Virus record (IMG/VR): IMGVR_UViG_3300009093_000034
Location: 186,001 to 250,000 of that record
DNA: 64,000 nucleotides
Direction: 5' to 3' (one strand)
Part shown: positions 1 through 64,000 of the stretch, piece by piece
How the letters are laid out: each line of letters begins with the position of its first letter
Position numbering within the stretch: the stretch's first letter is position 1
Program-made: the position numbers and the translations under genes
The notes under the pieces: generated by a model
Seen by the model: only the letters and a program-made list of their open reading frames with translations
Told to the model about the DNA's origin: nothing
Database searches by the model: none

Positions 1-1
1 A

Positions 2-709
2 CAACTCAAGAAGTTCGGTCAAGCTCTTGATCCTCTAGCAGACTCCATGATGAAACTCGCAGGAGTCATGGACAAGATCAAGGGAGTTGGAGACCAAAGC
101 AAGGCGGCACAAGCTGCTGTTGCAGCTACCTTGAGCTTAGCTAACACGGTTGGAATGATCCAAACCACCAACCAAGAACTAGATAACTCCAAGAGATTCC
201 AAGAAGCTTTAAATCACATTGGAGATGGTATCGCTGACTTCACTAGAAAGGTGAGCTCAGGCCAAAATGATGGCTTCGACAAATTGGCCAAGTCCTTAAC
301 GACCATCTCAAGTCTTAACCTTCATCAAGTTTTTGAACCTCTCATGACGGCACTAAATAGAAATGGTGATCTTGATAGGATGGCTGCCACCCTAGAAAGG
401 ATTGTCAAAGCAGTCGGTGCCAACCCTAACGGAGGTCTGTTTGAGTCTGTTGGAAGTCTTCTTAACGGAGGAACCCAAGGAAAGTCTCAACAAGAATCTG
501 TAGCAAGCGGCGTCCAATCAAGCGGACACAACAGAGACGTTGATCAAGCAGTTCTTGGAATGTATGGTCTTCTTCAGAAATGGGATAATCAGATCACTCA
601 GAATGGTGTTCTTCCTGGTCAGCCTGTGACCAATCCAGTCACCATCGTTCAACAGCAAGCCGCCGCAGTTAATCCTTCGGCAGGAAGAGGAAAGTTCCAG
701 TCTCAATAA
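2..709 (+). CDS. C-terminal part of a tail tape-measure-like protein (5'-truncated by window)
   Basis: Frame is open from position 2, upstream of the ATG at 47; Ala/Gln/Gly-rich helical sequence directly before the baseplate genes. Confidence 0.5.
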   Translation, partial: QLKKFGQALDPLADSMMKLAGVMDKIKGVGDQSKAAQAAVAATLSLANTVGMIQTTNQELDNSKRFQEALNHIGDGIADFTRKVSSGQNDGFDKLAKSLTTISSLNLHQVFEPLMTALNRNGDLDRMAATLERIVKAVGANPNGGLFESVGSLLNGGTQGKSQQESVASGVQSSGHNRDVDQAVLGMYGLLQKWDNQITQNGVLPGQPVTNPVTIVQQQAAAVNPSAGRGKFQSQ

Positions 710-733
710 ACTGGAAAGGAAAGTTCTAAATAG

Positions 734-1792
734 ATGAATCTTTATCAAGTTAACGACGGAAGTCCTAACCACTACATTCATCCCTCAAAGATCATCCAGC
801 TCAACTCTGCTGGACTGGACTGGAGAAAGGCTCTCCTAGGACCTAACGTCAACCCAGACGACTACATCGCTCCAGGTATTGCTCTTACGGTTGAAGATCC
901 TGAGTCTATCGCGTTTACGTCATCCATGGAAACGGATCTTCCTCTTCAATCGTTGATCAACAAGCTCTCACAATCCACTGTTGGTCAGATCGCTAGTGCT
1001 ATCACCAAAGTCGGTGACGCTGTTGCTGGTGCCACAGGAAAGAGCATCAGCGTTGTTCCTCCTAACGTTCGTTTTCAAACAACACTCTCTCAACTTCCAG
1101 CATGGAAGAGCTCTGATGCCGCAGGTATCTCAGATATCACCTTCAAGTTTTACTTTGGTCAAGGTGGAGTCTTTGATGGAAGAACCGAGGTCTACAACCC
1201 CGTCATTCTTCTCAGCCGAGTAAACGTTCCAGACCTTGTTGGTCAGAACACTCACATCCTAAGAGGACCTTTACCAAGCATCGCTTACATCTACGGAGCT
1301 CTAGGAGCTTCTGTTGCTCAATCTGTGGCAGACATCGCCAAAGGTGTAGCAGGAAACGCTACCACCTCTCAATCAGCTGAAGCTAACTTTGAATCTCAAG
1401 TCAACTCTCTACTTACCGGAATGGAAAACAGAATGTGGAACGCCATGAAAGGTTTCAAGGGCGTCATGACCATGAGAGTCGGAACTAGGATCTTCCTTCC
1501 AGAGTTCTATGTCAAAGAAACGAAGTACCACTTTGGAACGGAGGTCGATGACTATGGTTTCCCAATTTACGGAGAAGTAACTTGGTCCGGAATCAAAACC
1601 ATCCAACTCGTCAACAGTGGAATGCCTCAGTACCAGCTCTACGGAAGTGCTGGTACTCCACCAGACCCCAAGGATCCTACGGTTCCATCTCCATATCCAA
1701 CTGTGGAGAAAGAGCCTACGACCATGCCAAATGCGCCTAATAATCCTCCTGATTCTAACACAATCGACCCAGCTATGAAGTACGGATACTAA
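734..1792 (+). CDS. Tail tube initiator / baseplate-tube junction-like virion protein
   Basis: 352 aa; lies between tape-measure-like gene and wedge/hub genes; C-terminal beta-rich segment (MRVG...FYVKETKYHF...GFPIYGEVT) resembles tube-fold proteins. Confidence 0.45.
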   Translation: MNLYQVNDGSPNHYIHPSKIIQLNSAGLDWRKALLGPNVNPDDYIAPGIALTVEDPESIAFTSSMETDLPLQSLINKLSQSTVGQIASAITKVGDAVAGATGKSISVVPPNVRFQTTLSQLPAWKSSDAAGISDITFKFYFGQGGVFDGRTEVYNPVILLSRVNVPDLVGQNTHILRGPLPSIAYIYGALGASVAQSVADIAKGVAGNATTSQSAEANFESQVNSLLTGMENRMWNAMKGFKGVMTMRVGTRIFLPEFYVKETKYHFGTEVDDYGFPIYGEVTWSGIKTIQLVNSGMPQYQLYGSAGTPPDPKDPTVPSPYPTVEKEPTTMPNAPNNPPDSNTIDPAMKYGY

Positions 1793-1794
1793 AG

Positions 1795-2160
1795 ATGGTA
1801 GATCAAACACAAACCTTTTCATCAGCAACACCTTCTACCTCGATGTACTCCAGATACGATCTTCTTGGTCAATCCATGGTCACAGACAAGGAGTCTGGTC
1901 AAGCTTATCCTGATCCTCTCTCCAAACTATTCAACACTCTCCAATTGACAGCGTTGCCATTGAGTACAACTTTATCAAGTGGAGACCTAGCTAAGTTTTG
2001 GTTCTGGTACTATCAGAAGTACAACGGGGCAACTGACGGTGATGACATTCTCTTGATCATGAACGGAATTCCTTACTTAGGAAGCGTCACCCCAGGAGAT
2101 ACCATTTACCTTCCAGGATCCTCAGACATCAGAACTCCAACTTTCGCACAGGTATCTTAA
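1795..2160 (+). CDS. Baseplate wedge protein, gp53/LysM-like
   Basis: YSRY...QKYNG...DILLIMNGI...VTPGDTIYLP matches the LysM/gp53/tail-X pattern; synteny. Confidence 0.6.
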   Translation: MVDQTQTFSSATPSTSMYSRYDLLGQSMVTDKESGQAYPDPLSKLFNTLQLTALPLSTTLSSGDLAKFWFWYYQKYNGATDGDDILLIMNGIPYLGSVTPGDTIYLPGSSDIRTPTFAQVS

Positions 2161-2161
2161 C

Positions 2162-3397
2162 ATGCAAAGAGCTTATCTAGAAGTAACACTCGTGGACGAG
2201 GGCAATGCTAAATTGCCAGCTGAGTTCATTGAGACGTTCAAGGTTTCGACCAGCATCTACACCTCATACCCAATCGCCGAGATGATCATCAATGACAATG
2301 AAGGCCGTATGAATGCTATGCTCACCATCAAGCCTGGAAACTTCATTCAGTTCAACTTTCAAGACGTAGATTCTGGAGCCAACTACCAACTCACTCCTTT
2401 TGTTGTTTCAGGTATCGAACAAGTTGGACACTCAGAAGGTCTTCCTAACTCAGGAAAGATGGCTTCTCTTGGTGGCATGGTCAAGATTCACATGTGTCAT
2501 CCTTGGGAGATCTACACAGACTGGAGTGATCAAGCTTTTGACACGAACATCAGTTCTATCGTTTCTGACCTGGCTAACCAGGCTAAGAAAGGTTGGTCAT
2601 TCTCTTCGGTCAAGGTAGACAAGACAGATGATAGTCAAGGAACCATCAGATACAAACTTCAAGAGTCTGAGACTGAGTTCATATTAAATAAACTTTTACC
2701 TTATGCTACAATTGACCATCAAGCCGTTTACACTTTTGTAAACGAAAAGAACGAGTTTCACCTTCATGACTTTGCTTCTATGTTCTCTGCTGTTTCAACG
2801 GCTGTTATCCTTCCTAGACCAGAAGAACTATCCCAATCTCCAAGCGTAGCTACGGCTTTGAAAGGAGAGTTAGGGAGTCTTCCTCCTCATTTCATCACAG
2901 ATGGAACTTGGTACCTAGGTCGAGACTTTAAGAACATGATCAGGGCCATTCAGCCTAACTTGTTGATGGAAGAACCAAAAGCCGGAATTGCTTTTGGTGG
3001 AAATTTCAGTTATCAGACCCCGATCCCAGGTTACACTCTCCTTAAGAACACGTATGTCACATCGTTGACTAACACGTCATCTTATGCCATTCCACATAGA
3101 GTCTTGGATGACGGTCTCAGATTGTTGATCAACCAAGTCGGTATCTTGAACTCTTTTCTAGAGATCAAGATCGTTACCACTTTGATCTTTGACATAGCCT
3201 TGGTAGGCGGAGTCATCAACCTTCTTTTGGCATCAACTCCTGAAGTTGCCACTCATTGGATGAATGGAAAGTGGTTGATCTCTGGAGCGGATCACTTTTT
3301 GTCTCAAGGACAATACTTTACTCAACTAACTTTGATCAAACCGGTGATTGAGACACCAACAACAGACCAGCAAGCTGCTCTGTACAAGTCAAGCTAA
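2162..3397 (+). CDS. Baseplate hub protein (gp27/gpD-like)
   Basis: 411 aa; QESETEFI..LL and C-terminal NGKWLISGADH...YFTQLTLIK typical of hub proteins; precedes spike gene. Confidence 0.6.
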   Translation: MQRAYLEVTLVDEGNAKLPAEFIETFKVSTSIYTSYPIAEMIINDNEGRMNAMLTIKPGNFIQFNFQDVDSGANYQLTPFVVSGIEQVGHSEGLPNSGKMASLGGMVKIHMCHPWEIYTDWSDQAFDTNISSIVSDLANQAKKGWSFSSVKVDKTDDSQGTIRYKLQESETEFILNKLLPYATIDHQAVYTFVNEKNEFHLHDFASMFSAVSTAVILPRPEELSQSPSVATALKGELGSLPPHFITDGTWYLGRDFKNMIRAIQPNLLMEEPKAGIAFGGNFSYQTPIPGYTLLKNTYVTSLTNTSSYAIPHRVLDDGLRLLINQVGILNSFLEIKIVTTLIFDIALVGGVINLLLASTPEVATHWMNGKWLISGADHFLSQGQYFTQLTLIKPVIETPTTDQQAALYKSS

Positions 3398-4140
3398 TGC
3401 AATCCCAATTCGACATCAAACAAAGACAAGTTTCTCCAGCAGTCGACAACCTTCAGTTGTACAGAGCAAGGATCTATCAAAAGATGGAACCAGGAGATGA
3501 CCGTCTTCAAGTTAGGATCATGCCACAGATGGCAGCTCTTCCAAACCCAAGTCGATATCTTCCAAAGTTTCCTCCTTTCTTTCAAGGTCAGATCATCACA
3601 GGAAGAACAGAGATTAAAGAAGGTCAGTTAGCAGATTTTGTCTGGGTCGCAGCTCTCCCTGACTTCTCCGTTGGTTACGTTCTTGGTCTTGCTAACGGTT
3701 ATGGTAGAGCTTACGAGGTCATGCAGAACAGCTTGAACTTTACCAGTGTTCTCCAAGGATTGATCAACAGAGGCATCGCGTCAGGAGACCTTGACTACAA
3801 GAACATTCAAGTCCTTCATAGAAGTCAAAATCACTTAGACATGGTTGACACTGTGAACGGAGATAGGTTCACTATGCTCAGCAACGGTACCATCTTCTCA
3901 ATCACAAGAAACCAGATCTACATGAGAGTTGGAACTCCAGACACGACTCAAGGACGAAACGATTTCTCGGCCATCAGAATCTCAAGAGACGAGATCAACT
4001 TGTCTACACCAACTTTCAGAGTCAAAGCTACGAACGTCATTCTAGGAAATAAGGGAATGAGTGTTGTTGCAACTCCAACAGAGTTCGCTCACTCAGTAGA
4101 AGGAACAAGCCATGTTCCTCAGAACAACATTAGGGTTTAA
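3397..4140 (+). CDS. Baseplate central spike protein (gp5/VgrG-like OB fold)
   Basis: YRARI...DRLQVRIMP...VWV...GYVLG OB-fold pattern followed by beta-repeat region. Confidence 0.6.
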   Translation: MQSQFDIKQRQVSPAVDNLQLYRARIYQKMEPGDDRLQVRIMPQMAALPNPSRYLPKFPPFFQGQIITGRTEIKEGQLADFVWVAALPDFSVGYVLGLANGYGRAYEVMQNSLNFTSVLQGLINRGIASGDLDYKNIQVLHRSQNHLDMVDTVNGDRFTMLSNGTIFSITRNQIYMRVGTPDTTQGRNDFSAIRISRDEINLSTPTFRVKATNVILGNKGMSVVATPTEFAHSVEGTSHVPQNNIRV

Positions 4141-4143
4141 GAG

Positions 4144-5484
4144 ATGTCAGACACACCACAGAACGGACCAATCGAAGACCTAATTCCTCCTTTCACTCCT
4201 TTGTACAACAGGTATCTTCCGTCAGACTTCACTCCAGGAACTGACAACCTCAACCCAAAGAGACCTATCACAGCAGAGGACAACTCTGCTCAACAGATCT
4301 CTCAAGTTCAGGCTATTCTCTTCTTAACCTATCAGAACACCCTTGCTAAGTTGGCTGCACTAGGAGACAACGCTCAAGGACTTCCTCCTGGAGCCGTTGG
4401 TATTCCTTACTCTCAAAGAACTCAGGTTCAAGGAACCGCGGACCTTGGAAACAGGACTCCATTCTCAAACATCCCTCCAGATCCTTCCATTCCTTTGGCC
4501 TACAACTTAGGAGTCTTGTCAGTTGTTACGGGAGGAGTCATCACCAGTAGCTCTGGTATCTTGACCATCATCCCTCAAGAAGATTTGACCATCGATGCTT
4601 TGAAACAAGCAGCTTTGAGAGAACTTCCTTACGACTTTTGTAGCACGTACTCTGGAATCACGAACAATGGTATCAACAGTTTCGCTCAAGCATCAAACTC
4701 GAACCTTTCAAGTGACCAACAAGCTCTTGTCACGGCCTTAACCTCTGCTCTTGATGGTCTTCCTAACGTTGCTCAACTTTCAGGAAACTCGTCTCCTGCT
4801 GCTTGTTTGGCTCTAGAGCTTCAATGGCTAAAGATGATCCTTTGGCTTCTTGGACTTCTTCAGCAAGTCATGCAGCTTGAGAGAACCGTTCTAGCCATCA
4901 TCTGGCCTATCATCAACATCGCCACGATGATCGCTAACATCTGGAACAACCCTTCAGAGATCGGACGAATCGCTAGGTACTTGGTAGGCATTGCTCAAGC
5001 CATCATCACAGGCGCCTTGACTCAAGCCATAGAGACCTTGATCGATAGTTGGGGTTTAGATTGTCTTCTCCAAGGAACCTTGGAAGCTGTTCAACAAATC
5101 CTAGGAACTCTCACAGGTGTTTCAGACATCGGAGCTTCGATTGGAGCCTTTGTTCAATTCAATGAGAACCTAAACAACTCCTTAACATCAAGCCTTCAGA
5201 TTATCACAAGCAGTTTTACAAACAGAATGAACCAACTCGATGCAGAAGGAAAAAACCCTATCACTGAGATGTTGGGAGCTTTCACCTCTGCTGCCTTTGG
5301 TCAAGTTCAAGTAGTTGGTCAACAGTACTTGAAGGATGCTGAAGCTCCTGTAACAACAGCAAAGGTCGTTGCAGCTCAGATCGACAATGGTGTCAAGAAT
5401 CTAGAAAAGAACGTAGCTCAGTTATCTTCTGACGGTGCCGCAAATGTCATCACCACAAGAATGACAAATGTGACCGTTTACTAA
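4144..5484 (+). CDS. Putative virion/baseplate-associated protein
   Basis: 446 aa, Gln/Asn/Thr-rich with hydrophobic helices, in structural operon. Confidence 0.45.
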   Translation: MSDTPQNGPIEDLIPPFTPLYNRYLPSDFTPGTDNLNPKRPITAEDNSAQQISQVQAILFLTYQNTLAKLAALGDNAQGLPPGAVGIPYSQRTQVQGTADLGNRTPFSNIPPDPSIPLAYNLGVLSVVTGGVITSSSGILTIIPQEDLTIDALKQAALRELPYDFCSTYSGITNNGINSFAQASNSNLSSDQQALVTALTSALDGLPNVAQLSGNSSPAACLALELQWLKMILWLLGLLQQVMQLERTVLAIIWPIINIATMIANIWNNPSEIGRIARYLVGIAQAIITGALTQAIETLIDSWGLDCLLQGTLEAVQQILGTLTGVSDIGASIGAFVQFNENLNNSLTSSLQIITSSFTNRMNQLDAEGKNPITEMLGAFTSAAFGQVQVVGQQYLKDAEAPVTTAKVVAAQIDNGVKNLEKNVAQLSSDGAANVITTRMTNVTVY

Positions 5485-5502
5485 CTAGACTAATTCCTTA
5501 AC

Positions 5503-8500
5503 ATGGCAAAAAACGGCGTCACGGCGGCTTACACCCAAGCCACCATCTCTCAACAACAGTTGATCACGGCTCAAGCTGCTCAAGCTCAAGCCATTCAACA
5601 GTTCAAGAACCTCTATCTATCTCCACAAGGAGATGCCAACAGTCGAGTTGGAACAACGATCTCGACAACTAAAGACCCTGTCGACGCTTCAGCCTTCCCT
5701 CCTTTTCAAAACATCTCTGTTGAACCAGACCCAACCTTAGGAACTGCTTTAAGATCTGGTGGTTTTATCCAAGTTAACAAACAGATCAACGACCTTCAGA
5801 TGGTTGTTTTGTTTCTCACAGGCCAGATCAGAACGAAGTTGACTGAGTGGGACATCTCAATTTACCTTCAAGAAGGATTAATTGATAAAGATGTATCTAA
5901 TGTAGAAGAACAAGTAAAGGCACAAATCCAAGCTACTCAAGCCAGAGACACGGCGTTAGGAATTCCAAAGCCTCCATTGTCTGCCTACTACTTGACAGGA
6001 CATTTCTATTCTCTCTTGTACAACATGGTCAAAGACAATCCAATGGGTTACTCTGAACCAAGACAAGCCGCTGTTTTTGGAATGCTCAACGCAGCTCTCA
6101 CCTCGTGGAGACATGAGACTTGGGATCCTAGATTCGATCCTGACCTTCAGTATTGGGTTTATCCAACCACGATCAACAGTCTCATCTCATTATCAGAGAA
6201 CTTTGCTAAAGAGCAAGCTGCTGCTAACAACATCTTTGGAGATTATTCAACTGTTGTTAGAACGAATCTTCCAGCTTCTTCTACACAACCAACACCTTTG
6301 GCAACTTTGCTCAAGGAACACAAGAATGATTCTTATTGGATCAAGCAGATCAGAGCTTATTGGGGAGGAAATCCTCTCTTAGGCGATCTAGAACTTCCTA
6401 AGTATTGGCAACTTTTCTTTACAAGTCCAAACTATCTCCCAACCTCAAACGATCAGCAGAATTTTGAGAGCTACTACGACTCTTACCGAACAACTGACCA
6501 AGCTGCTCCTTCTTCTACTAACGCCATTGGACTTAACACGGCTTCCAGTATTGGCTTGAATGGAAACTCGGTTGAGGACTCAAGTCCAATCTTCTCTGGA
6601 GGACCTTACGGTTCAAAAGCAGATCCTAGATCCTTGGGTTCTTTCTTCGTTTCAGGTTATGATTTTCCAAAGCTTCCACCAACAAGAGGAAGTATCATCT
6701 CTCAGTCGTACATCTCGTCAGATCCTTACGATGAGTTCTTCCAGCTAAACGCTGCATGGTTTAGCCAAACTCCTATCTTAAGTGCTTCTAGCTACGCCGT
6801 TCCTGCTGTCAGCGTGACCAATGTCACCAAGAACAACTACGGTCAAATAACGGGTAGCTCTACAGCCATTGAAAAAGTTCTATCTCCAGTTCTAAGAAGT
6901 GTCTGGGCCATCTTGAACCCAACCACCGAAAGAGCCTACGGATATGGTGCTCAACAGAACGTTACCATACCAACTTTCCAAGCCACAGGTTCATACAACC
7001 AAAAGACTGGATATTGGCCAAATGGAGTCTTGGTCACTCAAAATGCTGTCCCTAACATCGTAGATGGAATCATCGTTGGTCCAAAGTCTAAGATCACCTT
7101 GGTTCCTTACGGTGATGCCACCAACGTGTTCTCCCAGTTGTCCGTTGGAGAAAGTGCTGCAATCACCTTGGTCACCCAAGACAAGAAGTATGTTGTCGAG
7201 GCTGTCATCAAGCACGAGACTAGAACGATCTACGTTCCAGGAACGACTTACAAGTTCTTGTCATGGACATGGACTCCGTCTGTTGCTGTTACTCAAGACA
7301 TCTTGACCATCGATGCTTACACAGGTGTTGACCTTTATCCTGTTGATCTTTCAGACTTTACCCAAGAAGACGTCACAACTCCAAGACTTACGAGCATCGC
7401 ACAGTTCTTTGCTAACCCAGGAGTAACTTTCCAAGGATTGTACTTCAGCATTCCACAAAGAACCTTGACCAACACTCAAAGTGTGATCAGAGACGGTTGG
7501 ACGACTCTAGGAACCCCAATCCCACAAGATCAAGGTATCGCTCTAGCTCGATCCAGACTTACCTTCCTTTGGAGAAACGGAGACCTTGTCTCCTTCCCAT
7601 CATCTGTTGCTCCTTTCAGAGGAATGCTCAAAGCCTTCCACAGAACGATCTCTCCTCTTTTCTCAAGGATCCAAGAGAGCATCATCCCTATCCTTGATAG
7701 CTTAAGTCTCAGTGCTCTTCAACTTGTGTTCACGCCTGGACAAGTGCTAGACGCATCTACCTTGAGTTCAATGGTGGACGTTCAGAACTATTTTATGAAC
7801 TCCAACTTGACTCAGCTATCCAACGAGTTTGTTCAAGCTAAGCAGACCTTCCAGAACTTTGTCAACATCTTCATCGACCAAACACCAGGTTCCAACGATC
7901 CTACTCAACTTGGTCTTCTTTCTTTGGTCGAGTATCTTTGTGGTCTTGGAAGTTATGCTGTTCCAGTTGGAACAAACGTTACTCACACCTTGGATCAACG
8001 ATTTACCTTAGCTGCTTACAATCAGTTTAAGAACTTCTACTTTACTCAGCTTTCTAACTTCACAACAGCTACCTCTCAGACCTTGCAACTCTACAAGATG
8101 CTAGATAAGTACTTGAGAGTTCTGTACGAAAGAAGATTCTCTATTCTCAAAGCTAGACTTAACATCTCCGGAGGAACTCTTCTTCAAGTAGCAAGAATGG
8201 AAAGTGCCATCCTTCTTGTTCAACAGACAACTCAACCTCCTACCACGTCTAGTTTAGGCCAATCTCCTCTTGAAGATCTTCCTGTAGTTTTCCAAGTCAC
8301 GAGTCAAACCCAATCGATGAAAGCCATAGCATTGGCCAACAATATCACTCTTCCTCCAGAACTTTTGTTGATCGTTTACACTCCGGTTCAATATGACAAC
8401 AGCAACAACATCATTAGACCTTCCACAGGAACTTACTACTTGGTCTCAATGGAGTACGCACTAGATACGAAAGGAAAAGTTCCTCAGGTGTCTTTCCCAT

Positions 8501-8874
8501 TGACCTTCGTAGAAGGAAATGCTCCGCCTATCATCCATGGAGTTCCAACAGGAATTGACACTGTCAAGTTTGCTGAAGCTCAAGCTCAAAACGCCTTGAC
8601 TCTTCAAGAGAAGATTTGTTTTGCTGTTCAGATCAATGACCTTTGGGAGATTGTTATCCCAACACCTCAACCTCTTCGTTCAGACTACTTGACCAATCTT
8701 CACTTGATGACCATGCCTCCAACTCAAGCCATTGAAGATGTTACCGCTATCTTAGGTGGAGGTACTCCATCGCCTGTTCACGAACAACCTACCAACACGC
8801 CAATTCCTGCTTCTACTTGGATCTCTGCGCCTAATTCTACACAAACTGCAGCAGGACTTTCTTCCGACGCGTAA
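5503..8874 (+). CDS. Large putative virion structural protein
   Basis: 1123 aa, T/Q/S/P-rich, low charge; end of structural operon; ACTAATT motif just upstream. Confidence 0.5.
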   Translation: MAKNGVTAAYTQATISQQQLITAQAAQAQAIQQFKNLYLSPQGDANSRVGTTISTTKDPVDASAFPPFQNISVEPDPTLGTALRSGGFIQVNKQINDLQMVVLFLTGQIRTKLTEWDISIYLQEGLIDKDVSNVEEQVKAQIQATQARDTALGIPKPPLSAYYLTGHFYSLLYNMVKDNPMGYSEPRQAAVFGMLNAALTSWRHETWDPRFDPDLQYWVYPTTINSLISLSENFAKEQAAANNIFGDYSTVVRTNLPASSTQPTPLATLLKEHKNDSYWIKQIRAYWGGNPLLGDLELPKYWQLFFTSPNYLPTSNDQQNFESYYDSYRTTDQAAPSSTNAIGLNTASSIGLNGNSVEDSSPIFSGGPYGSKADPRSLGSFFVSGYDFPKLPPTRGSIISQSYISSDPYDEFFQLNAAWFSQTPILSASSYAVPAVSVTNVTKNNYGQITGSSTAIEKVLSPVLRSVWAILNPTTERAYGYGAQQNVTIPTFQATGSYNQKTGYWPNGVLVTQNAVPNIVDGIIVGPKSKITLVPYGDATNVFSQLSVGESAAITLVTQDKKYVVEAVIKHETRTIYVPGTTYKFLSWTWTPSVAVTQDILTIDAYTGVDLYPVDLSDFTQEDVTTPRLTSIAQFFANPGVTFQGLYFSIPQRTLTNTQSVIRDGWTTLGTPIPQDQGIALARSRLTFLWRNGDLVSFPSSVAPFRGMLKAFHRTISPLFSRIQESIIPILDSLSLSALQLVFTPGQVLDASTLSSMVDVQNYFMNSNLTQLSNEFVQAKQTFQNFVNIFIDQTPGSNDPTQLGLLSLVEYLCGLGSYAVPVGTNVTHTLDQRFTLAAYNQFKNFYFTQLSNFTTATSQTLQLYKMLDKYLRVLYERRFSILKARLNISGGTLLQVARMESAILLVQQTTQPPTTSSLGQSPLEDLPVVFQVTSQTQSMKAIALANNITLPPELLLIVYTPVQYDNSNNIIRPSTGTYYLVSMEYALDTKGKVPQVSFPLTFVEGNAPPIIHGVPTGIDTVKFAEAQAQNALTLQEKICFAVQINDLWEIVIPTPQPLRSDYLTNLHLMTMPPTQAIEDVTAILGGGTPSPVHEQPTNTPIPASTWISAPNSTQTAAGLSSDA

Positions 8875-8877
8875 GTG

Positions 8878-8886
8878 TGAGATATT
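8878..8886 (+). promoter_or_regulatory. TGAGATATT extended -10-like (early) promoter motif
   Basis: Exact 9-mer recurring upstream of at least 9 accessory genes; followed by GCAAGGAG SD. Confidence 0.7.
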
Positions 8887-8912
8887 GTATGACGCAAGGA
8901 GAACAACCGGAG

Positions 8913-9062
8913 ATGACTAAAGGTAAGACTGAGGTTCAGAAGGTTGTGGATTACGCCATGAAGAAAGCTCTTCGTGAACGGATCCGGCACGAGATGAAAA
9001 AGCCCGAGTATGCTGCTCGGATTCAGATTCTCGAAGAGAACGATCACCTGGCCTACAAGTAA
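8913..9062 (+). CDS. Small hypothetical protein (start re-assigned to ATG 8913)
   Basis: Downstream of TGAGATATT and AAGGAG/GGAG SD. Confidence 0.55.
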   Translation: MTKGKTEVQKVVDYAMKKALRERIRHEMKKPEYAARIQILEENDHLAYK

Positions 9063-9065
9063 GGA

Positions 9066-9254
9066 GTGAGAGTGAGAACTTTCAAGGTCGTCGCTGATTT
9101 CAACAACTTTGCCTTTGGTGGCAAGTTGAGCTTTTTCGTTCAGGCCAATTCGAAAGAAGAGGCTGAGCAGATCGGTTTGAAGAAACTGAGCATCCACTTC
9201 AGTGGGAACAGTACTGTGTACGAAGCCCAGGGAGTGAAGGTTTACAACGCATAA
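9066..9254 (+). CDS. Small hypothetical protein
   Basis: AAGGAG SD; followed by terminator. Confidence 0.55.
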   Translation: MRVRTFKVVADFNNFAFGGKLSFFVQANSKEEAEQIGLKKLSIHFSGNSTVYEAQGVKVYNA

Positions 9255-9295
9255 ACGTTGTAACCTAGTTTAAGTAGAGATACGATCTTCACTAG

Positions 9296-9330
9296 AAAGG
9301 GGTCTGGAAGTTTTCCAGACCCTTTTTTTT
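9296..9330 (+). terminator. Rho-independent terminator between convergent genes
   Basis: GGGTCTGGAA-GTT-TTCCAGACCC followed by T8. Confidence 0.85.
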
Positions 9331-9332
9331 AT

Positions 9333-10109
9333 TTAGGCTGAGATCTTCGCTGTTCGAGTGTTTACGTACGGAACACCATAAGTTTTGGCGTAGATGTGCC
9401 TTGCTTGGTTTCTTGTTTTAGCCTCAATCGGCTCAACAGGATCTCCAGGGTTCGTTGTAGAGATCTCCCAAACCCCCATCTCAGGATGAGCAACAGGTTC
9501 AGCAGAGGCATCAACAACTTCTAATTGTTGAGAGATCTTGTCGGTCAAGCTACTCAACATGTCAAGAGCTTGTTGAATATGCTTGGTGATTCTAACGTTG
9601 GATCTTCTTAGATTTCCAGAAGCTGCGTGATAAGATCTCCAAATTCCATTTCCAGGTGTTCCTTGAAAAGGGAACACCGTTCCATTCTCTCTAGCCAAGT
9701 CTTCCCAAGCTCCTTGGTAATAGAAAGAAGCATCATCTGAGTGAACTTGGATTGGACAGTTCCTCAACATCTGGGTGACCAAAGTTCTTTTGTTCTGGGT
9801 CTGAGAGTAGCTTTGAGGGTCTCCAAGAGCAGATGACACGTTCAAAAATCTGATCAAGATCTCATAGAGGTTGGTAGTGGTCATGCGACCATGGTTGTCT
9901 GTCTGTTGACCTGTGTTCTCAGTAGGTTCTGCTGCGAACTCTAAAGTAACACAATCTTTAGTTAGATCCCACTCAACTCCGATCAATTCCATTCCAGAAT
10001 AATAGTCTGGATTGGTCATTCTCTCTTCCCACGAGTTTGTGGTGATGCCTGAGAGGGCTTGGCTCTGCACGTCTTTGAGAAAGATGTCTTCCCACAGTTG
10101 AATTTTCAC
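9333..10109 (-). CDS. Hypothetical protein, possibly late/virion
   Basis: 258 aa ORF with GAGG SD and ACTAAATA motif upstream. Confidence 0.6.
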   Translation of the reverse strand: MKIQLWEDIFLKDVQSQALSGITTNSWEERMTNPDYYSGMELIGVEWDLTKDCVTLEFAAEPTENTGQQTDNHGRMTTTNLYEILIRFLNVSSALGDPQSYSQTQNKRTLVTQMLRNCPIQVHSDDASFYYQGAWEDLARENGTVFPFQGTPGNGIWRSYHAASGNLRRSNVRITKHIQQALDMLSSLTDKISQQLEVVDASAEPVAHPEMGVWEISTTNPGDPVEPIEAKTRNQARHIYAKTYGVPYVNTRTAKISA

Positions 10110-10153
10110 TGATTCCTCTTATATTATTTAGTGGAAAGAAGAGGACTATTCAC

Positions 10154-10384
10154 TTGGCAACTAAGAAACTTCAAGAGTTCGTCTATGAGAAAGACGGAAC
10201 AAAATCAACAAGAAAGGTGATCGCATTCACCAATAACGACCAGTTTGTAGAAGGTATTGACCTGAAGGAGCTCACTCCAGCTGAACAAGCTGATTTGATC
10301 TCTAAGGTCGAGAAGTTTGAAGAAGATCTTGCCCCTTACGTAAATAAGGGTTGGCGTCGATTCCTTAAATCAAAGATCAGCTAA
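10154..10384 (+). CDS. Hypothetical protein
   Basis: GAGGA SD, TTG start, 76 aa. Confidence 0.6.
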   Translation: MATKKLQEFVYEKDGTKSTRKVIAFTNNDQFVEGIDLKELTPAEQADLISKVEKFEEDLAPYVNKGWRRFLKSKIS

Positions 10385-10385
10385 G

Positions 10386-10976
10386 ATGATGGGGTCTATC
10401 CATCTCATCTTAGGGCCGATGGCATCAGGCAAGAGCTCTGAGTTGCTTCGGCTATTAACTCGAGCATCCATCGCCAAGAAGAAACCAGTCATCTTGTTTA
10501 GAAGTCAAATGGACACAAGAGACTTCTTGACTAGAAACAAGACTGTGCTAGATCCTAGCATCCTTCAACTACAAGTTAAGGATAGTTTATTGGGCTATGT
10601 CTCAGAAAATTCTGAGTACTTGGTTAACAAGACCATAGGGATCGATGAAGGTCAGTTCTTCAAAGACCTAGCTATGGGTTGTCAGATCCTTACTAGTTTT
10701 GGTTCTGATGTTGTAGTCTCAGGACTAAACGGAACCTCAGAAAGAGGTGCTTTTTCAGAGATCTCTGAGTTGATCCCTTACGTTGAGACCATCACAAAAC
10801 TCAATGCGATCTGTTCTTGTTGTGGCTCTGAATATGGAGCCTTTACTCATTATAAAGGCGACAAGACCAAAGATACGGAGATTAAGGTTGGTGGAGATGA
10901 TCTCTACGAAGCCTTGTGCAGAGATTGTTATCACGAATCACTCATATCGGAGTCACTTCATGGAAAACAAGCCTAA
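10386..10976 (+). CDS. tdk: Thymidine kinase (type II, TK1-like)
   Basis: GPMASGKS P-loop, IDEGQF, CSCC...CRDC zinc site, VGGDDLYEALCR. Confidence 0.95.
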   Translation: MMGSIHLILGPMASGKSSELLRLLTRASIAKKKPVILFRSQMDTRDFLTRNKTVLDPSILQLQVKDSLLGYVSENSEYLVNKTIGIDEGQFFKDLAMGCQILTSFGSDVVVSGLNGTSERGAFSEISELIPYVETITKLNAICSCCGSEYGAFTHYKGDKTKDTEIKVGGDDLYEALCRDCYHESLISESLHGKQA

Positions 10977-11166
10977 GATCGTTCTAGAGTTTGACTCTAT
11001 CGAAGTGTTCAAAGAACACACAGACAAGATCGATCTTTTAGATTCTTTTCTTCTTGGTCTTAAAGAGCTGAGCAGGTACGATCCTGCTACACAAATCGCC
11101 ATCAAAAGAGTTCTCGCCATCTTTAAGAAACATGGCGTTCCTATGGAGTTAGCTAATGAGAATTAG
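10960..11166 (+). CDS. Hypothetical protein (start re-assigned to ATG 10960)
   Basis: GGAG SD before MENKPK; overlaps the tdk stop. Confidence 0.5.
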   Translation: MENKPKIVLEFDSIEVFKEHTDKIDLLDSFLLGLKELSRYDPATQIAIKRVLAIFKKHGVPMELANEN

Positions 11167-11746
11167 AAAGTCTTTCGTTCATTTGGGACGAAAAGTAACA
11201 CTCACGTTGAATGATGCTGGTCAGAATCTGGATCAAGAGATCGGTCTTCTACATCTTAAGATTCAACTTTATCCCACAATGGAAGATACCATCAAGTACA
11301 TGTTTGCTACGATCTCAACAGAGTTAGAAAGATCCGAAGCTAGTCTTGCATCAGTAGAGATGTTCTACACTGTCAATGGTATTGAAACGTCTCTCTTGTA
11401 TACTAGAGAAGACTATCTAGACGATACAGGTGGATGGGTAAGTTTCACTTCCCCTGGAAACGGAATCTTTGATTCGAAGAGATTCAAAGAGGCCTGGTCA
11501 AGAGAGATGGGAGAGTATTGGAAGACGATGAACTCGATCGCTACCATGAGCCCAGAATTTTTTATCAATCAATCTAAAGAAGATCCTCCTTCCATTTCTG
11601 AGTACACTCAGAAACTTGTTGAAGAAGGACTTATCACCCAAGAACAAGCCGATCGAACAGTTCGATATTGGGAGATCGCACAGTCCTATCCACAATGTGC
11701 TTGTGGTCAAGATTGTGAATGTTCCACAAAGAAGGAAGGAGAATAA
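11156..11746 (+). CDS. Hypothetical protein
   Basis: 196 aa, coupled ORF with Cys-rich C-terminus. Confidence 0.6.
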   Translation: MRIRKSFVHLGRKVTLTLNDAGQNLDQEIGLLHLKIQLYPTMEDTIKYMFATISTELERSEASLASVEMFYTVNGIETSLLYTREDYLDDTGGWVSFTSPGNGIFDSKRFKEAWSREMGEYWKTMNSIATMSPEFFINQSKEDPPSISEYTQKLVEEGLITQEQADRTVRYWEIAQSYPQCACGQDCECSTKKEGE

Positions 11747-11747
11747 A

Positions 11748-11924
11748 ATGGACGAAGGACTTAAAGTAGGAGACATTGTCTACCTACGATCAGGAAGTGT
11801 TGCTCTCACAGTAGCTGAAGACCAAGACAACGATGACGAAGTCAAGGTTTATTGGTTCAATGGAGAGTTCAACGAAGAGTATCTTGCAGCTGGAACTTTG
11901 ACAAAAACAAAGCCTAACCAGTAA
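11748..11924 (+). CDS. DUF2158/YodC-like small protein
   Basis: LKVGDIVYLRSGS..LTV...VKVYWF pattern; AGGAG SD. Confidence 0.7.
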   Translation: MDEGLKVGDIVYLRSGSVALTVAEDQDNDDEVKVYWFNGEFNEEYLAAGTLTKTKPNQ

Positions 11925-11933
11925 GGAAACAGA

Positions 11934-12608
11934 ATGGACCAAAATTACACAGAGATTCTTGCCATTGTTGACAAGTCTGGCTCAATGGAGCATCTCACAA
12001 AAGATACCGTTGGAGGTATCAACTCTTTTATCTCAGATCAGAAGGCTCTGCCTGGAAAGGCTAACCTTTCTGTTCTTCTCTTTGACAACACCCCTCACTA
12101 TTGGCAGTCAGCTGCTGACGTGACCAAGGTCAAGGAGTTCACTGAAAAGGATTACAAAGAAGGTGGCATGGGCGGAACAGCTCTTTATGACGCCATCGGC
12201 TTTGGGTTCGAAGAACTCGGTTCTCGCCTGAAGGGAATGAAGGAAGAAGATCGACCTGGAAAGGTCATCATTGCCATTCTTACTGATGGTGGTGAGAACG
12301 CTAGTACTAAGTTCTCTCTTGAGAAGATTCAAGAGATGATCAAAACTCAGACTGAAGTTTATAGTTGGGGTATTCTTTACTTGGCCGCAGGTCCTGAAGC
12401 ATTTGAGGCCGGCCAGAACATCGGACTTCACTTGAACAACTTGGTCTCCTTTGCTAACAACGCAGGAAACACAAAGTCTGCTTACTCTACTATCAGTAGG
12501 TCAGTCAAGACCTTGAGAGCTAGTAAGAAGTCTGGAGCTGAGTACGCCAATGAACTCAATCTTACCGCAGCTTATACCGCTGAAGGCGGAGAGGCAGATA
12601 ACGTCTAA
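11934..12608 (+). CDS. vWA domain protein
   Basis: MIDAS motif DKSGSM, GTALYDAIG, ILTDGGENAS. Confidence 0.9.
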   Translation: MDQNYTEILAIVDKSGSMEHLTKDTVGGINSFISDQKALPGKANLSVLLFDNTPHYWQSAADVTKVKEFTEKDYKEGGMGGTALYDAIGFGFEELGSRLKGMKEEDRPGKVIIAILTDGGENASTKFSLEKIQEMIKTQTEVYSWGILYLAAGPEAFEAGQNIGLHLNNLVSFANNAGNTKSAYSTISRSVKTLRASKKSGAEYANELNLTAAYTAEGGEADNV

Positions 12609-12808
12609 TGGCATCGTCAGTAGAGTTTACAAACCTTAAAAACCTCGTTGAAAAAAACATCTCTGAACAAGAACTCAGACGAATGGCAGAACTAGCTATT
12701 CGTTCTGGAGCTTTGTACGATTATGCTCCCACCAAAGACAAGGTCTTCTTGAAAGAGACCAAGGTCAGTGAGTGGGTTGCTGTTCAATGGGCACCATCTC
12801 CAGCATGA
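12608..12808 (+). CDS. Hypothetical protein
   Basis: TAATG coupling with the vWA gene. Confidence 0.55.
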   Translation: MASSVEFTNLKNLVEKNISEQELRRMAELAIRSGALYDYAPTKDKVFLKETKVSEWVAVQWAPSPA

Positions 12809-13116
12809 TAAGACTCTACGATAGAAATAACCCACCAGAAGTGGACAGAGTGGCTGTTCTTTACTTAACTGCAGCCAACGATGGATCACGAGCTACTTAT
12901 TCAAAGATCTTGGAAAAGCTCTCTGATGAGTTCACTCAGATCCCTGTCTACATGGTGGAATTAGAAGATCATCCAGATCTCGTCATGACCTTTAGGGTTG
13001 TTGGAGTTCCTGAGCTGGTTGCTTTCCCCATCAAGAATGGAGAACCAACCGATAGAATGATCGGAGCTAAACGTAAAGGTGAAACCTTAGCATTTTTTGA
13101 AGGACTACTAGTATGA
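12805..13116 (+). CDS. Thioredoxin-fold protein lacking CxxC
   Basis: VELEDHPDLVMTFRVVGVPELVAF..GE..DRMIGA thioredoxin C-terminal pattern; ATGA overlap; no active-site cysteines. Confidence 0.65.
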   Translation: MIRLYDRNNPPEVDRVAVLYLTAANDGSRATYSKILEKLSDEFTQIPVYMVELEDHPDLVMTFRVVGVPELVAFPIKNGEPTDRMIGAKRKGETLAFFEGLLV

Positions 13117-13712
13117 GTGACGCACCAGTAAGAAAAGTAAGAACCATCAACAATTCAGAAGATCAACGAGTCACTCAATTCGAACCTGAACCTTCTTTAG
13201 AAAAAGAGATTGATGCAGAAGCTAAATTGATGAAGTTCATCGGCGATGAGATCGACAAGATGAAGCAATACACCAATCTTTCTGGTTCATCAAAGGAACC
13301 TACTTTTTATGATGTTGACAGAGCTCTTACTGCTTACCAAGACGTTCAGTTAGGTCTTCTTGCTTCACACAACTTAGCTAAGATGAACGCAACTAAAGCA
13401 AAGGAAGCCTTTGAAGACTGGTACGCCGGAGCTTATCTCGATGTTAGAGAGAAGATGAATCCAAGAGCTTTGTCTGCTCAGAAGTGGTACTCTCAAAAAG
13501 AGATTGAGATGCAGGTCCGTAGAGATTACGGAAATGAGTATCGAGAAAGAAATGAAGCTCTCATGCTGGCAGAGCATGAACTTAACTTCTTTAGACGTCT
13601 TCTAGATTCCTGGGAAAGATATGCTTTCGTTCTCAACAACTTGAGCAAGAACTTGATCGCTGAGGTTCGTGGTCTGGGTGTGTCATCTGACATGCTGACA
13701 GATAAAACTTAA
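13113..13712 (+). CDS. UvsY-like recombination mediator (tentative)
   Basis: Helical; WY.G...KEIEMQV...FFRRLLDSWERYAFVLNNL resembles the T4 UvsY C-terminus. Confidence 0.45.
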   Translation: MSDAPVRKVRTINNSEDQRVTQFEPEPSLEKEIDAEAKLMKFIGDEIDKMKQYTNLSGSSKEPTFYDVDRALTAYQDVQLGLLASHNLAKMNATKAKEAFEDWYAGAYLDVREKMNPRALSAQKWYSQKEIEMQVRRDYGNEYRERNEALMLAEHELNFFRRLLDSWERYAFVLNNLSKNLIAEVRGLGVSSDMLTDKT

Positions 13713-13733
13713 CTTCCCACTAATTACCTCAGT

Positions 13734-14141
13734 ATGACTGAGATTAGAGTTGCCTGCCAAACCCTTAGACAACTGGTCCCAGCCCTCTTTAGAAGAGAGT
13801 CAGACTTCAAGAAACACGTTTTCTTGATCTCCCCAGCAGCTACTCTTAAATCGCTTAAGAGTACGTTTGGGGTGACTCTGATCGGGTCCATGTCTATCAA
13901 TTTACCATCCAAAAAACGTCCGACAACAGGTCCACAGAAAGTTGACATCAAGGTAGATGTTAAAGGTCTCGAGTGGAATAGTATGGTTGACATCAATCTT
14001 CAAAACCTGATCAAGGGAGAGAAGAAGGAGCTGATTCAGGCTCTGTTCTTAGTTTGCTTGATGGAGTTGGGGATCTTCAATAACTCTGACAAAAGAAAGA
14101 GTTTTCAGTTCTTAGTCAACTGGCCCGAGGAGAAGGCCTAA
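13734..14141 (+). CDS. Hypothetical basic protein
   Basis: 135 aa; ACTAATT immediately upstream. Confidence 0.55.
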   Translation: MTEIRVACQTLRQLVPALFRRESDFKKHVFLISPAATLKSLKSTFGVTLIGSMSINLPSKKRPTTGPQKVDIKVDVKGLEWNSMVDINLQNLIKGEKKELIQALFLVCLMELGIFNNSDKRKSFQFLVNWPEEKA

Positions 14142-14166
14142 CATCTTAATGAAAGGAGTAAACACA

Positions 14167-14361
14167 ATGACATCAGCGATGACCATTCAAGAAGCATCCA
14201 GAGTTGCTCACGATCTTTTTAGCTTTAGAGAAAGCTCTTCAGATCGATCATCCTCAGGGTATCAAACAATCACCTTGAAAGAAGCCGCCGTCCTTAATGG
14301 AGATACTCATCTCCCAAAGAACACCAAGCTTTATGTAGAATTAGCGCCTGCTGGAGTATAA
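14167..14361 (+). CDS. Small hypothetical protein
   Basis: AAAGGAG SD before ATG 14167. Confidence 0.5.
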   Translation: MTSAMTIQEASRVAHDLFSFRESSSDRSSSGYQTITLKEAAVLNGDTHLPKNTKLYVELAPAGV

Positions 14362-14390
14362 CGTCTCCAATTAGCAGGCGATTTTTATTT
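14345..14390 (+). terminator. Probable terminator hairpin between convergent units
   Basis: CGCCTGCT...AGCAGGCG stem with inner GGAG/CTCC pairing, then T-rich tail. Confidence 0.5.
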
Positions 14391-15868
14391 CAGGCCGTAC
14401 TTTCTATGAACGGCCAAGAGTCTATCGCGCCACTTAACGTGTCATCAATATGACAGGCGCGGTGAGTATTGCAAATGTAGTACGTTTCACCCTTAACTAT
14501 TGACTTCCAAACAGCGAGCTCAGGATGGCGCTTTCCATCTAGACCATAAAAGTTCCAGATAGCGCCAGCAGCTCTTACCTTTTTAGCTTCCTCTTTATCT
14601 AAAGGAGTCTTGTGTTTCTCAAGAGTCTCCCAACGAGGATGCTTTCTTTTTGTCTTCTCTTCAAGATTATAGATCACATCATTGTCTGGAAAAGTGATCC
14701 AAAAAGCTGTGTATTTAGGAATACCAAAAGCTTCTTTTGTTTCAGAACCTGGAATTTTGTCTCCAATCATCTTCATGAATCTTCGATACAAAGATAGCTT
14801 TCCCTTCTCTTGAGTTTTACAGCTAAAAGTAATTCCATGGACAGTAGCATCAATCTCCGCTAGTTCTTTGATGAAGATAAAAAGTTCTTGTTTGATGACT
14901 GTAAACAACTTTCCAACGATAGAAAAATCCGATCTTTTGATCATGTCGTACATATCAGATCTAGCGTCCATCTTGCTATCATAAAACTCTACTGAGATTA
15001 TGTGAGAGACTGGGTTCAAGTAAAGTTCAATTATTATCTCTACATCACCATGAATGAACTCTACTTTCTTAGTTCTAGGATATTCATCCTCGTCAATGAT
15101 CGTCAACTCAACATCATCTAGAGTAGCATCAAGCATCTCAACAAGTCTAGCAGACTCATCAAACAACTCTTTCACAGTCTTGTTGTAAGCCTTAACTTCT
15201 TTACTATGGCTTCGGCTAGGTGAACCATCAAACAAGCCAACGATCCTAGGTTCTCCGTCTACCACAGCAAATGAGAAGGTGACAGGATCTTGCCAGTCTC
15301 CACCTGCTCTAAACTGAAGGTAGTCATCACCAACATAGACCATGTCGCAGTTCTCAAGATCTAGTTCTTTTGGGAAACCAGGGAGATCTTTGAGGTGATA
15401 GTGTCCATCTTGATGGTAGATCTTATTGAAGATCTTCATGAACTCTGGATCATCTGTCTTGAGCTTGGTGCTTTCATGAAGTTTTTTGGAGTTAGCGTAA
15501 GCATTATCCATTGGATCATCAGAAGACTTAAGACCAAGTCCATTCAGTCCAACCATGTTCTCAGGAGCAAAGCCTGAGAAGTTTCCAGACATTCCTACTC
15601 CAACACTCGCGTCCTCGGCCAATTGGTCGGGCAATAAGAACCCATGTTCTCTGAAGATCGGGATCAAGAGGTCATAGTCTCTCAACTCAGTTCCGCACTC
15701 TTTGTGACAGAACTCACAGTCAACGTAGATGTCGTTAGAGTCTAGATCTGTGACATGACCGCCATGATAGTTTCCAGGTGTGATGGTCTCCCAGTAGTAA
15801 AGACCTTCTTTTGCACCAAGGTCAGGTCGACGAGCATAGAGTTTGGCGATCTTGTTTGAGATTGACAT
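14390..15868 (-). CDS. Modular acidic protein, putative head internal polyprotein; one copy of a ~140-aa repeated domain
   Basis: EMLDATLDDV...VGKLFT...LYRRFMKM domain shared with neighbour; L-x-E sites between modules. Confidence 0.55.
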   Translation of the reverse strand: MSISNKIAKLYARRPDLGAKEGLYYWETITPGNYHGGHVTDLDSNDIYVDCEFCHKECGTELRDYDLLIPIFREHGFLLPDQLAEDASVGVGMSGNFSGFAPENMVGLNGLGLKSSDDPMDNAYANSKKLHESTKLKTDDPEFMKIFNKIYHQDGHYHLKDLPGFPKELDLENCDMVYVGDDYLQFRAGGDWQDPVTFSFAVVDGEPRIVGLFDGSPSRSHSKEVKAYNKTVKELFDESARLVEMLDATLDDVELTIIDEDEYPRTKKVEFIHGDVEIIIELYLNPVSHIISVEFYDSKMDARSDMYDMIKRSDFSIVGKLFTVIKQELFIFIKELAEIDATVHGITFSCKTQEKGKLSLYRRFMKMIGDKIPGSETKEAFGIPKYTAFWITFPDNDVIYNLEEKTKRKHPRWETLEKHKTPLDKEEAKKVRAAGAIWNFYGLDGKRHPELAVWKSIVKGETYYICNTHRACHIDDTLSGAIDSWPFIESTA

Positions 15869-17217
15869 TATGGTAGGTCCTCGTGAACAATGAACTTTGA
15901 TTTTGGATGATGATCAGCATACCACTCAGTTTGACCATCGCCTTCTGAGTACTCGTCTATCCCACAATCATAAATAGTATCCACGATGTCAGAGAGCTCA
16001 TTTAGGATAGAAACAGCTTCTTGAATTGGATGCTTAGAGTTTTTGCTAAAGGTGTAACCAGTAGTTTTGTTGAGATCAAAGCCTGCAGCAAATGCCATTC
16101 CAGCTTCTCCTTTATCAATGTCATCAAACGAAGTGTGAGCATTTTGATTTCTAGTAGGTCCACCATTTTTCCAGTAGTTTGGAGAGATAGATTCTTGAGT
16201 TCTAGGTGGAATAAGAGTAATATCAAACAGTATCTCTTCATTGGCAGCTGGACTTTCATGCCAGTACCACCCTAGTTTATCTGCAATCATCTTTGCAAAT
16301 CGACGATAAAGAACAGTTCTACTTGGTTCTCCAACTTTGGATGTGAAATAAATGTTATCTACTTCAGGTTTTTCTTTCAAAATTTGTTCAAGTTTTTTGG
16401 AAATGAATGTAAAAAGTTTGAACATGATGCCTGGATTGTCTCTAGGATGAAGATCGTAACCAGAAGTAACTGAGTCTCTAAAGTTAATTGATATGGTATC
16501 TGGAAATCCAGAGTCAAAGTTAACAGTTAGATAAGCTCCACCATACTGAAACTTGTAAAAGTGTCTTTCAGGATAAGGCTTGATGATAGTGACATCGTCA
16601 AGAGATGAATCTAGAGTTTCTTTTAGAGTAGATTTTTTCATCTTTTCTTTTTTAGAAGAAAAATCAATGTAAAAAGCAATGTTATCTGATCTAGTTGTTT
16701 CTGTCACATTACCTTCAAATTTTTTAGCTAACATCTTAGAAAATGTTCTATAGAGTTTTACTCTAGAAGATTCAGAAGACTTACTCAAAAACTTGATCTC
16801 ATTAATTCTTTGTCCTTCTTCACTATCCATGATAGACATCAGTTCTTTGTTGATAAACGTAAATAATTTTCCAACTAAAACAGGATCATTTCTTGGAATT
16901 AACTCGTAGCCTTCGTATTCTCCAGGAGGATTAAAATCTGAAAAAGTAATTGAGATCAAATGAGTATCATTGTAACTTTCTATAGCAAAATTTATCTCTA
17001 AGGTTATATCTTTGTAATCAAAAAAATATTTTTTGATGACCCATGAGTCTGTAGGACGAAGATCTGGCATTTTCTCAATTTTAACATCGTCTAAAGATGC
17101 ATCGAGCATCTCAACAATTCTATCCATATTCTCAAAGAGTTGATCAATGCTTTCTTTTTTGGTCTTTGGTTTCTTTCCAAAGGTTCTTTTTTCTTGGAGT
17201 TGATTAGAAGACGGCAT
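15868..17217 (-). CDS. Modular protein with two copies of the same ~140-aa domain, putative head internal polyprotein
   Basis: EMLDASLDDV...KLFTFI...SR..LYR.F.KM.A.K occurs twice; AT-rich DNA. Confidence 0.55.
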   Translation of the reverse strand: MPSSNQLQEKRTFGKKPKTKKESIDQLFENMDRIVEMLDASLDDVKIEKMPDLRPTDSWVIKKYFFDYKDITLEINFAIESYNDTHLISITFSDFNPPGEYEGYELIPRNDPVLVGKLFTFINKELMSIMDSEEGQRINEIKFLSKSSESSRVKLYRTFSKMLAKKFEGNVTETTRSDNIAFYIDFSSKKEKMKKSTLKETLDSSLDDVTIIKPYPERHFYKFQYGGAYLTVNFDSGFPDTISINFRDSVTSGYDLHPRDNPGIMFKLFTFISKKLEQILKEKPEVDNIYFTSKVGEPSRTVLYRRFAKMIADKLGWYWHESPAANEEILFDITLIPPRTQESISPNYWKNGGPTRNQNAHTSFDDIDKGEAGMAFAAGFDLNKTTGYTFSKNSKHPIQEAVSILNELSDIVDTIYDCGIDEYSEGDGQTEWYADHHPKSKFIVHEDLP

Positions 17218-18094
17218 TTGGTAACATCCATGGCTTAATTCCCCCAGAGTAGTGGAGAAGTTTTACATTTTTATACTCTATGAGATCATCACTTGAAAGA
17301 ACGTCTTGAAGATAAGCATCTGCACTAACAGCAGGAATATAGGAACCTAATTGCATAGCTCCGTTGAACTCTTGCTCAACAACGAGATAGTACTCAGTGT
17401 GAAAGTTGTATCGAAGAGGGAGGACCGCATAAGGAAACATCTCGCCTAGTTTTTGGATGAACCAACCATCAAACAACCAATCTGGCATTGTTTGAATGTA
17501 AGGAGTTGGGGAGTTTCCTCTTAAGACTGGATCTTTGTCAGAATTTTGGTACAAAGCCTGAATCTCTGTAGCATGATTTCTCCAGTAGGTAAGGTTGAGA
17601 AGAAGGACACCTGAGTGAATGTTCTCCATGTCTCCAATGATGAGTTTTCCGTTGATCTCACCCTCAGGAGTTGGACTATAATCATGAGAAGCACCAAAGA
17701 TCTTGTTGGTAAGATCTGTGGTCCAAAGACCAGTCAAATCTCCTTTACAGAGAACATCAGTATCAAGGTAGATGACTTTTGAGATCTCGTCAGGAAGAGA
17801 ACAGTAAAGCCAAAGTCGGTAATAGCTTGGTTCCGACCAGCTTCTGCTGTGAATGAAGTCAGGAGTGTAACCGCCAAAGTTCAAGGGAAAGTAATTCAAG
17901 ATCCAACCAGCGTTGTTGGCGATCATGACTAGATCCGACCAATCTTCATCTTGAGTCACGTCGTCTCTAGACACGAAACAAACAGAGTGTTTTCCAGGGT
18001 TGTTCTTGATCAAGCTCTTTAAGGAAGCTTTAGAGTACCTGAGGTAAGATGAGTCAACTGTGTAACAAAAAACCATGGTTAGATCTCCCTCCAT
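17204..18094 (-). CDS. Glycosyltransferase family 8 (GT-A fold)
   Basis: YYRL...KVIYLDTDVL..GDL..LW, HSGVLLLNL..WR, YN, LLHYSG.IKPW motifs. Confidence 0.9.
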   Translation of the reverse strand: MEGDLTMVFCYTVDSSYLRYSKASLKSLIKNNPGKHSVCFVSRDDVTQDEDWSDLVMIANNAGWILNYFPLNFGGYTPDFIHSRSWSEPSYYRLWLYCSLPDEISKVIYLDTDVLCKGDLTGLWTTDLTNKIFGASHDYSPTPEGEINGKLIIGDMENIHSGVLLLNLTYWRNHATEIQALYQNSDKDPVLRGNSPTPYIQTMPDWLFDGWFIQKLGEMFPYAVLPLRYNFHTEYYLVVEQEFNGAMQLGSYIPAVSADAYLQDVLSSDDLIEYKNVKLLHYSGGIKPWMLPNAVF

Positions 18095-18576
18095 CCTGGA
18101 ATCACTGAACGTTCTTCAACAAGAAGAACCCTTAAAAATCTTTGACTACTTGGGCTAAAGAAGACCTTTGTTCCACCCAGCTTCAAGATCTTTAGAGCTT
18201 CTTTGGTGTTAAAGGAATCTTCTCCAAAGACCTCATTTCTGATTGATAGCCACTCTTGAATCCTAGCGTCATTAGCTTCAGAGCTTCTAAATAGTCTGAA
18301 TGTTGGAGTAGAAGGAAACATAACTTTTCTGTAATGTAAGAATAAAGCGTAGTGATAAAGTTTTTGAGAAGGAGTTTTGCTCTGAGGTTTCCACAGAGGA
18401 AGAGTCTTTAACTCCCAAGGAAACACCTTGTCATAAGGTGGGGAGTTATGTTCTAGATCGTAGAACAAAGTTTCGTTCTTCCAGTTGTAAAAACCTCTTA
18501 GGTCTGTAGGATCACTTGGGTTAGCGAGATAGTCTGTCCAATCCAAGTTGTTGAAATTAAGATCTGCTACACTCAT
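18079..18576 (-). CDS. Hypothetical protein
   Basis: 165 aa in minus-strand operon. Confidence 0.6.
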   Translation of the reverse strand: MSVADLNFNNLDWTDYLANPSDPTDLRGFYNWKNETLFYDLEHNSPPYDKVFPWELKTLPLWKPQSKTPSQKLYHYALFLHYRKVMFPSTPTFRLFRSSEANDARIQEWLSIRNEVFGEDSFNTKEALKILKLGGTKVFFSPSSQRFLRVLLVEERSVIPGWREI

Positions 18577-18577
18577 C

Positions 18578-19108
18578 TTACCACCCTAACATCCCGCGTC
18601 TTCTAGCCATAGCATCAATCATCTCGATGATCGAAGATGGAAGTTCTTGATTGTAATAAACCACGTTGAATTTTCCAAAGATCACAGATTGTGAACCAAA
18701 AGTAGCAAGAGACTCAACAACCTGATAGCACATAACCAAAGGTGTCTCCACATCTGGTTCTAGAACAACTCTAAAGAGTAAGTCGTCTAGATAGACCTCA
18801 GAAAAGTAAGCTGTGTATACTTCAATAGGAAAGAGTTCGTTTGCGGCTGGAAGTGTTTCCAGTTGCCAAGTCTTGTTCTCTCCTTGAATCATTCTTCTTA
18901 GAGGAACGTCTTTAAGAGGTGGGAAGACAAAGGGGAGAACCTTAGCATCATCAATGATTCTAGTTTGAATATCTCCCTGCTTATTGTTGGTCGTTCTGAC
19001 CCTGATGTAGTCAGTGGCAGCGCCAATCAATGAGATGGAGTTATCAAAGAGTTTTCTACGAATTCTATCATGGAAGTGTCCCATTCGACTTTGGACGGTT
19101 CTGGTCAT
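18578..19108 (-). CDS. Hypothetical protein, possibly head-tail connector/neck protein
   Basis: First gene of minus-strand unit; ACTAATT motif 4 nt upstream of ATG 19108. Confidence 0.45.
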   Translation of the reverse strand: MTRTVQSRMGHFHDRIRRKLFDNSISLIGAATDYIRVRTTNNKQGDIQTRIIDDAKVLPFVFPPLKDVPLRRMIQGENKTWQLETLPAANELFPIEVYTAYFSEVYLDDLLFRVVLEPDVETPLVMCYQVVESLATFGSQSVIFGKFNVVYYNQELPSSIIEMIDAMARRRGMLGW

Positions 19109-19138
19109 TAACAATTAGTCAAAAACAAGGAGAAACAA

Positions 19139-19678
19139 TTGGCGTTTAGTGAAGAAAGATATGATATAGGTATGCAAGCCTTACAAAAATTTGTAATGCC
19201 TCAAATAGAGATGTTTGGGTACGAGATACACGGTTCGTTAAGGAAGTCTGTTCAAGATTTACACTACATAACAGACGGGGTCATTACTGACGACACAGGC
19301 CAAACTAAGATCCTGTTTGAACACAAGCATGGAAAAAATGATGAGACTACAACTTTAGTAGTTAGGTACAAACAAAAAAAGTGGCCAACTTCAGACTTTG
19401 ACAAGATCATCTCAAATCATCCTAAGATTTTAGCTAGGTTACCTAGACTTTGGTTTGTTAGAACTTATGGTTCTGTTGACCATGGATCTGGAAACATAAC
19501 TTGGGTCTCTGGTAAAGACGTTTTTGATTGGTGTAACAAGAATAAAGAGCGCGTTATGAAATCTTTTAAGGAAAAAGATGAAACATTGTTCACCTTAAAG
19601 ATCGAAGATTGGTTCTTATTGATCCCTCTCTCAGAACTTAAGGTCGAGAAGATTCCTCCTTGTCTAACTAATTCTTAA
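19139..19678 (+). CDS. PD-(D/E)xK-like endonuclease (tentative)
   Basis: TDGVITDD...ILFEHKH resembles the D...ExK catalytic pattern; divergent stand-alone gene. Confidence 0.4.
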   Translation: MAFSEERYDIGMQALQKFVMPQIEMFGYEIHGSLRKSVQDLHYITDGVITDDTGQTKILFEHKHGKNDETTTLVVRYKQKKWPTSDFDKIISNHPKILARLPRLWFVRTYGSVDHGSGNITWVSGKDVFDWCNKNKERVMKSFKEKDETLFTLKIEDWFLLIPLSELKVEKIPPCLTNS

Positions 19679-19691
19679 TCAGGAGAAGAAG

Positions 19692-20360
19692 ATGCCACGA
19701 AGGTCTGTGACCGAGACTCTAGACAGTCTTGAAAAGAAACTAGACAAATTACTAGAGACTGAGGTCTCAGATCTCGAATCAAAGGTCTTGAAAGGCGCTT
19801 GGAGAAAGAAGAAGCATGATGATCTTTCTTCAAACCTAAAAGACAATCATGGTTGGTTTAGCGTTGAAGACGTCATGTCTGCACCTGAAGACACCAAAAA
19901 AGGCATCGATTCTCTTATCAAGAAAGGTCTTTTGACCATCTTAACTGATGAAGAAAATTCAGATGACCATGAGTTCAAGCCCACTGAAAGAGGTCTTGAG
20001 GTCATGTACGACTTGTTTGACAAGTCTGGAAAATCCAATCGAGCTGGGGCTGGAAAGAAATTCCCAGTTAGAAAAGATCCAAAAGCTCCAGTCACCAAAG
20101 ATGACATTGCTAGAGTTGGAGAGTTTCTTCAAGAGTTTTATCCTGAGATTGATTGGGACTTTGAAGAAGGCCTTGGTCTTGGTCGCCGAGGTCCAAAGTT
20201 CGCCTTCATCTTTGTCAATGGTATCTCTCATAACAAAGACGAGATTCAAACCACAGCCAAGAGAATTGTTCTTGATTTCAAAGGTCAAGGTTTCTTAAAC
20301 ACCACTGAAGACATCAGTTTTGAGAATGGCTTTGCTGTGATTGAGTTGGAGGTGTGGTAA
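19692..20360 (+). CDS. Hypothetical protein, possible head internal protein
   Basis: AGGAG SD, ACTAATT upstream, N-terminal V-T-E/L-L-E sites. Confidence 0.55.
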   Translation: MPRRSVTETLDSLEKKLDKLLETEVSDLESKVLKGAWRKKKHDDLSSNLKDNHGWFSVEDVMSAPEDTKKGIDSLIKKGLLTILTDEENSDDHEFKPTERGLEVMYDLFDKSGKSNRAGAGKKFPVRKDPKAPVTKDDIARVGEFLQEFYPEIDWDFEEGLGLGRRGPKFAFIFVNGISHNKDEIQTTAKRIVLDFKGQGFLNTTEDISFENGFAVIELEVW

Positions 20361-21730
20361 TGAAGTTGACCAAGTTCATCCCATTAAGAGAAGACGATCA
20401 TACCATTCCTCATGAAGAGAACTTCTATGACTTGAACCCAGATCTTCAGATCGGTCCTAAGTTTGAAACTGGGGTTGATGAGTATTGTATTGAGTGTGGA
20501 GAACCTATGGATCCTCCAGACATCGATGAAAGTGGCAACCTGGTTTGTCCACATTGTGGCTTTGTAGAAGAGGATGACGTAGAAAGATGGCTTCGCTCTC
20601 GAACTGGCACTAATTACATAAGAGAGGCTATCAGAATGGCACGAGAACTAACCAAATTCATCTCGATTGACGAACAAGTCAGTCCTAACTACAAGATGGT
20701 GTCAGGAAAGAACCAAACTACACCACAAGGCAACGGAAGTGTTGCTACACCACTTAAGAAACAAGGATCCCCATCGGATCCAGCATCTTCCCCAGGTGGA
20801 CTTCCTAAGGGCGGAAAGCTCTCTGGAAAGTTTACCAACCACAGTGAGCTTAGTACTTACAACAGCAAGGAACCAATCACAGAGTCTACCAAGCTAGAAG
20901 AAACAACTCACGATGATTTTGTTGCCAACTATGGCGTTGAAATTAAGAGAGCTATTAAGAACTTGAAGTCTATCGGAAAGATCCTCAACGCTCTTCCTGA
21001 AGATTCTCCTTTCTTTGCTAAGTGGGAACAGGATCCTCATGATCCATTGAAACTAGCTGACCAAGTTATCGCTCAAGCTATTGAATCTTGGGCCGGGTCT
21101 GCTAATGACGTTTCAGTTGGAGAGATCGCAAGAGCAGCTGTTGCTAATCAAACTAGAAATGGAACTGAACCACAACAGGTTCTCTTCACCATTGAAGACC
21201 TTCTTAAGTACCTTGAGAGAAACACCAAGGGACTTGAGAAAGCCGTTGTTCATGAGTCCGTAGAAGTTTTGAACGAAAAAGAATCTCCTGAAAGCCATGG
21301 TCCTGGAGAAGATCCAGAGAAGCTTGCTGATGCTAGAGCATATGCTTATGCTAAGCTCGTTGACGACTTCGGTCTTAATGATGATGAAGCCTTTGAAGCT
21401 GTTGCATCAGCAGATGTTGGTCCATCAAGAGACCTTGATGACATGATTGATGCCATCGTTTGGGACGTAGTTGTCAACGACATCTCCCCATCCGACTTCT
21501 CTGAATCACAAAAGACACTTACAACCTTCAAACCTCTCAATGAGGATGGTGCCGCAGGCCGAACCACTGAGTATGCTACTGAGTCCAAGGAGATTGGAAA
21601 AGATTCTAAGACCCCTCTTCCAAAAGGTGGAGAGCTCTCTTCTGAGTTCAACAACGGAGAGAAGATTTCTCGTGGTCAAGAGATGATGCCAGAGAGTGGA
21701 AAGTTCACCAAGTTCACCCCTCTCAAATAA
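20360..21730 (+). CDS. Acidic modular protein with Zn-ribbon and repeated (L/F)TxFxx(L/I)xE motifs, putative head polyprotein
   Basis: CIEC...CPHC; four TKF/TTF motif copies; LPKGG.LS..F.N repeated twice. Confidence 0.6.
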   Translation: MKLTKFIPLREDDHTIPHEENFYDLNPDLQIGPKFETGVDEYCIECGEPMDPPDIDESGNLVCPHCGFVEEDDVERWLRSRTGTNYIREAIRMARELTKFISIDEQVSPNYKMVSGKNQTTPQGNGSVATPLKKQGSPSDPASSPGGLPKGGKLSGKFTNHSELSTYNSKEPITESTKLEETTHDDFVANYGVEIKRAIKNLKSIGKILNALPEDSPFFAKWEQDPHDPLKLADQVIAQAIESWAGSANDVSVGEIARAAVANQTRNGTEPQQVLFTIEDLLKYLERNTKGLEKAVVHESVEVLNEKESPESHGPGEDPEKLADARAYAYAKLVDDFGLNDDEAFEAVASADVGPSRDLDDMIDAIVWDVVVNDISPSDFSESQKTLTTFKPLNEDGAAGRTTEYATESKEIGKDSKTPLPKGGELSSEFNNGEKISRGQEMMPESGKFTKFTPLK

Positions 21731-21740
21731 GAAGGAAATA

Positions 21741-23471
21741 ATGGATTCTATTCTAAGAGAAGCTACTCTCCCCAAGTACGGTGTTTCGTTATCGCCAACT
21801 CGAGATCACGGTCAATTCATTGACTTTTTAGATACTCAATACAAGGTCCAAACAGCATCAGAATGGTTTAGAGATCCTGATCTAAAGAAATTAGAAGACA
21901 AAGTTAGGGATTGGTTTGTAGATAGAGAGATCACTTATGACATCTCTTCTATAAGAGGAACAAGAGACTTTTTGAAAACTTTATCCTTTCCAGACAATTG
22001 GGAAGATCTTCTAGACTCTTGTGATGTTTCAGTTATAACAGCTAAAGATTTACGATCAGCTATAGCTCTTGCTCGTAGTGAATCCTATGATGAGAGTACA
22101 AAAAAGACACTTACTCCCTTCAAAACTATGAACTCTTTCAAGTCTCTCCACGAAAATTGGACAGATGACTATGAAGATGGGGACATCGACGAACACTGTG
22201 TTGGTTGTGGTGCTCCTATTGATGATTACTTTGAAAGTGAGAACGGTGAGTTTGTTTGTCCTATTTGCGGTTTCAACGTAGGACCAAACGAAGAAGACCA
22301 AGAGTACTTTGACGAACTAGAAGTTCCAGGTGCCAGCATTGGTCGAGAACGTCCAGGTCTCTCAGACGAACAACAAGCTTACATTGATGCATGGGGTGAA
22401 CATGATCCAGATGACATCAACTTCGATGATTTTGAAGACTTCGAGTGGATGGAAGAATCAACACATCCCATCCTAAGAAAAAGATACTTTCAGGTTATGC
22501 TTGAACTAGATGCTCTCATGAGAACAGAAAAGACACCTCGAGTTCAGAAGCAAATTGAGATTCTTGAAAAAGAATTTGATGAACTAGAACGCGAGTTTGA
22601 TGCTGAACAACTTAAAGAAGCTTCAAGGAAGCCATTACCTTCGTGGGAAGAGCTTCAAGAAGTCTTAGATATCATCTCAAATGGAAAATGGTATCTTGTT
22701 GAAGATGATATCAAAAATTGGCCAAAGGTTCTTAAAGACAAAGTAGTCTCTCTAGCTGAGATGTTTGAGGAGATCTACAACATTAACTTTGGAGCTTCTG
22801 AATCTGGTGATCGTCGAAGACTTTCACTTGAGAATCAGATAGCTAGAAAGTGGGGATCGATCGAGAGACTAGTTAAGTCTCGTGTGTCTGAGTCTGCCCA
22901 ACAAAACATCCATGATGTAGAAAAGACTGAAGAACAACTTCACGTTGATATTGACATGGATGGAGAGAAGGGAGAATCTGCTGAACATCGAAAGAAGGTG
23001 TTAGGAGAGTCTAGAAGCGGATACCTTCTTAGCTTAACTCTTAAGTTCAAAAAAGGAGAAATTTCTATTTGGAAGGTTAGAGAAGCTCAAGCAGAAGCTG
23101 GGTGGACTGATACTAAATTGGAAACTTTTTGGAAAAAGTGGTCAAGTAAGATAGATCCTAAATCTGGATTTATTCGTACCCCAATCTTAGACGAATCCTG
23201 GTATAACAACTCAGAAGATCTTAATGAGATCAGTGAGATCCTTCAAATGCTTCCACCTGGTGAGATCAACAAGCTTAGAAAAGAACTAGATCTAGATGAT
23301 TGGGAGCTCTCTGTTTTGTCAGGACTTACAGTCAATAAACCTTTGGCTGAGAGTACCACACCTATTGTCCAGGACGACTCAGAAGCGTCTCCAGTTCAAG
23401 GCAATGGTGATGAGATAGGTGATTACTACAATGCTTACAAAGAAGCAGTTAAACTAGTAGATAGACTGTAA
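21741..23471 (+). CDS. Acidic modular protein with Zn-ribbon, putative head polyprotein (start re-assigned to 21741)
   Basis: AAGGA SD; CVGC...CPIC homologous to neighbour; many (L/I/V)-x-E-(S/A) sites. Confidence 0.6.
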   Translation: MDSILREATLPKYGVSLSPTRDHGQFIDFLDTQYKVQTASEWFRDPDLKKLEDKVRDWFVDREITYDISSIRGTRDFLKTLSFPDNWEDLLDSCDVSVITAKDLRSAIALARSESYDESTKKTLTPFKTMNSFKSLHENWTDDYEDGDIDEHCVGCGAPIDDYFESENGEFVCPICGFNVGPNEEDQEYFDELEVPGASIGRERPGLSDEQQAYIDAWGEHDPDDINFDDFEDFEWMEESTHPILRKRYFQVMLELDALMRTEKTPRVQKQIEILEKEFDELEREFDAEQLKEASRKPLPSWEELQEVLDIISNGKWYLVEDDIKNWPKVLKDKVVSLAEMFEEIYNINFGASESGDRRRLSLENQIARKWGSIERLVKSRVSESAQQNIHDVEKTEEQLHVDIDMDGEKGESAEHRKKVLGESRSGYLLSLTLKFKKGEISIWKVREAQAEAGWTDTKLETFWKKWSSKIDPKSGFIRTPILDESWYNNSEDLNEISEILQMLPPGEINKLRKELDLDDWELSVLSGLTVNKPLAESTTPIVQDDSEASPVQGNGDEIGDYYNAYKEAVKLVDRL

Positions 23472-23474
23472 ATT

Positions 23475-23504
23475 AAAAAGGTCCCTTTCGGGACCTTTTC
23501 TTTT
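23475..23504. terminator. Bidirectional rho-independent terminator
   Basis: AAAAGGTCCC-TTTC-GGGACCTTTT between convergent genes. Confidence 0.85.
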
Positions 23505-24462
23505 ACCTGTTCAACTTGACTGCCAACATTGCATCGATTGCTCTTCTAGCAGGCTCAATTAACTCTTCAGCCACAGTCACCTCAGGCAACTCGTTCTGAA
23601 GAGCAAGAAGAACCTTAGGAAGGGTGATCTTCTTCATGTGGGGACAAAGGTTACAGGGCCTGATGAACTCGGTGTCAGGGAAGTTGATGGCTACGTTGTC
23701 GGCCATCGAACACTCGGTGATTAACGCGATCTTCTCAGGCTTGTTCTTCTCCACATACTTGATCATCTGTGCCGTCGAACCAGCAAAGTCTGCAGCTTCA
23801 ACAACAGGAACAGGACATTCAGGGTGAGCGATGACCATCAGCTTCTTTCCATGCTGTTCACGAAGAGTCGTGATCTGTTCAGGAGTGAAGAGCTCATGGA
23901 CCATGCAGCTTCCGTTCCAAAGATGAAGTTTCTTCTTGGTCAGTTTCTGGATGTTTCTTCCAAGGTACTGGTCAGGGATGAAGATGATCTCGTCAGCATC
24001 CAAGCTCTCAACAACCTCGAGAGCGTTACCCGATGTGCAGCAAACATCCGTGACTGCCTTAACCGCAGCACTCGTGTTAACGTAGGTGACGACAGGAGCA
24101 CCAGGATGTTGTCTCTTCATCTCCAAAACGTCTTCAGCTGTGATGCCTTCACTGAGTGAACAACCAGCAGCCAAGTCAGCGATCAGAACCTTCTTGGTAG
24201 GGTTGAGGATCTTCACCGTCTCGGCCATGAAGTGAACACCACACATCACGATGATGTCAGCATCCGTGTTCACAGCTTCCTTTGCCAAAGCAAGAGAATC
24301 ACCAACGATGTCAGCGATCCCATGGAAGATGTCTGGGGTCATGTAGTTGTGGGCCAAGATAAGAGCGTTCTTCTCTTTCTTCAGCCGGTTGATCTCATCG
24401 ATGATGGGACCAATGATGGCCCACTCGACGTCGGGCACAAAGTTCTTAAGTTTGGGATTCAT
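23503..24462 (-). CDS. nadA: Quinolinate synthase NadA (start re-assigned to ATG 24462)
   Basis: ILAHNY, GDSL, CGVHFMAET, GCSL, TYVNTSA, CCTSGNA, GSCMVH, AHPEC, CPHMKK with three Fe-S cysteines; AGGA SD before MNPKL. Confidence 0.97.
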   Translation of the reverse strand: MNPKLKNFVPDVEWAIIGPIIDEINRLKKEKNALILAHNYMTPDIFHGIADIVGDSLALAKEAVNTDADIIVMCGVHFMAETVKILNPTKKVLIADLAAGCSLSEGITAEDVLEMKRQHPGAPVVTYVNTSAAVKAVTDVCCTSGNALEVVESLDADEIIFIPDQYLGRNIQKLTKKKLHLWNGSCMVHELFTPEQITTLREQHGKKLMVIAHPECPVPVVEAADFAGSTAQMIKYVEKNKPEKIALITECSMADNVAINFPDTEFIRPCNLCPHMKKITLPKVLLALQNELPEVTVAEELIEPARRAIDAMLAVKLNR

Positions 24463-24473
24463 GATGTCCTGCC

Positions 24474-24494
24474 TTATGCTCAATCTGAGCATAA
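24474..24494. promoter_or_regulatory. 21-bp inverted repeat matching the NadQ operator consensus
   Basis: TTATGCTCA-ATC-TGAGCATAA, between the -10 element and the nadA start; fits ttATRCTCannntGAGYATaa (consensus recalled from memory). Confidence 0.75.
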
Positions 24495-24509
24495 TTAGTA
24501 TTCATCAAT

Positions 24510-24518
24510 AATATCTCA
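24510..24518 (-). promoter_or_regulatory. TGAGATATT promoter motif for nadA
   Basis: AATATCTCA on + strand, upstream of the operator. Confidence 0.7.
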
Positions 24519-24547
24519 AAAAGAAAAAGCTCTGCCTAGGCAGAGCT
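24518..24547 (-). terminator. Terminator for the upstream paralog pair
   Basis: Perfect palindrome AGCTCTGCCTAGGCAGAGCT followed on the minus strand by TTTTCTTTT. Confidence 0.75.
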
Positions 24548-24584
24548 CTAACTTCTTCACAAACCTGCTATTTTTCGTACAGGT

Positions 24585-24971
24585 TTAGACAATGGCCATC
24601 TTGATGACTTTGTACTTAGCTGTCTCAAGTCGCTCAATCAATCTTTGATTAATTGCTGAAGCCAAAAGAGTATCAACAACGTTGTCAATCTCTGTATGCT
24701 TGTCATCATGACTAAAAGAACTAAAAGAATAAATTCTTTCTCCAGTGACATCAGGACATTCATTTTGAATTATGGCTTTCAGTTCCCATCTTTCAAAAAG
24801 AGTTCCTGTTCCAATTTTGTCACAGTCACTTTTGTTATGTTCATTCTTGTTGTAGATAACTTCCATACCATCCAACATAAGATTGAAGCACTTAGCTCCC
24901 TTCTCTGTGGCCTCGGAAACTCCTCTCCACCGACCAAGTTCAAACCGACCAAAAGCTGTTCGTGTAGCCAT
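24585..24971 (-). CDS. Hypothetical protein, paralog A of tandem pair
   Basis: RFELG..RGVS..T..GA.CFN and EIDNV..T.LASA...YKV shared with 25025-25348. Confidence 0.75.
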   Translation of the reverse strand: MATRTAFGRFELGRWRGVSEATEKGAKCFNLMLDGMEVIYNKNEHNKSDCDKIGTGTLFERWELKAIIQNECPDVTGERIYSFSSFSHDDKHTEIDNVVDTLLASAINQRLIERLETAKYKVIKMAIV

Positions 24972-24999
24972 GATTTATGTTTCTCCTCGCAGTGTTTAC

Positions 25000-25008
25000 A
25001 ATATCTCA
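25000..25008 (-). promoter_or_regulatory. TGAGATATT promoter motif
   Basis: Followed by GAGGAG SD and ATG 24971. Confidence 0.7.
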
Positions 25009-25024
25009 AGAAGAAACAAAAAAG

Positions 25025-25348
25025 TTAAACGTATTCCCAGTTTACCTTGTACATGCCTTCGAAAACTCTGTCGATGACCTTCTGTCGAACAGCAGAAGCA
25101 AGGATGGTTCCCATGACATTGTCAATCTCTCTGGACTTGTCTTCTCCAAAGAGGTAAGGACGTTCTCCGGTAATACCGTGTCCAAATTGTTCAATGTACG
25201 ATTTGAACTCTTGGCGAGAGAAGGTATCACTATCGATATCTTCAAGAAGATCTAAGAACTCATTAAAGCAACGAGCTCCTTCAATAGTTTCATCGCTTAC
25301 TCCTCTGTTTTTACCTAATTCAAAACGAGGAAAAGATTTTCGTGACAT
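25025..25348 (-). CDS. Hypothetical protein, paralog B of tandem pair
   Basis: See paralog A; own TGGATATT...AAGGAG leader. Confidence 0.75.
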   Translation of the reverse strand: MSRKSFPRFELGKNRGVSDETIEGARCFNEFLDLLEDIDSDTFSRQEFKSYIEQFGHGITGERPYLFGEDKSREIDNVMGTILASAVRQKVIDRVFEGMYKVNWEYV

Positions 25349-25407
25349 AGATATGTTCTCCTTAAGTGTTCAATATCCAATTAGTTATTTCGTATATTAA
25401 GGTAAGA

Positions 25408-27450
25408 ATGATTTCACTTCATGAACTAAACATAAAGAACTTTATGTCCATTGATTCTGCAGATTTTGATTTCTCAGACGGTGGATTCTTCGTTTTCAAA
25501 GGCCAATTCGGAGCAGGAAAGAGCTCTGTTTTGGCAGCTATCGCTCTTTGTTGGATCGAACATAGGCGAGGCGACTCTTACAAAGACTTCATTAAACAGG
25601 GAACTGAAGACTGTTCAGTACACCTAACTGGCATGCTATTGGGTCATCCTATCGAGTTTGAAACTACGATCAACGACAAATATGGTGTCAACAAAAAGAT
25701 CATCTACAAAGGTACTACGTACAAAAACTCAGAGTGTACCACCTTCTTAGCGTCTCTTGACATAGACTATCTCCAACATATCATGTTCTCCATGCAGGGT
25801 GAGGGTAACATCACTGACCTCAAGCCAGCTGAGAGAACTAAACTTCTTAAAAAGATCTTTGATTTTGAGTTTCAATCAGAGCTATCCGAGCTTGAGAAAA
25901 GACAGAATGAAGCCATAGAAAAAGGCCACACTCTTCGTGTTCAACTAGAGATGTTGAATCGTCGAGAGTTCAAAGATCAAGAGCTTCGTCCTGTTCTTTC
26001 TCCAAGTGAGAAACAAAACAAGAAGGTTGAACTTGAGAGACTTGAGATCGAGGAACAACACAATCAACGAGTTCGGTCTCAATATCAACTCACGTTAAGT
26101 AACAAAGAAGCTATCCAAAGAAGCTATGATTCTTACTCTGCTCAGATTGCTAGCATCGGTTCCCAATGTGAAAGTCAAGAGAACTATCTTACTTCGTTGA
26201 GATCTAACTTGACTTCTACCGAAGGTCATCTAGTCAATCTCTCAAATGAGAAGGACATTCAAGATCAGATCGATGAACAGAAGAATCTGGCCAACAAGTT
26301 CAACATCTTTAGAGAGTCTGAGCTCAAACAACTTCTGAACTTAAAAGATAGGTCTCATGAAGAACTTCAGAGAAAGCTTGAGATAGAGACTCACATCAAA
26401 GCTCATAGTCAAGGTATCTGTTCTCAATGTGGTCAAGCAACACATCCTGAGAACCTTCCTCAAATGGCTGACGAACTAGTAAGAGTTTCTGAGAACTACA
26501 AGAACTATAAAACCGGATTAGATGAGAAAGAGAAGAACCTATCAGCTAGAAACCGACAGATTTATGAGGCTGAGTCTAGACAACGTCAGTTAGAAGAAAC
26601 CTTGATCTCAAGCAGAGCCCAAAGAGAAACTGTCTCTAAGAGAATCAACGAACTCAAGTCTCAGATCACTCAAACAGAACAATCCTTGTCTAAGTTGAAG
26701 GACTCAAAGAGAAAAGCAGAGATGGATAAAGAGATGGTTGGAAAGCAACTTGATCTTGCCAACGTTGCTATTCTTCCTGAACCTAAGAGTAATCAATCGG
26801 CCATAGCAGACCTTCAGGCTATCTTGAGCTCTGATGATACAGCTGTTGAGGTGAATAAGGTTCTTCAGAATCAGAACAAGAAACTTCAAGAAGAGAAGAT
26901 TCAGAACAAGAAAGATGTTGATGAGAACATCAAGCAACAACAAGTCTTGGCTTCTGAAACAGTAGCTCTTCGAGAAGCTCAAAAGATCATTGAGGTAGAT
27001 CTTCCTAATTACATCATTGTCAAAGCATGTGGAAAGATCGAGAAGTACATCAATGAGTTTATCCAAGAGGTAAAGCCTGAAATGGCTGTCCGTCTTCTTC
27101 AAAAGAGAGGTGGAGTTGACTTCTTCTACAGTCCTCTTGAAGGGGTTTCTGAAGACAAGTGGTTATCAACTAAGATGGCCTCAGGCTTTGAGAAAGAACT
27201 ATTGAGTATCGCCTGGCGAGTAGCCTTGGCTAGAGCTTACCATCTTCCTATCTTGATCTTAGACGAGATCGATAGTGCAGCAAATCCCGCTGCTTCAGAA
27301 GCAACTTACAAGACATTAGCAAGACAAGAAGAGTTTGAACAAGTTTTTGTCATCTCTCACAAAGAAGAAATTGCTAACACACTAACTCTTGAAGCAGAGA
27401 ACGTAGCAGTTTGGCTCGTAGACTCTGGAACATTCACAAGAGAAATTTAG
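25408..27450 (+). CDS. SbcC/Rad50/T4 gp46-like recombination ATPase
   Basis: IKNFMS, Walker A GQFGAGKSS, CSQC zinc hook, coiled coil, ASGFEK signature, ILILDEID, VISH. Confidence 0.93.
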   Translation: MISLHELNIKNFMSIDSADFDFSDGGFFVFKGQFGAGKSSVLAAIALCWIEHRRGDSYKDFIKQGTEDCSVHLTGMLLGHPIEFETTINDKYGVNKKIIYKGTTYKNSECTTFLASLDIDYLQHIMFSMQGEGNITDLKPAERTKLLKKIFDFEFQSELSELEKRQNEAIEKGHTLRVQLEMLNRREFKDQELRPVLSPSEKQNKKVELERLEIEEQHNQRVRSQYQLTLSNKEAIQRSYDSYSAQIASIGSQCESQENYLTSLRSNLTSTEGHLVNLSNEKDIQDQIDEQKNLANKFNIFRESELKQLLNLKDRSHEELQRKLEIETHIKAHSQGICSQCGQATHPENLPQMADELVRVSENYKNYKTGLDEKEKNLSARNRQIYEAESRQRQLEETLISSRAQRETVSKRINELKSQITQTEQSLSKLKDSKRKAEMDKEMVGKQLDLANVAILPEPKSNQSAIADLQAILSSDDTAVEVNKVLQNQNKKLQEEKIQNKKDVDENIKQQQVLASETVALREAQKIIEVDLPNYIIVKACGKIEKYINEFIQEVKPEMAVRLLQKRGGVDFFYSPLEGVSEDKWLSTKMASGFEKELLSIAWRVALARAYHLPILILDEIDSAANPAASEATYKTLARQEEFEQVFVISHKEEIANTLTLEAENVAVWLVDSGTFTREI

Positions 27451-27460
27451 GAGAATCATT

Positions 27461-27772
27461 GTGGCATCATTAGCAGACGAGATGTTCGAATTTATTCAAG
27501 ATCTAGTTGATACAGACGCAGACCAAGAGACCATTGAAGAAGAGTTGATGCACACTTATGGCATTAACAAGGGCGAGGCCGTCGAGATTTATCGAGACTG
27601 GTTAAACGACAAAACTGGAGATTATGACAAGATCTCAAATGGAGACATTGAAGCTAAGTTTGAAACTTTAGTTGAAGACGGCTTCGAAGATTACGAAGCA
27701 CTTGAGATTCTTCAAAAGAAAACAGGTTACTCTGTCTCTGAGTTAAAAAAGATCCTTAGTGAGTATTTCTAA
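27461..27772 (+). CDS. Small acidic protein with two internal helical repeats
   Basis: AGGAG SD; LV.....E...L....G.....L..I....(L/F) pattern twice. Confidence 0.6.
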   Translation: MASLADEMFEFIQDLVDTDADQETIEEELMHTYGINKGEAVEIYRDWLNDKTGDYDKISNGDIEAKFETLVEDGFEDYEALEILQKKTGYSVSELKKILSEYF

Positions 27773-27784
27773 GACTTATACTAA

Positions 27785-27875
27785 TTCTTTGTGTCGTCGT
27801 TGACGCACAAAGAAGAAAAAGACCTACAATGGTCAAAAATAAAACGATCCGTTTGTGATCAAAAAGGACATCATT
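27785..27875 (+). promoter_or_regulatory. Structured 5' leader of the SSB gene (three hairpins with A-rich linkers)
   Basis: 13-bp bulged stem 27785-27814, GACC/GGTC 27821-27834, GATC/GATC 27846-27860. Confidence 0.55.
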
Positions 27876-29171
27876 ATGTCAGATATTAATGAACTCGATG
27901 ACGAGTTTATGGCAGCAGCCGACGAGTATGCTCAAGAAGAGCAGAACAGAACTTCTCGTCGAGGAACTGGTGGAAACCAAGAGTACATTCCTCTTAAGTG
28001 GACTGGCTTGGTCACCAAACAACCCAAGATCATTCGCGTGTTAGGCGGTGTTCCTAACAAGCCAAACCCTCTCAACACAGACGCAAGACTTACTCAGGTA
28101 GCTCGAATCAAGGGCGATGACGGAAAGTATTTTAGGTGTATCCTTCCCCTTAAGGAAGAAGGTGCAGACCACGTTCTTTGGCGTATCATCAACCGAATCA
28201 ACGAGACCGCCTACGTCAACAGGAAGCGCATCTCTGTTAATGAGACCAAGCACAAGGAGATCTTCGATCTTGTCAACTACAACGGACTAGTTGAAGGTGA
28301 CAAGGGAAGGATGTACGAGCGTGGTTGGGAAGGTTCCAAGGTCATCGTCATGAACGTGATCGACCGTGAGCAGATGTCTTGGCACCGTGAGAACAAGCAC
28401 ACCATGCTTCTCTCTAAGAACATCAACAAGAATGGAGACCGAGAGTACGTCACAGAGGGAGTTCCTTCTTTTGGTTTCTACACCTTGATCGTTTCTAGTT
28501 TGTTCAAGAACTACGGTAGTTGGGAGAACTATGACATCCAGGTCATCAGAACTGGTAACACACAACCAGCTTACGAGGTACTTAATGCTTCTGCTTTCGT
28601 TAAGGGAAAGATCCCTCAGATCCTTCCAAGTCTTGTTCCTCTCGTTTCTCTTGAGGAGCATCTCACTGAAGAAGAGAAGAGCTGGGAACGCTATGACCTT
28701 TCTAAGCTTTACCACCCAACCAGCTACACCAAGATCTTCAACAAGTTGAAGGTTGCGGTCCAGAAGATCGATGCTCGCCTTAACACCAAGTTCTTTCAAG
28801 AGCTTGAGCACGAAGTAGAGAAGGAAAAGGCTGCTCGTGCAGCAGCTCAACCTCAGGAAGCAGGGCCTGCTTCTGAAGCTCCAGTCGTTGAAGAGGCTAA
28901 GCCAGCCGCAGCTCCTGCTGTTGCTTCTAGGCCGATCATCCGTGAAGGTACCAAGTATCATCTCTCTGCAGAGGAGATCTCTTCTCTCAAGGGATATGGA
29001 CTCTTGACCCCTGAACAAGCTTCTATCATCCGTGGTGTGAAGATCAAGAACGGAGAGGTTGCTGAGATCGATTTCGATACTCAAGAACCAATCGTTGCTT
29101 GTCCTTCTTGCCGAGTAGCAAGCCCTGAGTTCTTTGATAAGGGTTGTGTTGCTTGTGGTATTTCTTGGTAA
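27876..29171 (+). CDS. gp32-like single-stranded DNA-binding protein with C-terminal Zn-ribbon
   Basis: IIRVL, VMNVID, YDIQVIRTG...YEV, YDLSKLYHPTSY pattern; Ala/Pro linker; CPSC..CVAC; precedes loader and helicase. Confidence 0.65.
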   Translation: MSDINELDDEFMAAADEYAQEEQNRTSRRGTGGNQEYIPLKWTGLVTKQPKIIRVLGGVPNKPNPLNTDARLTQVARIKGDDGKYFRCILPLKEEGADHVLWRIINRINETAYVNRKRISVNETKHKEIFDLVNYNGLVEGDKGRMYERGWEGSKVIVMNVIDREQMSWHRENKHTMLLSKNINKNGDREYVTEGVPSFGFYTLIVSSLFKNYGSWENYDIQVIRTGNTQPAYEVLNASAFVKGKIPQILPSLVPLVSLEEHLTEEEKSWERYDLSKLYHPTSYTKIFNKLKVAVQKIDARLNTKFFQELEHEVEKEKAARAAAQPQEAGPASEAPVVEEAKPAAAPAVASRPIIREGTKYHLSAEEISSLKGYGLLTPEQASIIRGVKIKNGEVAEIDFDTQEPIVACPSCRVASPEFFDKGCVACGISW

Positions 29172-29190
29172 GATTCTTACTGTAAATACA

Positions 29191-29217
29191 AGGGCCCTGA
29201 GCATTCAGGGCCTTTTT
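29191..29217 (+). terminator. Rho-independent terminator
   Basis: GGCCCTGA-GCAT-TCAGGGCC then T5. Confidence 0.85.
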
Positions 29218-29239
29218 CATTTATACTGACAAGATCAAA

Positions 29240-30019
29240 ATGGAAGATCCAAAATTCATCCCATGCAGAAAATGTGTCTCAAAGCGTGGCCCGAAACCAG
29301 GTTACTTCTACTCCCAAGTTCAATGGGAGGGGAAGAGTTACATAGTTGCGGAAGAGTGCGATTGCCACAAAGAGTACATGAAGACCAGAACCTTCTATCA
29401 CAAAGCTGTGATAGCTGGAATCTACCCTCAGTCCTTTGACTATGATCTAGACAGAGAGTATCAAGGAAAAAAGTCTCTTGTAAACGTAAGCAAACTCAAG
29501 AAGTATGCCTTAGGTTTCTCAGACCAATTTCCTGATGCCATGGTTTACATCTATGGACCAAACGGAACTCAAAAAACAACCTTAGCTCATTGGGTTGGTG
29601 CTCAAGTCATCTCACAAGGAAAGTCGGTCAAGTTCATCTTGATGCAGAACCTTCTTTCACTTTTATCTCGAGACCCTTTCAAAAAGGATGAAGAGACTAG
29701 TGATGAATTGGAAGCTTTGAACAGGACAGACTTGATCATAGTTGACGAGGCCTTTAGTAGTGACAAGGTGACTCTATATAAGTCAGGCTATCAAATTCCT
29801 TTCTTAGACGAGTTCATTAGAGGTCGAATTGAAGGTCAAAGAAAAGGGATCTTGTTCATAAGTAATACGAACCCTGACCAACTTGAACCTCAAGGGTTCT
29901 CTCGGTCTATTCAAGATCTGGTGTCTCGTAACACCATAGCTAAGGGAACAGCTTTGGAGTTTGTGGATAATTACATCCAAGAGAAGAGTAACTTCCCAGT
30001 TAAAGGGCTATTCGATTGA
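29240..30019 (+). CDS. DnaC/IstB-like AAA+ helicase loader
   Basis: N-terminal CxxC...CxC, GPNGTQKTTL Walker A, LIIVDE, FISN; adjacent to helicase. Confidence 0.85.
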   Translation: MEDPKFIPCRKCVSKRGPKPGYFYSQVQWEGKSYIVAEECDCHKEYMKTRTFYHKAVIAGIYPQSFDYDLDREYQGKKSLVNVSKLKKYALGFSDQFPDAMVYIYGPNGTQKTTLAHWVGAQVISQGKSVKFILMQNLLSLLSRDPFKKDEETSDELEALNRTDLIIVDEAFSSDKVTLYKSGYQIPFLDEFIRGRIEGQRKGILFISNTNPDQLEPQGFSRSIQDLVSRNTIAKGTALEFVDNYIQEKSNFPVKGLFD

Positions 30020-31458
30020 GCAACAACACACGACCAGATGATCGACCAATCGCAATAGCTGAGTACAGACTTCTCAATGCTCTTGTCAAGAACCCTGTCT
30101 TCTTGGCTGACACAAAGATCAATGAGGACCTGTTCTATCACACAACAGCACAATCTCTCTTTCACGCTCTAGTCTCTCTTGTTGAAGATGGAGTTCCTCT
30201 CTCAGAGGCTGCCTTCTACCAGAAGGCTAACGAGGTTGACTACCGAATCACACAAGAGTCTATTGACCACGTGTTCAAGGTAGATGACAACGGAGCAACT
30301 TACCTAGACGACATTCTTGAGACCTTGCACAAGGCTAAGATCAAGCGTGAGGTTTTGAACAGCACTCAAAACGCTGTCATTGAAGCAGGTAAGAACGGAG
30401 ACCTTAACGTCGAGGCTGTTTCTCAGTATCTTGAAGAAGCCCAAGAAGCTATCCTGAGCAAGATGTCAAAGTCTAAGATGAAGGACTTTGATGCACTTCT
30501 CAGAGATTACCAAGATCAGCTTAGAGCCCGGCTGGACGGTAAGCAATATCCGTACGGAGATCTTCACTTAGACAAGTTTTCTCTAAAGGGAGCTTATCCA
30601 GGAGCTTACACTGTCATCGCTGCTGACACAGGAATGGGAAAGACCACATTCGTCTTGAACTTGATCAATGGTATGATCAACCAAGGCATTCCTTGCATGT
30701 ACTTCTCTTTGGAGATGTCTGAGACTGCCATCATGGACAGACTCATGGGAATTAGGCGTAACCTTCCTCAGTCTGCATTGTTCGATATCAATGCCATCGA
30801 TAACTTGATTGAACTGGTTGAACAAGAACGTCAGTCCTTGGTCTCCCAGAGAATCCCCTTTGAGATGGTAGATGATGCAGGTATCAACTTGAAAGGTATC
30901 AAGAAGTGTATCAGGGACTTCAAGAGAAAGTACAACGTTGATTACCTCGTGATCTTCGTTGACCTTTTGACTCAGCTTCCTGAGTTCACGGATACCGGCC
31001 GAGGTGGTGGAAACCTTGCCAATAAGATTGAGGCAGGTATCAATGAGTGGAACAGACTTCTAAAGGACGAAAATGTCCATGGAGTTGGCGTTGTCCAGTT
31101 TAGACGAGATGTTGAGTCAGGCATTAGGATCAAGAGTTATGATGATCTTTACCTTCTTCGTCCGATGTTGCATCACATCAAGAACTCTGGTGCCATCGCA
31201 GAACGATCTCGGTTGGTCTTGAGTTGCTTCAGAGCGAAACACTATGGGATCAAGTACATCCCAGATGATCCTCAAGTCATAGAGATGGATGACCAAATGG
31301 AGATCTCCATCATGAAGCAAAACGATGGTGAGTTAGGACGGTTCTATTATACTTTTGATGGACAAGTCTTCACGATCACGCCGATCTTGGACCAAAGTCA
31401 AGAGCTTACACAAGAAGAACTTGATAAAAAAGAAGCAATAAAGCATCTAAGTTACTAG
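30016..31458 (+). CDS. dnaB: DnaB-like replicative helicase
   Basis: IAADTGMGKT, FSLEMS, IFVDLL, VVQFRR, SGAIAE, KQNDG. Confidence 0.92.
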   Translation: MSNNTRPDDRPIAIAEYRLLNALVKNPVFLADTKINEDLFYHTTAQSLFHALVSLVEDGVPLSEAAFYQKANEVDYRITQESIDHVFKVDDNGATYLDDILETLHKAKIKREVLNSTQNAVIEAGKNGDLNVEAVSQYLEEAQEAILSKMSKSKMKDFDALLRDYQDQLRARLDGKQYPYGDLHLDKFSLKGAYPGAYTVIAADTGMGKTTFVLNLINGMINQGIPCMYFSLEMSETAIMDRLMGIRRNLPQSALFDINAIDNLIELVEQERQSLVSQRIPFEMVDDAGINLKGIKKCIRDFKRKYNVDYLVIFVDLLTQLPEFTDTGRGGGNLANKIEAGINEWNRLLKDENVHGVGVVQFRRDVESGIRIKSYDDLYLLRPMLHHIKNSGAIAERSRLVLSCFRAKHYGIKYIPDDPQVIEMDDQMEISIMKQNDGELGRFYYTFDGQVFTITPILDQSQELTQEELDKKEAIKHLSY

Positions 31459-31496
31459 ATTCACTAATTAAAGAATAGGAAAGGGAGGGAAGCTAA

Positions 31497-32384
31497 ATGG
31501 CTGAACGAATGTACGAATCGATTCCGAGTTTTCAGAGTTATCTATCTGACGCAGCTAAAAAGGAAGCCTTGGACACTTGGTCTCCTAAGATGGCGACTCG
31601 CGAAGGTCAGATTGAGATCCTCGACGCAGGACGAAACAGAGTTCCCTCAGCAATTAACTTTCTATTCCTCAAAACCATTCCACAGACCTCCAAGTCCTTT
31701 TGGAAGTACTTTCTTGGACCTAACCCTAAGTGGCAGAGAAGCAGAATCGCTCACGAAGACGCATTCAACGTCTACGCAGGTATGGTCATGGAGACTCTTC
31801 TAAACCACGGCGAAGAAGGTGGTTCTGCTCCGTTGATGAACTTCGACCCAGAAAAGATGCCTAACACTGATGACTTGATCAACAAGTTTGGTTACTACAT
31901 GGAGAACTCCATGGGTAACGAGTCTCGTAAGTTCAACAGTCAGAGAGATCGAGCTGGCTTCACTGGAAACATCAGCAAAGAAGATCAAAAGTTTGCTAAG
32001 GTTGGATCTCTAGACGACGCTCTAATTAAGAACTCTTCAGGATCGCAAAAGCACACAGATCTTCCTAGCGAAGATACCTCTTTTGATGTCACCTCTGACG
32101 TCGATGCTTGGGGTTCTTTCTGTGAAGATGAAGAGCTTGACGAAGGTAAGTCTCCAACCCCAAGAGAGGTTCTTGTTGCTTACCTTGAGATTCAGGCAGA
32201 GAATGGTTCTAAGTGGACCATTCAAGACGTCATTGATAAACTTGGAAATGTTTCCAAACCAGCACTCATGAAGCGACTTGAGACAATTCCTACTATCTTA
32301 GAGGATCACGGTCTTGATCAGCAAGCTCTGACCAGACTTATGTCTTCCCTAGGAGTAGAAGAGCTTCTAGACGTTCTAAAGTAA
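31497..32384 (+). CDS. Phage-encoded sigma-70-family factor (divergent)
   Basis: Region-2-like NFDPEK...KFGYYMENSMGN, SLDD, and region-4 HTH PREVL..Y...WTIQDVIDKLG.VSK. Confidence 0.6.
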   Translation: MAERMYESIPSFQSYLSDAAKKEALDTWSPKMATREGQIEILDAGRNRVPSAINFLFLKTIPQTSKSFWKYFLGPNPKWQRSRIAHEDAFNVYAGMVMETLLNHGEEGGSAPLMNFDPEKMPNTDDLINKFGYYMENSMGNESRKFNSQRDRAGFTGNISKEDQKFAKVGSLDDALIKNSSGSQKHTDLPSEDTSFDVTSDVDAWGSFCEDEELDEGKSPTPREVLVAYLEIQAENGSKWTIQDVIDKLGNVSKPALMKRLETIPTILEDHGLDQQALTRLMSSLGVEELLDVLK

Positions 32385-32406
32385 ATTTTAAGGGGTTTCT
32401 CCATAA

Positions 32407-33513
32407 ATGGCGAAAACATTCAATGTCAACGATCCTACACCAGCTAAGCCAGATCTTAGCAAGATGAAGGACGTAAAGTTGTCCCAACAGACGACACCTC
32501 CACCGGGATATATCCCGGTGGAGCTCTCAACTAAGGGGTTTGTTGGAGCCCCTAAGCTTTTTCACATCAGAAACTTTGACACCGCAGACCTTGTTGGTCT
32601 TGCTCTCACCGATGAAGATAGACTTCCTATCATTGTCAGTGAGATGTTAGACGGTTTGATCTGGGAAAAAGATGTTTCAGTCTCTACCTTCCACGAAAAG
32701 GAAGTCGTCGAGACCATCGTTCGTCTCTACCAAGCTTTCTACTCAGATGTTCTCAAGGACGTTGAGTTCCCTTGGAACGAAGAGGACATCGATGCCTTGA
32801 AGAACAAGCTTGGAGACTCTGATGAGACTCGAGCTCAGATTCAAGATCTTAGAACTAGAAAGTGGATCCCACGAGTAGATATTCAGTTATCTAAAGATGT
32901 CAATACATTTGACATCAATCCAGATGAGCTCAAGAAAGAACTCTATCTTAAGGACAAGACCGGCTTCACAGTAGGTTTCAGCTACCCAAGGTACGGTGAC
33001 ATCCTTACTCTTCGTGAGTTCATGAAGGAAGCCTACAAGGACACAGATCAACAGTTTGCTTCTTTGAAGAACACCTTGAAGTTCCGTCAAGATGCCGAAG
33101 AAAGAATGAGACAAGGCGAGAACATCGTCATGTCAAGAATTCCAAACGTTCCTGACTTCGAGAAAGACAAGTACATCCAGTATGAGTCTGAGAAGCAAAA
33201 GTTCGGTATCCAAGCCATCAAAGCTCTTCACCTTGTTTACTACGAAGGCCAAGACGTAAGAAACCTTCCTCTCGCAGAAAGGACCACCCTTGTAGCCTCA
33301 GATTTCCGTATTGATTATAGAATGACAAAGGCAGTCAACGAGTACTTCTCAAACTGGAAGATCGGGTTGAAGCCTGAGATTGAGATGGCAAACCCATTGA
33401 AGGGGGTCGTGGAGTCACGTAAGTACTCCTTTCGACTCGTGGATCTTCTTCAAGCCATTAAGTTATACGACACTACTGAGTATGACTACGACTTTGAGCC
33501 GCCACACAGCTAA
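32407..33513 (+). CDS. T4 gp26-like baseplate hub assembly / tail chaperone protein
   Basis: PVELSTKG...HIRNF...L and GFSYPRYGD patterns. Confidence 0.55.
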   Translation: MAKTFNVNDPTPAKPDLSKMKDVKLSQQTTPPPGYIPVELSTKGFVGAPKLFHIRNFDTADLVGLALTDEDRLPIIVSEMLDGLIWEKDVSVSTFHEKEVVETIVRLYQAFYSDVLKDVEFPWNEEDIDALKNKLGDSDETRAQIQDLRTRKWIPRVDIQLSKDVNTFDINPDELKKELYLKDKTGFTVGFSYPRYGDILTLREFMKEAYKDTDQQFASLKNTLKFRQDAEERMRQGENIVMSRIPNVPDFEKDKYIQYESEKQKFGIQAIKALHLVYYEGQDVRNLPLAERTTLVASDFRIDYRMTKAVNEYFSNWKIGLKPEIEMANPLKGVVESRKYSFRLVDLLQAIKLYDTTEYDYDFEPPHS

Positions 33514-33703
33514 TGACGTCAACTCTCTTATGAAACAACCGTTCCACTTCGTCCTAGGCTTGTACAACACCTTGATCAAGCAGACAGAAGAAGAGAACAA
33601 AAAGCAAAAGGAAGCTCAGGCTTCGGCTAAATCCCAACAGCCTAAGCTTCCTTACATGCCTTCAAGTGTGAACGTTGGTGGAAAAAAGATTTCTGTTCGG
33701 TAA
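33431..33703 (+). CDS. gp51-like extension, probably reached by a +1 frameshift at TCC-TTT-CGA
   Basis: +1 frame open from 33401; FFKP..Y..LL...V..LM..P...EEENKK; no SD at ATG 33482. Confidence 0.5.
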   Translation, partial: FDSWIFFKPLSYTTLLSMTTTLSRHTANDVNSLMKQPFHFVLGLYNTLIKQTEEENKKQKEAQASAKSQQPKLPYMPSSVNVGGKKISVR

Positions 33704-33708
33704 ACTTG

Positions 33709-33717
33709 TGAGATATT
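33709..33717 (+). promoter_or_regulatory. TGAGATATT promoter motif
   Basis: Followed by GAGGTG SD and GTG 33739. Confidence 0.7.
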
Positions 33718-33738
33718 GAAGTCACGAGGTGAAGTCGA

Positions 33739-34047
33739 GTGAATCTCACTTTTACGAGTAAGACAGGAGAAAAGATCAGGATTCCTATGGGAGCTCCTGG
33801 TCATTCCGAGATGAACAGGATCTTGTGGATCAGTTTCATCAATGCAGGTTTCAACTTTTTGAGCAGGATCATTGCCTTCTTTGGCGTGGTCTTGACGATT
33901 GTTGCGGCCCTTGGTGATCATAACTTTTCTACTTCGATTTGGTGGTGTGGTACGGCCATTGTGCTGTGGTTCGCTACCTTCGGTATCGGAAAGTTTCTTG
34001 GTTTTCGTTCCATCCGAATCTTGAAAAAGATCGGTATCATCAAGTAA
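33739..34047 (+). CDS. Membrane protein (2 TM)
   Basis: Two hydrophobic segments. Confidence 0.65.
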   Translation: MNLTFTSKTGEKIRIPMGAPGHSEMNRILWISFINAGFNFLSRIIAFFGVVLTIVAALGDHNFSTSIWWCGTAIVLWFATFGIGKFLGFRSIRILKKIGIIK

Positions 34048-34056
34048 GGACAATGT

Positions 34057-34977
34057 ATGATCCCTCTACCATATGAGGGGTTTTCGATCTCAGAAGACGC
34101 TACTCAAGTTAAGACCCCGGAAGGGGTCTTTTCTTTGATTCCCGGAAAGAACTTCTATTTTGTCAACCCCAACACCGGCACAAAAACATTTGCCAAGCCT
34201 AACGAGCTCCTTGAAAGAGCTAAGAGATTTGTCGAGACTGGTGGAGTTCTTCCACCAAAGAAAGTTCCGGCTAAGAAATCAGCTCCAAAGAAAAAAGTCC
34301 AAAAAGTCAAGGTTCCTACTCCGGCTCAGCTTGAAAGAGCTCGCCTAAAGAAAGAACGAGAAGACAAGAAGAAGGCCAAAGAGGCCGAGAAAGTTGCCAA
34401 GGCTCACAAGCGCGAGATGAGAAAGAAGGCAGCAGAAGAGAAGAAGATCAAGGTTGCTAAGAGAAAGCATCAGCTTCTTCCAGACTTCGTAGCTGACAGG
34501 TTCAGAGAACAGTTGGCCAACAGACGAAAGCGTGAGTCTGGAGAAAATCCTAAGGCTCACGTTTGGAACGGTTTGTTCATCGACTACGAGAAGACCAATC
34601 GAGTCACAGAGCTTGTAGCTAACGCTGCTCTCGGAGTCTCTGTAATTCACATCGTAGGTCCTCAGAACTGGCGAGATGGTTACTTCTTCTACAATCCCAT
34701 CACGGAAAAGTACACGAAGTTCATCTTCGAGATCCACAAGCCCGGCATTGGAAATGACAAGATCATTTGGCCTACGGATCTTGGTGGAGAACATCTTCTT
34801 GGTGCCAAGCACCAAGAACTTCGATTGAAGAAAGAGATGGCAAGGCTCACAACGAAGAGAACTGCTGCTCCTTCTGAAAATCCTGAAGACTCGGTGAAGA
34901 ACGTTAGTAAGAGAAAGATCGCCAAGTTGCATGAGACTCTTGGAGTTTCTCAGCAAGAGGAAAATGAAGATGAGTGA
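34057..34977 (+). CDS. Lys-rich hypothetical protein
   Basis: 306 aa with histone-like K/A-rich centre. Confidence 0.65.
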   Translation: MIPLPYEGFSISEDATQVKTPEGVFSLIPGKNFYFVNPNTGTKTFAKPNELLERAKRFVETGGVLPPKKVPAKKSAPKKKVQKVKVPTPAQLERARLKKEREDKKKAKEAEKVAKAHKREMRKKAAEEKKIKVAKRKHQLLPDFVADRFREQLANRRKRESGENPKAHVWNGLFIDYEKTNRVTELVANAALGVSVIHIVGPQNWRDGYFFYNPITEKYTKFIFEIHKPGIGNDKIIWPTDLGGEHLLGAKHQELRLKKEMARLTTKRTAAPSENPEDSVKNVSKRKIAKLHETLGVSQQEENEDE

Positions 34978-35578
34978 TTGGGCTGCGAAGTTTGAAGACA
35001 AAGAGAACCACATCAAAGGTACAAAAGGCTACCTCCATAGTGTGATCCGGTGTTTGAAAAAAGAAGCAGAAGACATTCAAGGGAAGCTGACGTTTTCTGA
35101 GGATCGTTACAACACTCTCTTTAGTTTGTTTCCTACAGACTTCTCAAGAAAGCATCACTACATGTACCTCGGAAAGATGCTGATGTTCGTAGCTCTCTAC
35201 GCTCTTATGGCCTTACTTTTTCCTGGACCTAACAACATGGACATTCGAGGGATCACTTGCCTCTTTGGAGGCATGACGATCTTCGTTCATCTTCTTCATA
35301 TCTACCAGTCGACCAGCCAGATGAAGACACTTTGGTCTCTTCTTAAGGCAAAAGAAAAGTATCTTGATGACATGAAGAAACTTGATAAAGGAAACGAAGC
35401 TTTCCTCAACGAGATCAAGATATTTAAGGAAAAGGAAATCAAGAACATCCTGGCTTGGACCGACTTTTACTCTCGGTACAATAACTTTGTAAGTGATCTT
35501 GAAGAGACTCAGATCTGGAATGAAGTCGATCTGAAAGACGAGTACAAGAAGGCAAAAGATGCGGGTGTTCATTTTTGA
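34970..35578 (+). CDS. Membrane protein with coiled coils
   Basis: Two TM segments; GAGG SD. Confidence 0.6.
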   Translation: MSDWAAKFEDKENHIKGTKGYLHSVIRCLKKEAEDIQGKLTFSEDRYNTLFSLFPTDFSRKHHYMYLGKMLMFVALYALMALLFPGPNNMDIRGITCLFGGMTIFVHLLHIYQSTSQMKTLWSLLKAKEKYLDDMKKLDKGNEAFLNEIKIFKEKEIKNILAWTDFYSRYNNFVSDLEETQIWNEVDLKDEYKKAKDAGVHF

Positions 35579-35924
35579 GGACATGGAAGATAGACTCAAG
35601 TTCTTCAAAAAGATCTTAGTCGACCATGATCTTCAACACACAGACCAGATTGAGAAAGCAAAGAAGATCCTTCTTAATGAGAAGTGGGACTTTGTTTTTC
35701 TTGATCACGATATGGAAGAAAGGTTCATGGACTCTAAGACCACTCAGAACAATGGCTATCAGCTGGCCAAGTGGATCGTAGAGAACAAGATCAAGATCGA
35801 ACAGATCATCATTCATTCCATGAACTCTGTCGGAGCTGGAAACATTCGTGAGGCTTTGAGAGAGTCTTACCCGACAGTGAACTATGTTCCGTTCAATGTT
35901 CTTCGACAAAGCTTAAGAGGTTAA
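35559..35924 (+). CDS. Cyclic-phosphate-processing receiver-like domain protein
   Basis: FIFED..DR, FLDHDM, GYQLAKWI, IIHSMNSVGA.NI motifs. Confidence 0.75.
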   Translation: MRVFIFEDMEDRLKFFKKILVDHDLQHTDQIEKAKKILLNEKWDFVFLDHDMEERFMDSKTTQNNGYQLAKWIVENKIKIEQIIIHSMNSVGAGNIREALRESYPTVNYVPFNVLRQSLRG

Positions 35925-35928
35925 AACC

Positions 35929-36249
35929 ATGATCAAGAGATCATTTACTGGCGCGAGAAGCATCGTCATCAAGAATGGCCAAGTCATCATCGACGGAAAG
36001 AAGATCGAACTGGAAGATGTTCCCGAGATCACTTTGGAAATCTCGGGTGACGCTCTGAGAATCGACGCCGACAATGTTCAGGAGATCACTGTCAACGGAA
36101 ACGTGACAGAAGATGTCAAGACCATGAGTGGAAACATTCGAGTTCAGGGTTCAGTCGGCGGAAACGTCAAGAGCATGAGTGGAGACATTCATTGCGGTGA
36201 CGTTGCCGGAAAGGTTGAGACCATGAGCGGAGATATTACAAGGAAGTAG
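35929..36249 (+). CDS. Beta-helix repeat protein (DUF4097/bactofilin-like)
   Basis: V.(T/S)MSG.I repeated three times. Confidence 0.7.
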   Translation: MIKRSFTGARSIVIKNGQVIIDGKKIELEDVPEITLEISGDALRIDADNVQEITVNGNVTEDVKTMSGNIRVQGSVGGNVKSMSGDIHCGDVAGKVETMSGDITRK

Positions 36250-36259
36250 GAGGATCAAA

Positions 36260-36430
36260 ATGCCAGATAACGAAGAAAAAATCATGTGGTCAGCTGGCAT
36301 GAGTGTCCGAGACTACAAAACCGACACTATGGTTCACTGGGTCCTACAGGAAGAAGCTGAAAAGAAAATTCGGGAGCTTCAAGCCGAGCTCAACAAGCTG
36401 GCCGAAACCATCTACCAAAAGAAGGGATAA
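36260..36430 (+). CDS. Small protein not in ORF track (56 aa)
   Basis: AGGAGG SD; MPDNEEKIMW...QKKG; fills gap before ligase. Confidence 0.55.
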   Translation: MPDNEEKIMWSAGMSVRDYKTDTMVHWVLQEEAEKKIRELQAELNKLAETIYQKKG

Positions 36431-36432
36431 CT

Positions 36433-37527
36433 ATGGCTGACATTAAAAGAAAACTTGCCACCATCCGGACCATCAAGTCCGTTGAACCCATTGAAGGCGC
36501 TGACTCCATTGTCAAACTGACCTTCGAGAGCATGAACTGGGTCTGCGTCACCAACAAAGACTCCAACCCTGTTCCTGGCCAACGCCGAGTGTACTTTGAG
36601 ATCGATTCGGTTTTGCCGGATCTTCCGATCTTCGAGTTCATGAAGCCCTACCGCTTCCGCGTCAAGACCATCAAGCTCCGAGGTCAAGTCTCTCAGGGCC
36701 TCTCAATTCCTCTTGAAGAAATCTTCGATTCTTTTAAGGACGAATACTTCGGAGCCATTTCTGACTATGCTAATGAGGGTGATGACCTCACCGATCTGAT
36801 CGGAGTGGTTAAGTATGAGATCCCTGAAGACGTGAACATCGGTGGAGATACCAAGGGATCTTTCCCTGGTTTCATCACCAAGACTGACGAAGAGCGTGCT
36901 CAGAACATCGACCATATCGAAGATGTTCTTGCTACTCAGGATCTTTCAACCTCGGTCAAGGTCGACGGTTCTTCTGCTACTTTCTACCTCTACGAAGGTG
37001 AGTTCGGTGTTTGTTCCAGAAACCTGGAGCTCAAGGACACCGAGACCAATACTCTTTGGAAGCTTGCTCGTAAGTACAAGCTCAAGGAGAGGATGGAAGC
37101 CTTTGCTCTTGGGACTCCTCAGGCAACCGAAGAACTTCAGAACTTTGCTCTTCAAGGCGAGGTAGCAGGACCTGGCATCCAGAACAACCGAGCAAAACTT
37201 CTCGAGGTCGGTCTCTACATCTTCACAGCTCAGGACATCGACAACACTTCTCGTCTTGATCCTGAAGAACTGAACAGGTTGATTGACCTTCTGAACCAGT
37301 ATGAACCTGATGCTCCGAAGATCATGAAGGTACCTTTCCTTGGAGTTTATCCTGCTGGAACCTTCAAGACCATCAAGGATCTTGAGGACTTCTCTAAGGG
37401 TCCTACTGCTTTGGACGGAACTTCTGACAAGAACGTTCAGAGAGAAGGTGTGGTTTTCCGTAGTGTTGATGGGAACATCTCGTTCAAGTACATCAACCCT
37501 CAGTACCTGCTCAAACACGATCTATAA
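36433..37527 (+). CDS. RNA ligase, Rnl2/DRB0094 family
   Basis: N-terminal RKLATIRTI...YFEIDS OB domain; KTDEER, KVDGSS, LQGEVAG, REGVV, FKYIN motifs. Confidence 0.93.
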   Translation: MADIKRKLATIRTIKSVEPIEGADSIVKLTFESMNWVCVTNKDSNPVPGQRRVYFEIDSVLPDLPIFEFMKPYRFRVKTIKLRGQVSQGLSIPLEEIFDSFKDEYFGAISDYANEGDDLTDLIGVVKYEIPEDVNIGGDTKGSFPGFITKTDEERAQNIDHIEDVLATQDLSTSVKVDGSSATFYLYEGEFGVCSRNLELKDTETNTLWKLARKYKLKERMEAFALGTPQATEELQNFALQGEVAGPGIQNNRAKLLEVGLYIFTAQDIDNTSRLDPEELNRLIDLLNQYEPDAPKIMKVPFLGVYPAGTFKTIKDLEDFSKGPTALDGTSDKNVQREGVVFRSVDGNISFKYINPQYLLKHDL

Positions 37528-37529
37528 CT

Positions 37530-37796
37530 ATGGTCTACGTTGATCAAAGTAAGATCAAGTACGGTTGGATGATCATGAGTCACATGATCTCCGATAACGA
37601 GGCCGAGCTTCATGCCTTTGCGCAAAAGCTCGGCCTTAAACGTTCTTGGTTTCATAGGGACCACTACGACATCTCTCAATCTAAGAAACAAGAAGCTCTT
37701 GCTCTAGGAGCTCAAGACGTTACCATCCGATGGGCTGTGAAGTTCATGATGGAGAAACGTCGAGGAAAAAGAAATGGATCTCAGAATCAGAATTGA
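37530..37796 (+). CDS. DUF4031-family protein
   Basis: MVYVD...SHM..D...ELHAFA..LGLKRSWF...HYDI...ALALGA. Confidence 0.85.
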   Translation: MVYVDQSKIKYGWMIMSHMISDNEAELHAFAQKLGLKRSWFHRDHYDISQSKKQEALALGAQDVTIRWAVKFMMEKRRGKRNGSQNQN

Positions 37797-38046
37797 CGGA
37801 GAGCTATTTGATCTACTAAAAGATCGGCTTCTTCAGTTTCATAAAAAAAGTCCTACTTGGAAGCAAGGTGAACTCAGTTTTTGGATCTTCGGAGATCATT
37901 GGGGAGAACTCTCTATGATCATTCCAGCAGAAGGAAATCATTGGACTCCTAAAGACGTGGCACTTGCTGTTCCTCTTTTCAATAAACTTTTAGACGAGAA
38001 CCATCTTATAGAACATTTGAAAGGTCAACAAGTCTTTCTAGGATAA
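37774..38046 (+). CDS. Hypothetical protein
   Basis: Coupled ORF. Confidence 0.55.
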   Translation: MDLRIRIDGELFDLLKDRLLQFHKKSPTWKQGELSFWIFGDHWGELSMIIPAEGNHWTPKDVALAVPLFNKLLDENHLIEHLKGQQVFLG

Positions 38047-38047
38047 T

Positions 38048-38332
38048 ATGGAAACAACAATAAAACTAAACGACGATGATAGTTTGATCATCAAGAACTC
38101 TTCTGGAGAAGAACTTAAGATCTCTATCTCTAAAGACTACCATCATTTTTATGTTGTCTATGGTAACGAATTTCATGAACTTGCTCCTGGCTATACTCAC
38201 TCAGGAAAAGTTGTACGAGAAGAGACAAAACCTATGAAATGGGTTCCAAGTGACGACGAATGGTGTGGTAGCGCCCCTAACCCAGAAGGTTATGGTAGAG
38301 ATCGATATAGAGATGGTATGTGCTATGAATGA
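38048..38332 (+). CDS. Hypothetical protein
   Basis: Coupled ORF. Confidence 0.55.
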   Translation: METTIKLNDDDSLIIKNSSGEELKISISKDYHHFYVVYGNEFHELAPGYTHSGKVVREETKPMKWVPSDDEWCGSAPNPEGYGRDRYRDGMCYE

Positions 38333-38359
38333 TTATACTACCTTTCAAAGGAAGGAAGT

Positions 38360-38611
38360 ATGATCTTTATCTTAGAAGAAGCTTTCATGAATGGCACCGT
38401 CACAATGGCAACTCTAATAACAGGAGTTGAAGCTGAGTCTTTTGATGATGCTGTGATTAAGGTTCGAAAAGTCCCTAATCTTCTATCTTTAGAAGCAGAA
38501 GGTAAAGTTGCCTGGTATCAAAAAGATGGAGAAGTGGGATACACCATTCAAGGCGGAGATTTTCCTACGGTTGGTAGGATGACGAATAAAGTCTTGAACA
38601 TGTTGGAGTAG
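38360..38611 (+). CDS. Hypothetical protein
   Basis: TATACT and AAGGA upstream. Confidence 0.55.
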   Translation: MIFILEEAFMNGTVTMATLITGVEAESFDDAVIKVRKVPNLLSLEAEGKVAWYQKDGEVGYTIQGGDFPTVGRMTNKVLNMLE

Positions 38612-38614
38612 TAA

Positions 38615-39094
38615 ATGCCTGAAGCAGACGATCAACACAATGAGCATGAAAAAGAGATGTTAGAACGACAGGAAAATCTGGATAAACTATATGCACAATC
38701 TAGATCTCTTAAAGAAGGGATGTCTGTAGTTCAGCTTAGAGACTTCTTGAACAGATGCATTGATAATGGACTATCAGAGAACCGAGTAACCATCGATACC
38801 GAAGCTGCCACTTTTACCTGTCATCTTGTAGATGTTCAAGCAGCTAGTGTCATGCTAGATTGGGGCCAAGGTGACATGGTCACTCTTCATCCTGAGTACA
38901 GGAATGGCGAGATGCTTCACGTTCCAGATCAAGCTCTTACAGAAACTGACATTGATGGGATCATTGAACTTCTTGATGACTGCATCTTAGTTAAGACCAC
39001 CCATCGTGGCGGTGAAGAGTGTGGAGAAGACGAACCTTACATCAACAAAGATAGAGCAAAGAAACTCATCAAAGAGTTCTTGGAGCTACCATGA
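38615..39094 (+). CDS. Hypothetical protein
   Basis: 159 aa acidic ORF. Confidence 0.6.
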   Translation: MPEADDQHNEHEKEMLERQENLDKLYAQSRSLKEGMSVVQLRDFLNRCIDNGLSENRVTIDTEAATFTCHLVDVQAASVMLDWGQGDMVTLHPEYRNGEMLHVPDQALTETDIDGIIELLDDCILVKTTHRGGEECGEDEPYINKDRAKKLIKEFLELP

Positions 39095-39231
39095 AAGTTT
39101 TCTTTCAAGTCTTGGGTTTAATAGTTTTGATCGTGTTCCTTTGCTTGTTTTTCGGAAACATCGACCACCCTGAGAGAATTGGGGAATGGTTTGGAAAGAT
39201 CGTTAACGGATTTAAGGAGAGTGTAAAATGA
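39091..39231 (+). CDS. 46-aa TatA-like membrane peptide (not in ORF track)
   Basis: MKVFFQVLGLIVLIVFLCLFFGNIDHPERIGEWFGKIVNGFKESVK; ATGA overlaps at both ends. Confidence 0.5.
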   Translation: MKVFFQVLGLIVLIVFLCLFFGNIDHPERIGEWFGKIVNGFKESVK

Positions 39232-39497
39232 GTGATTGGGCTATCAATGTACTGAACGGTCTTTGGTTAGGTGCCGTTCTTCTTCTTATTGGTATCGTAG
39301 GTCATAACTTAGATCTAGATGCTACCAGAAAACATGAAGAAGAGCAAACCAAGATTAGTCTTCAACACCACTGGTTGGACCTTCAGCAGGCCAGACTTGA
39401 GTATGACAAGCAAAATCATATCACCTTCGTCATGGATCAATATCCATTCGGAACTCAAGTTGTTACTCAAGGACAGTCTGTTAGCGTAACTCGTTGA
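39228..39497 (+). CDS. Membrane protein
   Basis: N-terminal TM; AAGGAG SD. Confidence 0.6.
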   Translation: MSDWAINVLNGLWLGAVLLLIGIVGHNLDLDATRKHEEEQTKISLQHHWLDLQQARLEYDKQNHITFVMDQYPFGTQVVTQGQSVSVTR

Positions 39498-39503
39498 GAT
39501 ATT
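39495..39503 (+). promoter_or_regulatory. TGAGATATT promoter motif (probably leaderless transcript)
   Basis: ATG 39513 only 9 nt downstream, no SD. Confidence 0.6.
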
Positions 39504-39512
39504 ATACCAGAA

Positions 39513-39788
39513 ATGAAAGACTGGAAAGAGCTGGGTCTCAAAGGACCTCCGGATGATCCTGAGGTTTTGGCTATCCTAGCTAAAAACAAAGAGATCACCA
39601 AGAGACAGAACGAACTCATTCAAGAAGCCCATGCCTTAACTAAAGCAGTTAAGCCTCCCTGTGAATGGTGCAGGTTTGATGGAGAGTTCAGGTGCGAGGC
39701 TTGTTCTTCCAATAACTATGAAGGGTTCAACATCAGAGATTATCCGTCCTATGACGTGGAGTTTGTCCCTGACGCGTATGAAGAGTAA
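39513..39788 (+). CDS. Small Zn-finger protein
   Basis: CEWC...CEAC. Confidence 0.6.
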   Translation: MKDWKELGLKGPPDDPEVLAILAKNKEITKRQNELIQEAHALTKAVKPPCEWCRFDGEFRCEACSSNNYEGFNIRDYPSYDVEFVPDAYEE

Positions 39789-40176
39789 CGCTGTGAAAGA
39801 CATTGAAGAGATGATCTCAAACTTTAGGATCAATGATCCTTTTTGGTTGAGATACAGAGAAGGCGATTGTGCCTTCTTTGCCATGGCTCTTCATGATATC
39901 ATAGGTCTTCATGAATCTACCATTGTCTCTCTTTGGGTAGACATTGGAACGGCGAAGTCTCCTTGTTGGCTTCATGATACCGTTCATTGGAATGGATTTC
40001 TTTGGGACGTTGACGGTCCAGCTACAATAGCTGAGAAACTCAAGTCCTGGGAAAAACGAGAAGAAGGCCGTGGGTTCTATTGGAAACAAGGAACCGGGAT
40101 CGAAAAAGAATATGAGATCAAGCTTGAAGACGTCCGTCTTCTGAAGCACCAGATCTTAGGGAAGATTTACGCATGA
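39778..40176 (+). CDS. Hypothetical protein
   Basis: YREGDCAFFAMALH...H....DVDG; start re-assigned. Confidence 0.6.
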   Translation: MKSNAVKDIEEMISNFRINDPFWLRYREGDCAFFAMALHDIIGLHESTIVSLWVDIGTAKSPCWLHDTVHWNGFLWDVDGPATIAEKLKSWEKREEGRGFYWKQGTGIEKEYEIKLEDVRLLKHQILGKIYA

Positions 40177-40682
40177 AAGAAAGTAAAGTGATTGAACTCA
40201 TCTGCACGGATCACAGAGGTAATTACACAGCAGAAGGAAAAGCCTTAGTTACTGTTTTTAAGGAGAAGTTCCCTGAGAATGTCGGAGAAACTTCAGGCTT
40301 TTTTATTAGGGACTCACAAAGAGTTTGGGTTCCTCTGGATTACCTTGGCTCTAACAATGCGTATCTTCACAAAAATAGGACCGTAAGTTATTACACCTAC
40401 GAGAAAGTTGAAACTCCTCAATCATTCTTAGGATTTAAGACAAAGCCTAAGATTGAGATTGAATGGGTGGGTTCCGAGGTGGTCTTGGAGATCATTGACG
40501 ACAAGCTCGTGGTCCATAATACCGTGCTAGCTAAGAAATTCATGAATCTTCTTAGTGCTGCTTTGATCGAAGAACGAGAAAAAGAAATTCAAGAACAAAA
40601 ACAGAAAGAGAAAGATGACAAGGAAAAAGAAGAGACTAGACTAAAGCTCCTAGAAGCTTTAGATATCGATGCAGGAGAGTAA
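40173..40682 (+). CDS. Hypothetical protein
   Basis: ATGA coupling. Confidence 0.6.
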   Translation: MKESKVIELICTDHRGNYTAEGKALVTVFKEKFPENVGETSGFFIRDSQRVWVPLDYLGSNNAYLHKNRTVSYYTYEKVETPQSFLGFKTKPKIEIEWVGSEVVLEIIDDKLVVHNTVLAKKFMNLLSAALIEEREKEIQEQKQKEKDDKEKEETRLKLLEALDIDAGE

Positions 40683-41256
40683 CATGTACATTGATTGGTT
40701 TCCTTTCGTCGGAGCGATGATCTCATTCACTGGAATCTTGATCATCGTCGGTGTTGCTATCTCTTCTTGTTTTTACAAGAAGGGAACGACCAAGTGGATC
40801 TTCTCTATCGGTAAGAAAGAGATCAAAGGTCTTATCACCTCTTCTTTAGCTATCACTGGACTTATCTTTCTCAACCTTCTTCTTTGCAAGAATTGGGCTC
40901 CTGAGTTCTACAAACCAGGTGATACCTTCTACTATACCCCTTCTTTCATTGATGTGAAAGACCCTTTCATTGATGCTAAGAAGAAGGTTCCTACCAGGAG
41001 TTTCACTGTCAAGGAAGTTAAGGATGGTTATGTTCTTTACGAAGAGATCTTCTACGATGAGTGGTGGGCATTTGGTGATGATCGTTTCTTTGATCTGAGA
41101 AGCGAGCCCATTGACAGATTCCACTATCACATTGAGAACATGTCTAGGATCCCTTATGGTCCAGTTCCCAGCAAAGAAGAGATGCAGAAGAAGGTTGACC
41201 TTAGGAACAAGGCCATCGACGAGTACCTGCGTTTGTTTGAAAAAGGTAAAAAGTAG
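40669..41256 (+). CDS. Membrane protein
   Basis: Two N-terminal TM segments. Confidence 0.6.
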   Translation: MQESNMYIDWFPFVGAMISFTGILIIVGVAISSCFYKKGTTKWIFSIGKKEIKGLITSSLAITGLIFLNLLLCKNWAPEFYKPGDTFYYTPSFIDVKDPFIDAKKKVPTRSFTVKEVKDGYVLYEEIFYDEWWAFGDDRFFDLRSEPIDRFHYHIENMSRIPYGPVPSKEEMQKKVDLRNKAIDEYLRLFEKGKK

Positions 41257-41291
41257 ACCATAAAGGTCTAGAAAAATAAAGGAGAGTATCC

Positions 41292-41618
41292 GTGGAAGAT
41301 ACCAAGACCCTACCTTCTGACGAAAGTTCGAAGGAGTTCAAAGAAGCTTTGGCTGCAGCAGTAGCTGAAGGTTCTGAGAACATGACCCCAAAGAAAAAGA
41401 CGACAGGCCGAAAGAAGGCTGCTGAGAAAACTGAAGTCGAAACCAAGACTGAGTTGACCCCCTTCCAGAAGTACTGGAAGAATCTCGGTTCCAAGAACGA
41501 ACCTCGAGTTTTCCCAGATCACTATCGGTTTCATCTGACCAAGAAAGAGCGTAAGGGAAAGACTTACGAACAGATCCAGGAACTTCGAAAGGAACTTTTC
41601 AGTCTGTCCAAGATGTAA
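41292..41618 (+). CDS. Hypothetical protein
   Basis: AAGGAG SD. Confidence 0.6.
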   Translation: MEDTKTLPSDESSKEFKEALAAAVAEGSENMTPKKKTTGRKKAAEKTEVETKTELTPFQKYWKNLGSKNEPRVFPDHYRFHLTKKERKGKTYEQIQELRKELFSLSKM

Positions 41619-41638
41619 CCAAAAAAGTTAAATTTATT

Positions 41639-41667
41639 TTTACTCTTGTCATCCCTTGTGAGATATT
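41639..41667 (+). promoter_or_regulatory. Sigma70-type promoter: TTTACT-17 nt-GATATT with TG extension and AT-rich UP region
   Basis: Spacing counted directly; contains TGAGATATT 41659-41667. Confidence 0.75.
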
Positions 41668-41688
41668 GTATCCGCAAGGAGATGGCAA

Positions 41689-42381
41689 ATGACCAGTTCC
41701 CAGTTCTTGACTGAGATTAAGGCTTACGCTAAAGAAGCGAACAACCTCTATTTCGACGGAGAATTGGACTTGAACAAGATTCACTTCGTGGTCTCCACGA
41801 GGATGTTCAGGACTCTGGGACTTGCTAACCATCGCTTCAACAAGCGCCTCAATCGTGTGGTTTACTCCATTAAGATGGCGAGTCTGTTGTCTGGAACCGA
41901 CACCCACAACTGGCACAACGTTCTGGTCCATGAGATGGTTCACATCTGGCAGTACATGAATGGTTATTTCGACCATCACGGAAACTCCTTCTTGATGAAG
42001 GCTGCTCAGATTGGCCGAATTGATCCTGACATGCACATCGAGAGACTTTGTCATCTGAATGACCACAAGAACAGGTCGGTCTTGGCCAAGGTTCTTGCTG
42101 TGAAGGCTGCTCGTTCTTCTGCTGCTACTAAGAAGACCCAGTACCTGGTTTCCAAGAATGGCAAGTTCTTCTTCATCACCTGTATCAAGGTGAAGGGAAT
42201 TGCTACTCTTCAGAAGAAAGGATACTCTGTTTTCAGGCTCAAGAAGCAGATCACCAGGGTTCAGAACACCAGAAACCTGGAGAAACTCCTTGAAGAACGT
42301 CGGTACTACAGCAAAGAGATTCTTCTTAAGAACTTTCCTGAACTTCCGAGCTTGATGGTCAAGCTCAACCCCACAAAGTAA
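41689..42381 (+). CDS. SprT-like zinc metalloprotease
   Basis: N..YFDGEL, VLVHEMVH, HHG..F motifs. Confidence 0.85.
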   Translation: MTSSQFLTEIKAYAKEANNLYFDGELDLNKIHFVVSTRMFRTLGLANHRFNKRLNRVVYSIKMASLLSGTDTHNWHNVLVHEMVHIWQYMNGYFDHHGNSFLMKAAQIGRIDPDMHIERLCHLNDHKNRSVLAKVLAVKAARSSAATKKTQYLVSKNGKFFFITCIKVKGIATLQKKGYSVFRLKKQITRVQNTRNLEKLLEERRYYSKEILLKNFPELPSLMVKLNPTK

Positions 42382-42387
42382 GATTTG

Positions 42388-42419
42388 AAGGACCGCACTA
42401 AGCGGTCCTTTTTCTTTTT
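42388..42419 (+). terminator. Rho-independent terminator
   Basis: AAGGACCGC-ACTAA-GCGGTCCTT then T-run. Confidence 0.85.
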
Positions 42420-42431
42420 ATACTACTGCTC

Positions 42432-43418
42432 ATGGCAGTAACAATCATCATTGAAGGCCCGAATCTATCGGGAAAGAGTACCTTATCCAAGGCTCTGTCA
42501 GAACGACTTGGAATTCCAGTCGTCCACAACTCTAAGCCTGAAGACGGCTTCAGAGACAATCTCAAGTTCTCCATGGAGAACAAAGAGAACATCATTCTAG
42601 ATCGACACCACCTCGGAGAAGTCGTTTACCCTGCATTGAAGAGGGACGGACGACAGCCCCTTGAGCTATGGGAACAACATATGATCGAGAGAGTTCTTGA
42701 ATCCAAGGGAACGATCTTGATTCTTTGTAGTGCAGACCTTCAGTTTCGACTACAAAAGTTCGATGAGAGAGGTGAAGACTTTGTCACCAAGAATGAGCTT
42801 AAAGATGAAGGAGATCTCTTCGAAGATGCCTTCAATCGAAGCCTTCTCTCCAACAAGTTTGACTATCGTCTTCCTTTTACCGATGAAGATAAGACTGAAC
42901 GATTTCTTGATTTTATAGAAGAAAGATACAACTATCTTCTTGAAATCTCTGAAGAGTTTGAAGAGTATGAACACCAAGGTTATCTTCCTTCAGATCCTTA
43001 CTCTGAGCCCACGGCAGTTATTATCGGAGATAGCTATGGTGACAAAACATCTGTTGGATCTGGAACAAAGAGAGCTTTTGTATCTCCTATTGGATCAAGC
43101 AGACACCTTGCTCAAGCTCTAGCTATGATTCATCGTCCAACAGATAAACTTTACATCACCAATGCTTGGAAGTACATTGATAACAGAGAAGTAAGTCGTC
43201 AAACTCTTGTTGAAGAACTTTATTTTGTTGGAGCTTCCAAATGTCCTATTATTGTTCTTGGTTATGAAGCCAAGAAAGCTTTGGATGGAATCAATACAGA
43301 TGGTCTCTTTTCCCATTATACTTTTGTAAACCATCCTCAGTTTGAGTTTAGGTTCAAGAACAAAGAGATCGGGAGATACGCTAAGGCTCTCGACATTGCA
43401 TTGGGAGTCAACAGGTGA
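42432..43418 (+). CDS. dNMP kinase fused to a uracil-DNA-glycosylase-like domain
   Basis: IEGPNLSGKST, ILDRHH.GE.VY; C-terminal IIGD...YITNA...IVLG..A...NHPQ UDG-superfamily pattern. Confidence 0.75.
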   Translation: MAVTIIIEGPNLSGKSTLSKALSERLGIPVVHNSKPEDGFRDNLKFSMENKENIILDRHHLGEVVYPALKRDGRQPLELWEQHMIERVLESKGTILILCSADLQFRLQKFDERGEDFVTKNELKDEGDLFEDAFNRSLLSNKFDYRLPFTDEDKTERFLDFIEERYNYLLEISEEFEEYEHQGYLPSDPYSEPTAVIIGDSYGDKTSVGSGTKRAFVSPIGSSRHLAQALAMIHRPTDKLYITNAWKYIDNREVSRQTLVEELYFVGASKCPIIVLGYEAKKALDGINTDGLFSHYTFVNHPQFEFRFKNKEIGRYAKALDIALGVNR

Positions 43419-44713
43419 GTCAACAAAACAACAACGGAGTAGCCCAGTCTTTATTCATGGCTCTCAAGTATCTATACGATGAAGGAAAGTTTGTTCCGGA
43501 TAAGACAGGAGTCAAGACTGTTGAGATCGTCAACGGAAGTATCTCTCTAGATCCGCAGTTTCCTTACTTAGACCTGGGAATTTTCAAGGCCAAGGAAGAA
43601 TACATCAAAAAAGAACTTGAGTGGTATCTCTCTCAAAAGTTAAACATCCATCCTATAATGGATGATGTAAAGATTTGGAATGAAGTCTGTGGTAGAAATG
43701 GAGAGATCAACTCCAACTATGGTTGGGCAGTTTTTAGTCCAGAAAACTGGGATCAATTTGGGTATGTTCTCAGTTGCTTAAAGAAAGATAAGTGGTCTCG
43801 TAGAGCTGTTATGCAATACAACAGACCTGTCATGGTAGTAGACTATAACAGAGATGGAATGTCTGATTATCTTTGTACTCTTTCTGTTCAAGTGTTGATC
43901 AGAGATAGCAAACTTTACTACATCGTCACTCAACGATCTTGTGATTTTAGAACAGGTCTTCCTAACGACTTTGCTTGGCACGCTTGGGTTTACAAGTCTC
44001 TTTTCAACTTGTTGAAAGAGGAGTATCCAGATCTTGAATATTCAGAAGATGGTATCCAAATGAACTTTGGGTCTGTTCATCTCTACGAGAGAAATTTTGG
44101 ACTCTTCCAAAAGTGGGAAGAATATCTTCAAGAACAGTCTAAGATCGAACAAGATAAGTTAACAAACTCGATAGCCATTGTTCCTAGAAAAAAGTGGTAT
44201 CCCGCTATGTACTTCACAAAGGTACGAGACGTTCAAAGTCCATTGAGAGCCCATGATACCGATGCGGGTATGGACTTCTATGTTCCTAAATTCTCCGATG
44301 ATTTCATCAGAGACTTTGAAGTAAAGAATCCCAAGATCAAAGTGATCGACAAGATCAACATTGAACTTAAGCCTCATGAAAGAGTCTTGATCCCAAGTGG
44401 AATCAAGGCACACGTTCCTGAGAACCACATGCTCATGACCGAGAACAAATCTGGTGTCGCTTCTAAGCTAGGACTTGACGTTATGGCTAAGATCGTTGAC
44501 GAACCTTACAATGGAGAGATACATCTTTCATTGGCCAACACTTCCAACGAAACCGTACTGATTACAGAAGGACAGAAGTTGGTTCAGTTGATCGCTGTTC
44601 CGGTTTCTTATGTTGTCCCTACAGAGATCACAAACGAAGAGTACCAAAGCCTTCCTCGATGGCAAGAAACTTCCAGAGGTGAAGGTGGGTTTGGCTCAAC
44701 AGGAACAAAGTAA
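43415..44713 (+). CDS. dCMP hydroxymethylase-like (T4 gp42/thymidylate synthase family) fused to trimeric dUTPase
   Basis: GEINSNYGW, RRAVMQYNRP, DGMSDYLCT, QRSCD...GLPND (Asp at the specificity site), GSVHLYER; C-terminal AGMDF, NKSG, VDEPYNGEI, RGEGGFGSTG. Confidence 0.85.
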   Translation: MSQQNNNGVAQSLFMALKYLYDEGKFVPDKTGVKTVEIVNGSISLDPQFPYLDLGIFKAKEEYIKKELEWYLSQKLNIHPIMDDVKIWNEVCGRNGEINSNYGWAVFSPENWDQFGYVLSCLKKDKWSRRAVMQYNRPVMVVDYNRDGMSDYLCTLSVQVLIRDSKLYYIVTQRSCDFRTGLPNDFAWHAWVYKSLFNLLKEEYPDLEYSEDGIQMNFGSVHLYERNFGLFQKWEEYLQEQSKIEQDKLTNSIAIVPRKKWYPAMYFTKVRDVQSPLRAHDTDAGMDFYVPKFSDDFIRDFEVKNPKIKVIDKINIELKPHERVLIPSGIKAHVPENHMLMTENKSGVASKLGLDVMAKIVDEPYNGEIHLSLANTSNETVLITEGQKLVQLIAVPVSYVVPTEITNEEYQSLPRWQETSRGEGGFGSTGTK

Positions 44714-45102
44714 TGGTATTGACACTGCCTCATGGCGAGTTAACCTATGGATGGAAAACACCTAGAGAGCTTAGACTAGAAGAAGATGATGAAAACTATC
44801 TTCCTCCAGGAATTGAGAAAATCCTTGAGTTAGATGAGTTGTTAGTTGATGACGCGTTTAGAAATAAAGGAATAGGAGGTCTACTTGTAAAGTGGTTTTT
44901 TGCTACTCCTGAAGCAGAAGAAGCTGATGCCTTCTTTCTCGATGTCTCTCCTTCTTATCTAGAAGATGAAGGACTAACGGAAGCTGAAGCTGAGCTTTAC
45001 TTGAGACACTTTTACTCTAAGTTTGGTTTTAAGTCTAAGACTCCACACTCAAGAATGTGGGTCTTTAAGAAACCTCTTCCTATTGAGGACTATCCTTTAT
45101 GA
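44713..45102 (+). CDS. GNAT acetyltransferase
   Basis: LLVDDAFRNKGIGGLL and L..FYSKFGF motifs. Confidence 0.85.
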   Translation: MVLTLPHGELTYGWKTPRELRLEEDDENYLPPGIEKILELDELLVDDAFRNKGIGGLLVKWFFATPEAEEADAFFLDVSPSYLEDEGLTEAEAELYLRHFYSKFGFKSKTPHSRMWVFKKPLPIEDYPL

Positions 45103-45560
45103 GCGAGTTTCTAAATGACCTCTTCTTCATGAAGTGGGCAGAAGACGTTTCAGAAGCTTCCACATGTGCCAAGATCAAGGTCGGGTCTGTCATCACCAAG
45201 AACAAAAGAGTCGTTTCTCTTGGTTACAATGGCGTCCCTTCTGGAGTCGACCATTGTTGTAATCACTTCTCTGGAGATCTTTCTAGAGAAGTCTTAGGGG
45301 AAGATGAGTTCTTGAAACTCCACTCTGAGTTCTCAAATAACTTTGAACTTCATGCTGAGTCTAACGCCATCATTGATGCCTTGAACAGACAACAAGATCT
45401 TACAGGTACCACGTTATACTGTACTTACTCTCCTTGTTCTCACTGTAGCAAGTTGATCATTCAAACAGGGATCAAGAGAGTTGTCTTCAAAAAGTTCTAC
45501 TCAGTCGAGCCTGTTCAATGGCTTAGCCAATTCATATCTGTAACTCACCTTCCAGACTAA
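45099..45560 (+). CDS. dCMP deaminase
   Basis: STC...VG.VI, GYNG.P.G, HAESNAI, SPCSHCSKLI. Confidence 0.93.
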   Translation: MSEFLNDLFFMKWAEDVSEASTCAKIKVGSVITKNKRVVSLGYNGVPSGVDHCCNHFSGDLSREVLGEDEFLKLHSEFSNNFELHAESNAIIDALNRQQDLTGTTLYCTYSPCSHCSKLIIQTGIKRVVFKKFYSVEPVQWLSQFISVTHLPD

Positions 45561-45568
45561 GGATCTTC

Positions 45569-46738
45569 ATGACCACCACAAAGTACTATGACGAGTTTCT
45601 TCGCTATCACGCTATGGCCAAGAAACAGCAAGAGCTGTGCAACCTTGGAACTACTCCCTACTCCCAATCAGGAGTGAACGATGATCTCATGGAGAACGTG
45701 TTTCTCTATGACGTCGTAGAGAGAAAGTACGCAGGGTTCTCGGCTATCATCAACGATTGTTTTTATGGATCAAGTCCAGAACATCCTTACTTTCAGAAGA
45801 TGCAGTTTATTCCTCCTTCACATGATAGAGTTAGAACGATCTTTCTCTGGGACGACGCCAGAAAGAAACTCAGCACTCAAGCTTGGTTCTATGTTTTTCT
45901 TGTTCATCGTTTGACAGGAAGTGGCATCAACTACGCTAAGAATCCTTCAGGCTATCACAACACCATCCTTCCTGCTTTGTCTCAGGCCACGACAATTCCT
46001 GACATGACCGACATCATCAGAGGCTACAAGGGAGGACCTTTCTACACCTCTGTCGGATATCAGTTTCCATCGTTCCCTAAGCCTCTTGGAATTCAAGCTC
46101 GAGCTCTTTATAAGAGAGGTGGAGATTATTTCCTTTGTGAGTACCTACCAGAGTTGGTCCAAAAAGTTTACGAGTATCTCGAGAAAGCCCATTGGTCTGG
46201 AAAGAAGGTTACCTTTAGAGAACTTGGAACTCTCATGTTCGATTGGAACAAGTCAAAAGGTCTCAAAGCCTTCAAGTTCCAATACTCAGCTTTCTTAGCT
46301 GACATCGCAGACTGGTTCCCTGAGTTCATGGATAGAGAATCTCCTTTCTACTATGGAAGCAACGCAGTCCAGTGTCTCTCTTATCTTGTTCAAGGTGGAA
46401 GTAAGTCTGAGACTGTCTTTGACAAGTTGATGGAGAAGATCTACCAAGACACAGGCTCAGTTCCTTACAACGCAGAGGACGTTTGTTGTGACTTCATCAG
46501 ATACGTTGAGAACTATATCCGTCCAGGTGCTGATTACGGACATCTAGATATGGATAAAATTTGGTCTAGTTCAAAGATCTTGGATCATCCTTTTGGCCGA
46601 CAAAAGGCCATGTTGGATCTAAGGCTTGTTCAATCATTTAACAATCTCTCCTTCCACCCAACTGGAGATACTATTCTCTCAAACAGTGGTTTCTCTGTTG
46701 ACCAATACAGAGAAGCAATCAAGAAAGGACACTTCTAA
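45569..46738 (+). CDS. aGPT-pyrophosphorylase-superfamily HhH-fold DNA-modification protein (clade uncertain)
   Basis: FQY...ADI....F....S..YYGSNA..CL and EDVCCDFIRY resemble the 5-hmdU DNA kinase helical / amino acid:DNA transferase families; cluster context. Confidence 0.55.
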   Translation: MTTTKYYDEFLRYHAMAKKQQELCNLGTTPYSQSGVNDDLMENVFLYDVVERKYAGFSAIINDCFYGSSPEHPYFQKMQFIPPSHDRVRTIFLWDDARKKLSTQAWFYVFLVHRLTGSGINYAKNPSGYHNTILPALSQATTIPDMTDIIRGYKGGPFYTSVGYQFPSFPKPLGIQARALYKRGGDYFLCEYLPELVQKVYEYLEKAHWSGKKVTFRELGTLMFDWNKSKGLKAFKFQYSAFLADIADWFPEFMDRESPFYYGSNAVQCLSYLVQGGSKSETVFDKLMEKIYQDTGSVPYNAEDVCCDFIRYVENYIRPGADYGHLDMDKIWSSSKILDHPFGRQKAMLDLRLVQSFNNLSFHPTGDTILSNSGFSVDQYREAIKKGHF

Positions 46739-47625
46739 TGTCACATGACACTCACGTAGTAGACGGCATCAATAAAGATGCTTTTTATCTAGATGATGAG
46801 AAGACACTTGTCAAAGCCCAAGAAACCATAGATTACTACAAAGAACTTGCTAAGGGTTGGAAGACTTATCTCCCAGATCCTGTTGTCATGACCCATGACA
46901 ACGTGAGAGTAGTTAGAGATGACTTCATCATCGGAACTAAGGCTAGAGCTGCTGACTTGGTCCTTTCTAGGATTCAAGAGGAAGAAGTGGTTTATTGTCA
47001 ACCTCGAGTTGGTTTGGCTGGAGTCTCTGTCATTGAAGCATCTAAGATTCATGGAAAAAGGGTAACTCTGTTCATGCCTTCTTCTAAGAAGATCTCCTAC
47101 CACCAAGCTTGTACCATTGAGCGTGGAGCAAACCCAATCTTCAAGAGAATCGCTGCCATGCCCAACTTGAATAGAGAAGCAGATATTTACGCCAAAGAAA
47201 ATGGAGCTTACTTCATTCCTCTCGGACTAAAGCATCCTCTTGCTACAGCTGCCATCATGCTTACCGCTCTCCAAATTCCAGAACCTGAAGAGGTCTATGT
47301 TGCAACCTCCACAGGAGTTTTAACCAGAGCTCTTCAGATCGCTTGGCCAAACGCCAAGTTCATCAGCGTAGCTGTAGCTAGAAACATGAAAGCTGGAGAA
47401 CTTGGTCGAGCTCAAGTTATCTCAGAAGCTTTGGACTTCCAGACCCCTGAGAAGAAAGAGAATCTTCCTCCGTTTCCTTCTGTGTCGACCTACGATGCCA
47501 AAGTTTGGAAGTACATTCCAAAAGACGGAAAGGTTGACAGACTCTTTTGGAACGTAGGCCAAGAACCCATCTTGTTTGACCAAACAATTATTGATAGAAC
47601 TTTATCTTACCGAGACTGGAAGTAA
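46738..47625 (+). CDS. PLP-dependent enzyme, fold type II
   Basis: VRDD..IGTKAR (PLP lysine), VATSTGVL, STYDAK, LFWNVG; same class as hypermodification decarboxylases. Confidence 0.75.
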   Translation: MSHDTHVVDGINKDAFYLDDEKTLVKAQETIDYYKELAKGWKTYLPDPVVMTHDNVRVVRDDFIIGTKARAADLVLSRIQEEEVVYCQPRVGLAGVSVIEASKIHGKRVTLFMPSSKKISYHQACTIERGANPIFKRIAAMPNLNREADIYAKENGAYFIPLGLKHPLATAAIMLTALQIPEPEEVYVATSTGVLTRALQIAWPNAKFISVAVARNMKAGELGRAQVISEALDFQTPEKKENLPPFPSVSTYDAKVWKYIPKDGKVDRLFWNVGQEPILFDQTIIDRTLSYRDWK

Positions 47626-47643
47626 GATATTAAAGGAACGAAT

Positions 47644-48687
47644 ATGTCATCACTTTTACTAACACCATTTGCCCCAATGTCCAACAGGATTGGATCTCAC
47701 CGAGCTGCTCAAGGCATGATCTATGCCGATCAGATTCGACGTCTAGTTGATAGAGATCTTGAGATCGAAACTTCTGAAGAGATGAAGGATCTGTCTCAGT
47801 ATGACAAGATCTATGTCTATCACGGAAACGATTGGGGTGGAACCTTGAACCTCTTTGGAGGACTCAAGGAGTACACGGCTACTGACAGGTTTGAGAGACT
47901 TACCCACTACAAGGGAATTGTCTACTCTCTTCAGATCCCTTTCCCTGACTACGCCGGGATGATCAAGGACAGATTAGACAAAGCAACTGCCAAGGGCGAC
48001 AAGGTCCAGGATGGTTGGTTGTCTGCCGACTACGACAACCTTCGTAAGATCCAGACAACCTCGGTTGTGTTGGACATGAAGTTCTTTGAGACCACAGATA
48101 ACTTGGTCATTGGAGACAGCCACGCTATCTCCTTGTATCGTCCTGGTTGGAACGTGAACTCTGTTCCCTTCAAGACTCTTCATGGGGCTCTTGATCTAGG
48201 ACTCAAGAGCTTTTGTGCCCCAGAATCGAGTAAGTATCTTGTCCTAGACGATCTTGACATCTACTTCGGAAACATCGATATCCGTCACCATCTTCTTAGG
48301 CAACCAAATCCTGAAGAAGCCACGAGGAGTTTAGTAGCTCAGTACTTTGAGCAAGCCAATGAACTTCCTGTTCGTCAGGCCAACATTTACGAACCTCTTC
48401 CTATCAACCCTGATTCTAGAAAGGTCCCTCAGACTGGCTGGTACAAAGGTACCCCATTTTTTGGAACGTGGGAAGAGAGAAACAAGATCAGAGACATCTT
48501 CATCGAAGAAGCTAAGGCTCAGACCATCAAGTATGGCCCTAAGGTTCAGTTGAAGAAATGGGCTTCTTACCTTCAGAACGAGAAGGGAGAGCTTGATGAG
48601 AAGTTCATGGAAGTTCCACAATCGGTCCACCTTTCAAGAGCAGCTTATCCTTACTGGCAAATTCCTGTAGATCTTCCTCCTTTCTAA
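47644..48687 (+). CDS. SGNH/GDSL-fold protein
   Basis: IGDSH, FGNID, SVHL blocks. Confidence 0.55.
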   Translation: MSSLLLTPFAPMSNRIGSHRAAQGMIYADQIRRLVDRDLEIETSEEMKDLSQYDKIYVYHGNDWGGTLNLFGGLKEYTATDRFERLTHYKGIVYSLQIPFPDYAGMIKDRLDKATAKGDKVQDGWLSADYDNLRKIQTTSVVLDMKFFETTDNLVIGDSHAISLYRPGWNVNSVPFKTLHGALDLGLKSFCAPESSKYLVLDDLDIYFGNIDIRHHLLRQPNPEEATRSLVAQYFEQANELPVRQANIYEPLPINPDSRKVPQTGWYKGTPFFGTWEERNKIRDIFIEEAKAQTIKYGPKVQLKKWASYLQNEKGELDEKFMEVPQSVHLSRAAYPYWQIPVDLPPF

Positions 48688-48712
48688 ATTTTTTAGAAAA
48701 ACTATAAACTCG

Positions 48713-48721
48713 TGAGATATT
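48713..48721 (+). promoter_or_regulatory. TGAGATATT promoter motif
   Basis: Followed by AAGGAGG SD and ATG 48750. Confidence 0.7.
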
Positions 48722-48749
48722 GTACCAGCCCAAAGGAGGTTGGCACAGT

Positions 48750-49265
48750 ATGACGGCTCAATGGATTCTTCTAACAGCTCTCATGCATGGCCAACCTTCA
48801 CTCCCTCAAGTGGCCATGGTTCAGTACAGTTACGAACCGATGGTTTACTTGATCGCTGATGCTTTTCTGGTTCCCAGAGACATCGCGATGAGCGTGGGTT
48901 ACAACGAGAGCACCTTCCGTCCTTGGAAGATCACTAAGAGTGGAAAGGACCATAAAGGTCGTTCCCGTGGTCTTTACCAGATCGACAAGAGCAACGAAAA
49001 AGAACTTGTTGAAAAGTCTGGTCTGAACCATAAGTTTCGTTGGAACAACGCTTACGATTCGGCCTATGTCGGGATCGCTTACTTATCCAGACTTCACAAG
49101 CAGTTTGGAAACTGGATCTTGGCTGTCGCTGCTTACAACGCGGGACCCGGCGCCATCACTAAAGCTCTCAAGACTGGAAAGCGCTGGCCCAAAGAAACTC
49201 AGGTCTACGTAAAGAGAATCTTCGGTGATGATCTTGCTCTTGCCTTTCTGAGATATTATAGTTGA
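48750..49265 (+). CDS. Lytic transglycosylase (SLT domain)
   Basis: NES, GLYQI, YLSRL..FG.W.LAVAAYNAG, ETQ.YV motifs; hydrophobic N-terminus. Confidence 0.9.
   Translation: MTAQWILLTALMHGQPSLPQVAMVQYSYEPMVYLIADAFLVPRDIAMSVGYNESTFRPWKITKSGKDHKGRSRGLYQIDKSNEKELVEKSGLNHKFRWNNAYDSAYVGIAYLSRLHKQFGNWILAVAAYNAGPGAITKALKTGKRWPKETQVYVKRIFGDDLALAFLRYYS
49249..49257 (+). promoter_or_regulatory. TGAGATATT promoter motif
   Basis: Followed by GAGGAG SD and ATG 49276. Confidence 0.65.
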
Positions 49266-49275
49266 GGAGACACAG

Positions 49276-49401
49276 ATGAAAGCCAGGTACATCGTTCTTT
49301 ACGGACTTTTTGCACTTGAGATTCTCATGTTTCTCTTTGGGTTCAAGCTTGAACTTGGTCTCTTTCCTTTGAAATTTCATTTTGCTCTAGGACCCTTCTA
49401 G
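49276..49401 (+). CDS. 41-aa hydrophobic peptide (not in ORF track)
   Basis: MKARYIVLYGLFALEILMFLFGFKLELGLFPLKFHFALGPF; strong SD and promoter motif. Confidence 0.55.
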   Translation: MKARYIVLYGLFALEILMFLFGFKLELGLFPLKFHFALGPF

Positions 49402-49423
49402 AGAAATCTACTGATAAACCACC

Positions 49424-49747
49424 ATGAAGATTATACCATGCCCGCATAAAGCGGGAGACGTTGTTGTTTTACTTCCTCCTTCCAATGTTTCTATCTACCC
49501 TAACTGGCTCTTGCCATATGTAGGGAAAGTAACCTTTGTTGCTGCGATAGCAGAGAACAGTCAAAGAAACGCCTTCATGTCAGAAGACCTAACAACCGGA
49601 ACTTACTCGGCTGTAAGAGTCCCGTACTCTGATGAGTGGATGAACCCGTTCAGGTTTGTTCCTTATGATCCTCCTAAGAAAGAGGAAAGGATCTTGGAGT
49701 ACATCGAGAACTTTGACGCTGAAAAGATCTACGACTATGCACACTAA
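49424..49747 (+). CDS. Hypothetical protein
   Basis: 107 aa ORF. Confidence 0.55.
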   Translation: MKIIPCPHKAGDVVVLLPPSNVSIYPNWLLPYVGKVTFVAAIAENSQRNAFMSEDLTTGTYSAVRVPYSDEWMNPFRFVPYDPPKKEERILEYIENFDAEKIYDYAH

Positions 49748-49985
49748 CCATAGAAGACACTTTGTTGCCACTTACTACGGCGGTCAACGTCGGATGGTTT
49801 GGGACAGAACCTTAATAGACAAAGATCTCGATATCTCCCTTCATGCATTTGTTGGGAACGATTTTACTGACGGACACAGAGGAGAAGCTAGAGCTCACAA
49901 AGGAGCTAAAAAATTTCTTAACTCTCGTCATAGAGCAAAATCTAAAGAAAAGATCCAGGAGATTTTGATTCAAGAAGGAGTTTAA
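49737..49985 (+). CDS. Hypothetical protein
   Basis: Start re-assigned; basic. Confidence 0.5.
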   Translation: MHTNHRRHFVATYYGGQRRMVWDRTLIDKDLDISLHAFVGNDFTDGHRGEARAHKGAKKFLNSRHRAKSKEKIQEILIQEGV

Positions 49986-49986
49986 T

Positions 49987-50322
49987 GTGCCAGACCTTAG
50001 TCAGACCCACTTTGCTAAACGCTTTCAAGAACGGTACCATGAAAGGTTCACTTTTCAAACCAAAACAGAACTTCTTAGGAAGATGAAAGATCCTACGACC
50101 AAAACTTGGCCTAAGGCTCAGAAGGTCTATGGAGACGGAAAACTTCACACTCAGCATGTTTTCATGTTCGAATGGAACGAAGAAAAAACGATTCTTGTAG
50201 TAGATGATCTGGGACATTTTGTCTCTATCTATCCTTATGAACCCTGGAAGAAGGGTGAACGTCAAGCTCGTAGAGAGGCAGGAACATGGCAACCCCCAGA
50301 CGGAAGCATCGAACTATTGTAG
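49987..50322 (+). CDS. Hypothetical protein
   Basis: AAGGAG SD; HF..RFQERY pattern. Confidence 0.55.
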   Translation: MPDLSQTHFAKRFQERYHERFTFQTKTELLRKMKDPTTKTWPKAQKVYGDGKLHTQHVFMFEWNEEKTILVVDDLGHFVSIYPYEPWKKGERQARREAGTWQPPDGSIELL

Positions 50323-50522
50323 TCGGAGGTAAGACCTACCGATACTTGATAGGGCGGTCCAACGTTTCTATCCGAAACGAAGACAACACTCGGTTTGATG
50401 TTGTGGACTTCTCGTGGCTCATGCATACCAGTTGGTCCAACATCGAAAGAGCTCAGTGGAAAAGATACTTCCACATCACACCGAGAGATATAGCTTTGTT
50501 CATCTCAGCTTACCAAAAGTAA
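50286..50522 (+). CDS. Hypothetical protein
   Basis: R.IVVGG..YRY.IG...ITPRDI. Confidence 0.55.
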   Translation: MATPRRKHRTIVVGGKTYRYLIGRSNVSIRNEDNTRFDVVDFSWLMHTSWSNIERAQWKRYFHITPRDIALFISAYQK

Positions 50523-50536
50523 GTTATACTAGTATC

Positions 50537-50782
50537 ATGTTTTCACTCGGATGGTCCTACGAAGCAAGGTCTATTACATTTTCTTTAGACAAGAATGTTA
50601 CGATACACGAATCTGTCAAACAAGAGTTCGAAGTTTTCATAGAGAGTATCTTTGTCAACATGTATGGGAAAGCCATGACAGAGACCTTACGACATCAAAC
50701 AACGAATCAGATAGAGTCTAAGTTATTGTACCTGAAAAGTCAAAACCTAGTGACTATTGATGATCTTCAACTAGCTCACTAA
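50537..50782 (+). CDS. Hypothetical protein (leaderless start)
   Basis: TATACT 6 nt upstream of ATG. Confidence 0.5.
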   Translation: MFSLGWSYEARSITFSLDKNVTIHESVKQEFEVFIESIFVNMYGKAMTETLRHQTTNQIESKLLYLKSQNLVTIDDLQLAH

Positions 50783-50794
50783 CTACAACATCGG

Positions 50795-50824
50795 TAGGAA
50801 TCTCACGGAGAGATTCTGAAAGGA
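50795..50824 (+). promoter_or_regulatory. Leader hairpin copy 1 (GGA loop) before NadM-Nudix
   Basis: TAG-GAATCTC-ACGGA-GAGATTC-TGAAAGGA. Confidence 0.6.
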
Positions 50825-50831
50825 CAACATC

Positions 50832-51905
50832 GTGGATAAGGAATTCACACTAGCAGTTTTTATCTGCCGGGCTCAGCCTTTTCATAAGGCTCATTACGCT
50901 GCTCTTCTCCATGCAGCAAAATATGCTACTCGTTTACTCATCCTAGTAGGAAGTGCAACTAGTGGTCGTAGCACAAGAAATTCTTGGACATATGAAGAAC
51001 GCGTTCGCTTCATTAAAGAATACATCATGTCTAAGGATGAGAGACTCGATTACTCTCACAAGATCGAAATCCGCCCTATCGCAGATAGTGCCTATGATTT
51101 CCATGATTGGCTATTCAGAGCCAAGAAAATCATCCAAGAAACCCAATTCGTAGATCTCCCTCAGGGACAACACAAGATAGCCATCATCCGTCACTACAAA
51201 GACGACACGAGCTACTATCTCAACTACTTCCCAGAATACCAGACCATAGAAACTCCCACGTACGATGATGGGTTTGGAGCTACACAGATCCGTGAAGCTT
51301 ACTTTAGCATAGAGTATGGCGTTGACGGATTTATGTCAAGAATAGCTCTTGAAAAAGAATATCCTTATCTTAAGACGTGGCGAGAAGCCAACAAAGAAAT
51401 TTTCCTCCAACTTCAGCGAGAGTTCGCCTTTGTCAAGGCTTACAAGAAGAGCTGGGAAGGAACTCCCTATCCTGTCAACTTCAGTACCTGCGATGCAGTC
51501 TGTGTCTGCTTGGGTCATGTTCTCTTGATCAAGAGAGGAAGGAATCCTGGAAAAGACCAGCTAGCTTTGCCTGGTGGTTTTTTGAACTTGGATGAGACCT
51601 TTCAGCAAGGCGCTATTCGTGAGCTCCGTGAAGAAACTCACATTGGCCTTTCTGTTCAAACTCTAGAAACTACCATCGCCAATCAACACATCTTCGACCA
51701 TCCTCTTCGTGATCCTCGTGGTCGTTTCATCACCAATGCTTTTCTCTTTGACCTTAAGAAAGAAAAGAGTCTTCCTGAGATAAAAGCAGACGATGATGCT
51801 TCGGAAGCCCTTTGGCTTCCTCTTCAGGATCTTGAGAAGAGAGAAAATGAATTTTTCGCTGACCACGCTCAGATCATCAAGTGGTTCAGGAACAGGATGC
51901 GCTAA
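50832..51905 (+). CDS. Bifunctional NMN/NaMN adenylyltransferase - Nudix ADP-ribose pyrophosphatase (NadM-Nudix)
   Basis: RAQPFHKAH, VGSA, GATQIR; Nudix box GGF...ET....A.RELREET, RDPRGR, ADDDA. Confidence 0.93.
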   Translation: MDKEFTLAVFICRAQPFHKAHYAALLHAAKYATRLLILVGSATSGRSTRNSWTYEERVRFIKEYIMSKDERLDYSHKIEIRPIADSAYDFHDWLFRAKKIIQETQFVDLPQGQHKIAIIRHYKDDTSYYLNYFPEYQTIETPTYDDGFGATQIREAYFSIEYGVDGFMSRIALEKEYPYLKTWREANKEIFLQLQREFAFVKAYKKSWEGTPYPVNFSTCDAVCVCLGHVLLIKRGRNPGKDQLALPGGFLNLDETFQQGAIRELREETHIGLSVQTLETTIANQHIFDHPLRDPRGRFITNAFLFDLKKEKSLPEIKADDDASEALWLPLQDLEKRENEFFADHAQIIKWFRNRMR

Positions 51906-52151
51906 ATGCCAAAACTAGTTCAAGAGCCTTTGATCACATACAAGTGTCAGTGTGGAGCAACTTCTTCAGCAGAGCCTGAAGAGTTCAAAGCCAAGAACAC
52001 TATGCCACCAACTTGGGTCATCAAGTGCGCTTATTGTAACCTTGACGTAGTTTGTTCCCCTAGCGCTATGATCAGTCGTCAAGTTGGATCAATGTCAGAT
52101 CGTGAAGTTCACGGTTACCTAGTCGATAGACTTAGTTTACTTAGAAAATAG
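51906..52151 (+). CDS. Small Zn-ribbon protein
   Basis: CQCG...CAYC. Confidence 0.6.
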   Translation: MPKLVQEPLITYKCQCGATSSAEPEEFKAKNTMPPTWVIKCAYCNLDVVCSPSAMISRQVGSMSDREVHGYLVDRLSLLRK

Positions 52152-52174
52152 ATCACGTTGTGATCTTAGAAATT

Positions 52175-52203
52175 TAGGTCCTCAATGGAGAGGACTGAAA
52201 GGA
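52175..52203 (+). promoter_or_regulatory. Leader hairpin copy 2 (GGA loop) before pncA
   Basis: TAG-GTCCTC-AATGGA-GAGGAC-TGAAAGGA. Confidence 0.6.
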
Positions 52204-52210
52204 GAAAAGA

Positions 52211-53014
52211 ATGATTCGCACAGCACTCGTAATCATCGATCCTCAGAACGACTTCGTTTTGACCGATCAAGATGGTGCTGCTCTTCCTGTTCCAGGAGCT
52301 AAGGCAGACATGGACCGCCTCAGCGACTTTATCAGGAAGAACATCACCAAGTTCAATGAGATTCAGGTCACCCTGGACTCTCACCACCAGTTCCAGATCT
52401 TCCATCCTATGTATTGGACGGATGGAAAGGGTAAGCAGCCGAAGCCTTTCGATAGGATCACGGCCGACGACATTGAGAAGGGAGTTTGGACCACCAAGGT
52501 TCCTTCCCACCGTCAGAGAGCTCTTGAGTACGTCAAGGCTCTGGAGACCGGAGGACGTTATGTCCTCATCATCTGGCCTTACCACTGTCTGATCGGCAGT
52601 TGGGGCGGACAGATCTACGAGCCTCTCTTCAAGACCCTTCTTGATTGGGAGACCACCAACATCGGTATGTTCGGAAAGGTGACCAAGGGTTCCAATCTGT
52701 TCACCGAGCACTACTCGGCTGTCAAGGCTGAAGTTCCGGATCCTCAGGATCCCACAACTCAGTTGAACCAGGACTTCATCGACATTCTGGCAAACCCGGA
52801 CATCGATCAGGTTCTCGTCGCTGGTGAAGCTTTGGACTTCTGTCTTTACAACTCGGCTCTCGACGTGGCCAACGCCCTTGGTGTTGATCAGGCCAAGAAG
52901 ATCAAGGTTCTTGAGGACTGCACAAGTCCCATCTACCCTGATGCTGTGGCTCGTGTCAAGGCAGATCTCGGAGCCAAGGGTGTTCAGTTCATCACCACGG
53001 CTACCGCGTTCTAA
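52211..53014 (+). CDS. pncA: Nicotinamidase (isochorismatase family)
   Basis: IIDPQNDF, LPVPGA, TLDSH, WPYHC, KG, GEALDFC. Confidence 0.9.
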   Translation: MIRTALVIIDPQNDFVLTDQDGAALPVPGAKADMDRLSDFIRKNITKFNEIQVTLDSHHQFQIFHPMYWTDGKGKQPKPFDRITADDIEKGVWTTKVPSHRQRALEYVKALETGGRYVLIIWPYHCLIGSWGGQIYEPLFKTLLDWETTNIGMFGKVTKGSNLFTEHYSAVKAEVPDPQDPTTQLNQDFIDILANPDIDQVLVAGEALDFCLYNSALDVANALGVDQAKKIKVLEDCTSPIYPDAVARVKADLGAKGVQFITTATAF

Positions 53015-53028
53015 AAGGAAGGTTCAAC

Positions 53029-53775
53029 ATGCCTATTTTCAACACTGTTGACGATACTGTCAACGCAAAGATCGGCGGCTCGAACTTCGGATTCTCTCAC
53101 ATCAAGGTGGAGCGTCTGAAGGCCAACGAGTACACCTTGGTCACCATTGCCATTGACATCTCGGGTTCGATCTCTGGGTATCAGTCCCAGTTGGCTCAGA
53201 TGCTCAACACGATTGTCGACGCTTGCCGACCTCCGAAGAACCCTCGAGGAGACAATCTGCTGCTTCGCGTGATCGTGTTCAACGACTACGTCAAGGAAGT
53301 TCACGGCTTCTTGCCTGTGACTTCCATCCAGCAGTACGACGACTCCGATCTTCACACCGGAGGCGGAACAGCTCTCATCGACTCTTTGTACTCGGCCATC
53401 GCCAGTACCAAGACCTACGGTGAAGACCTGGTTGACCAGGACTACGACGTCAACGCCGTTACCTTCGTTGCTACCGACGGACAGGACAATGCTTCGAGCT
53501 ACACCTTGGCTAAGGTCAAGGCTGAACTTGAGGCTGTTGCTACCGAAGAAAAGCTCGACAGCTACCAGACGGTTTTGATTGGTCTTGGTTCCAACCTTGA
53601 TCACTACTTGACCAGAGTGAAGGATGATGGAGGACTGTCTCAGGTGGTTCTCCTTGGAGACGTCACGACTGGAAAGCTTGGAAAGCTTGCTGGTTTCATC
53701 AGCAAGTCCATCTCGAGTTCGTCACAGAGCCTCGGCACTGGAGCTCCTGCCCCGGCTGCTTCGATGGTGTTCTAA
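53029..53775 (+). CDS. vWA domain protein (TerY-like)
   Basis: DISGS MIDAS, GGTAL.D, TDGQDNAS; ISKSISSSSQS C-terminus. Confidence 0.85.
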   Translation: MPIFNTVDDTVNAKIGGSNFGFSHIKVERLKANEYTLVTIAIDISGSISGYQSQLAQMLNTIVDACRPPKNPRGDNLLLRVIVFNDYVKEVHGFLPVTSIQQYDDSDLHTGGGTALIDSLYSAIASTKTYGEDLVDQDYDVNAVTFVATDGQDNASSYTLAKVKAELEAVATEEKLDSYQTVLIGLGSNLDHYLTRVKDDGGLSQVVLLGDVTTGKLGKLAGFISKSISSSSQSLGTGAPAPAASMVF

Positions 53776-53791
53776 GAGTTCTTTGAAGTCT

Positions 53792-53819
53792 TTCCCCTGT
53801 GAAAACAGGGGAACTTCTT
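53792..53819 (+). terminator. Hairpin/terminator after pncA-vWA
   Basis: TTCCCCTGT-GAAA-ACAGGGGAA then CTTCTT. Confidence 0.65.
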
Positions 53820-53831
53820 GAGGGAATTAAA

Positions 53832-54233
53832 ATGACACGATTTGAAGAGCTATCTAAGCAGATCGAAGATCTTCTTGAAAAGAGAGATCAAGACTTGGAA
53901 AAACTCCATAAAGATAGTCCTAACCACTCGTTTGACGACTATCGAAAAACGATTTCTCCTTACATCAAGTTGCTCAAACCATTGAGCATGGAAAAGAGAT
54001 TCGAACAGACTCCTCATTTCACAGAACTTCCTGACTACGGCGATCACATGACCTTTGAACAATTCAAGGCCGCATGTGACGCTGGCGGTTTTGTTGACGA
54101 CGATGGAAGTGGTTTCTATGCCACAGCTACCAACGAAGCAGATATTCCAATCTACCCTAGCGATTTTAAGTACTCGTTCGGGGAGAAGTGGATCAGAAAA
54201 GATTTTACTCATGTTGTTTGGTACAACAAGTAG
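53832..54233 (+). CDS. Hypothetical protein
   Basis: YGDHMT..F...C..G.F.D.DG.G.YA...HVVWYNK. Confidence 0.65.
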   Translation: MTRFEELSKQIEDLLEKRDQDLEKLHKDSPNHSFDDYRKTISPYIKLLKPLSMEKRFEQTPHFTELPDYGDHMTFEQFKAACDAGGFVDDDGSGFYATATNEADIPIYPSDFKYSFGEKWIRKDFTHVVWYNK

Positions 54234-54241
54234 GAAAGAAA

Positions 54242-54493
54242 ATGATTGTGATCAAGCTTACAGAAGATGAAGCTGCTCGGTTAGTTTACTCTTTAGAAGA
54301 TGGAACTGCCAAGCGTATGGAAGGCGGACACTTGACGAACATGGATGTTGTCGTGCCTTTTGCTCAAAAGATCTCTGAGCTAACTGGAAGACATCAAGAT
54401 CTAAAATACTTAGACCAACTTAAGAAACATGAAAATGGATTCATGTTTGCATTTGGTGGTCCAAGAAATTTAGACATCCAGAAAACGGAATAA
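54242..54493 (+). CDS. Hypothetical protein
   Basis: AGGA SD; start re-assigned. Confidence 0.5.
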   Translation: MIVIKLTEDEAARLVYSLEDGTAKRMEGGHLTNMDVVVPFAQKISELTGRHQDLKYLDQLKKHENGFMFAFGGPRNLDIQKTE

Positions 54494-54663
54494 TAAAATG
54501 AAGATTCAATACCTAGCTTGGCTCTCCTCTGAAGGTGAGAGACGACATAAGAATGAGAAAGGTGTTCTTTGGGCCGGAATGGTTCGTAACCTTCCTGAAC
54601 AGTACAAGCATCTTCTTGATGCCAAAGACACACGTCAGTATGCTATTGTTTGGGACTTAGATC

Positions 54664-54945
54664 ATGTTCAGTAAAGGTACCAAGGTCAAGCTCAAGCCTT
54701 TTTGGCATGCCAATTCTCCTGAGATGTCTAAGTGGATGAAAGACCATGAGCATGATGTCTTCACAGTCAAGAACAGCTGGAGTCTTTTGATCCAACTTGA
54801 AGGTGTTGATTTTAGCATCTCAGCCATTTTGTTGGACGAGGTTCACATAGAAGAACCTAAGGTCAAAGACATTTACGAAAATAGTCTCTATCCCCATGCT
54901 CTCTTGGATAGAGACTACTTAGAAAGGAGACAAGCAAATGGGTAA
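54664..54945 (+). CDS. Hypothetical protein
   Basis: F.KG.KVKL SH3/KOW-like N-terminus. Confidence 0.55.
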   Translation: MFSKGTKVKLKPFWHANSPEMSKWMKDHEHDVFTVKNSWSLLIQLEGVDFSISAILLDEVHIEEPKVKDIYENSLYPHALLDRDYLERRQANG

Positions 54946-55417
54946 AGAAGTACCTGTTGGCTATTCTAAAGCCGAGACCTACGAGCACAAAGCTCTGGTT
55001 CTCAAGTACCTCAATCGTGTGATTCAGGATCTTATCGCCAGAGCAGAGGTCCATGACGATTCCAAGTTGGAAGAACCTGAACTCTCTGCTTTCGATAAGG
55101 CAGCTAGAGATTATCCTTTAGGTACTTTGACCTATGGATCTCCAGAATACCAAGAATCTGTGAGACTTCTTGGCCCTGCTCTTGAACATCACTATGCCGT
55201 CAATCGTCATCACCCTCAGCATTTCCCAGACGGAGTTCGAGGAATGAACTTGGTGGACTTGATCGAAATGATCTGCGATTGGAAAGCTTCGACTTTCCGT
55301 CAGCCAGGCGGAAATCTTTTGAAGTCCATCCACATGAACGCTACTCCTGATAAGTTCAACTACACTCAAGAGTTGTCTCAGATCTTTGAGAACACAGCAG
55401 ACTTCTTGGAGGACTAA
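54938..55417 (+). CDS. DUF5662-like HD-related protein
   Basis: HK..V, HDDSKL, HHY..NRHHP.H, EM.CDW. Confidence 0.8.
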   Translation: MGKEVPVGYSKAETYEHKALVLKYLNRVIQDLIARAEVHDDSKLEEPELSAFDKAARDYPLGTLTYGSPEYQESVRLLGPALEHHYAVNRHHPQHFPDGVRGMNLVDLIEMICDWKASTFRQPGGNLLKSIHMNATPDKFNYTQELSQIFENTADFLED

Positions 55418-55687
55418 ATGGAACTTCAAGCCGAGTTTGATTACACACTTAGAAAATTGAACCACCTCGTTAGTAAGGTTAAAAACCACAATGAGTTTGA
55501 GTTCGAGGTTGCTATCTTCAGAGATGGACCTTACTACACGATCATTATCGGTGGAAATGGTCAGATGAACTTTGGAGACATGAGCAAGGCTTGTTTCCAA
55601 AAACTTAGAGATGAAGGCTATCTTGAGGAAGATTCTTATGGTGGTGGAAAGAATCGAAGCTACTACAAGTTTCTTAAAAAGTCATGA
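55418..55687 (+). CDS. Hypothetical protein
   Basis: GGAGG SD. Confidence 0.55.
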   Translation: MELQAEFDYTLRKLNHLVSKVKNHNEFEFEVAIFRDGPYYTIIIGGNGQMNFGDMSKACFQKLRDEGYLEEDSYGGGKNRSYYKFLKKS

Positions 55688-56007
55688 CATTTCACGAAAA
55701 GTACTTGAAGCTGATAAGGTACAGTGAAGATGTAGCTCAGCTGGATCTTCATTATCCTAAGTTGACTAGGGGGTTACTAGACATTGAGTCTATCTACTCA
55801 GACGAAGTGTATTATTGTCATTTGAATTGTTGTTCAGAGTTCTTAAAAAGAATAATTTCCGGTCCAGGAGAAAAACCTAAGAACATCAGCAAAGAACAAA
55901 TGACCAAACTCTATAAAGAGTGTTGTAGGCCCTTCAAGATTATTCTCCAACAGAAATTTTCCTTTGAGATGCAAAATCTGGGTTTACTCGTATTCGAGAA
56001 TTTATAA
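55684..56007 (+). CDS. Hypothetical protein, tandem paralog 1
   Basis: LLD..S.YSDEVY...IL..KF..EMQ..G shared with next gene. Confidence 0.65.
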   Translation: MTFHEKYLKLIRYSEDVAQLDLHYPKLTRGLLDIESIYSDEVYYCHLNCCSEFLKRIISGPGEKPKNISKEQMTKLYKECCRPFKIILQQKFSFEMQNLGLLVFENL

Positions 56008-56008
56008 A

Positions 56009-56311
56009 ATGACACACGAAAATTTTACCTATTTGAGATTAAACTCAGATATTGTACACGCCCTGTTCTCAGAGTTTTCTCAAAAGACTGAAGAGTTGTT
56101 GGACTGTGATTCGTTCTACTCTGATGAGGTTTACCAGGCCTTTGAAAGAGAGACACATCATCGGTACTCATATTCTAGCCTGAAGTACATGGAAGGCGGT
56201 TCTGATGAAGAGTGTGAACTCTATCGGAAAAGAATGCTCTTAGCTAGAGAAAACTTTGAGAATATCCTCAGAAAAAAGTTTGCATGGGAAATGCAAACAA
56301 TAGGAGTTTGA
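56009..56311 (+). CDS. Hypothetical protein, tandem paralog 2
   Basis: See paralog 1; start MTHENF parallels MTFHEKY. Confidence 0.65.
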   Translation: MTHENFTYLRLNSDIVHALFSEFSQKTEELLDCDSFYSDEVYQAFERETHHRYSYSSLKYMEGGSDEECELYRKRMLLARENFENILRKKFAWEMQTIGV

Positions 56312-56313
56312 AC

Positions 56314-57243
56314 ATGCGCAAGTTTTTGGTGCTGGTAGGAATCTTGTTCCTTCTGGCTTCGGTTGACGCTTTCGCCAAGGGCGGATTTAGTTCTGGAGGT
56401 GGACGTTCGTTCTCTTCCTCTTCTTCCATCCGTCTCAGCAGCCCGTCAAGGTCTCTCAGTAGCCCTTCCCTCAAGTTGGGAAGTAGCCCCAGTCGTCCGT
56501 CTCTGATCAAGTCCCCGAGTCTTTCGGGTTCGACCGGATCGAGTGGTTTGTCAAGCACAGGCTCTTTGAAGCTCAGTGGTAATGGTTTCACTAAGACCAC
56601 GAACCCTTTCACTGCAAGGCCTGCTACTTCGACCACCTCGACTCTGTCGTTGAACGGTGGACGCTCTACCACTTCGACCATCCCTCTGGTTGGTTATCCC
56701 AGGTCTCTCTATACTCCTTCAGTTTCTGTGGGTGTAGGGATCGGCGTTCCTCCTCCGTATTACTACGGACACACTCGTGGCGGTTTGGTCATTGTTCCTA
56801 CCCTCTACGATACCCAGTACGCCTACTTTCCTCACTACTACGGTTACGGAACTGCCCTCCCCGTCGTGAACACTTACGACAATAACGGTTACCAGGAAGC
56901 TGTGTTCAATTTCGACAATGTCGGTACCATCAAGGTTGCCGCTTACCAGCCTGTTGATTCTCTTCAGCAGACCGACAAGGGAGTGATCATCACTCTCAAG
57001 GGAACCCCGTACACCTTCGAAGCTAAGAAGGCCAACTGGCTGTTCTTCTACGCCGATACCCAGACCGTTAAGGTTGCCAACGGTATCGTGTCCTCCTCTG
57101 GTCTCGATTGGGGAGCAGCGATCTTCGGAGGAATCCTTTTGATTCTGGTGTTGATCGTGGTCCTCTCTGTTGTTGGTTACTTCATTAAGGAGTGGCTTCA
57201 GAACAGAGAGTACGACAACCGTACGACCTTCGGAAGGTGGTAA
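56314..57243 (+). CDS. Exported, C-terminally membrane-anchored Ser/Gly-rich protein
   Basis: Signal peptide ..DAFA, GGFSSGGGRSFSSSSS low-complexity region, C-terminal TM. Confidence 0.7.
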   Translation: MRKFLVLVGILFLLASVDAFAKGGFSSGGGRSFSSSSSIRLSSPSRSLSSPSLKLGSSPSRPSLIKSPSLSGSTGSSGLSSTGSLKLSGNGFTKTTNPFTARPATSTTSTLSLNGGRSTTSTIPLVGYPRSLYTPSVSVGVGIGVPPPYYYGHTRGGLVIVPTLYDTQYAYFPHYYGYGTALPVVNTYDNNGYQEAVFNFDNVGTIKVAAYQPVDSLQQTDKGVIITLKGTPYTFEAKKANWLFFYADTQTVKVANGIVSSSGLDWGAAIFGGILLILVLIVVLSVVGYFIKEWLQNREYDNRTTFGRW

Positions 57244-57245
57244 CC

Positions 57246-57497
57246 GTGGACAACAACACTCAGAAGTACTTCATCGCTTCCTACCTTTCCTACGCGAACA
57301 TCGACGACTATGGTGACTTCACCTATACGTTGACCACGCAGGAAGTTTGGGCTGATACCCCTGAAGAGGTTGTTGGTCTCCTTGAGACCCATCACAACTT
57401 TGCTCGGGTTCGTCCCATCGACTACAACAACATCCAGGTCTTGGAGATCTCTCCGAAGACCGCTGAGGAGATCATCGCTCGAAGCCCGATGATCTAA
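57246..57497 (+). CDS. Hypothetical protein
   Basis: GTG start after AAGGTGG. Confidence 0.5.
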   Translation: MDNNTQKYFIASYLSYANIDDYGDFTYTLTTQEVWADTPEEVVGLLETHHNFARVRPIDYNNIQVLEISPKTAEEIIARSPMI

Positions 57498-57504
57498 GAA
57501 CAAC

Positions 57505-57951
57505 ATGAGACTAAGACAGTTTGACTACACGAGCCTTGAAACCTTCTATGAGTTTGGACAAAAATACTTCAAGTCTCGTGTAGGCTCTGTTGCCGTTTTT
57601 AACAAGACCAAAAGAATCCTCCCTAGTTATAGGGAGTGGGTTCCTGATCCTTTTACCTGTGCTATGCTGGGCAAGAAGTATCAGGAACCTACTCATCTTA
57701 ATTGCAATGAAGTTGATGAGAACGGGAATTGGGGTAAAGATTTATCCATTCCTTTCTCAGAGATCGAATCCCTCGAGTGGGAAGAAGTTCTACGAGAGCA
57801 AGAGAGTTGGGCCAAAGAGGAAGCTCTTTGGAGAAAGAAAAACCCTCCTCAACTAGAACTTAACTTAGACAACCCAAACCATGAACCAGACATAGAGTAC
57901 ATTTGTTTGTCATACGTCCCCTTCTATTCCACAAAGGAACTCTCAGCATGA
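57505..57951 (+). CDS. Hypothetical protein
   Basis: 148 aa ORF. Confidence 0.55.
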   Translation: MRLRQFDYTSLETFYEFGQKYFKSRVGSVAVFNKTKRILPSYREWVPDPFTCAMLGKKYQEPTHLNCNEVDENGNWGKDLSIPFSEIESLEWEEVLREQESWAKEEALWRKKNPPQLELNLDNPNHEPDIEYICLSYVPFYSTKELSA

Positions 57952-58292
57952 AATTTATCGTCTTAGCCCTTTTTCTTGTCTTAACTTCTTGCGGAGGACA
58001 CCCTCCAGTTTCGACCTTAAGTCCCCAACAAAAACTTCAACTCTTGGATAGACGATGGTGGGGAGATGGCTTCGGACAGTCTTATGACTACACCTTTAGT
58101 GAAAGATTGTCTCTTCTGACTCCTCCTGTGATCTTCTACAAAGAAGCGCCCATCGTGAGCAGAGGAGTCTCGGATTATACTAAGGTCTATCTTCAAGACG
58201 CCAACGGTGCAATCCTTACGATGAGCTTTCCGTTAGAAGATGCGTGGTTGAAAGCCTTCAAGGTTGGCGACGTGATTGTAAAGGAAAAGTGA
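57948..58292 (+). CDS. Lipoprotein
   Basis: MKFIVLALFLVLTSC lipobox; ATGA overlap; AAGGA SD. Confidence 0.7.
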   Translation: MKFIVLALFLVLTSCGGHPPVSTLSPQQKLQLLDRRWWGDGFGQSYDYTFSERLSLLTPPVIFYKEAPIVSRGVSDYTKVYLQDANGAILTMSFPLEDAWLKAFKVGDVIVKEK

Positions 58293-59146
58293 AAGTGCTT
58301 AAGTACAACGTCAATGACCGGGTGGTCATCAAGTCTTTAGAAGAAATTCAAAAGTGTGAAGAGTACTCTAATGCTAATGCAGCTGGAGAAGAAGTAGAAA
58401 GATTCATATCCGACATGGAACCATTTTGTGGTTGTGTGTTAACTATTTCATCAAAAGGATTTGAATCAGATCAAGCTCCATCCTACTCTGTTTTAGAACC
58501 TGGAGCAAGTAGATGGCATTGGCAAGATTGGATGATCTCCCGTCTTGCTGAACATGTTGAACCAGACAAACCTTGGCCTAGGATCAAGACCATGATCATT
58601 GACCAAGGTAGAGACGACCAAGATCATCTTCGTCAAGATGAAGGAGTCTATCGTATTCGATACGATATTTCCTACATCGCTATCGCTCCTTCCAAAGACG
58701 GAGCCATCTTGATTGGAAGCCCCGTTCACATTGAAAGTTCAGGTGATGGTGAGTACACTCTATGGGGTATCATGAGGGTGGGAACAAGACATCCTTACCC
58801 TGTCAATGACGTCCGTCACTTTAACAGTCACTCGGATTTGAAAAAAGCTCTGGAAGGCGTCGAGGTCATCCTTGACAAGGCCTACGCAAGAAAGAAAATT
58901 GACCTTCTCCAAGCAGAGATCACGAAGCTAGAGGAAGACTACAAGCTCTACTCTATCGGAGACGATACTAGAGAAGGTCTTTTTGCTGGATATATCTCAA
59001 GTGCTGAAGAACTCTCTAAGTTCCCAGGAATAGAGAACAGTTGGATCGAAGCCTCAATCTCTTTCAAAGGCGGAGTCAATGGTCTGAGAGATGTCAAGAT
59101 CGGAGATCGTTTCAAGTTCTGGGACAAGGCATGGCATCCACTATGA
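58289..59146 (+). CDS. Hypothetical protein
   Basis: KYNVNDRVVIKS...M..FCG...TI N-terminal phage domain. Confidence 0.6.
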   Translation: MKVLKYNVNDRVVIKSLEEIQKCEEYSNANAAGEEVERFISDMEPFCGCVLTISSKGFESDQAPSYSVLEPGASRWHWQDWMISRLAEHVEPDKPWPRIKTMIIDQGRDDQDHLRQDEGVYRIRYDISYIAIAPSKDGAILIGSPVHIESSGDGEYTLWGIMRVGTRHPYPVNDVRHFNSHSDLKKALEGVEVILDKAYARKKIDLLQAEITKLEEDYKLYSIGDDTREGLFAGYISSAEELSKFPGIENSWIEASISFKGGVNGLRDVKIGDRFKFWDKAWHPL

Positions 59147-60027
59147 TTGACTATGTGATGAAACAAAAACCCAAGGCCTTCATCTGCCAAGACTACATCG
59201 TTGTCGACATCTTTGACTTCGGTGCAAAGTTTCAGATCCCTTTCATTGCCGTTACAGACGGTTGTACAGGTGGCCAAAGGACAGAGACTGGAAGCCAGTT
59301 GCTCTGTCACATCTCAAGGATCGAAACCCTCAAGTATCTTGAGGAGTGGGACCTTGGACGTCCTGACACTGGTTTTGGTCGATCAGACCTTCTTGAGATC
59401 TTGAACAGGATTCAAAACAAGTTGACAGCGATCTCGACAGAGTTGAGCTTCAACTATGATCAGTTGCTTGCTACTCTTCAATTTCTGTTCATCATTGACA
59501 ACCATGTCTATGGTATCAGGTCTGGGGACGGTGTGATGTTCACCTTCGATAAGAAGAAGATCATCAGAACCTCAGTGATCGAGTACACTCCTAACATGCC
59601 AAACTACTTGGCTTATAGAACCAACCCTGTTGCTTGGAGAGATCTTAGAACCACGGTTCATGGAGATCCTTACAGACCTTGTTTCAAAACCGTAACAACG
59701 TATGAGAGCACAGCTACCGAACCTACTACGACAGAAGACAGACAAGACTACTTTGAGATCACTTTCATTGATGAAGAGTTAAGCCCTGATTTAACCCATA
59801 TCGGACTTGCTTCCGATGGCGTTGAGTCCTACATGAACGAGAGTTCGAATCAAGGAATTCCTGTTTGGGGTTTGATCAAAGAACTCTCTGAGATCAAGAA
59901 CCCTGAAGGAAACTTCTTGGTCCGAAGATTTCAGAAGATGGACAAGGGCTATCACTCAGCTGGCTTTGAGAACAAAGACGACGTAGCTATTGCCATGATC
60001 GATCTAGAAGCTTACAGAAGACTTTGA
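59143..60027 (+). CDS. PP2C-family protein phosphatase
   Basis: CQD, AVTDGC.G...GS, ATL, GDG, LASDG, DDVA. Confidence 0.88.
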   Translation: MIDYVMKQKPKAFICQDYIVVDIFDFGAKFQIPFIAVTDGCTGGQRTETGSQLLCHISRIETLKYLEEWDLGRPDTGFGRSDLLEILNRIQNKLTAISTELSFNYDQLLATLQFLFIIDNHVYGIRSGDGVMFTFDKKKIIRTSVIEYTPNMPNYLAYRTNPVAWRDLRTTVHGDPYRPCFKTVTTYESTATEPTTTEDRQDYFEITFIDEELSPDLTHIGLASDGVESYMNESSNQGIPVWGLIKELSEIKNPEGNFLVRRFQKMDKGYHSAGFENKDDVAIAMIDLEAYRRL

Positions 60028-60028
60028 C

Positions 60029-60313
60029 ATGGAACAAACTTGCGATACTTGTTTCTTTTGTAGGGACATAATTGTAGGATCCAGTTGTTTTGGAAGATGG
60101 CCAGCTAGAGAGATCACAAGTTGTATTGTAGGTCGTGAAGGCGATCGTTTTCCAAAACCTGTTCCCGTTTCTAAATCAAACACTTGTCACAAGTGGGCTT
60201 CCAAGAACGAAAAATTCAAGATTCAAAAATTGCTAGATGGTAGAGGAATTTGGACACCAGCAGAAAAATGGGTCCCACCTTATAATCCAGAGAGGTCTAA
60301 GTACTATGACTAA
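60029..60313 (+). CDS. Cys-rich small protein
   Basis: CDTC.FC...C...C.KW. Confidence 0.55.
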   Translation: MEQTCDTCFFCRDIIVGSSCFGRWPAREITSCIVGREGDRFPKPVPVSKSNTCHKWASKNEKFKIQKLLDGRGIWTPAEKWVPPYNPERSKYYD

Positions 60314-61988
60314 AACAGTTGTCTACCAAAACAAGAACATCGTTCTCTCTGATAGCAACTACCTCTCTGCAGGTGGAGAAGGAGAGATCTATCTCAAAGG
60401 TGGAGTGATCTTCAAGATCTACACCAAGCCTGTGAATCCTCAGCTTCTTGACAAGATCAAAGAACTCTCGGTTTTGGATCGGCCGAACATCATCAGGCCT
60501 CTAGAGTTAATCTTTGATCCAAACACAAATCAACCTGTTGGTTACACCATGGCCTACGCAGATAACAGCGTTGGTCTTCCTCTTCTCTTCACCACTTCCT
60601 TCTTAGACCGGACCAACATCAGTCTTAAGTCAATCCAAGAGTTGATCGAAGAGATGGCCAAGACCTTGGCCTTCATCCACTCGAAACAGGTCTTGGTGGT
60701 CGACCATAACGAGAACAACATTCTAGTCTCCAAGGGAAAGAAGTACACACAACCTTACTTCATCGATGTTGATAGTTGGCAGACTTCCAGGTTTCCTGCT
60801 ACTGCCATCATGCCATCGATCAAGGACTTCAGAGCTTCAAAGTTTAGTGAGTTCACCGATTGGTACTCTCACGCCGTTCTCTCGTTTCAACTCTTGACAG
60901 GCATCCACCCTTACAAGGGAAAGCATGACGTCTTCAAGAACATTGAAGAACGAAGAAAGAACTTGGTCTCTGTGTTCCATAAGGATGTCCGTCTCCCAGC
61001 TTCGGTAAGAGACTTTGCCAACATCCCTCCTGCTTACCGATCATTGTATGAAGATATCTTCGACAAGGGTCTTGAGGTTCTTCCTCCAGCCATGGTCGCT
61101 ACTCCTACTGTCAGAATCAAGAGAAAGTACTCGAACGTTCACTTCATCGTTGAGAAGATCCTTGAGACCAAGGAACCTATCGTCTACAGCGAGTGGATCA
61201 ACGGGACTCTTGTGGCTGCCACAGAACATTACGTCTATGTTAACAAGGTTGAGTACAACAGACCTACACCTGATGCCAAGGTTTTCTTTGGAGACGAGGG
61301 AGGTCTTTACTTTGCCTTTATGGAAAATGGAGACCTGACCATTCAGCCGGTGAAGAAAGGTGAAAATGTCAAGGACATCTATATCAAGCCTACGAAGCTC
61401 TTCACCATTGGTGGACGATTGTACGCTCTTGATATTGGACGGCTCTATGAGTTCTCTCTTCGTGAGAAGATGAATGTCTTAATCACTGTGATGTCTCCTA
61501 TGATCAACACCTTGTCTACCAAGGTTTACGATCAAGTGGTTCACACAGAGATGTTCGGAGAGAAGTACTTCTACTGTTTGCCTGCAACCAAGACCTTCGT
61601 TCCTTTTCACGCTAAGGGTTTGAAAGAATACAAGATCTGGGATGCTCAAATGAGAGGAACAAGACTCCAGATCATCGCTACTACGAAGACTGGTGATCCT
61701 GTCATCATCACTTATCAGCTCAGCAAGACCTGGGACAAAGGGCTCTTGATGAACCAAGAGCCTCTCCCGGCTATTCGAGAGTTGAACTCGATCACCATTG
61801 CTAATGGGATGGTAGTTGATTACGATGCAGATGACGATCAAGTGAAGATCACAAGTGCAGACCTTACTCAAGAGAAGATCATCAAAGATGCTGGTCTTCC
61901 TCAAGGTGCTCAATTGGTTTCTGGTTCGACAAGCGTATACTACCAAGTAGACAACGAGGTCAGAAAGATCTCGATGAAACAACCATGA
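60306..61988 (+). CDS. Ser/Thr protein kinase with C-terminal beta-rich domain
   Basis: GGEGEIY, FKIY, IH...VVDHNENNILV, FIDVDSW, TDW...LLTGIHPYKG. Confidence 0.88.
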   Translation: MTKTVVYQNKNIVLSDSNYLSAGGEGEIYLKGGVIFKIYTKPVNPQLLDKIKELSVLDRPNIIRPLELIFDPNTNQPVGYTMAYADNSVGLPLLFTTSFLDRTNISLKSIQELIEEMAKTLAFIHSKQVLVVDHNENNILVSKGKKYTQPYFIDVDSWQTSRFPATAIMPSIKDFRASKFSEFTDWYSHAVLSFQLLTGIHPYKGKHDVFKNIEERRKNLVSVFHKDVRLPASVRDFANIPPAYRSLYEDIFDKGLEVLPPAMVATPTVRIKRKYSNVHFIVEKILETKEPIVYSEWINGTLVAATEHYVYVNKVEYNRPTPDAKVFFGDEGGLYFAFMENGDLTIQPVKKGENVKDIYIKPTKLFTIGGRLYALDIGRLYEFSLREKMNVLITVMSPMINTLSTKVYDQVVHTEMFGEKYFYCLPATKTFVPFHAKGLKEYKIWDAQMRGTRLQIIATTKTGDPVIITYQLSKTWDKGLLMNQEPLPAIRELNSITIANGMVVDYDADDDQVKITSADLTQEKIIKDAGLPQGAQLVSGSTSVYYQVDNEVRKISMKQP

Positions 61989-62085
61989 AAATCGTGAATA
62001 AGAAAAAGTCAAAACAAAAAGTTGAATTTCAAGAGATCGCTGAAGGCGTTTACCGAGTCATTCGAAAACGACCAAGGAAAAGAAA

Positions 62086-62454
62086 ATGAAAGCATCGTTT
62101 TTTACAGCAAAGGTTTTGGGGGCAGTAATTGTAGATATTGCCAGAATCGAAGAAGCTGTTAAACAACATCGTGATCTTCATGGCAGATATCTAGCTATCA
62201 GGCACGCTAAGATCGCAGATGATCCCATGTGGGATAGTTCATCTCACCAAAAGTCCACGAGTTATTCTGAGGTCTTAGAGTCTTTGATAAAGAAGAAAAA
62301 TCTTCTAGAAGGAACTGACCAAGAAAAGATCTCCATCAGTGAAAATGAGTACGACGAGATCTTTACTCAAGAGTATCCTCTTCTTCATACTGAAGACTTC
62401 GTAAAACACATTGAAGCAATTGAAGGAAAGTTGGAAAAAACTAAAAGGTCTTGA
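62086..62454 (+). CDS. Hypothetical protein
   Basis: 122 aa ORF. Confidence 0.55.
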   Translation: MKASFFTAKVLGAVIVDIARIEEAVKQHRDLHGRYLAIRHAKIADDPMWDSSSHQKSTSYSEVLESLIKKKNLLEGTDQEKISISENEYDEIFTQEYPLLHTEDFVKHIEAIEGKLEKTKRS

Positions 62455-62478
62455 GATATTGTACTCCGCAAGGAGTAC
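62452..62478 (+). promoter_or_regulatory. TGAGATATT promoter followed by SD-containing hairpin
   Basis: GTACTCC-GCAA-GGAGTAC 62461-62478. Confidence 0.65.
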
Positions 62479-62483
62479 CGAAA

Positions 62484-63284
62484 ATGGGCCAAACGAGCTA
62501 TGGACGTGTAAAGGCTGAGATGGACATCGGAACCTCGATGCCCTCCGGTCGCATGATCAAGGAAGGAACTCTCGGAGAGATTGTGTCTTTCGACGACAAC
62601 AGTCTTACTGTCAAGTTCAAGGGTCATGGTCCTCTTCATTCTTTCGATCGCGGAAGCTATATGCTTCGCTATGCTCCTCGGCTCGCTTCTCACGGCACTC
62701 TCGACGCGGTCGAGATCATCACCATATTCGGTATTTCGGACAAAGCATGGGAACGTCTTCCCAGCCTCTACAAGCATCTTCGCTTGAGCCGTACAACGGC
62801 TTCCAAGAGAGGTTTCTACGACCGTCTGGTGGAGTACAACAAGCCGATCAGTGACCATATCCATGGTGCTCTGACGGATGCAGGTTTTGCCAATGGCGAG
62901 CCTGCTAAGAACACACCTGAAGCGAACCCTGATGCTGCTTTTTGGTGGGCTTTGTACAACACCTGGTGCAACATTGTCTACTCCCCCAACCACATGTCCA
63001 TCCATCCCAACCATCACTCGACGGCTTTCGATCGTAACGAAGCCCTGATCGCCGAGATTGAGTATCTCATCGATTCGATGGAGCTGATTGGCAAGACCAA
63101 GAAGTTCATTCGTAAGATGATCGATACTGATTTCTACGAGAACGGGGTTCACGATCCTCGAGACCAGAAGAACCGCCTTGTGGCCTTGATTCAGGCTTAC
63201 CTGAAGATCGAGATCAATCAGGCTCACAAGTTCCTCAAGGATCACTTCCCTGAGATCGACGCTAAGATCGGCGGAGAGTGGTGA
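62484..63284 (+). CDS. Hypothetical early protein
   Basis: Start re-assigned to ATG 62484 after promoter and SD. Confidence 0.65.
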   Translation: MGQTSYGRVKAEMDIGTSMPSGRMIKEGTLGEIVSFDDNSLTVKFKGHGPLHSFDRGSYMLRYAPRLASHGTLDAVEIITIFGISDKAWERLPSLYKHLRLSRTTASKRGFYDRLVEYNKPISDHIHGALTDAGFANGEPAKNTPEANPDAAFWWALYNTWCNIVYSPNHMSIHPNHHSTAFDRNEALIAEIEYLIDSMELIGKTKKFIRKMIDTDFYENGVHDPRDQKNRLVALIQAYLKIEINQAHKFLKDHFPEIDAKIGGEW

Positions 63285-63505
63285 AAGTCCTTTTGATCGT
63301 TGTGATCCTCTTGATTCTTTCTCCGATCCACATTCACATTTCGTTCTAAGAGGTTTTTCATTATGGCCAAACAACCGAAACGTGAAAGACTTTGGAACTT
63401 TGTAGAAGATCTTTCTAACTTTCTTTATTCGTTTGGAGATCTCCTTCCTGCTATTATCCAGTGGATCGTCTCTATCTTTGAAAACTTTTCGTAAAGGCTA
63501 ACACC

Positions 63506-63898
63506 ATGGATTCCAGAATCGAAGAACTGATTGATTATTGTTTTTCTCTTGGTCAAGGTGGTTGGAACAACACCGAAGACAAAACCTATTACATGACTCA
63601 GGCTCTGGCAAAAGCCAAGGAGTTGAAACTGAATCCTCTTCCTGGTCCAGCTTTCGCGGCCTCGAGTCCTGAGTACGAACCCGACTATGCTTTTACTCGT
63701 GAAGAGCAGATCGGAAAGTTCGCGGTAGATGCTACCGACTTGGAAGAGCTTCCCATGGGGGAGTGGAAAAAAGTTCTCGAAGCTTATGAGCATTTTGGAC
63801 GAGTGAAGGCTCTTCAGGTCGCCTACGGCCTCAAAGAGTGGACCTACAAAGAAACAGTTCGAGCTGTAGACAGGATCATCTATCGAGGTAAGGTATGA
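63506..63898 (+). CDS. Hypothetical protein
   Basis: 130 aa; C-terminal KA.....GLKE...VD L7/L12-CTD-like pattern. Confidence 0.55.
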   Translation: MDSRIEELIDYCFSLGQGGWNNTEDKTYYMTQALAKAKELKLNPLPGPAFAASSPEYEPDYAFTREEQIGKFAVDATDLEELPMGEWKKVLEAYEHFGRVKALQVAYGLKEWTYKETVRAVDRIIYRGKV

Positions 63899-64000
63899 GA
63901 AAGACCATTCTTGTTTGGGTGACCAGAGACTCTTCCTGGAACATGGCCTCAGATCCTGAAAGGATCGAGATCAAGATTGATCAAGACTTGAGCTTCATGC

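What the first reader, a model, noticed from the sequence alone, without database searches (positions are those of the whole stretch)
50795..52203. Covarying GGA-loop hairpin shared by the leaders of the two NAD-salvage genes
Seen: TAG-GAATCTC-ACGGA-GAGATTC-TGAAAGGA before NadM-Nudix (50795-50824) and TAG-GTCCTC-AATGGA-GAGGAC-TGAAAGGA before pncA (52175-52203). The stems differ in sequence but both pair fully, while the flanks, the CTC/GAG closing pairs and the loop AYGGA are conserved. I did not notice this element before other genes. Known: an ANGGA hairpin loop plus a second GGA in the SD is the canonical CsrA/RsmA site. Inference: a translational operator (host CsrA or a phage protein), or an undescribed small cis-regulatory RNA that co-regulates NAD genes.
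Basis: partly seen in the sequence, partly recalled or inferred. Interest (0 to 1): 0.7.

Follow-up and report, generated by a model that had tools for sequence, protein, structure and literature searches.

The report
Phage NAD-salvage leader RNA hairpin
The two look-alike hairpins are real copies of a previously undescribed, structurally conserved mRNA leader element that uncultured phages place in front of their NAD-salvage and NAD-precursor-transport genes, so it is most likely a dedicated RNA switch or operator for the phage's NAD-rebuilding genes.

Summary
Observation confirmed. Both hairpins are at the stated coordinates, 14 nt before the starts of NadM-Nudix (50832) and a nicotinamidase-like gene (52211). 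They are the only two such sites in the complete 305,833-bp phage genome.

They belong to a family. A covariance model found 41 distinct copies in uncultured phage and metagenome contigs with 23-64% G+C. All are in sense orientation, 12-29 nt before NAD genes: NadM-Nudix 29, PnuC 4, NAMPT 3, PncA-like 3, radical SAM 1.

The 7-bp stem covaries strongly: 99% of cells paired, compensatory changes in 6 of 7 pairs. Nearly invariant are UAG 5' of the stem, loop A-N-R-G-A, and GAAA 3' of it.

The model found nothing in 480 kb of unrelated phage DNA or before chromosomal or cultured-phage NadM-Nudix genes. Rfam 15 has no match.

The CsrA reading fails for the family: only 25 of 41 loops hold GGA.

The mechanism is inferred. 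I favour a translational operator for a module-encoded protein, NadM-Nudix being the only universal neighbour (about 0.4), over a very small NAD-pathway riboswitch (about 0.25).

The parts
50794..50824 (+). Element copy 1 before NadM-Nudix. It reads G-UAG, then an 8-bp stem (50797-50804 with 50810-50817), loop ACGGA (50805-50809), tail GAAA (50818-50821), and the SD AAGGA overlapping the tail (50820-50824).
   Evidence: Sequence. Fold -9.2 kcal/mol. CM R2 gives 32.0 bits, E 1.3e-7. The copy is identical in a 90-95% related soil strain whose upstream ORF end is variable.
52174..52204 (+). Element copy 2 before the nicotinamidase-like gene. It reads U-UAG, then a 7-bp stem (52177-52183 with 52190-52196), loop AAUGGA (52184-52189), tail GAAA (52197-52200), and the SD AAGGAG (52199-52204).
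   Evidence: Sequence. Fold -10.6 kcal/mol. CM R2 gives 35.2 bits, E 9e-9.
50832..51905 (+). NadM-Nudix gene (bifunctional NMN adenylyltransferase / ADP-ribose pyrophosphatase, 357 aa, GTG start). It is the regulated gene of copy 1 and the candidate trans-acting partner.
   Evidence: Pfam CTP_transf_like + NUDIX. NCBIfam NF003786 at E 5.8e-86.
51906..52151 (+). 81-aa Cys-rich ORF between the two NAD genes. It has no family and is not conserved in the other element-bearing loci.
   Evidence: No Pfam or NCBIfam match. No shared family in the all-against-all clustering of loci.
52211..53014 (+). Isochorismatase-family, nicotinamidase-like gene (PncA-like, 267 aa). It is the regulated gene of copy 2.
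   Evidence: Pfam PF00857 at E 9e-9. Best solved relatives are nicotinamidases 2h0r, 1ilw and 3pl1. Homologues in L070 and L403 carry the same element.
52150..52166 (+). Separate perfect 7-bp hairpin AGATCAC-GTT-GTGATCT overlapping the stop codon of the 81-aa ORF, 10 nt upstream of copy 2. It is not part of the family consensus.
   Evidence: It is absent from the family alignment.

Best explanation
The two hairpins are members of a previously undescribed family of structured mRNA leader elements. Uncultured phages carry this family only in front of genes of their NAD salvage and transport module: NadM-Nudix, NAMPT, PncA-like nicotinamidase, PnuC and NadE-like.

The element acts as RNA, in cis. 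A constitutively folded 7-8 bp hairpin displays an invariant loop (A-N-R-G-A closed by C-G) and an invariant base (U-A-G on the 5' side, Y-G-A-A-A on the 3' side). It sits 12-29 nt upstream of the start codon, directly abutting or overlapping the Shine-Dalgarno sequence.

I propose it is a translational operator. A trans-acting factor that reports NAD status docks on the loop and base and occludes the neighbouring ribosome-binding site. Every cistron that carries a copy is then throttled together. Release, for example when NAD falls or ADP-ribose and nicotinamide rise after a host NAD-depleting defence fires, turns the module on.

The partner I favour is a module-encoded protein. NadM-Nudix is the only gene present in every element-bearing locus, and its two nucleotide-binding domains could couple RNA binding to NAD, NMN or ADPR.

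Shown:
- the structure
- the sense-strand (RNA) nature of the element
- the restriction to NAD genes
- the position next to the SD

Inferred:
- translational control
- the direction of regulation
- the identity of the partner

I put about 0.9 on this being a dedicated cis-regulatory RNA family of phage NAD genes. I put about 0.4 on the protein-operator mechanism.
For: Structure:
- 41 distinct copies, 99.0% of cells paired, compensatory changes in 6 of 7 pairs.
- Covariation score 1.056 against 0.285 for shuffles (0 of 500 reach it) and at most 0.21 for slid registers (the earlier 32-sequence set is).
- An independent MAFFT + RNAalifold run, not fitted to the model, recovers the same single hairpin and no other helix.

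RNA rather than DNA:
- All copies are in the sense orientation of the downstream gene.
- 43 of 287 cells are G.U pairs, which would be A.C mismatches on the other strand.

Gene association (Pfam; precomputed Pfam):
- NadM-Nudix 29
- PnuC 4
- NAMPT 3
- PncA-like 3
- radical SAM 1
- NadE-like weak

Specificity:
- 0 hits in 480 kb of unrelated phage loci.
- None before chromosomal NadM-Nudix of Burkholderia, Comamonas or Halomonas.
- None in 9 cultured phages with NadM-Nudix + NAMPT.
- In five whole viral records of up to 329 kb it occurs only at the NAD locus.
- One hit each in two MAGs of about 4 Mb.
- An unbiased IMG/VR pattern scan gave 13 matches. The only 3 with a fully paired stem all lie at NadM-Nudix or NAMPT.

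Protein-operator leaning:
- The element is a simple unbranched hairpin with sequence-specific loop and base and no alternative fold.
- There are up to three copies per operon, one per cistron.
- NadM-Nudix is the only family shared by all loci.
- Three PnuC loci with NadM-Nudix have the element before pnuC. Two PnuC loci without NadM-Nudix within 8 kb do not.
- Presence of the element clusters on the NadM-Nudix tree, needing 6 changes against 27 for shuffled labels.
Against: - There is no direct evidence of any binding or of regulation, and no RNA-seq run was listed for this phage.
- NadM-Nudix has no known RNA-binding domain. The element-associated proteins show no clade-specific basic insert or charge shift.
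- Many phages have NadM-Nudix without the element.
- In L085 the element precedes the radical-SAM and NAMPT genes but not NadM-Nudix itself.
- The co-occurrence with NadM-Nudix is partly built into how the loci were found. The PnuC test has n=5, and shared ancestry could explain it.
- A regulon of biosynthesis plus transporter genes spread across hosts of very different G+C is the classic signature of a riboswitch.
- The phage's own pncB lacks the element.
- The complex-prediction tool did not fold the protein-RNA job, so it gives no evidence either way.
Confidence: 0.4

Rival explanations
1. It is a very small riboswitch, a third NAD-pathway class. The hairpin with its UAG and GAAA flanks binds NAD+, NMN/NR, nicotinamide or ADP-ribose directly. 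Ligand binding docks the A-rich tail, and the adjoining SD, onto the helix and so changes translation.
For: - The regulon is riboswitch-like, combining synthesis genes (nadM, nadV, pncA-like, nadE-like) with the precursor transporter pnuC.
- The element occurs in contigs of 23-64% G+C, which argues against dependence on one host factor.
- Invariant unpaired nucleotides flank a covarying stem.
- In about half of the copies the SD follows GAAA directly, as GAAAGG or GAAGGAG.
- Both known NAD+ riboswitch classes are rare and taxonomically narrow, and further classes were predicted (PMC7749635).
- NAD+-II also uses an A-rich strand in a helix groove (abstract of PMC10085692).
Against: - There is no internal loop, junction or pseudoknot that could form a pocket. 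RNAalifold finds only one plain 7-bp helix.
- The hairpin is stable on its own, and no competing fold with the SD is conserved.
- The distance from the element to the SD varies from 0 to about 15 nt, so a common expression platform is not evident.
- Up to three copies occur inside one operon.
- There is no match to the nadA or pnuC models in Rfam.
Confidence: 0.25
2. It is a constitutive mRNA stabiliser or processing signal. A 5'-terminal or intercistronic hairpin protects the NAD-gene messages from 5'-end-dependent decay, or marks a cleavage site, without sensing anything.
For: - A -10-like hexamer ends 4-9 nt upstream of the purine before UAG in 19 of 34 copies, against 13% at random positions. 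Many copies would therefore sit 2-3 nt from the 5' end of the transcript.
- The hairpins are stable and leave the SD free.
- Established knowledge (from memory): 5'-terminal stem-loops with few unpaired 5' nucleotides stabilise bacterial mRNAs.
Against: - A pure stabiliser needs no invariant loop or flank nucleotides, and it would not be confined to NAD genes. These phages have hundreds of other genes without it.
- The window's two copies have no promoter directly upstream. The nearest phage promoter-like motifs are at 48714 and 49250.
Confidence: 0.12
3. It is a host CsrA/RsmA site. A CsrA dimer bridges the loop GGA and the SD GGA and represses translation.
For: - Both window copies have A(N)NGGA in the loop and GGA in the SD 14 nt downstream.
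- That geometry fits CsrA sites as known from the literature (from memory).
Against: - GGA is present in only 25 of 41 family loops.
- The invariant UAG and GAAA have no role in CsrA binding.
- The element is restricted to NAD genes, whereas CsrA regulons are broad.
- The phage has no CsrA gene.
- The host is unknown.
- Other GGA-loop hairpins near SDs exist elsewhere in this genome without the family flanks.
Confidence: 0.05
4. It is a chance resemblance, or a recent local duplication of a leader with no function.
For: With only the two window copies, the compensatory changes number 2-3 pairs, which is weak on its own.
Against: - 41 distinct copies occur in unrelated contigs, with 99% pairing.
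- The flanking proteins are only 35-50% identical, while the loop and base nucleotides are invariant.
Confidence: 0.01

Closest known systems
NAD+-II riboswitch (pnuC motif) and NAD+-I riboswitch (nadA motif)
   Same: They are cis-acting 5' leader RNAs before NAD genes, and pnuC is among the controlled genes. They lie next to the ribosome-binding site. NAD+-II also has an A-rich strand following a helix.
   Different: - NAD+-II is about 65 nt with P1, P1a and a pseudoknot, and is confined to Streptococcus.
- NAD+-I is a tandem of bulged stem-loops in Acidobacteria (PMC7749635).
- The element here is a single unbranched 7-bp hairpin of about 30 nt, carried by phages.
- It has no Rfam match at E<=5-10 in 15 sources, the window and 14 loci.
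- Ligand binding is untested.
Phage and bacterial translational operators bound by proteins (T4 gp43 and RegA operators, MS2 coat-protein hairpin, B. subtilis PyrR binding loop)
   Same: It is a short hairpin with sequence-specific loop and flanking nucleotides, sitting at or just 5' of the SD. It can be repeated before several cistrons. In these precedents an enzyme, or a protein related to one, acts as the regulator (from memory). Some family loops (C-AGAGA-G) resemble the PyrR loop as I recall it.
   Different: No cognate protein is identified or tested. NadM-Nudix has no known RNA-binding activity. The PyrR family (Rfam) does not match. The regulon is NAD salvage, for which no RNA operator of this kind is described in the library searched.
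CsrA/RsmA binding sites
   Same: The window's two copies have an A(N)GGA loop plus a GGA in the SD.
   Different: GGA is not conserved in the family (25 of 41). The family invariants lie elsewhere, and the gene association is narrow.
Guanidine-II (mini-ykkC) and preQ1-I riboswitches, the smallest known aptamers
   Same: They are comparable in size, with a conserved small loop closed by C-G (guanidine-II) or a hairpin followed by an A-rich tail next to the SD (preQ1-I). This comparison is from memory.
   Different: Guanidine-II needs two hairpins in tandem that kiss. Here there is usually one per leader, and the copies are about 1 kb or more apart. preQ1-I forms a pseudoknot between loop and tail, and no such complementarity is conserved here.

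Membership tests
CsrA/RsmA binding site | GGA, usually A(N)GGA, presented in a hairpin loop | tested here: not met
   This is met in the two window copies. At family level only 25 of 41 loops contain GGA, and the others are AGAGA, ACAGA, AAAGA, AATGA, AGATA or AGGTA.
CsrA/RsmA binding site | Second GGA overlapping the SD at dimer-bridging distance | tested here: inconclusive
   Both window copies have a GGA in the SD 14 nt after the loop GGA. In relatives the SD lies 0-15 nt further away and is often GAGG or GGAG.
CsrA/RsmA binding site | CsrA present in the phage or host | tested here: inconclusive
   The complete phage genome has no PF02599 match. The host is unknown; the phage comes from a rhizosphere metagenome.
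NAD+-I (nadA) / NAD+-II (pnuC) riboswitches | Match to the family covariance model and architecture (tandem bulged stem-loops, or P1-P1a-pseudoknot) | tested here: not met
   No Rfam 15 hit at the element at E<=10 (window) or E<=5 (14 loci). Only one unbranched helix is predicted.
Riboswitch (generic) | Conserved structure with covariation plus invariant unpaired nucleotides | tested here: met
Riboswitch (generic) | Association with genes of one metabolic pathway, including a transporter | tested here: met
   The downstream genes are NadM-Nudix, NAMPT, PncA-like, PnuC and NadE-like.
Riboswitch (generic) | Expression platform, meaning a ligand-dependent alternative fold, terminator or SD sequestration | tested here: not met
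   No conserved second helix was found. The hairpin is the MFE and centroid structure, and the SD stays unpaired. No U-tract follows the stem.
Riboswitch (generic) | Direct, selective ligand binding | not testable with these tools
   This needs in-line probing, ITC or SHAPE with NAD-related ligands.
Protein-bound translational operator | Hairpin with sequence-specific loop and flanks inside the ribosome-binding region | tested here: met
   The 3' end of the stem lies 12-29 nt before the start codon. The loop and base nucleotides are invariant.
Protein-bound translational operator | Cognate protein encoded with the operator | tested here: inconclusive
   NadM-Nudix is the only family in all loci. 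The element is absent from two PnuC loci that lack NadM-Nudix within 8 kb. However, the sampling was NadM-centred, there is no RNA-binding signature, and the complex job was not folded.
Intrinsic (Rho-independent) terminator | G+C-rich stem followed by a U-run | tested here: not met
   The stem is followed by GAAA(G/C). The terminator scan does not list either site.

The most novel reading that the evidence does not exclude
The element is a new, minimal class of metabolite-sensing RNA, a third riboswitch class for the NAD pathway sensing NAD+, NMN/NR, nicotinamide or ADP-ribose. Phages carry it so that their NAD-reconstitution genes are translated exactly when a host NAD-depleting defence has fired.
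Probability: 0.25. Interest if true: 0.92.

Novelty: new member of a known kind. Interest (0 to 1): 0.78.

Why it matters
Many bacterial defence systems kill phage infections by destroying NAD+, and phages answer with their own NAD-rebuilding enzymes. Nothing is known about how phages control those genes.

This element is a compact, portable RNA signal dedicated to that module. It has 41 covarying examples, it is absent from Rfam, and I found no description of it in the literature I could search.

If it binds a metabolite, it would be a third and unusually small NAD-pathway riboswitch, and the first one carried by phages. If it binds NadM-Nudix, it would be a new case of a metabolic enzyme feeding back on its own operon through RNA.

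Either way it gives a directly testable handle of about 30 nt on the timing of a phage counter-defence. It is also a marker for finding NAD modules in metagenomes and a candidate small regulatory part.

Tried and rejected
- Nucleotide-level relatives: the phage has none in GenBank phages. Its best NadM-Nudix homologue among 5.8 billion proteins is 50% identical. An exact-motif scan of IMG/VR with the window's own flanks found nothing. Relatives had to be reached through proteins.
- First look at homologues: upstream regions of 30 distant isochorismatase and NadM loci (L001-L049) showed no element.
- Rfam: three searches gave no family.
- RNA-seq: no RNA run was listed, so 5' ends and processing could not be examined. 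DNA contigs only showed that a 90-95% related strain keeps copy 1 unchanged.
- Complex prediction of NadM-Nudix with the RNA: the tool did not fold it, so it is no evidence either way.
- Larger structure: I looked for pairing of the 5' flank with the tail, a loop-tail pseudoknot, and a leader peptide starting in ATG-containing loops. None is consistent across the alignment.
- Clade-specific RNA-binding features in element-associated NadM-Nudix proteins: none found.
- A shared small partner ORF such as the 81-aa Cys-rich protein: none found.
- NAD-capping idea (transcripts starting at the A of UAG): I considered and set it aside. The base before that A is an invariant U, which does not fit the promoter preference as I recall it, and intercistronic copies have no promoter.
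- T4 RegB-type GGAG cleavage site: GGAG is not conserved.
A tighter pattern gave an exhaustive list.
- One borderline model hit in a Spirochaetota chromosome lacks UAG and lies inside an ORF. I treated it as chance.
Full report
**1. The observation**

- Copy 1 is UAG, an 8-bp stem (50797-50804 with 50810-50817, outermost pair G.U), loop ACGGA, GAAA, then the SD AAGGA. The GTG start of a 357-aa gene is at 50832.
- Copy 2 is UAG, a 7-bp stem (52177-52183 with 52190-52196), loop AAUGGA, GAAA, then the SD AAGGAG. The ATG start of a 267-aa gene is at 52211.
- In both copies the stem ends 14 nt before the start codon.
- Each element folds as its minimum-energy and centroid structure, at -9.2 and -10.6 kcal/mol with z about -2.6.
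- The first gene is a bifunctional NadM-Nudix enzyme: Pfam CTP_transf_like + NUDIX, and NCBIfam at E 6e-86.
- The second gene is an isochorismatase-family protein whose nearest solved relatives are nicotinamidases. "pncA-like" is therefore a fair name.

The window is bases 186001-250000 of a complete 305,833-bp virus record with direct terminal repeats and 43.7% G+C. It comes from a rhizosphere metagenome. In that whole genome the octamer TGAAAGGA follows a hairpin only at these two sites.

**2. It is a family, not a pair**

The phage has no close relatives. GenBank phages give at most 38% protein identity, and the best of 5.8 billion proteins is 50% identical.

The 50%-identical NadM-Nudix genes (L061-L064) nevertheless carry the same arrangement: TAG, a 7-bp stem, ACGGA or ACAGA, the return arm, then CGAAAGG. 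The stem sequence is entirely different.

A metagenome scan with a NadM-Nudix alignment showed the arrangement before many genes that are only 35-45% identical. I built a covariance model from 22 copies (R1) and refined it with 35 copies (R2).

The final set is 41 distinct copies, all in the sense orientation of the downstream gene.

- 99.0% of stem cells are paired.
- 6 of 7 pairs show compensatory double changes. The seventh is always G-Y.
- The covariation score is 1.056, against 0.285 for column shuffles (0 of 500 reach it) and at most 0.21 for slid registers.
- A MAFFT alignment of longer stretches, not fitted to the model, gives the same single hairpin with RNAalifold and no further conserved helix.
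- 43 of 287 cells are G.U pairs. The structure therefore exists on the sense strand only, which means in the RNA.

**3. Anatomy of the family**

| Position | Conservation |
|---|---|
| Purine before U-A-G | 38 of 41 |
| U | 41 of 41 |
| A | 40 of 41 |
| G (pairs with the Y that precedes GAAA) | 40 of 41 |
| Closing pair | C-G 37, U-A 4 |
| Loop first A | 40 of 41 |
| Loop G (fourth position) | 39 of 41 |
| Loop last A | 41 of 41 |
| 3' flank G | 38 of 41 |
| 3' flank A, A, A | 40, 40, 32 of 41 |

- Five freely covarying pairs lie between the G-Y pair and the closing pair.
- The loop is A-N-R-G-A. Its third position is G in 25 copies and A in 15.
- After GAAA comes either GG, which is the SD itself as in the window, or CA followed 3-15 nt later by a separate SD.
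- The start codon lies 12-29 nt after the stem.
- In 19 of 34 copies a -10-like hexamer ends 4-9 nt before the purine that precedes UAG, against 13% at random positions. Many copies would therefore begin the transcript.
- Other copies are intercistronic. Both window copies are of this kind: no sigma-70-like promoter lies directly upstream. The nearest copies of this phage's own promoter-like motif GAGATATTGTA are at 48714 and 49250.

**4. Gene association and specificity**

Downstream genes of the 41 copies:

| Gene | Copies |
|---|---|
| NadM-Nudix | 29 |
| PnuC (NMN/NR transporter) | 4 |
| NAMPT/NadV | 3 |
| PncA-like isochorismatase | 3 |
| Radical SAM gene inside a NAD cluster | 1 |

There are also weaker copies before NadE-like genes. 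Some contigs have three copies in 5 kb, one per cistron (L403: NadM-Nudix, PnuC and PncA).

Controls:
- No hit in 480 kb of unrelated phage loci, including 48 isochorismatase loci of other phages.
- No hit before chromosomal NadM-Nudix genes of Burkholderia, Paraburkholderia, Comamonas, Halomonas and others.
- No hit in nine cultured phages with NadM-Nudix + NAMPT, with hosts Synechococcus, Ruegeria, Pseudomonas, Stenotrophomonas, Xanthomonas, E. coli (RB16) and Mesorhizobium.
- In five whole viral records of 8-329 kb the element occurs only at the NAD locus.
- In two MAGs of about 4 Mb it occurs once each, at the NadM-Nudix gene.
- In 151 Spirochaetota genomes only that MAG has it. One further borderline hit lies inside an ORF and lacks UAG.
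- An unbiased IMG/VR scan with a degenerate pattern gave 13 matches. The 3 whose stems pair fully all lie at NadM-Nudix or NAMPT genes.

In the window's own genome a pncB gene (G000:C1:261773-262969) has no copy. The regulon is therefore "most of the NAD module", not every NAD gene.

Rfam 15 has no family for the element. Full-text searches for NAD riboswitches or RNA motifs linked to nadM, nadV or phages found nothing that describes it.

**5. What it is not**

*CsrA.* The defining GGA is missing from 16 of 41 loops, and the invariants lie elsewhere. The regulon is narrow, the phage has no CsrA gene, and the carriers range from 23 to 64% G+C. For this one phage, whose copies do have GGA in the loop and the SD, opportunistic CsrA binding cannot be excluded. 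It is not what the family is conserved for.

*Terminator.* No U-run follows the stem.

*NAD+-I or NAD+-II riboswitch.* The architecture is different and there is no model match.

*Chance or a recent duplication.* The family excludes this.

**6. Mechanism (inferred)**

Three things are shown. The element is a constitutively stable RNA hairpin. Its loop and base are sequence-specific. It sits against the ribosome-binding site of NAD genes.

Two classes of partner fit this picture.

(a) A protein. I favour this reading at about 0.4.
- Plain hairpins with invariant loop and flanks and no alternative fold are typical protein operators.
- Repetition before individual cistrons fits a translational repressor.
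- NadM-Nudix is the only gene shared by all loci.
- Three PnuC loci with NadM-Nudix carry the element before pnuC. Two PnuC + NadR loci without NadM-Nudix within 8 kb do not.
- Presence of the element clusters on the NadM-Nudix tree, needing 6 changes against 27 for shuffled labels.
- A nucleotide-binding enzyme whose RNA affinity depends on NAD, NMN or ADPR would give feedback control.

Against the protein reading:
- No RNA-binding signature appears in these proteins.
- Many NadM-Nudix phages lack the element.
- My sampling was centred on NadM-Nudix.

(b) A metabolite, about 0.25. A regulon of synthesis plus transporter genes across diverse carriers is riboswitch-like. But there is no pocket-forming junction, no conserved expression platform, and the spacing to the SD is variable.

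A purely constitutive stabiliser (about 0.12) does not explain the invariant nucleotides or the restriction to NAD genes.

The base of the helix (G-U-A / G-A-A) resembles a bulged-G or loop-E arrangement, and the loop A1/G4 pattern recalls ANTAR and PyrR loops. Both are recollections and were not tested.

**7. Context and novelty**

The neighbouring genes in relatives include anti-Pycsar Apyc1, radical SAM, RNA ligase and tRNA arrays. The NAD module therefore sits among counter-defence and takeover genes.

The phage route here would be nicotinamide to nicotinate (PncA-like), then to NaMN (PncB), then adenylylation (NadM). That order is inferred from the families.

The element is a new RNA family within a known kind, cis-regulatory leader RNAs. 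Its partner and logic are open, and it is small enough to be tested directly.

**8. Verdict**

My confidence is about 0.9 that this is a dedicated cis-regulatory RNA family for phage NAD genes, and 0.4 for the protein-operator mechanism. Interest 0.78.

Noticed in passing
window 8879, 39496, 41660, 48714, 49250, 62453 (+) and 25007 (-); 28 sites genome-wide: A 12-mer, GAGATATT(G/A)TA, usually preceded by CT or TT, recurs 28 times in the 305-kb genome, 27 of them on the + strand. It sits 10-30 nt before an SD and start codon. It looks like this phage's own (extended -10-like) promoter. Relatives L061/L064 have a similar TATATTATAG directly before their NAD leader element.
   Followed up: partly
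window 52150-52166: A perfect 7-bp hairpin, AGATCAC-GTT-GTGATCT, overlaps the stop codon of the 81-aa ORF, 10 nt upstream of element copy 2. The scan lists it as terminator-like on the minus strand. Its role is unknown; it could be a processing site, an attenuator or an operator.
   Followed up: no
window 51906-52151: An 81-aa Cys-rich ORF (CxC ... CxxC, zinc-ribbon-like) is wedged between NadM-Nudix and the PncA-like gene. It has no Pfam or NCBIfam family and no homologue in the other element-bearing loci.
   Followed up: partly
G000:C1:261773-262969 (outside the window, about 11.8 kb past its end): The phage also encodes a nicotinate phosphoribosyltransferase (PncB; NAPRTase_N + NAPRTase). 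It follows a small hydrophobic ORF and has no copy of the element. Together with the PncA-like gene and NadM-Nudix this suggests a Preiss-Handler-type salvage route.
   Followed up: partly
window 50743-50770 versus 50783-50891 (run X2): A 90-95% related strain in a soil metagenome has 6 substitutions and 9 deleted bases in the last 40 nt of the upstream ORF. It has no listed difference across element copy 1 and the start of nadM.
   Followed up: partly
window 43415-44713: A single 432-aa ORF combines thymidylate synthase (N-terminal) and dUTPase (C-terminal) PHROG matches. It appears to be a fusion of two nucleotide-metabolism enzymes.
   Followed up: no
window about 53792-53813; also genome 39808, 63120, 122760 upstream regions: Several G+C-rich hairpins with GAAA or GTAA tetraloops followed by T-runs lie between genes, for example TTCCCCTGT-gaaa-ACAGGGGAA before the gene at window 53832. 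They look like intrinsic terminators with GNRA loops.
   Followed up: no
L061 700-4560 and 8976-10990; L403-L405: In relatives the NAD module is embedded among tRNA arrays (13 tRNAs in L061), anti-Pycsar Apyc1, radical SAM and RNA ligase genes. In L405 a TROVE (Ro60-like) gene and ClpS/Clp ATPase genes are also present. This looks like a counter-defence and takeover neighbourhood.
   Followed up: no
L227 2965-3000, L282 795-830, L234 3994-4029: In some AT-rich relatives the true SD is itself displayed in the loop of a second small hairpin (C-AAAGGA-G, C-GAGGA-G). That loop resembles the family loop, which hints that the element's loop may have evolved from, or may mimic, an SD.
   Followed up: no

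What the first reader, a model, noticed from the sequence alone, without database searches (positions are those of the whole stretch)
50832..53014. Deamidated-route NAD rebuilding set (NadA + PncA + NadM-Nudix), unlike described phage NAD reconstitution pathways
Seen: nadA at 23.5 kb, NadM-Nudix and pncA; no pncB, nadV, nadB, nadC or nadE in this window. Known: phage NARP1 (Adps+Namat) and NARP2 (Nampt+Nmnat) rebuild NAD by amidated routes against Thoeris/SIR2-type NAD depletion. PncA and NadA both feed NaMN, and Nudix recycles ADP-ribose. Inference: this phage may counter NAD-depleting defence by Preiss-Handler salvage plus a de novo boost.
Basis: partly seen in the sequence, partly recalled or inferred. 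Interest (0 to 1): 0.65.

Follow-up and report, generated by a model that had tools for sequence, protein, structure and literature searches.

The report
Jumbo phage nicotinamide-to-NAD salvage set
A 306-kb soil phage encodes all four enzymes that turn nicotinamide back into NAD by the deamidated (Preiss-Handler) route, plus a host-derived quinolinate synthase. Its nicotinamidase gene heads a widespread phage four-gene cassette with a vWA protein, a phosphatase and a kinase that I could not find described.

Summary
Window 50832-53014 encodes a NadM-Nudix fusion, an 81-aa Cys-rich ORF and a 267-aa nicotinamidase-like protein; NadA is at 23503-24492 (minus strand).

The missing steps lie just beyond the window in the same complete 305,833-bp phage genome: glutamine-dependent NadE at C1:256510-258393 and PncB at C1:261773-262969. 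I found no NadV, Adps/Prs, PnuC, NadR, NadB, NadC or second adenylyltransferase. The phage therefore carries a full Nam->Na->NaMN->NaAD->NAD set and is not NARP1, NARP2 or NARP3.

The PncA is a long-form subfamily. It keeps every nicotinamidase catalytic and metal residue, and its model matches nicotinamidase structures. In bacteria the same four families form PncA-PncB-NadE-NadM operons.

NadA is a separate acquisition. It is 87% identical to bacterial nadA genes that sit in nadA-nadB operons, and none of 25 related viral records has it.

PncA is also the first gene of a conserved cassette, PncA-vWA-PP2C-kinase(beta-propeller). In an independent scan, 79 of 79 viral loci holding this vWA had PncA upstream.

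Preiss-Handler sets in jumbo phages were already catalogued in 2024, so the pathway is a new variant of a known kind. The cassette link appears undescribed. A counter-defence role is plausible but untested.

The parts
23503..24492 (-). Quinolinate synthase NadA (329 aa; another gene call starts at M11, giving 319 aa). It is the only minus-strand gene between two plus-strand genes and looks like a host-derived auxiliary gene.
   Evidence: NCBIfam NF006878 372 bits > 294 and TIGR00550 308 > 263. The nearest homologues are 87% and 81% identical and sit in bacterial nadA-nadB operons. GC is 49%, against 40% in the flanks and 60% in the bacterial relatives; nucleotide identity is 75%.
50832..51905 (+). 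NadM-Nudix: an N-terminal NMN/NaMN adenylyltransferase fused to a C-terminal ADP-ribose pyrophosphatase-type Nudix domain. It is the only nucleotidyltransferase of this class in the genome.
   Evidence: The Nudix box G-x5-E-x7-REL-x-EET is present. The N-terminal motif reads PFHKAH where the solved homologues read PFHxGH.
51906..52151 (+). 81-aa ORF whose ATG directly follows the NadM stop codon. It has CxC...CxxC cysteine pairs (zinc-ribbon-like) and no homologue in the related loci.
   Evidence: No Pfam, NCBIfam or PHROG hit.
52211..53014 (+). Long-form nicotinamidase (PncA-like, 267 aa). It is the first gene of the conserved PncA-vWA-PP2C-kinase cassette.
   Evidence: D10, D56, H58, W122-P123-x-H125-C126, K159 and C211 are invariant in 25 homologues. 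AF2 pLDDT is 96. The Foldseek top matches down to rank 18 are all nicotinamidases/pyrazinamidases, TM about 0.8 on the target. The PDB sequence hits that reach significance (E <= 0.01) are all nicotinamidases. A strong AAGGAG ribosome-binding site lies upstream.
53029..53775 (+). vWA-domain protein (248 aa) with an intact MIDAS motif and a conserved Ser/Gln-rich C-terminal tail. It starts 14 nt after PncA.
   Evidence: D43-x-S-x-S47, T114 and T149-D150-G151 are invariant in 21 homologues. Pfam VWA matches 10 of 21 members, best E 7e-9. It lies immediately downstream of PncA in 79 of 79 viral loci found by the vWA alone.
59131..60027 (+). PP2C-like Ser/Thr phosphatase. The ORF is open from 59041; the likely start is the ATG at 59131.
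   Evidence: Pfam PP2C_2 37 bits > 24. The invariant Asp motifs DG, GDG, SDG and DD are present. It is conserved between the vWA gene and the kinase gene in related loci.
60237..61988 (+). Ser/Thr protein kinase (residues about 25-290) fused to a C-terminal beta-propeller (about 300-583).
   Evidence: Pfam Pkinase 33 bits > 31.7. G46, G47, K60, D156 and D177 are invariant and N161 is nearly invariant. The AF2 model has pLDDT 83.5. Foldseek matches the LRRK2 kinase-WD40 region and the Nup133 and Vps18 propellers.

Best explanation
The phage carries a complete, loosely clustered set for rebuilding NAD from nicotinamide by the deamidated Preiss-Handler route. All genes are on the plus strand between genome positions 236.8 and 263.0 kb.

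Proposed steps:
1. Long-form PncA deamidates nicotinamide to nicotinate.
2. PncB makes NaMN from nicotinate and PRPP.
3. The NadM domain adenylates NaMN to NaAD.
4. The two-domain, glutamine-dependent NadE amidates NaAD to NAD.
5. The Nudix domain fused to NadM splits ADP-ribose to AMP and ribose-5-phosphate, which the host can turn back into PRPP and ATP.

A separately acquired, host-like NadA adds capacity at the quinolinate step of de novo synthesis. It depends on host NadB and NadC.

The set takes in both products of NAD-cleaving defence enzymes, nicotinamide and ADP-ribose. Its most likely use is therefore to keep NAD up during infection, including against NAD-depleting defences.

PncA is co-transcribed with, and evolutionarily locked to, a vWA-PP2C-kinase(beta-propeller) triad, so the salvage step is probably coupled to a phospho-signalling switch.

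Shown here: gene identities, active-site conservation, completeness of the pathway, absence of the NARP1/2/3 hallmark genes, and the gene linkages.

Inferred: substrate specificities, the order of the last two steps, the role of the triad, and any counter-defence effect.
For: Pathway genes:
- PncB: NF003704 471 bits > 379 and TIGR01514 408 > 270.
- NadE: CN_hydrolase plus NAD_synthase domains; the TIGR00552 domain scores 100 > 64.
- NadM-Nudix is the only CTP_transf_like gene in the genome.

PncA:
- It keeps the whole nicotinamidase triad and the metal site.
- Its model matches nicotinamidase structures.

Same families as operons elsewhere:
- PncA-PncB-NadE-NadM operons occur in Andreprevotia chitinilytica (L092), Cupriavidus basilensis (L105), L128 and L130.
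- PncA-NadM or PncA-PncB pairs occur in L078, L115, L112, L101 and L072.

Viral relatives:
- In related viral records that are at least 90% complete, 8 of 13 have a NAPRTase-family gene and 7 of 13 have NadE.
- Some loci interleave the salvage genes with the cassette: L119 is PncB-NadE-PncA-vWA-PP2C-STK-Nudix, L068 is similar, and L024 is similar.
- Nudix homologues of the NadM C-terminal domain lie within about 0.1-2 kb of PncA in more than 20 loci.

Absences in this genome: no NadV, Prs/Adps (21), PnuC (22), NadB (20) or NadC (14).

Cassette linkage: 79 of 79 loci. Contig L149 has the same five-gene order.

Precedent: NARP2, which uses a KVP40 Nmnat of this same family, restores NAD and defeats Thoeris and DSR2 (bioRxiv 10.1101/2024.02.11.579819).
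Against: - No experiment or expression data. The only run holding the sequence is a DNA rhizosphere metagenome, probably the source sample.
- PncA scores far below the curated PncA cut-off (29.9 against 174 bits).
- NadM-Nudix and NadE score below their NCBIfam equivalog cut-offs.
- The NadM N-terminal motif is HKAH rather than HxGH.
- Characterised bacterial NadM enzymes prefer NMN to NaMN (my recollection of the Synechocystis and Francisella work). Step 3 may therefore not be NaMN adenylation.
- The four-step route costs more ATP and is slower than the one-step Nampt route, which is an odd choice for an emergency counter-measure.
- Four records of about 110-130 kb carry PncA plus the triad without PncB or NadE (G003, G005 and G011 are classed as provirus, G015 as linear). 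PncA's conserved partner is thus the triad rather than the pathway.
- The genes are spread over 26 kb and are not an operon.
- The promoter and terminator scan was no better than shuffled sequence.
Confidence: 0.6

Rival explanations
1. The genes are a general metabolic boost rather than a counter-defence. They raise NAD supply for a very large phage with a long, demanding infection, whatever defence the host has (the 'NAD-jumbo phage' idea).
For: - PMC11662467 reports 174 of 668 gut jumbo phages with complete NAD salvage or Preiss-Handler sets and argues for self-sufficiency.
- NARP2 raises NAD even without a defence system.
- NadA feeds de novo synthesis, which has no link to NADase products.
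- The genome is 306 kb with 50 tRNA genes, typical of phages that bring their own metabolism.
Against: - The entry substrate (nicotinamide) and the Nudix substrate (ADP-ribose) are exactly the products of NADase defences.
- The genome has no NAD-dependent DNA ligase, so no obvious phage NAD consumer was found.
- The two readings are not exclusive.
Confidence: 0.3
2. PncA works mainly as part of the PncA-vWA-PP2C-kinase cassette, and that cassette's job is not NAD rebuilding.

Two forms of this idea:
1. It is a TerY-P-like, phage-borne switch or exclusion system.
2. It is a device that removes nicotinamide, for example to relieve product inhibition of NAD-using enzymes or to erase a signal.

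On this reading the link to the other NAD genes is secondary.
For: - 79 of 79 viral loci found by the vWA alone have PncA directly upstream, and 72 of 80 have the kinase downstream.
- Intergenic gaps are 4-16 nt in several loci; the gap is 14 nt here.
- Four records of about 110-130 kb have the cassette without PncB or NadE.
- The vWA + PP2C + STK order is that of the TerY-P triad, which can act as a stand-alone anti-phage system (PMC11090510).
- PncA and vWA form a local GC island at 52-53%, against 43.7% for the genome.
Against: - PADLOC TerY-P models match none of the four proteins.
- The kinase carries a beta-propeller, not the Zn-ribbon or OB fold of TerY-P.
- The same long-form PncA sits in plain PncA-PncB-NadE-NadM operons with no triad.
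- PncB, NadE or a Nudix gene is inserted in or next to the cassette in many loci. That ties the cassette to NAD metabolism rather than separating it.
Confidence: 0.2
3. The last two steps run in the Francisella order. NadE amidates NaMN to NMN, and NadM then adenylates NMN to NAD, so no NaAD is formed. The start and end of the pathway are the same but the chemistry differs. This is a variant of the best explanation rather than an exclusive rival.
For: - NadM-Nudix aligns end to end with the Francisella tularensis enzyme (2qjt, E 8e-54).
- It is the only adenylyltransferase in the genome.
- From my own knowledge of the literature: characterised NadM enzymes prefer NMN, and Francisella uses an NMN synthetase form of NadE.
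Against: - The phage NadE is a 627-aa two-domain glutamine-dependent enzyme whose best match is the NAD+ synthase model PRK13981. As I recall, the Francisella NMN synthetase is a short single-domain NadE.
- No specificity residues were tested here.
Confidence: 0.25

Closest known systems
NARP2 (phage Nampt + Nmnat, e.g. Vibrio phage KVP40; bioRxiv 10.1101/2024.02.11.579819)
   Same: - It starts from nicotinamide and ends with a phage adenylyltransferase. As I recall, the KVP40 Nmnat is of the NadM-Nudix type, like this one.
- 483 GenBank phage records hold a homologue of the window's NadM-Nudix at up to 38% identity.
- The goal is NAD restoration.
   Different: - No Nampt/NadV anywhere in the genome.
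- The single Nampt step is replaced by PncA + PncB, and an amidation step by NadE is needed.
- The intermediates are deamidated (nicotinate, NaMN, NaAD).
'NAD-jumbo phages' with Preiss-Handler clusters (pncB-nadD-nadE; PMC11662467)
   Same: - A genome over 200 kb that encodes every step of a Preiss-Handler route.
- PncB and NadE are present.
- The evidence is bioinformatic only.
   Different: - Here the route starts one step earlier, at nicotinamide, through a long-form PncA.
- It uses a NadM-Nudix fusion instead of NadD.
- It adds NadA, whereas that paper states the phages lack the de novo pathway.
- PncA is tied to a vWA-PP2C-kinase cassette that the paper does not mention.
Bacterial PncA-PncB-NadE-NadM(Nudix) operons (Andreprevotia chitinilytica L092, Cupriavidus basilensis L105, L128, L130)
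   Same: The same four protein families, including the same long-form PncA subfamily (42-47% identity) and a full NadM-Nudix fusion (33-38%).
   Different: - In bacteria the four genes are contiguous, and no triad was found next to them in the loci examined.
- In the phage they are spread over 26 kb, and PncA is followed by vWA, PP2C and the kinase.
TerY-P triad (TerY-like vWA + PP2C + Ser/Thr kinase; PMC11090510, citing Anantharaman 2012 and Gao 2020)
   Same: - The same three domain types in the same gene order.
- The vWA has an intact MIDAS motif.
- The kinase and phosphatase both look active.
   Different: - No PADLOC TerY-P model matches.
- The kinase ends in a beta-propeller rather than a Zn-ribbon or OB fold.
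- A nicotinamidase always precedes it.
- It is carried by large phages rather than found in defence islands.
NARP1 (Adps + Namat) and NARP3 (PnuC + NadR; PMC13464706)
   Same: Both are phage-encoded NAD reconstitution pathways.
   Different: - No Prs-like Adps.
- The only NAPRTase-family gene is a bona fide PncB.
- No PnuC and no NadR-type adenylyltransferase.

Membership tests
Nicotinamidase / pyrazinamidase (PncA) | Catalytic triad Asp-Lys-Cys of the cysteine hydrolase fold | tested here: met
   D10, K159 and C211 are invariant in 25 homologues. They align with the Asp, Lys and Cys positions of yeast Pnc1 in the HMMER alignment.
Nicotinamidase / pyrazinamidase (PncA) | Metal site (Asp, His, His, including the WPxHC motif) that binds the pyridine nitrogen. 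As I recall, it distinguishes nicotinamidases from other isochorismatase-like hydrolases. | tested here: met
   D56, H58 and W122-P123-x-H125-C126 are invariant. IIWPYHC aligns with ILWPVHC of Pnc1.
Nicotinamidase / pyrazinamidase (PncA) | Nicotinamidase fold | tested here: met
   AF2 pLDDT 96.2. The Foldseek top matches down to rank 18 are all nicotinamidases/pyrazinamidases, E 4e-15 to 4e-9, TM on the target about 0.8. About 50 extra residues lie between H58 and W122.
Nicotinamidase / pyrazinamidase (PncA) | Curated family score | tested here: not met
   NCBIfam PRK11609 29.9 bits against a cut-off of 174. Pfam Isochorismatase 36 > 27, but only the C-terminal third matches. This is a divergent long-form subfamily with at least 4944 relatives.
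Nicotinamidase / pyrazinamidase (PncA) | Hydrolysis of nicotinamide to nicotinate | not testable with these tools
   Needs an enzyme assay. The genomic context with PncB, NadE and NadM in bacteria supports it.
NadM-Nudix bifunctional NMN adenylyltransferase / ADP-ribose pyrophosphatase | Two-domain architecture aligned over the full length to solved members | tested here: met
   2qjo E 2.4e-63 over residues 5-354; 2qjt E 8e-54 over residues 2-350.
NadM-Nudix bifunctional NMN adenylyltransferase / ADP-ribose pyrophosphatase | Nucleotidyltransferase (H/T)xGH motif and Nudix box | tested here: inconclusive
   The Nudix box G-x5-E-x7-REL-x-EET is intact. The N-terminal motif is CRAQPFHKAH where the solved homologues read GRFQPFHxGH: both His are kept, but Gly is replaced by Ala. 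All NCBIfam equivalog scores are below cut-off; the best is 288.9 against 397.
Quinolinate synthase NadA | Curated equivalog score and the Cys-bearing motifs | tested here: met
   NF006878 372 > 294 and TIGR00550 308 > 263. The peptides VMCGVHFM, WNGSCMVH and CNLCPHMK are present. Assigning these Cys residues to the 4Fe-4S cluster is from memory.
Nicotinate phosphoribosyltransferase PncB | Curated score, both domains, and PncB rather than NadV/Namat | tested here: met
   NF003704 471 > 379 and TIGR01514 408 > 270. NAPRTase_N and NAPRTase domains are both present. The NadV model NF006629 has no match in the genome.
Glutamine-dependent NAD synthetase NadE | N-terminal CN-hydrolase (glutaminase) domain plus C-terminal NAD synthase domain | tested here: met
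   PF00795 52 bits and PF02540 114 bits. The TIGR00552 domain scores 100 > 64, but the full-length equivalog PRK13981 scores 307 < 479.
NARP2 | Phage Nampt (NadV) together with Nmnat | tested here: not met
   An Nmnat-type NadM-Nudix is present. Nampt is absent: PF04095 finds only PncB, and NF006629 finds nothing.
NARP1 | Prs-like Adps plus Namat | tested here: not met
   No Pribosyltran_N match in the genome at E <= 1. The single NAPRTase-family gene is PncB.
NARP3 | PnuC transporter plus NadR | tested here: not met
   No NMN_transporter match. NadM is the only CTP_transf_like gene.
TerY-P triad | Adjacent vWA, PP2C and Ser/Thr kinase genes in that order | tested here: met
   In this window a 5.3-kb insert separates the vWA gene from the PP2C gene.
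TerY-P triad | Match to TerY-P defence models, and a kinase fused to a Zn-ribbon or OB fold | tested here: not met
   No PADLOC hit for the vWA or PP2C proteins; the kinase gives only weak generic kinase hits. The kinase C-terminus is a beta-propeller.
'NAD-jumbo phage' (PMC11662467) | Phage genome over 200 kb with at least one complete NAD synthesis pathway | tested here: met
   305,833 bp with terminal repeats and 100% estimated completeness. PncA, PncB, NadM and NadE are all present.

The most novel reading that the evidence does not exclude
PncA-vWA-PP2C-kinase(beta-propeller) is an undescribed functional unit of large phages. It would be a phosphorylation-controlled module that processes the products of NAD cleavage: nicotinamide through PncA and, with the often adjacent Nudix gene, ADP-ribose. 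Together with PncB, NadM and NadE it would form a fourth, deamidated NAD reconstitution pathway that lets jumbo phages escape NAD-depleting immunity.
Probability: 0.25. Interest if true: 0.8.

Novelty: new variant of a known kind. Interest (0 to 1): 0.6.

Why it matters
Three phage NAD reconstitution pathways have been shown to defeat NAD-depleting immunity, and all three are amidated: NARP1, NARP2 and NARP3. A deamidated route that starts at nicotinamide would be a fourth. It would extend the Preiss-Handler gene sets already catalogued in jumbo phages by one step, back to nicotinamide itself.

This phage offers a complete and compact test set of four genes, plus NadA. The long-form PncA subfamily is large, with at least 4944 relatives, and I know of no characterised member.

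The strict coupling of PncA to a vWA-phosphatase-kinase triad in over a hundred large-phage contigs is the unexpected part. It suggests that NAD salvage in these phages is wired to a signalling switch. It also gives a concrete handle on what TerY-P-like triads sense or control, which remains an open question.

Tried and rejected
- Complex prediction of PncA with the vWA protein: no verdict (score 0.02). This is not evidence either way.
- Megablast of 50000-54500 against GenBank phages: no match. The lineage has no close deposited relative, and 8 of 10 large window ORFs have no PHROG hit.
- PADLOC scan of the cassette proteins: nothing beyond weak generic kinase hits.
- A profile of the vWA family against PDB sequences: no hit.
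- Promoter and terminator scan of 49800-62300: counts equal to shuffled sequence, so there is no operon evidence from it.
- Whole-genome searches for NadC, NadB, Prs, PnuC, NadV and NAD-dependent ligase: all empty with working controls.
- NadA as part of the conserved set: rejected. 0 of 25 related records have it. The 14 IMG/VR contigs that do carry a 49-57% identical NadA share little or nothing else with this genome.
The best named relative is Spirochaeta cellobiosiphila at 66%, so the host stays unknown.
- Sequencing runs: one rhizosphere DNA run holds the stretch, probably the source sample, and there are no RNA runs. I did not use read laying because it could add no independent information.
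- Literature searches for nicotinamidase with vWA, TerY, PP2C or Thoeris in phages: nothing relevant.
Full report
**What is at the coordinates**

The window is positions 186001-250000 of a single 305,833-base virus record with direct terminal repeats, rated complete. Three genes lie within 50832-53014, on the plus strand.

- **NadM-Nudix, 50832-51905 (357 aa).** It matches the NCBIfam bifunctional NMN adenylyltransferase/Nudix models at E 5.8e-86, though below their equivalog cut-offs. It matches Pfam NUDIX and CTP_transf_like above cut-off. It aligns end to end with the solved NadM-Nudix enzymes of Synechocystis (2qjo) and Francisella (2qjt). The Nudix box is intact. The nucleotidyltransferase motif reads PFHKAH where the solved enzymes read PFHxGH.
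- **An 81-aa ORF, 51906-52151.** Its ATG directly follows the NadM stop codon. It has CxC...CxxC cysteine pairs and no relatives in the related loci.
- **A 267-aa isochorismatase-superfamily protein, 52211-53014.**

NadA lies at 23503-24492 on the minus strand and scores above the curated quinolinate synthase cut-offs.

**Is the PncA-like protein a nicotinamidase?**

Profile scores are weak: Pfam matches only residues 185-264, and NCBIfam PncA scores 29.9 against a cut-off of 174. The other evidence is strong.

- The PDB sequence hits that reach significance are all nicotinamidases. The alignment puts IIDPQNDF, IIWPYHC, VTKGS and ALDFC on the matching Pnc1 motifs.
- In an alignment of 25 homologues at 30-59% identity, D10, D56, H58, W122-P123-x-H125-C126, K159 and C211 are invariant. 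These are the Asp-Lys-Cys triad and the Asp-His-His metal site.
- The AlphaFold model is very confident (pLDDT 96).
- Its Foldseek top matches down to rank 18 are all nicotinamidases or pyrazinamidases, with TM about 0.8 on the target.

The protein is about 50-80 residues longer than classical PncA because of an insert between the second and third metal ligands. It belongs to a large family of at least 4944 relatives, mostly about 265 aa long. In nicotinamidases the metal binds the free pyridine nitrogen (established knowledge), so an intact metal site argues for nicotinamide rather than a ribosylated substrate. That last point is inference.

**The rest of the pathway**

I searched the whole genome.

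- The NAPRTase family has one match, a 398-aa gene at C1:261773-262969. It scores above the curated PncB cut-offs (471 > 379 and 408 > 270) and has both PncB domains.
- NAD synthase has one match, a 627-aa gene at C1:256510-258393 with CN-hydrolase and NAD-synthase domains. This is a glutamine-dependent NadE.
- There is no NadV by either the family model or a NadV-specific model.
- There is no NadC (14), NadB (20), Prs-like protein (21) or PnuC (22).
- NadM is the only adenylyltransferase of this class (73).
- There is no NAD-dependent ligase (72).

The phage therefore has every enzyme for nicotinamide -> nicotinate -> NaMN -> NaAD -> NAD, and it lacks the defining genes of NARP1, NARP2 and NARP3. 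The genes are all on the plus strand within 26 kb (236.8-263.0 kb) but are not contiguous. The ORFs between them gave only a polysaccharide deacetylase.

**Context elsewhere supports a salvage role**

I examined 80 loci from bacterial and archaeal assemblies that hold the long-form PncA.

- Contiguous PncA-PncB-NadE-NadM(Nudix) operons occur in Andreprevotia chitinilytica, Cupriavidus basilensis and two MAGs.
- PncA-NadM or PncA-PncB pairs occur in Chitiniphilus, Variovorax, a Capsulimonadaceae chromosome and others.
- The NadM matches in these operons cover the full fusion.

Among viral records that hold this PncA and are at least 90% complete, 8 of 13 have a NAPRTase-family gene and 7 of 13 have NadE.

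In GenBank phages the pieces are rare apart from NadM-Nudix. NadM-Nudix occurs in 483 records, PncB in 13, NadE in 10 and long-form PncA in 4. These include the 595-kb uncultured phage LR756511, which has PncA, PncB and NadE, and Agrobacterium phage Atu_ph07, which has PncB and NadE.

**NadA is a separate story**

- Its closest relatives, 87% and 81% identical, lie in bacterial contigs of about 62% GC. There they sit in nadA-nadB operons beside gatCAB and an NrtR-like regulator.
- The phage copy has 49% GC in a 40% GC neighbourhood and is 75% identical at the DNA level.
- None of 25 related viral records has NadA.
- The few IMG/VR contigs that do have one share little or nothing else with this genome.
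- Without phage NadB and NadC it can only add capacity to the host's own de novo pathway.

It is best read as an independently captured host gene, not as part of the conserved set.

**The unexpected part: PncA heads a conserved cassette**

The gene 14 nt downstream of PncA (53029-53775) encodes a vWA protein with an invariant MIDAS motif (DxSxS, T, TDG) and a conserved Ser/Gln-rich tail.

Further downstream are a PP2C-like phosphatase (59131-60027; PP2C_2 above cut-off with invariant Asp motifs) and a protein kinase (60237-61988). The kinase has an invariant glycine loop, Lys and catalytic and metal-binding Asp residues, and a nearly invariant Asn. Its C-terminal 280 residues fold as a beta-propeller: the model has pLDDT 83.5 and matches the LRRK2 kinase-WD40 region and the Nup133 and Vps18 propellers.

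The linkage is strong.

- In 48 viral loci found with PncA, about 28 had the vWA gene immediately downstream and 25 had the kinase, always in the order PncA-vWA-PP2C-kinase, while the other neighbours differed.
- An independent scan starting from the vWA family found 80 further viral loci. All 79 with enough upstream sequence had PncA upstream, and 72 had the kinase downstream.
- The cassette also occurs in 33-38 of the 80 assembly loci, including a Bradyrhizobium embrapense scaffold.
- PncB, NadE or a Nudix gene homologous to the NadM C-terminal domain is often next to or inside the cassette. Examples are L119, L068, L024 and architectures such as PncA-vWA-PncB-NadE-PP2C-STK.
- Contig L149 has the same order as the window, NadM-PncA-vWA-PP2C-kinase, at 32-57% identity.
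- In the window, 5.3 kb of unknown genes separates the vWA gene from the PP2C gene.

By architecture this is a TerY-P-like triad as described in PMC11090510. However, no PADLOC model matches it, and the kinase's C-terminal domain differs from the TerY-P type. I found no paper that links a nicotinamidase to such a triad.

**How it most likely works**

Shown:
- The phage encodes all four enzymes, and their active-site residues are kept wherever I checked them (PncA fully; NadM with one motif departure).
- The same families form operons in bacteria.
- The hallmark genes of NARP1, NARP2 and NARP3 are absent.
- PncA is locked to the triad.

Inferred:
- The set turns nicotinamide, the product of SIR2-, TIR- and related NADases, into NAD.
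- The Nudix domain recycles ADP-ribose.
- NadA tops up NaMN supply through the host's NadB and NadC.

The purpose may be counter-defence, general NAD supply, or both. The triad may regulate or depend on PncA, but how is unknown. A complex prediction for PncA with the vWA protein gave no verdict.

The order of the last two steps is also open. NadM enzymes characterised in bacteria prefer NMN (my recollection), so a Francisella-like NaMN -> NMN -> NAD order is possible. Against that, the phage NadE is a long glutamine-dependent type.

**Comparison with what is known, and verdict**

Relative to NARP1 and NARP2 (bioRxiv 10.1101/2024.02.11.579819) and NARP3 (PMC13464706), this is a different, deamidated route. 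It shares only the NadM-type adenylyltransferase with NARP2.

Relative to the 'NAD-jumbo phages' of PMC11662467, it is another jumbo phage with a complete Preiss-Handler set. It differs in four ways: it enters at nicotinamide through PncA, it uses NadM-Nudix instead of NadD, it carries NadA, and its PncA belongs to the triad cassette.

I rate it a new variant of a known kind. The most interesting lead is the PncA-vWA-PP2C-kinase cassette, which is widespread in large phages and, as far as I could find, undescribed.

Noticed in passing
window 52001-54000 (PncA 52211-53014, vWA 53029-53775): Local GC island. PncA is 52.5% GC and the vWA gene 53.0%, against 43.7% for the genome and 44-45% for NadM, PP2C and the kinase. 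The PncA-vWA pair may have been replaced or acquired more recently than the rest of the cassette.
   Followed up: partly
G000:C1:89383-159849 (outside the window): ARAGORN finds 50 tRNA genes in a 70-kb stretch, covering most amino acids. They include one with a CTA anticodon (called tRNA-Pyl, a possible amber suppressor) and two with odd anticodon loops.
   Followed up: no
window 51906-52151: An 81-aa ORF that abuts the NadM stop codon, with CxC...CxxC cysteines (zinc-ribbon-like). It has no family hit and no homologue in about 50 related loci.
   Followed up: partly
window 53799-59146: A 5.3-kb insert between the vWA and PP2C genes that other cassette loci lack. It holds a 144-aa ORF (phrog_14149), a DUF5662 protein (54938-55417), and 319-aa and 300-aa ORFs with no hits.
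   Followed up: no
window 1-48000: Eight of ten large ORFs (411-1123 aa) have no PHROG hit. Only an SbcC-like protein (25366-27450) and a DnaB-like helicase (30016-31458) were recognised. An SLT lytic transglycosylase lies at 48720-49265, and there is a weak PLP-enzyme match at 46738-47625. The phage lineage looks poorly sampled.
   Followed up: no
L055, L058, L060, L063, L065, L082, L113 (Competibacteraceae and Contendobacter MAG contigs): A third recurrent context: long-form PncA, then a weak PP2C-like match (19-23% identity), then a Nudix-only homologue of the NadM C-terminal domain. No vWA or kinase was detected.
   Followed up: no
L024 (IMGVR_UViG_3300035208_007133): One viral contig carries two long-form PncA paralogues flanking the triad: PncB-NadE-PncA-vWA-PP2C-STK-PncA2-Nudix.
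   Followed up: no
L027, L028, L037, L041, L043, L045, L046, L048 (IMG/VR GVMAG records): More distant relatives of the long-form PncA (23-37% identity) occur in giant-virus metagenome bins without the vWA, PP2C or kinase genes.
   Followed up: no
G000:C1:255708-256541 (L229:8209-9042): A polysaccharide deacetylase (PF01522, 96 bits) lies just upstream of NadE and overlaps its start by 32 nt.
   Followed up: no
L147 and L148 (bacterial contigs with the closest NadA): The bacterial nadA-nadB operons closest to the phage NadA lie 2.5-3 kb (L147) and about 6.5 kb (L148) from an NrtR-type (Nudix-related, ADP-ribose-responsive) regulator gene. If this lineage is the host, a phage ADP-ribose pyrophosphatase could also affect host NAD regulation.
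   Followed up: no
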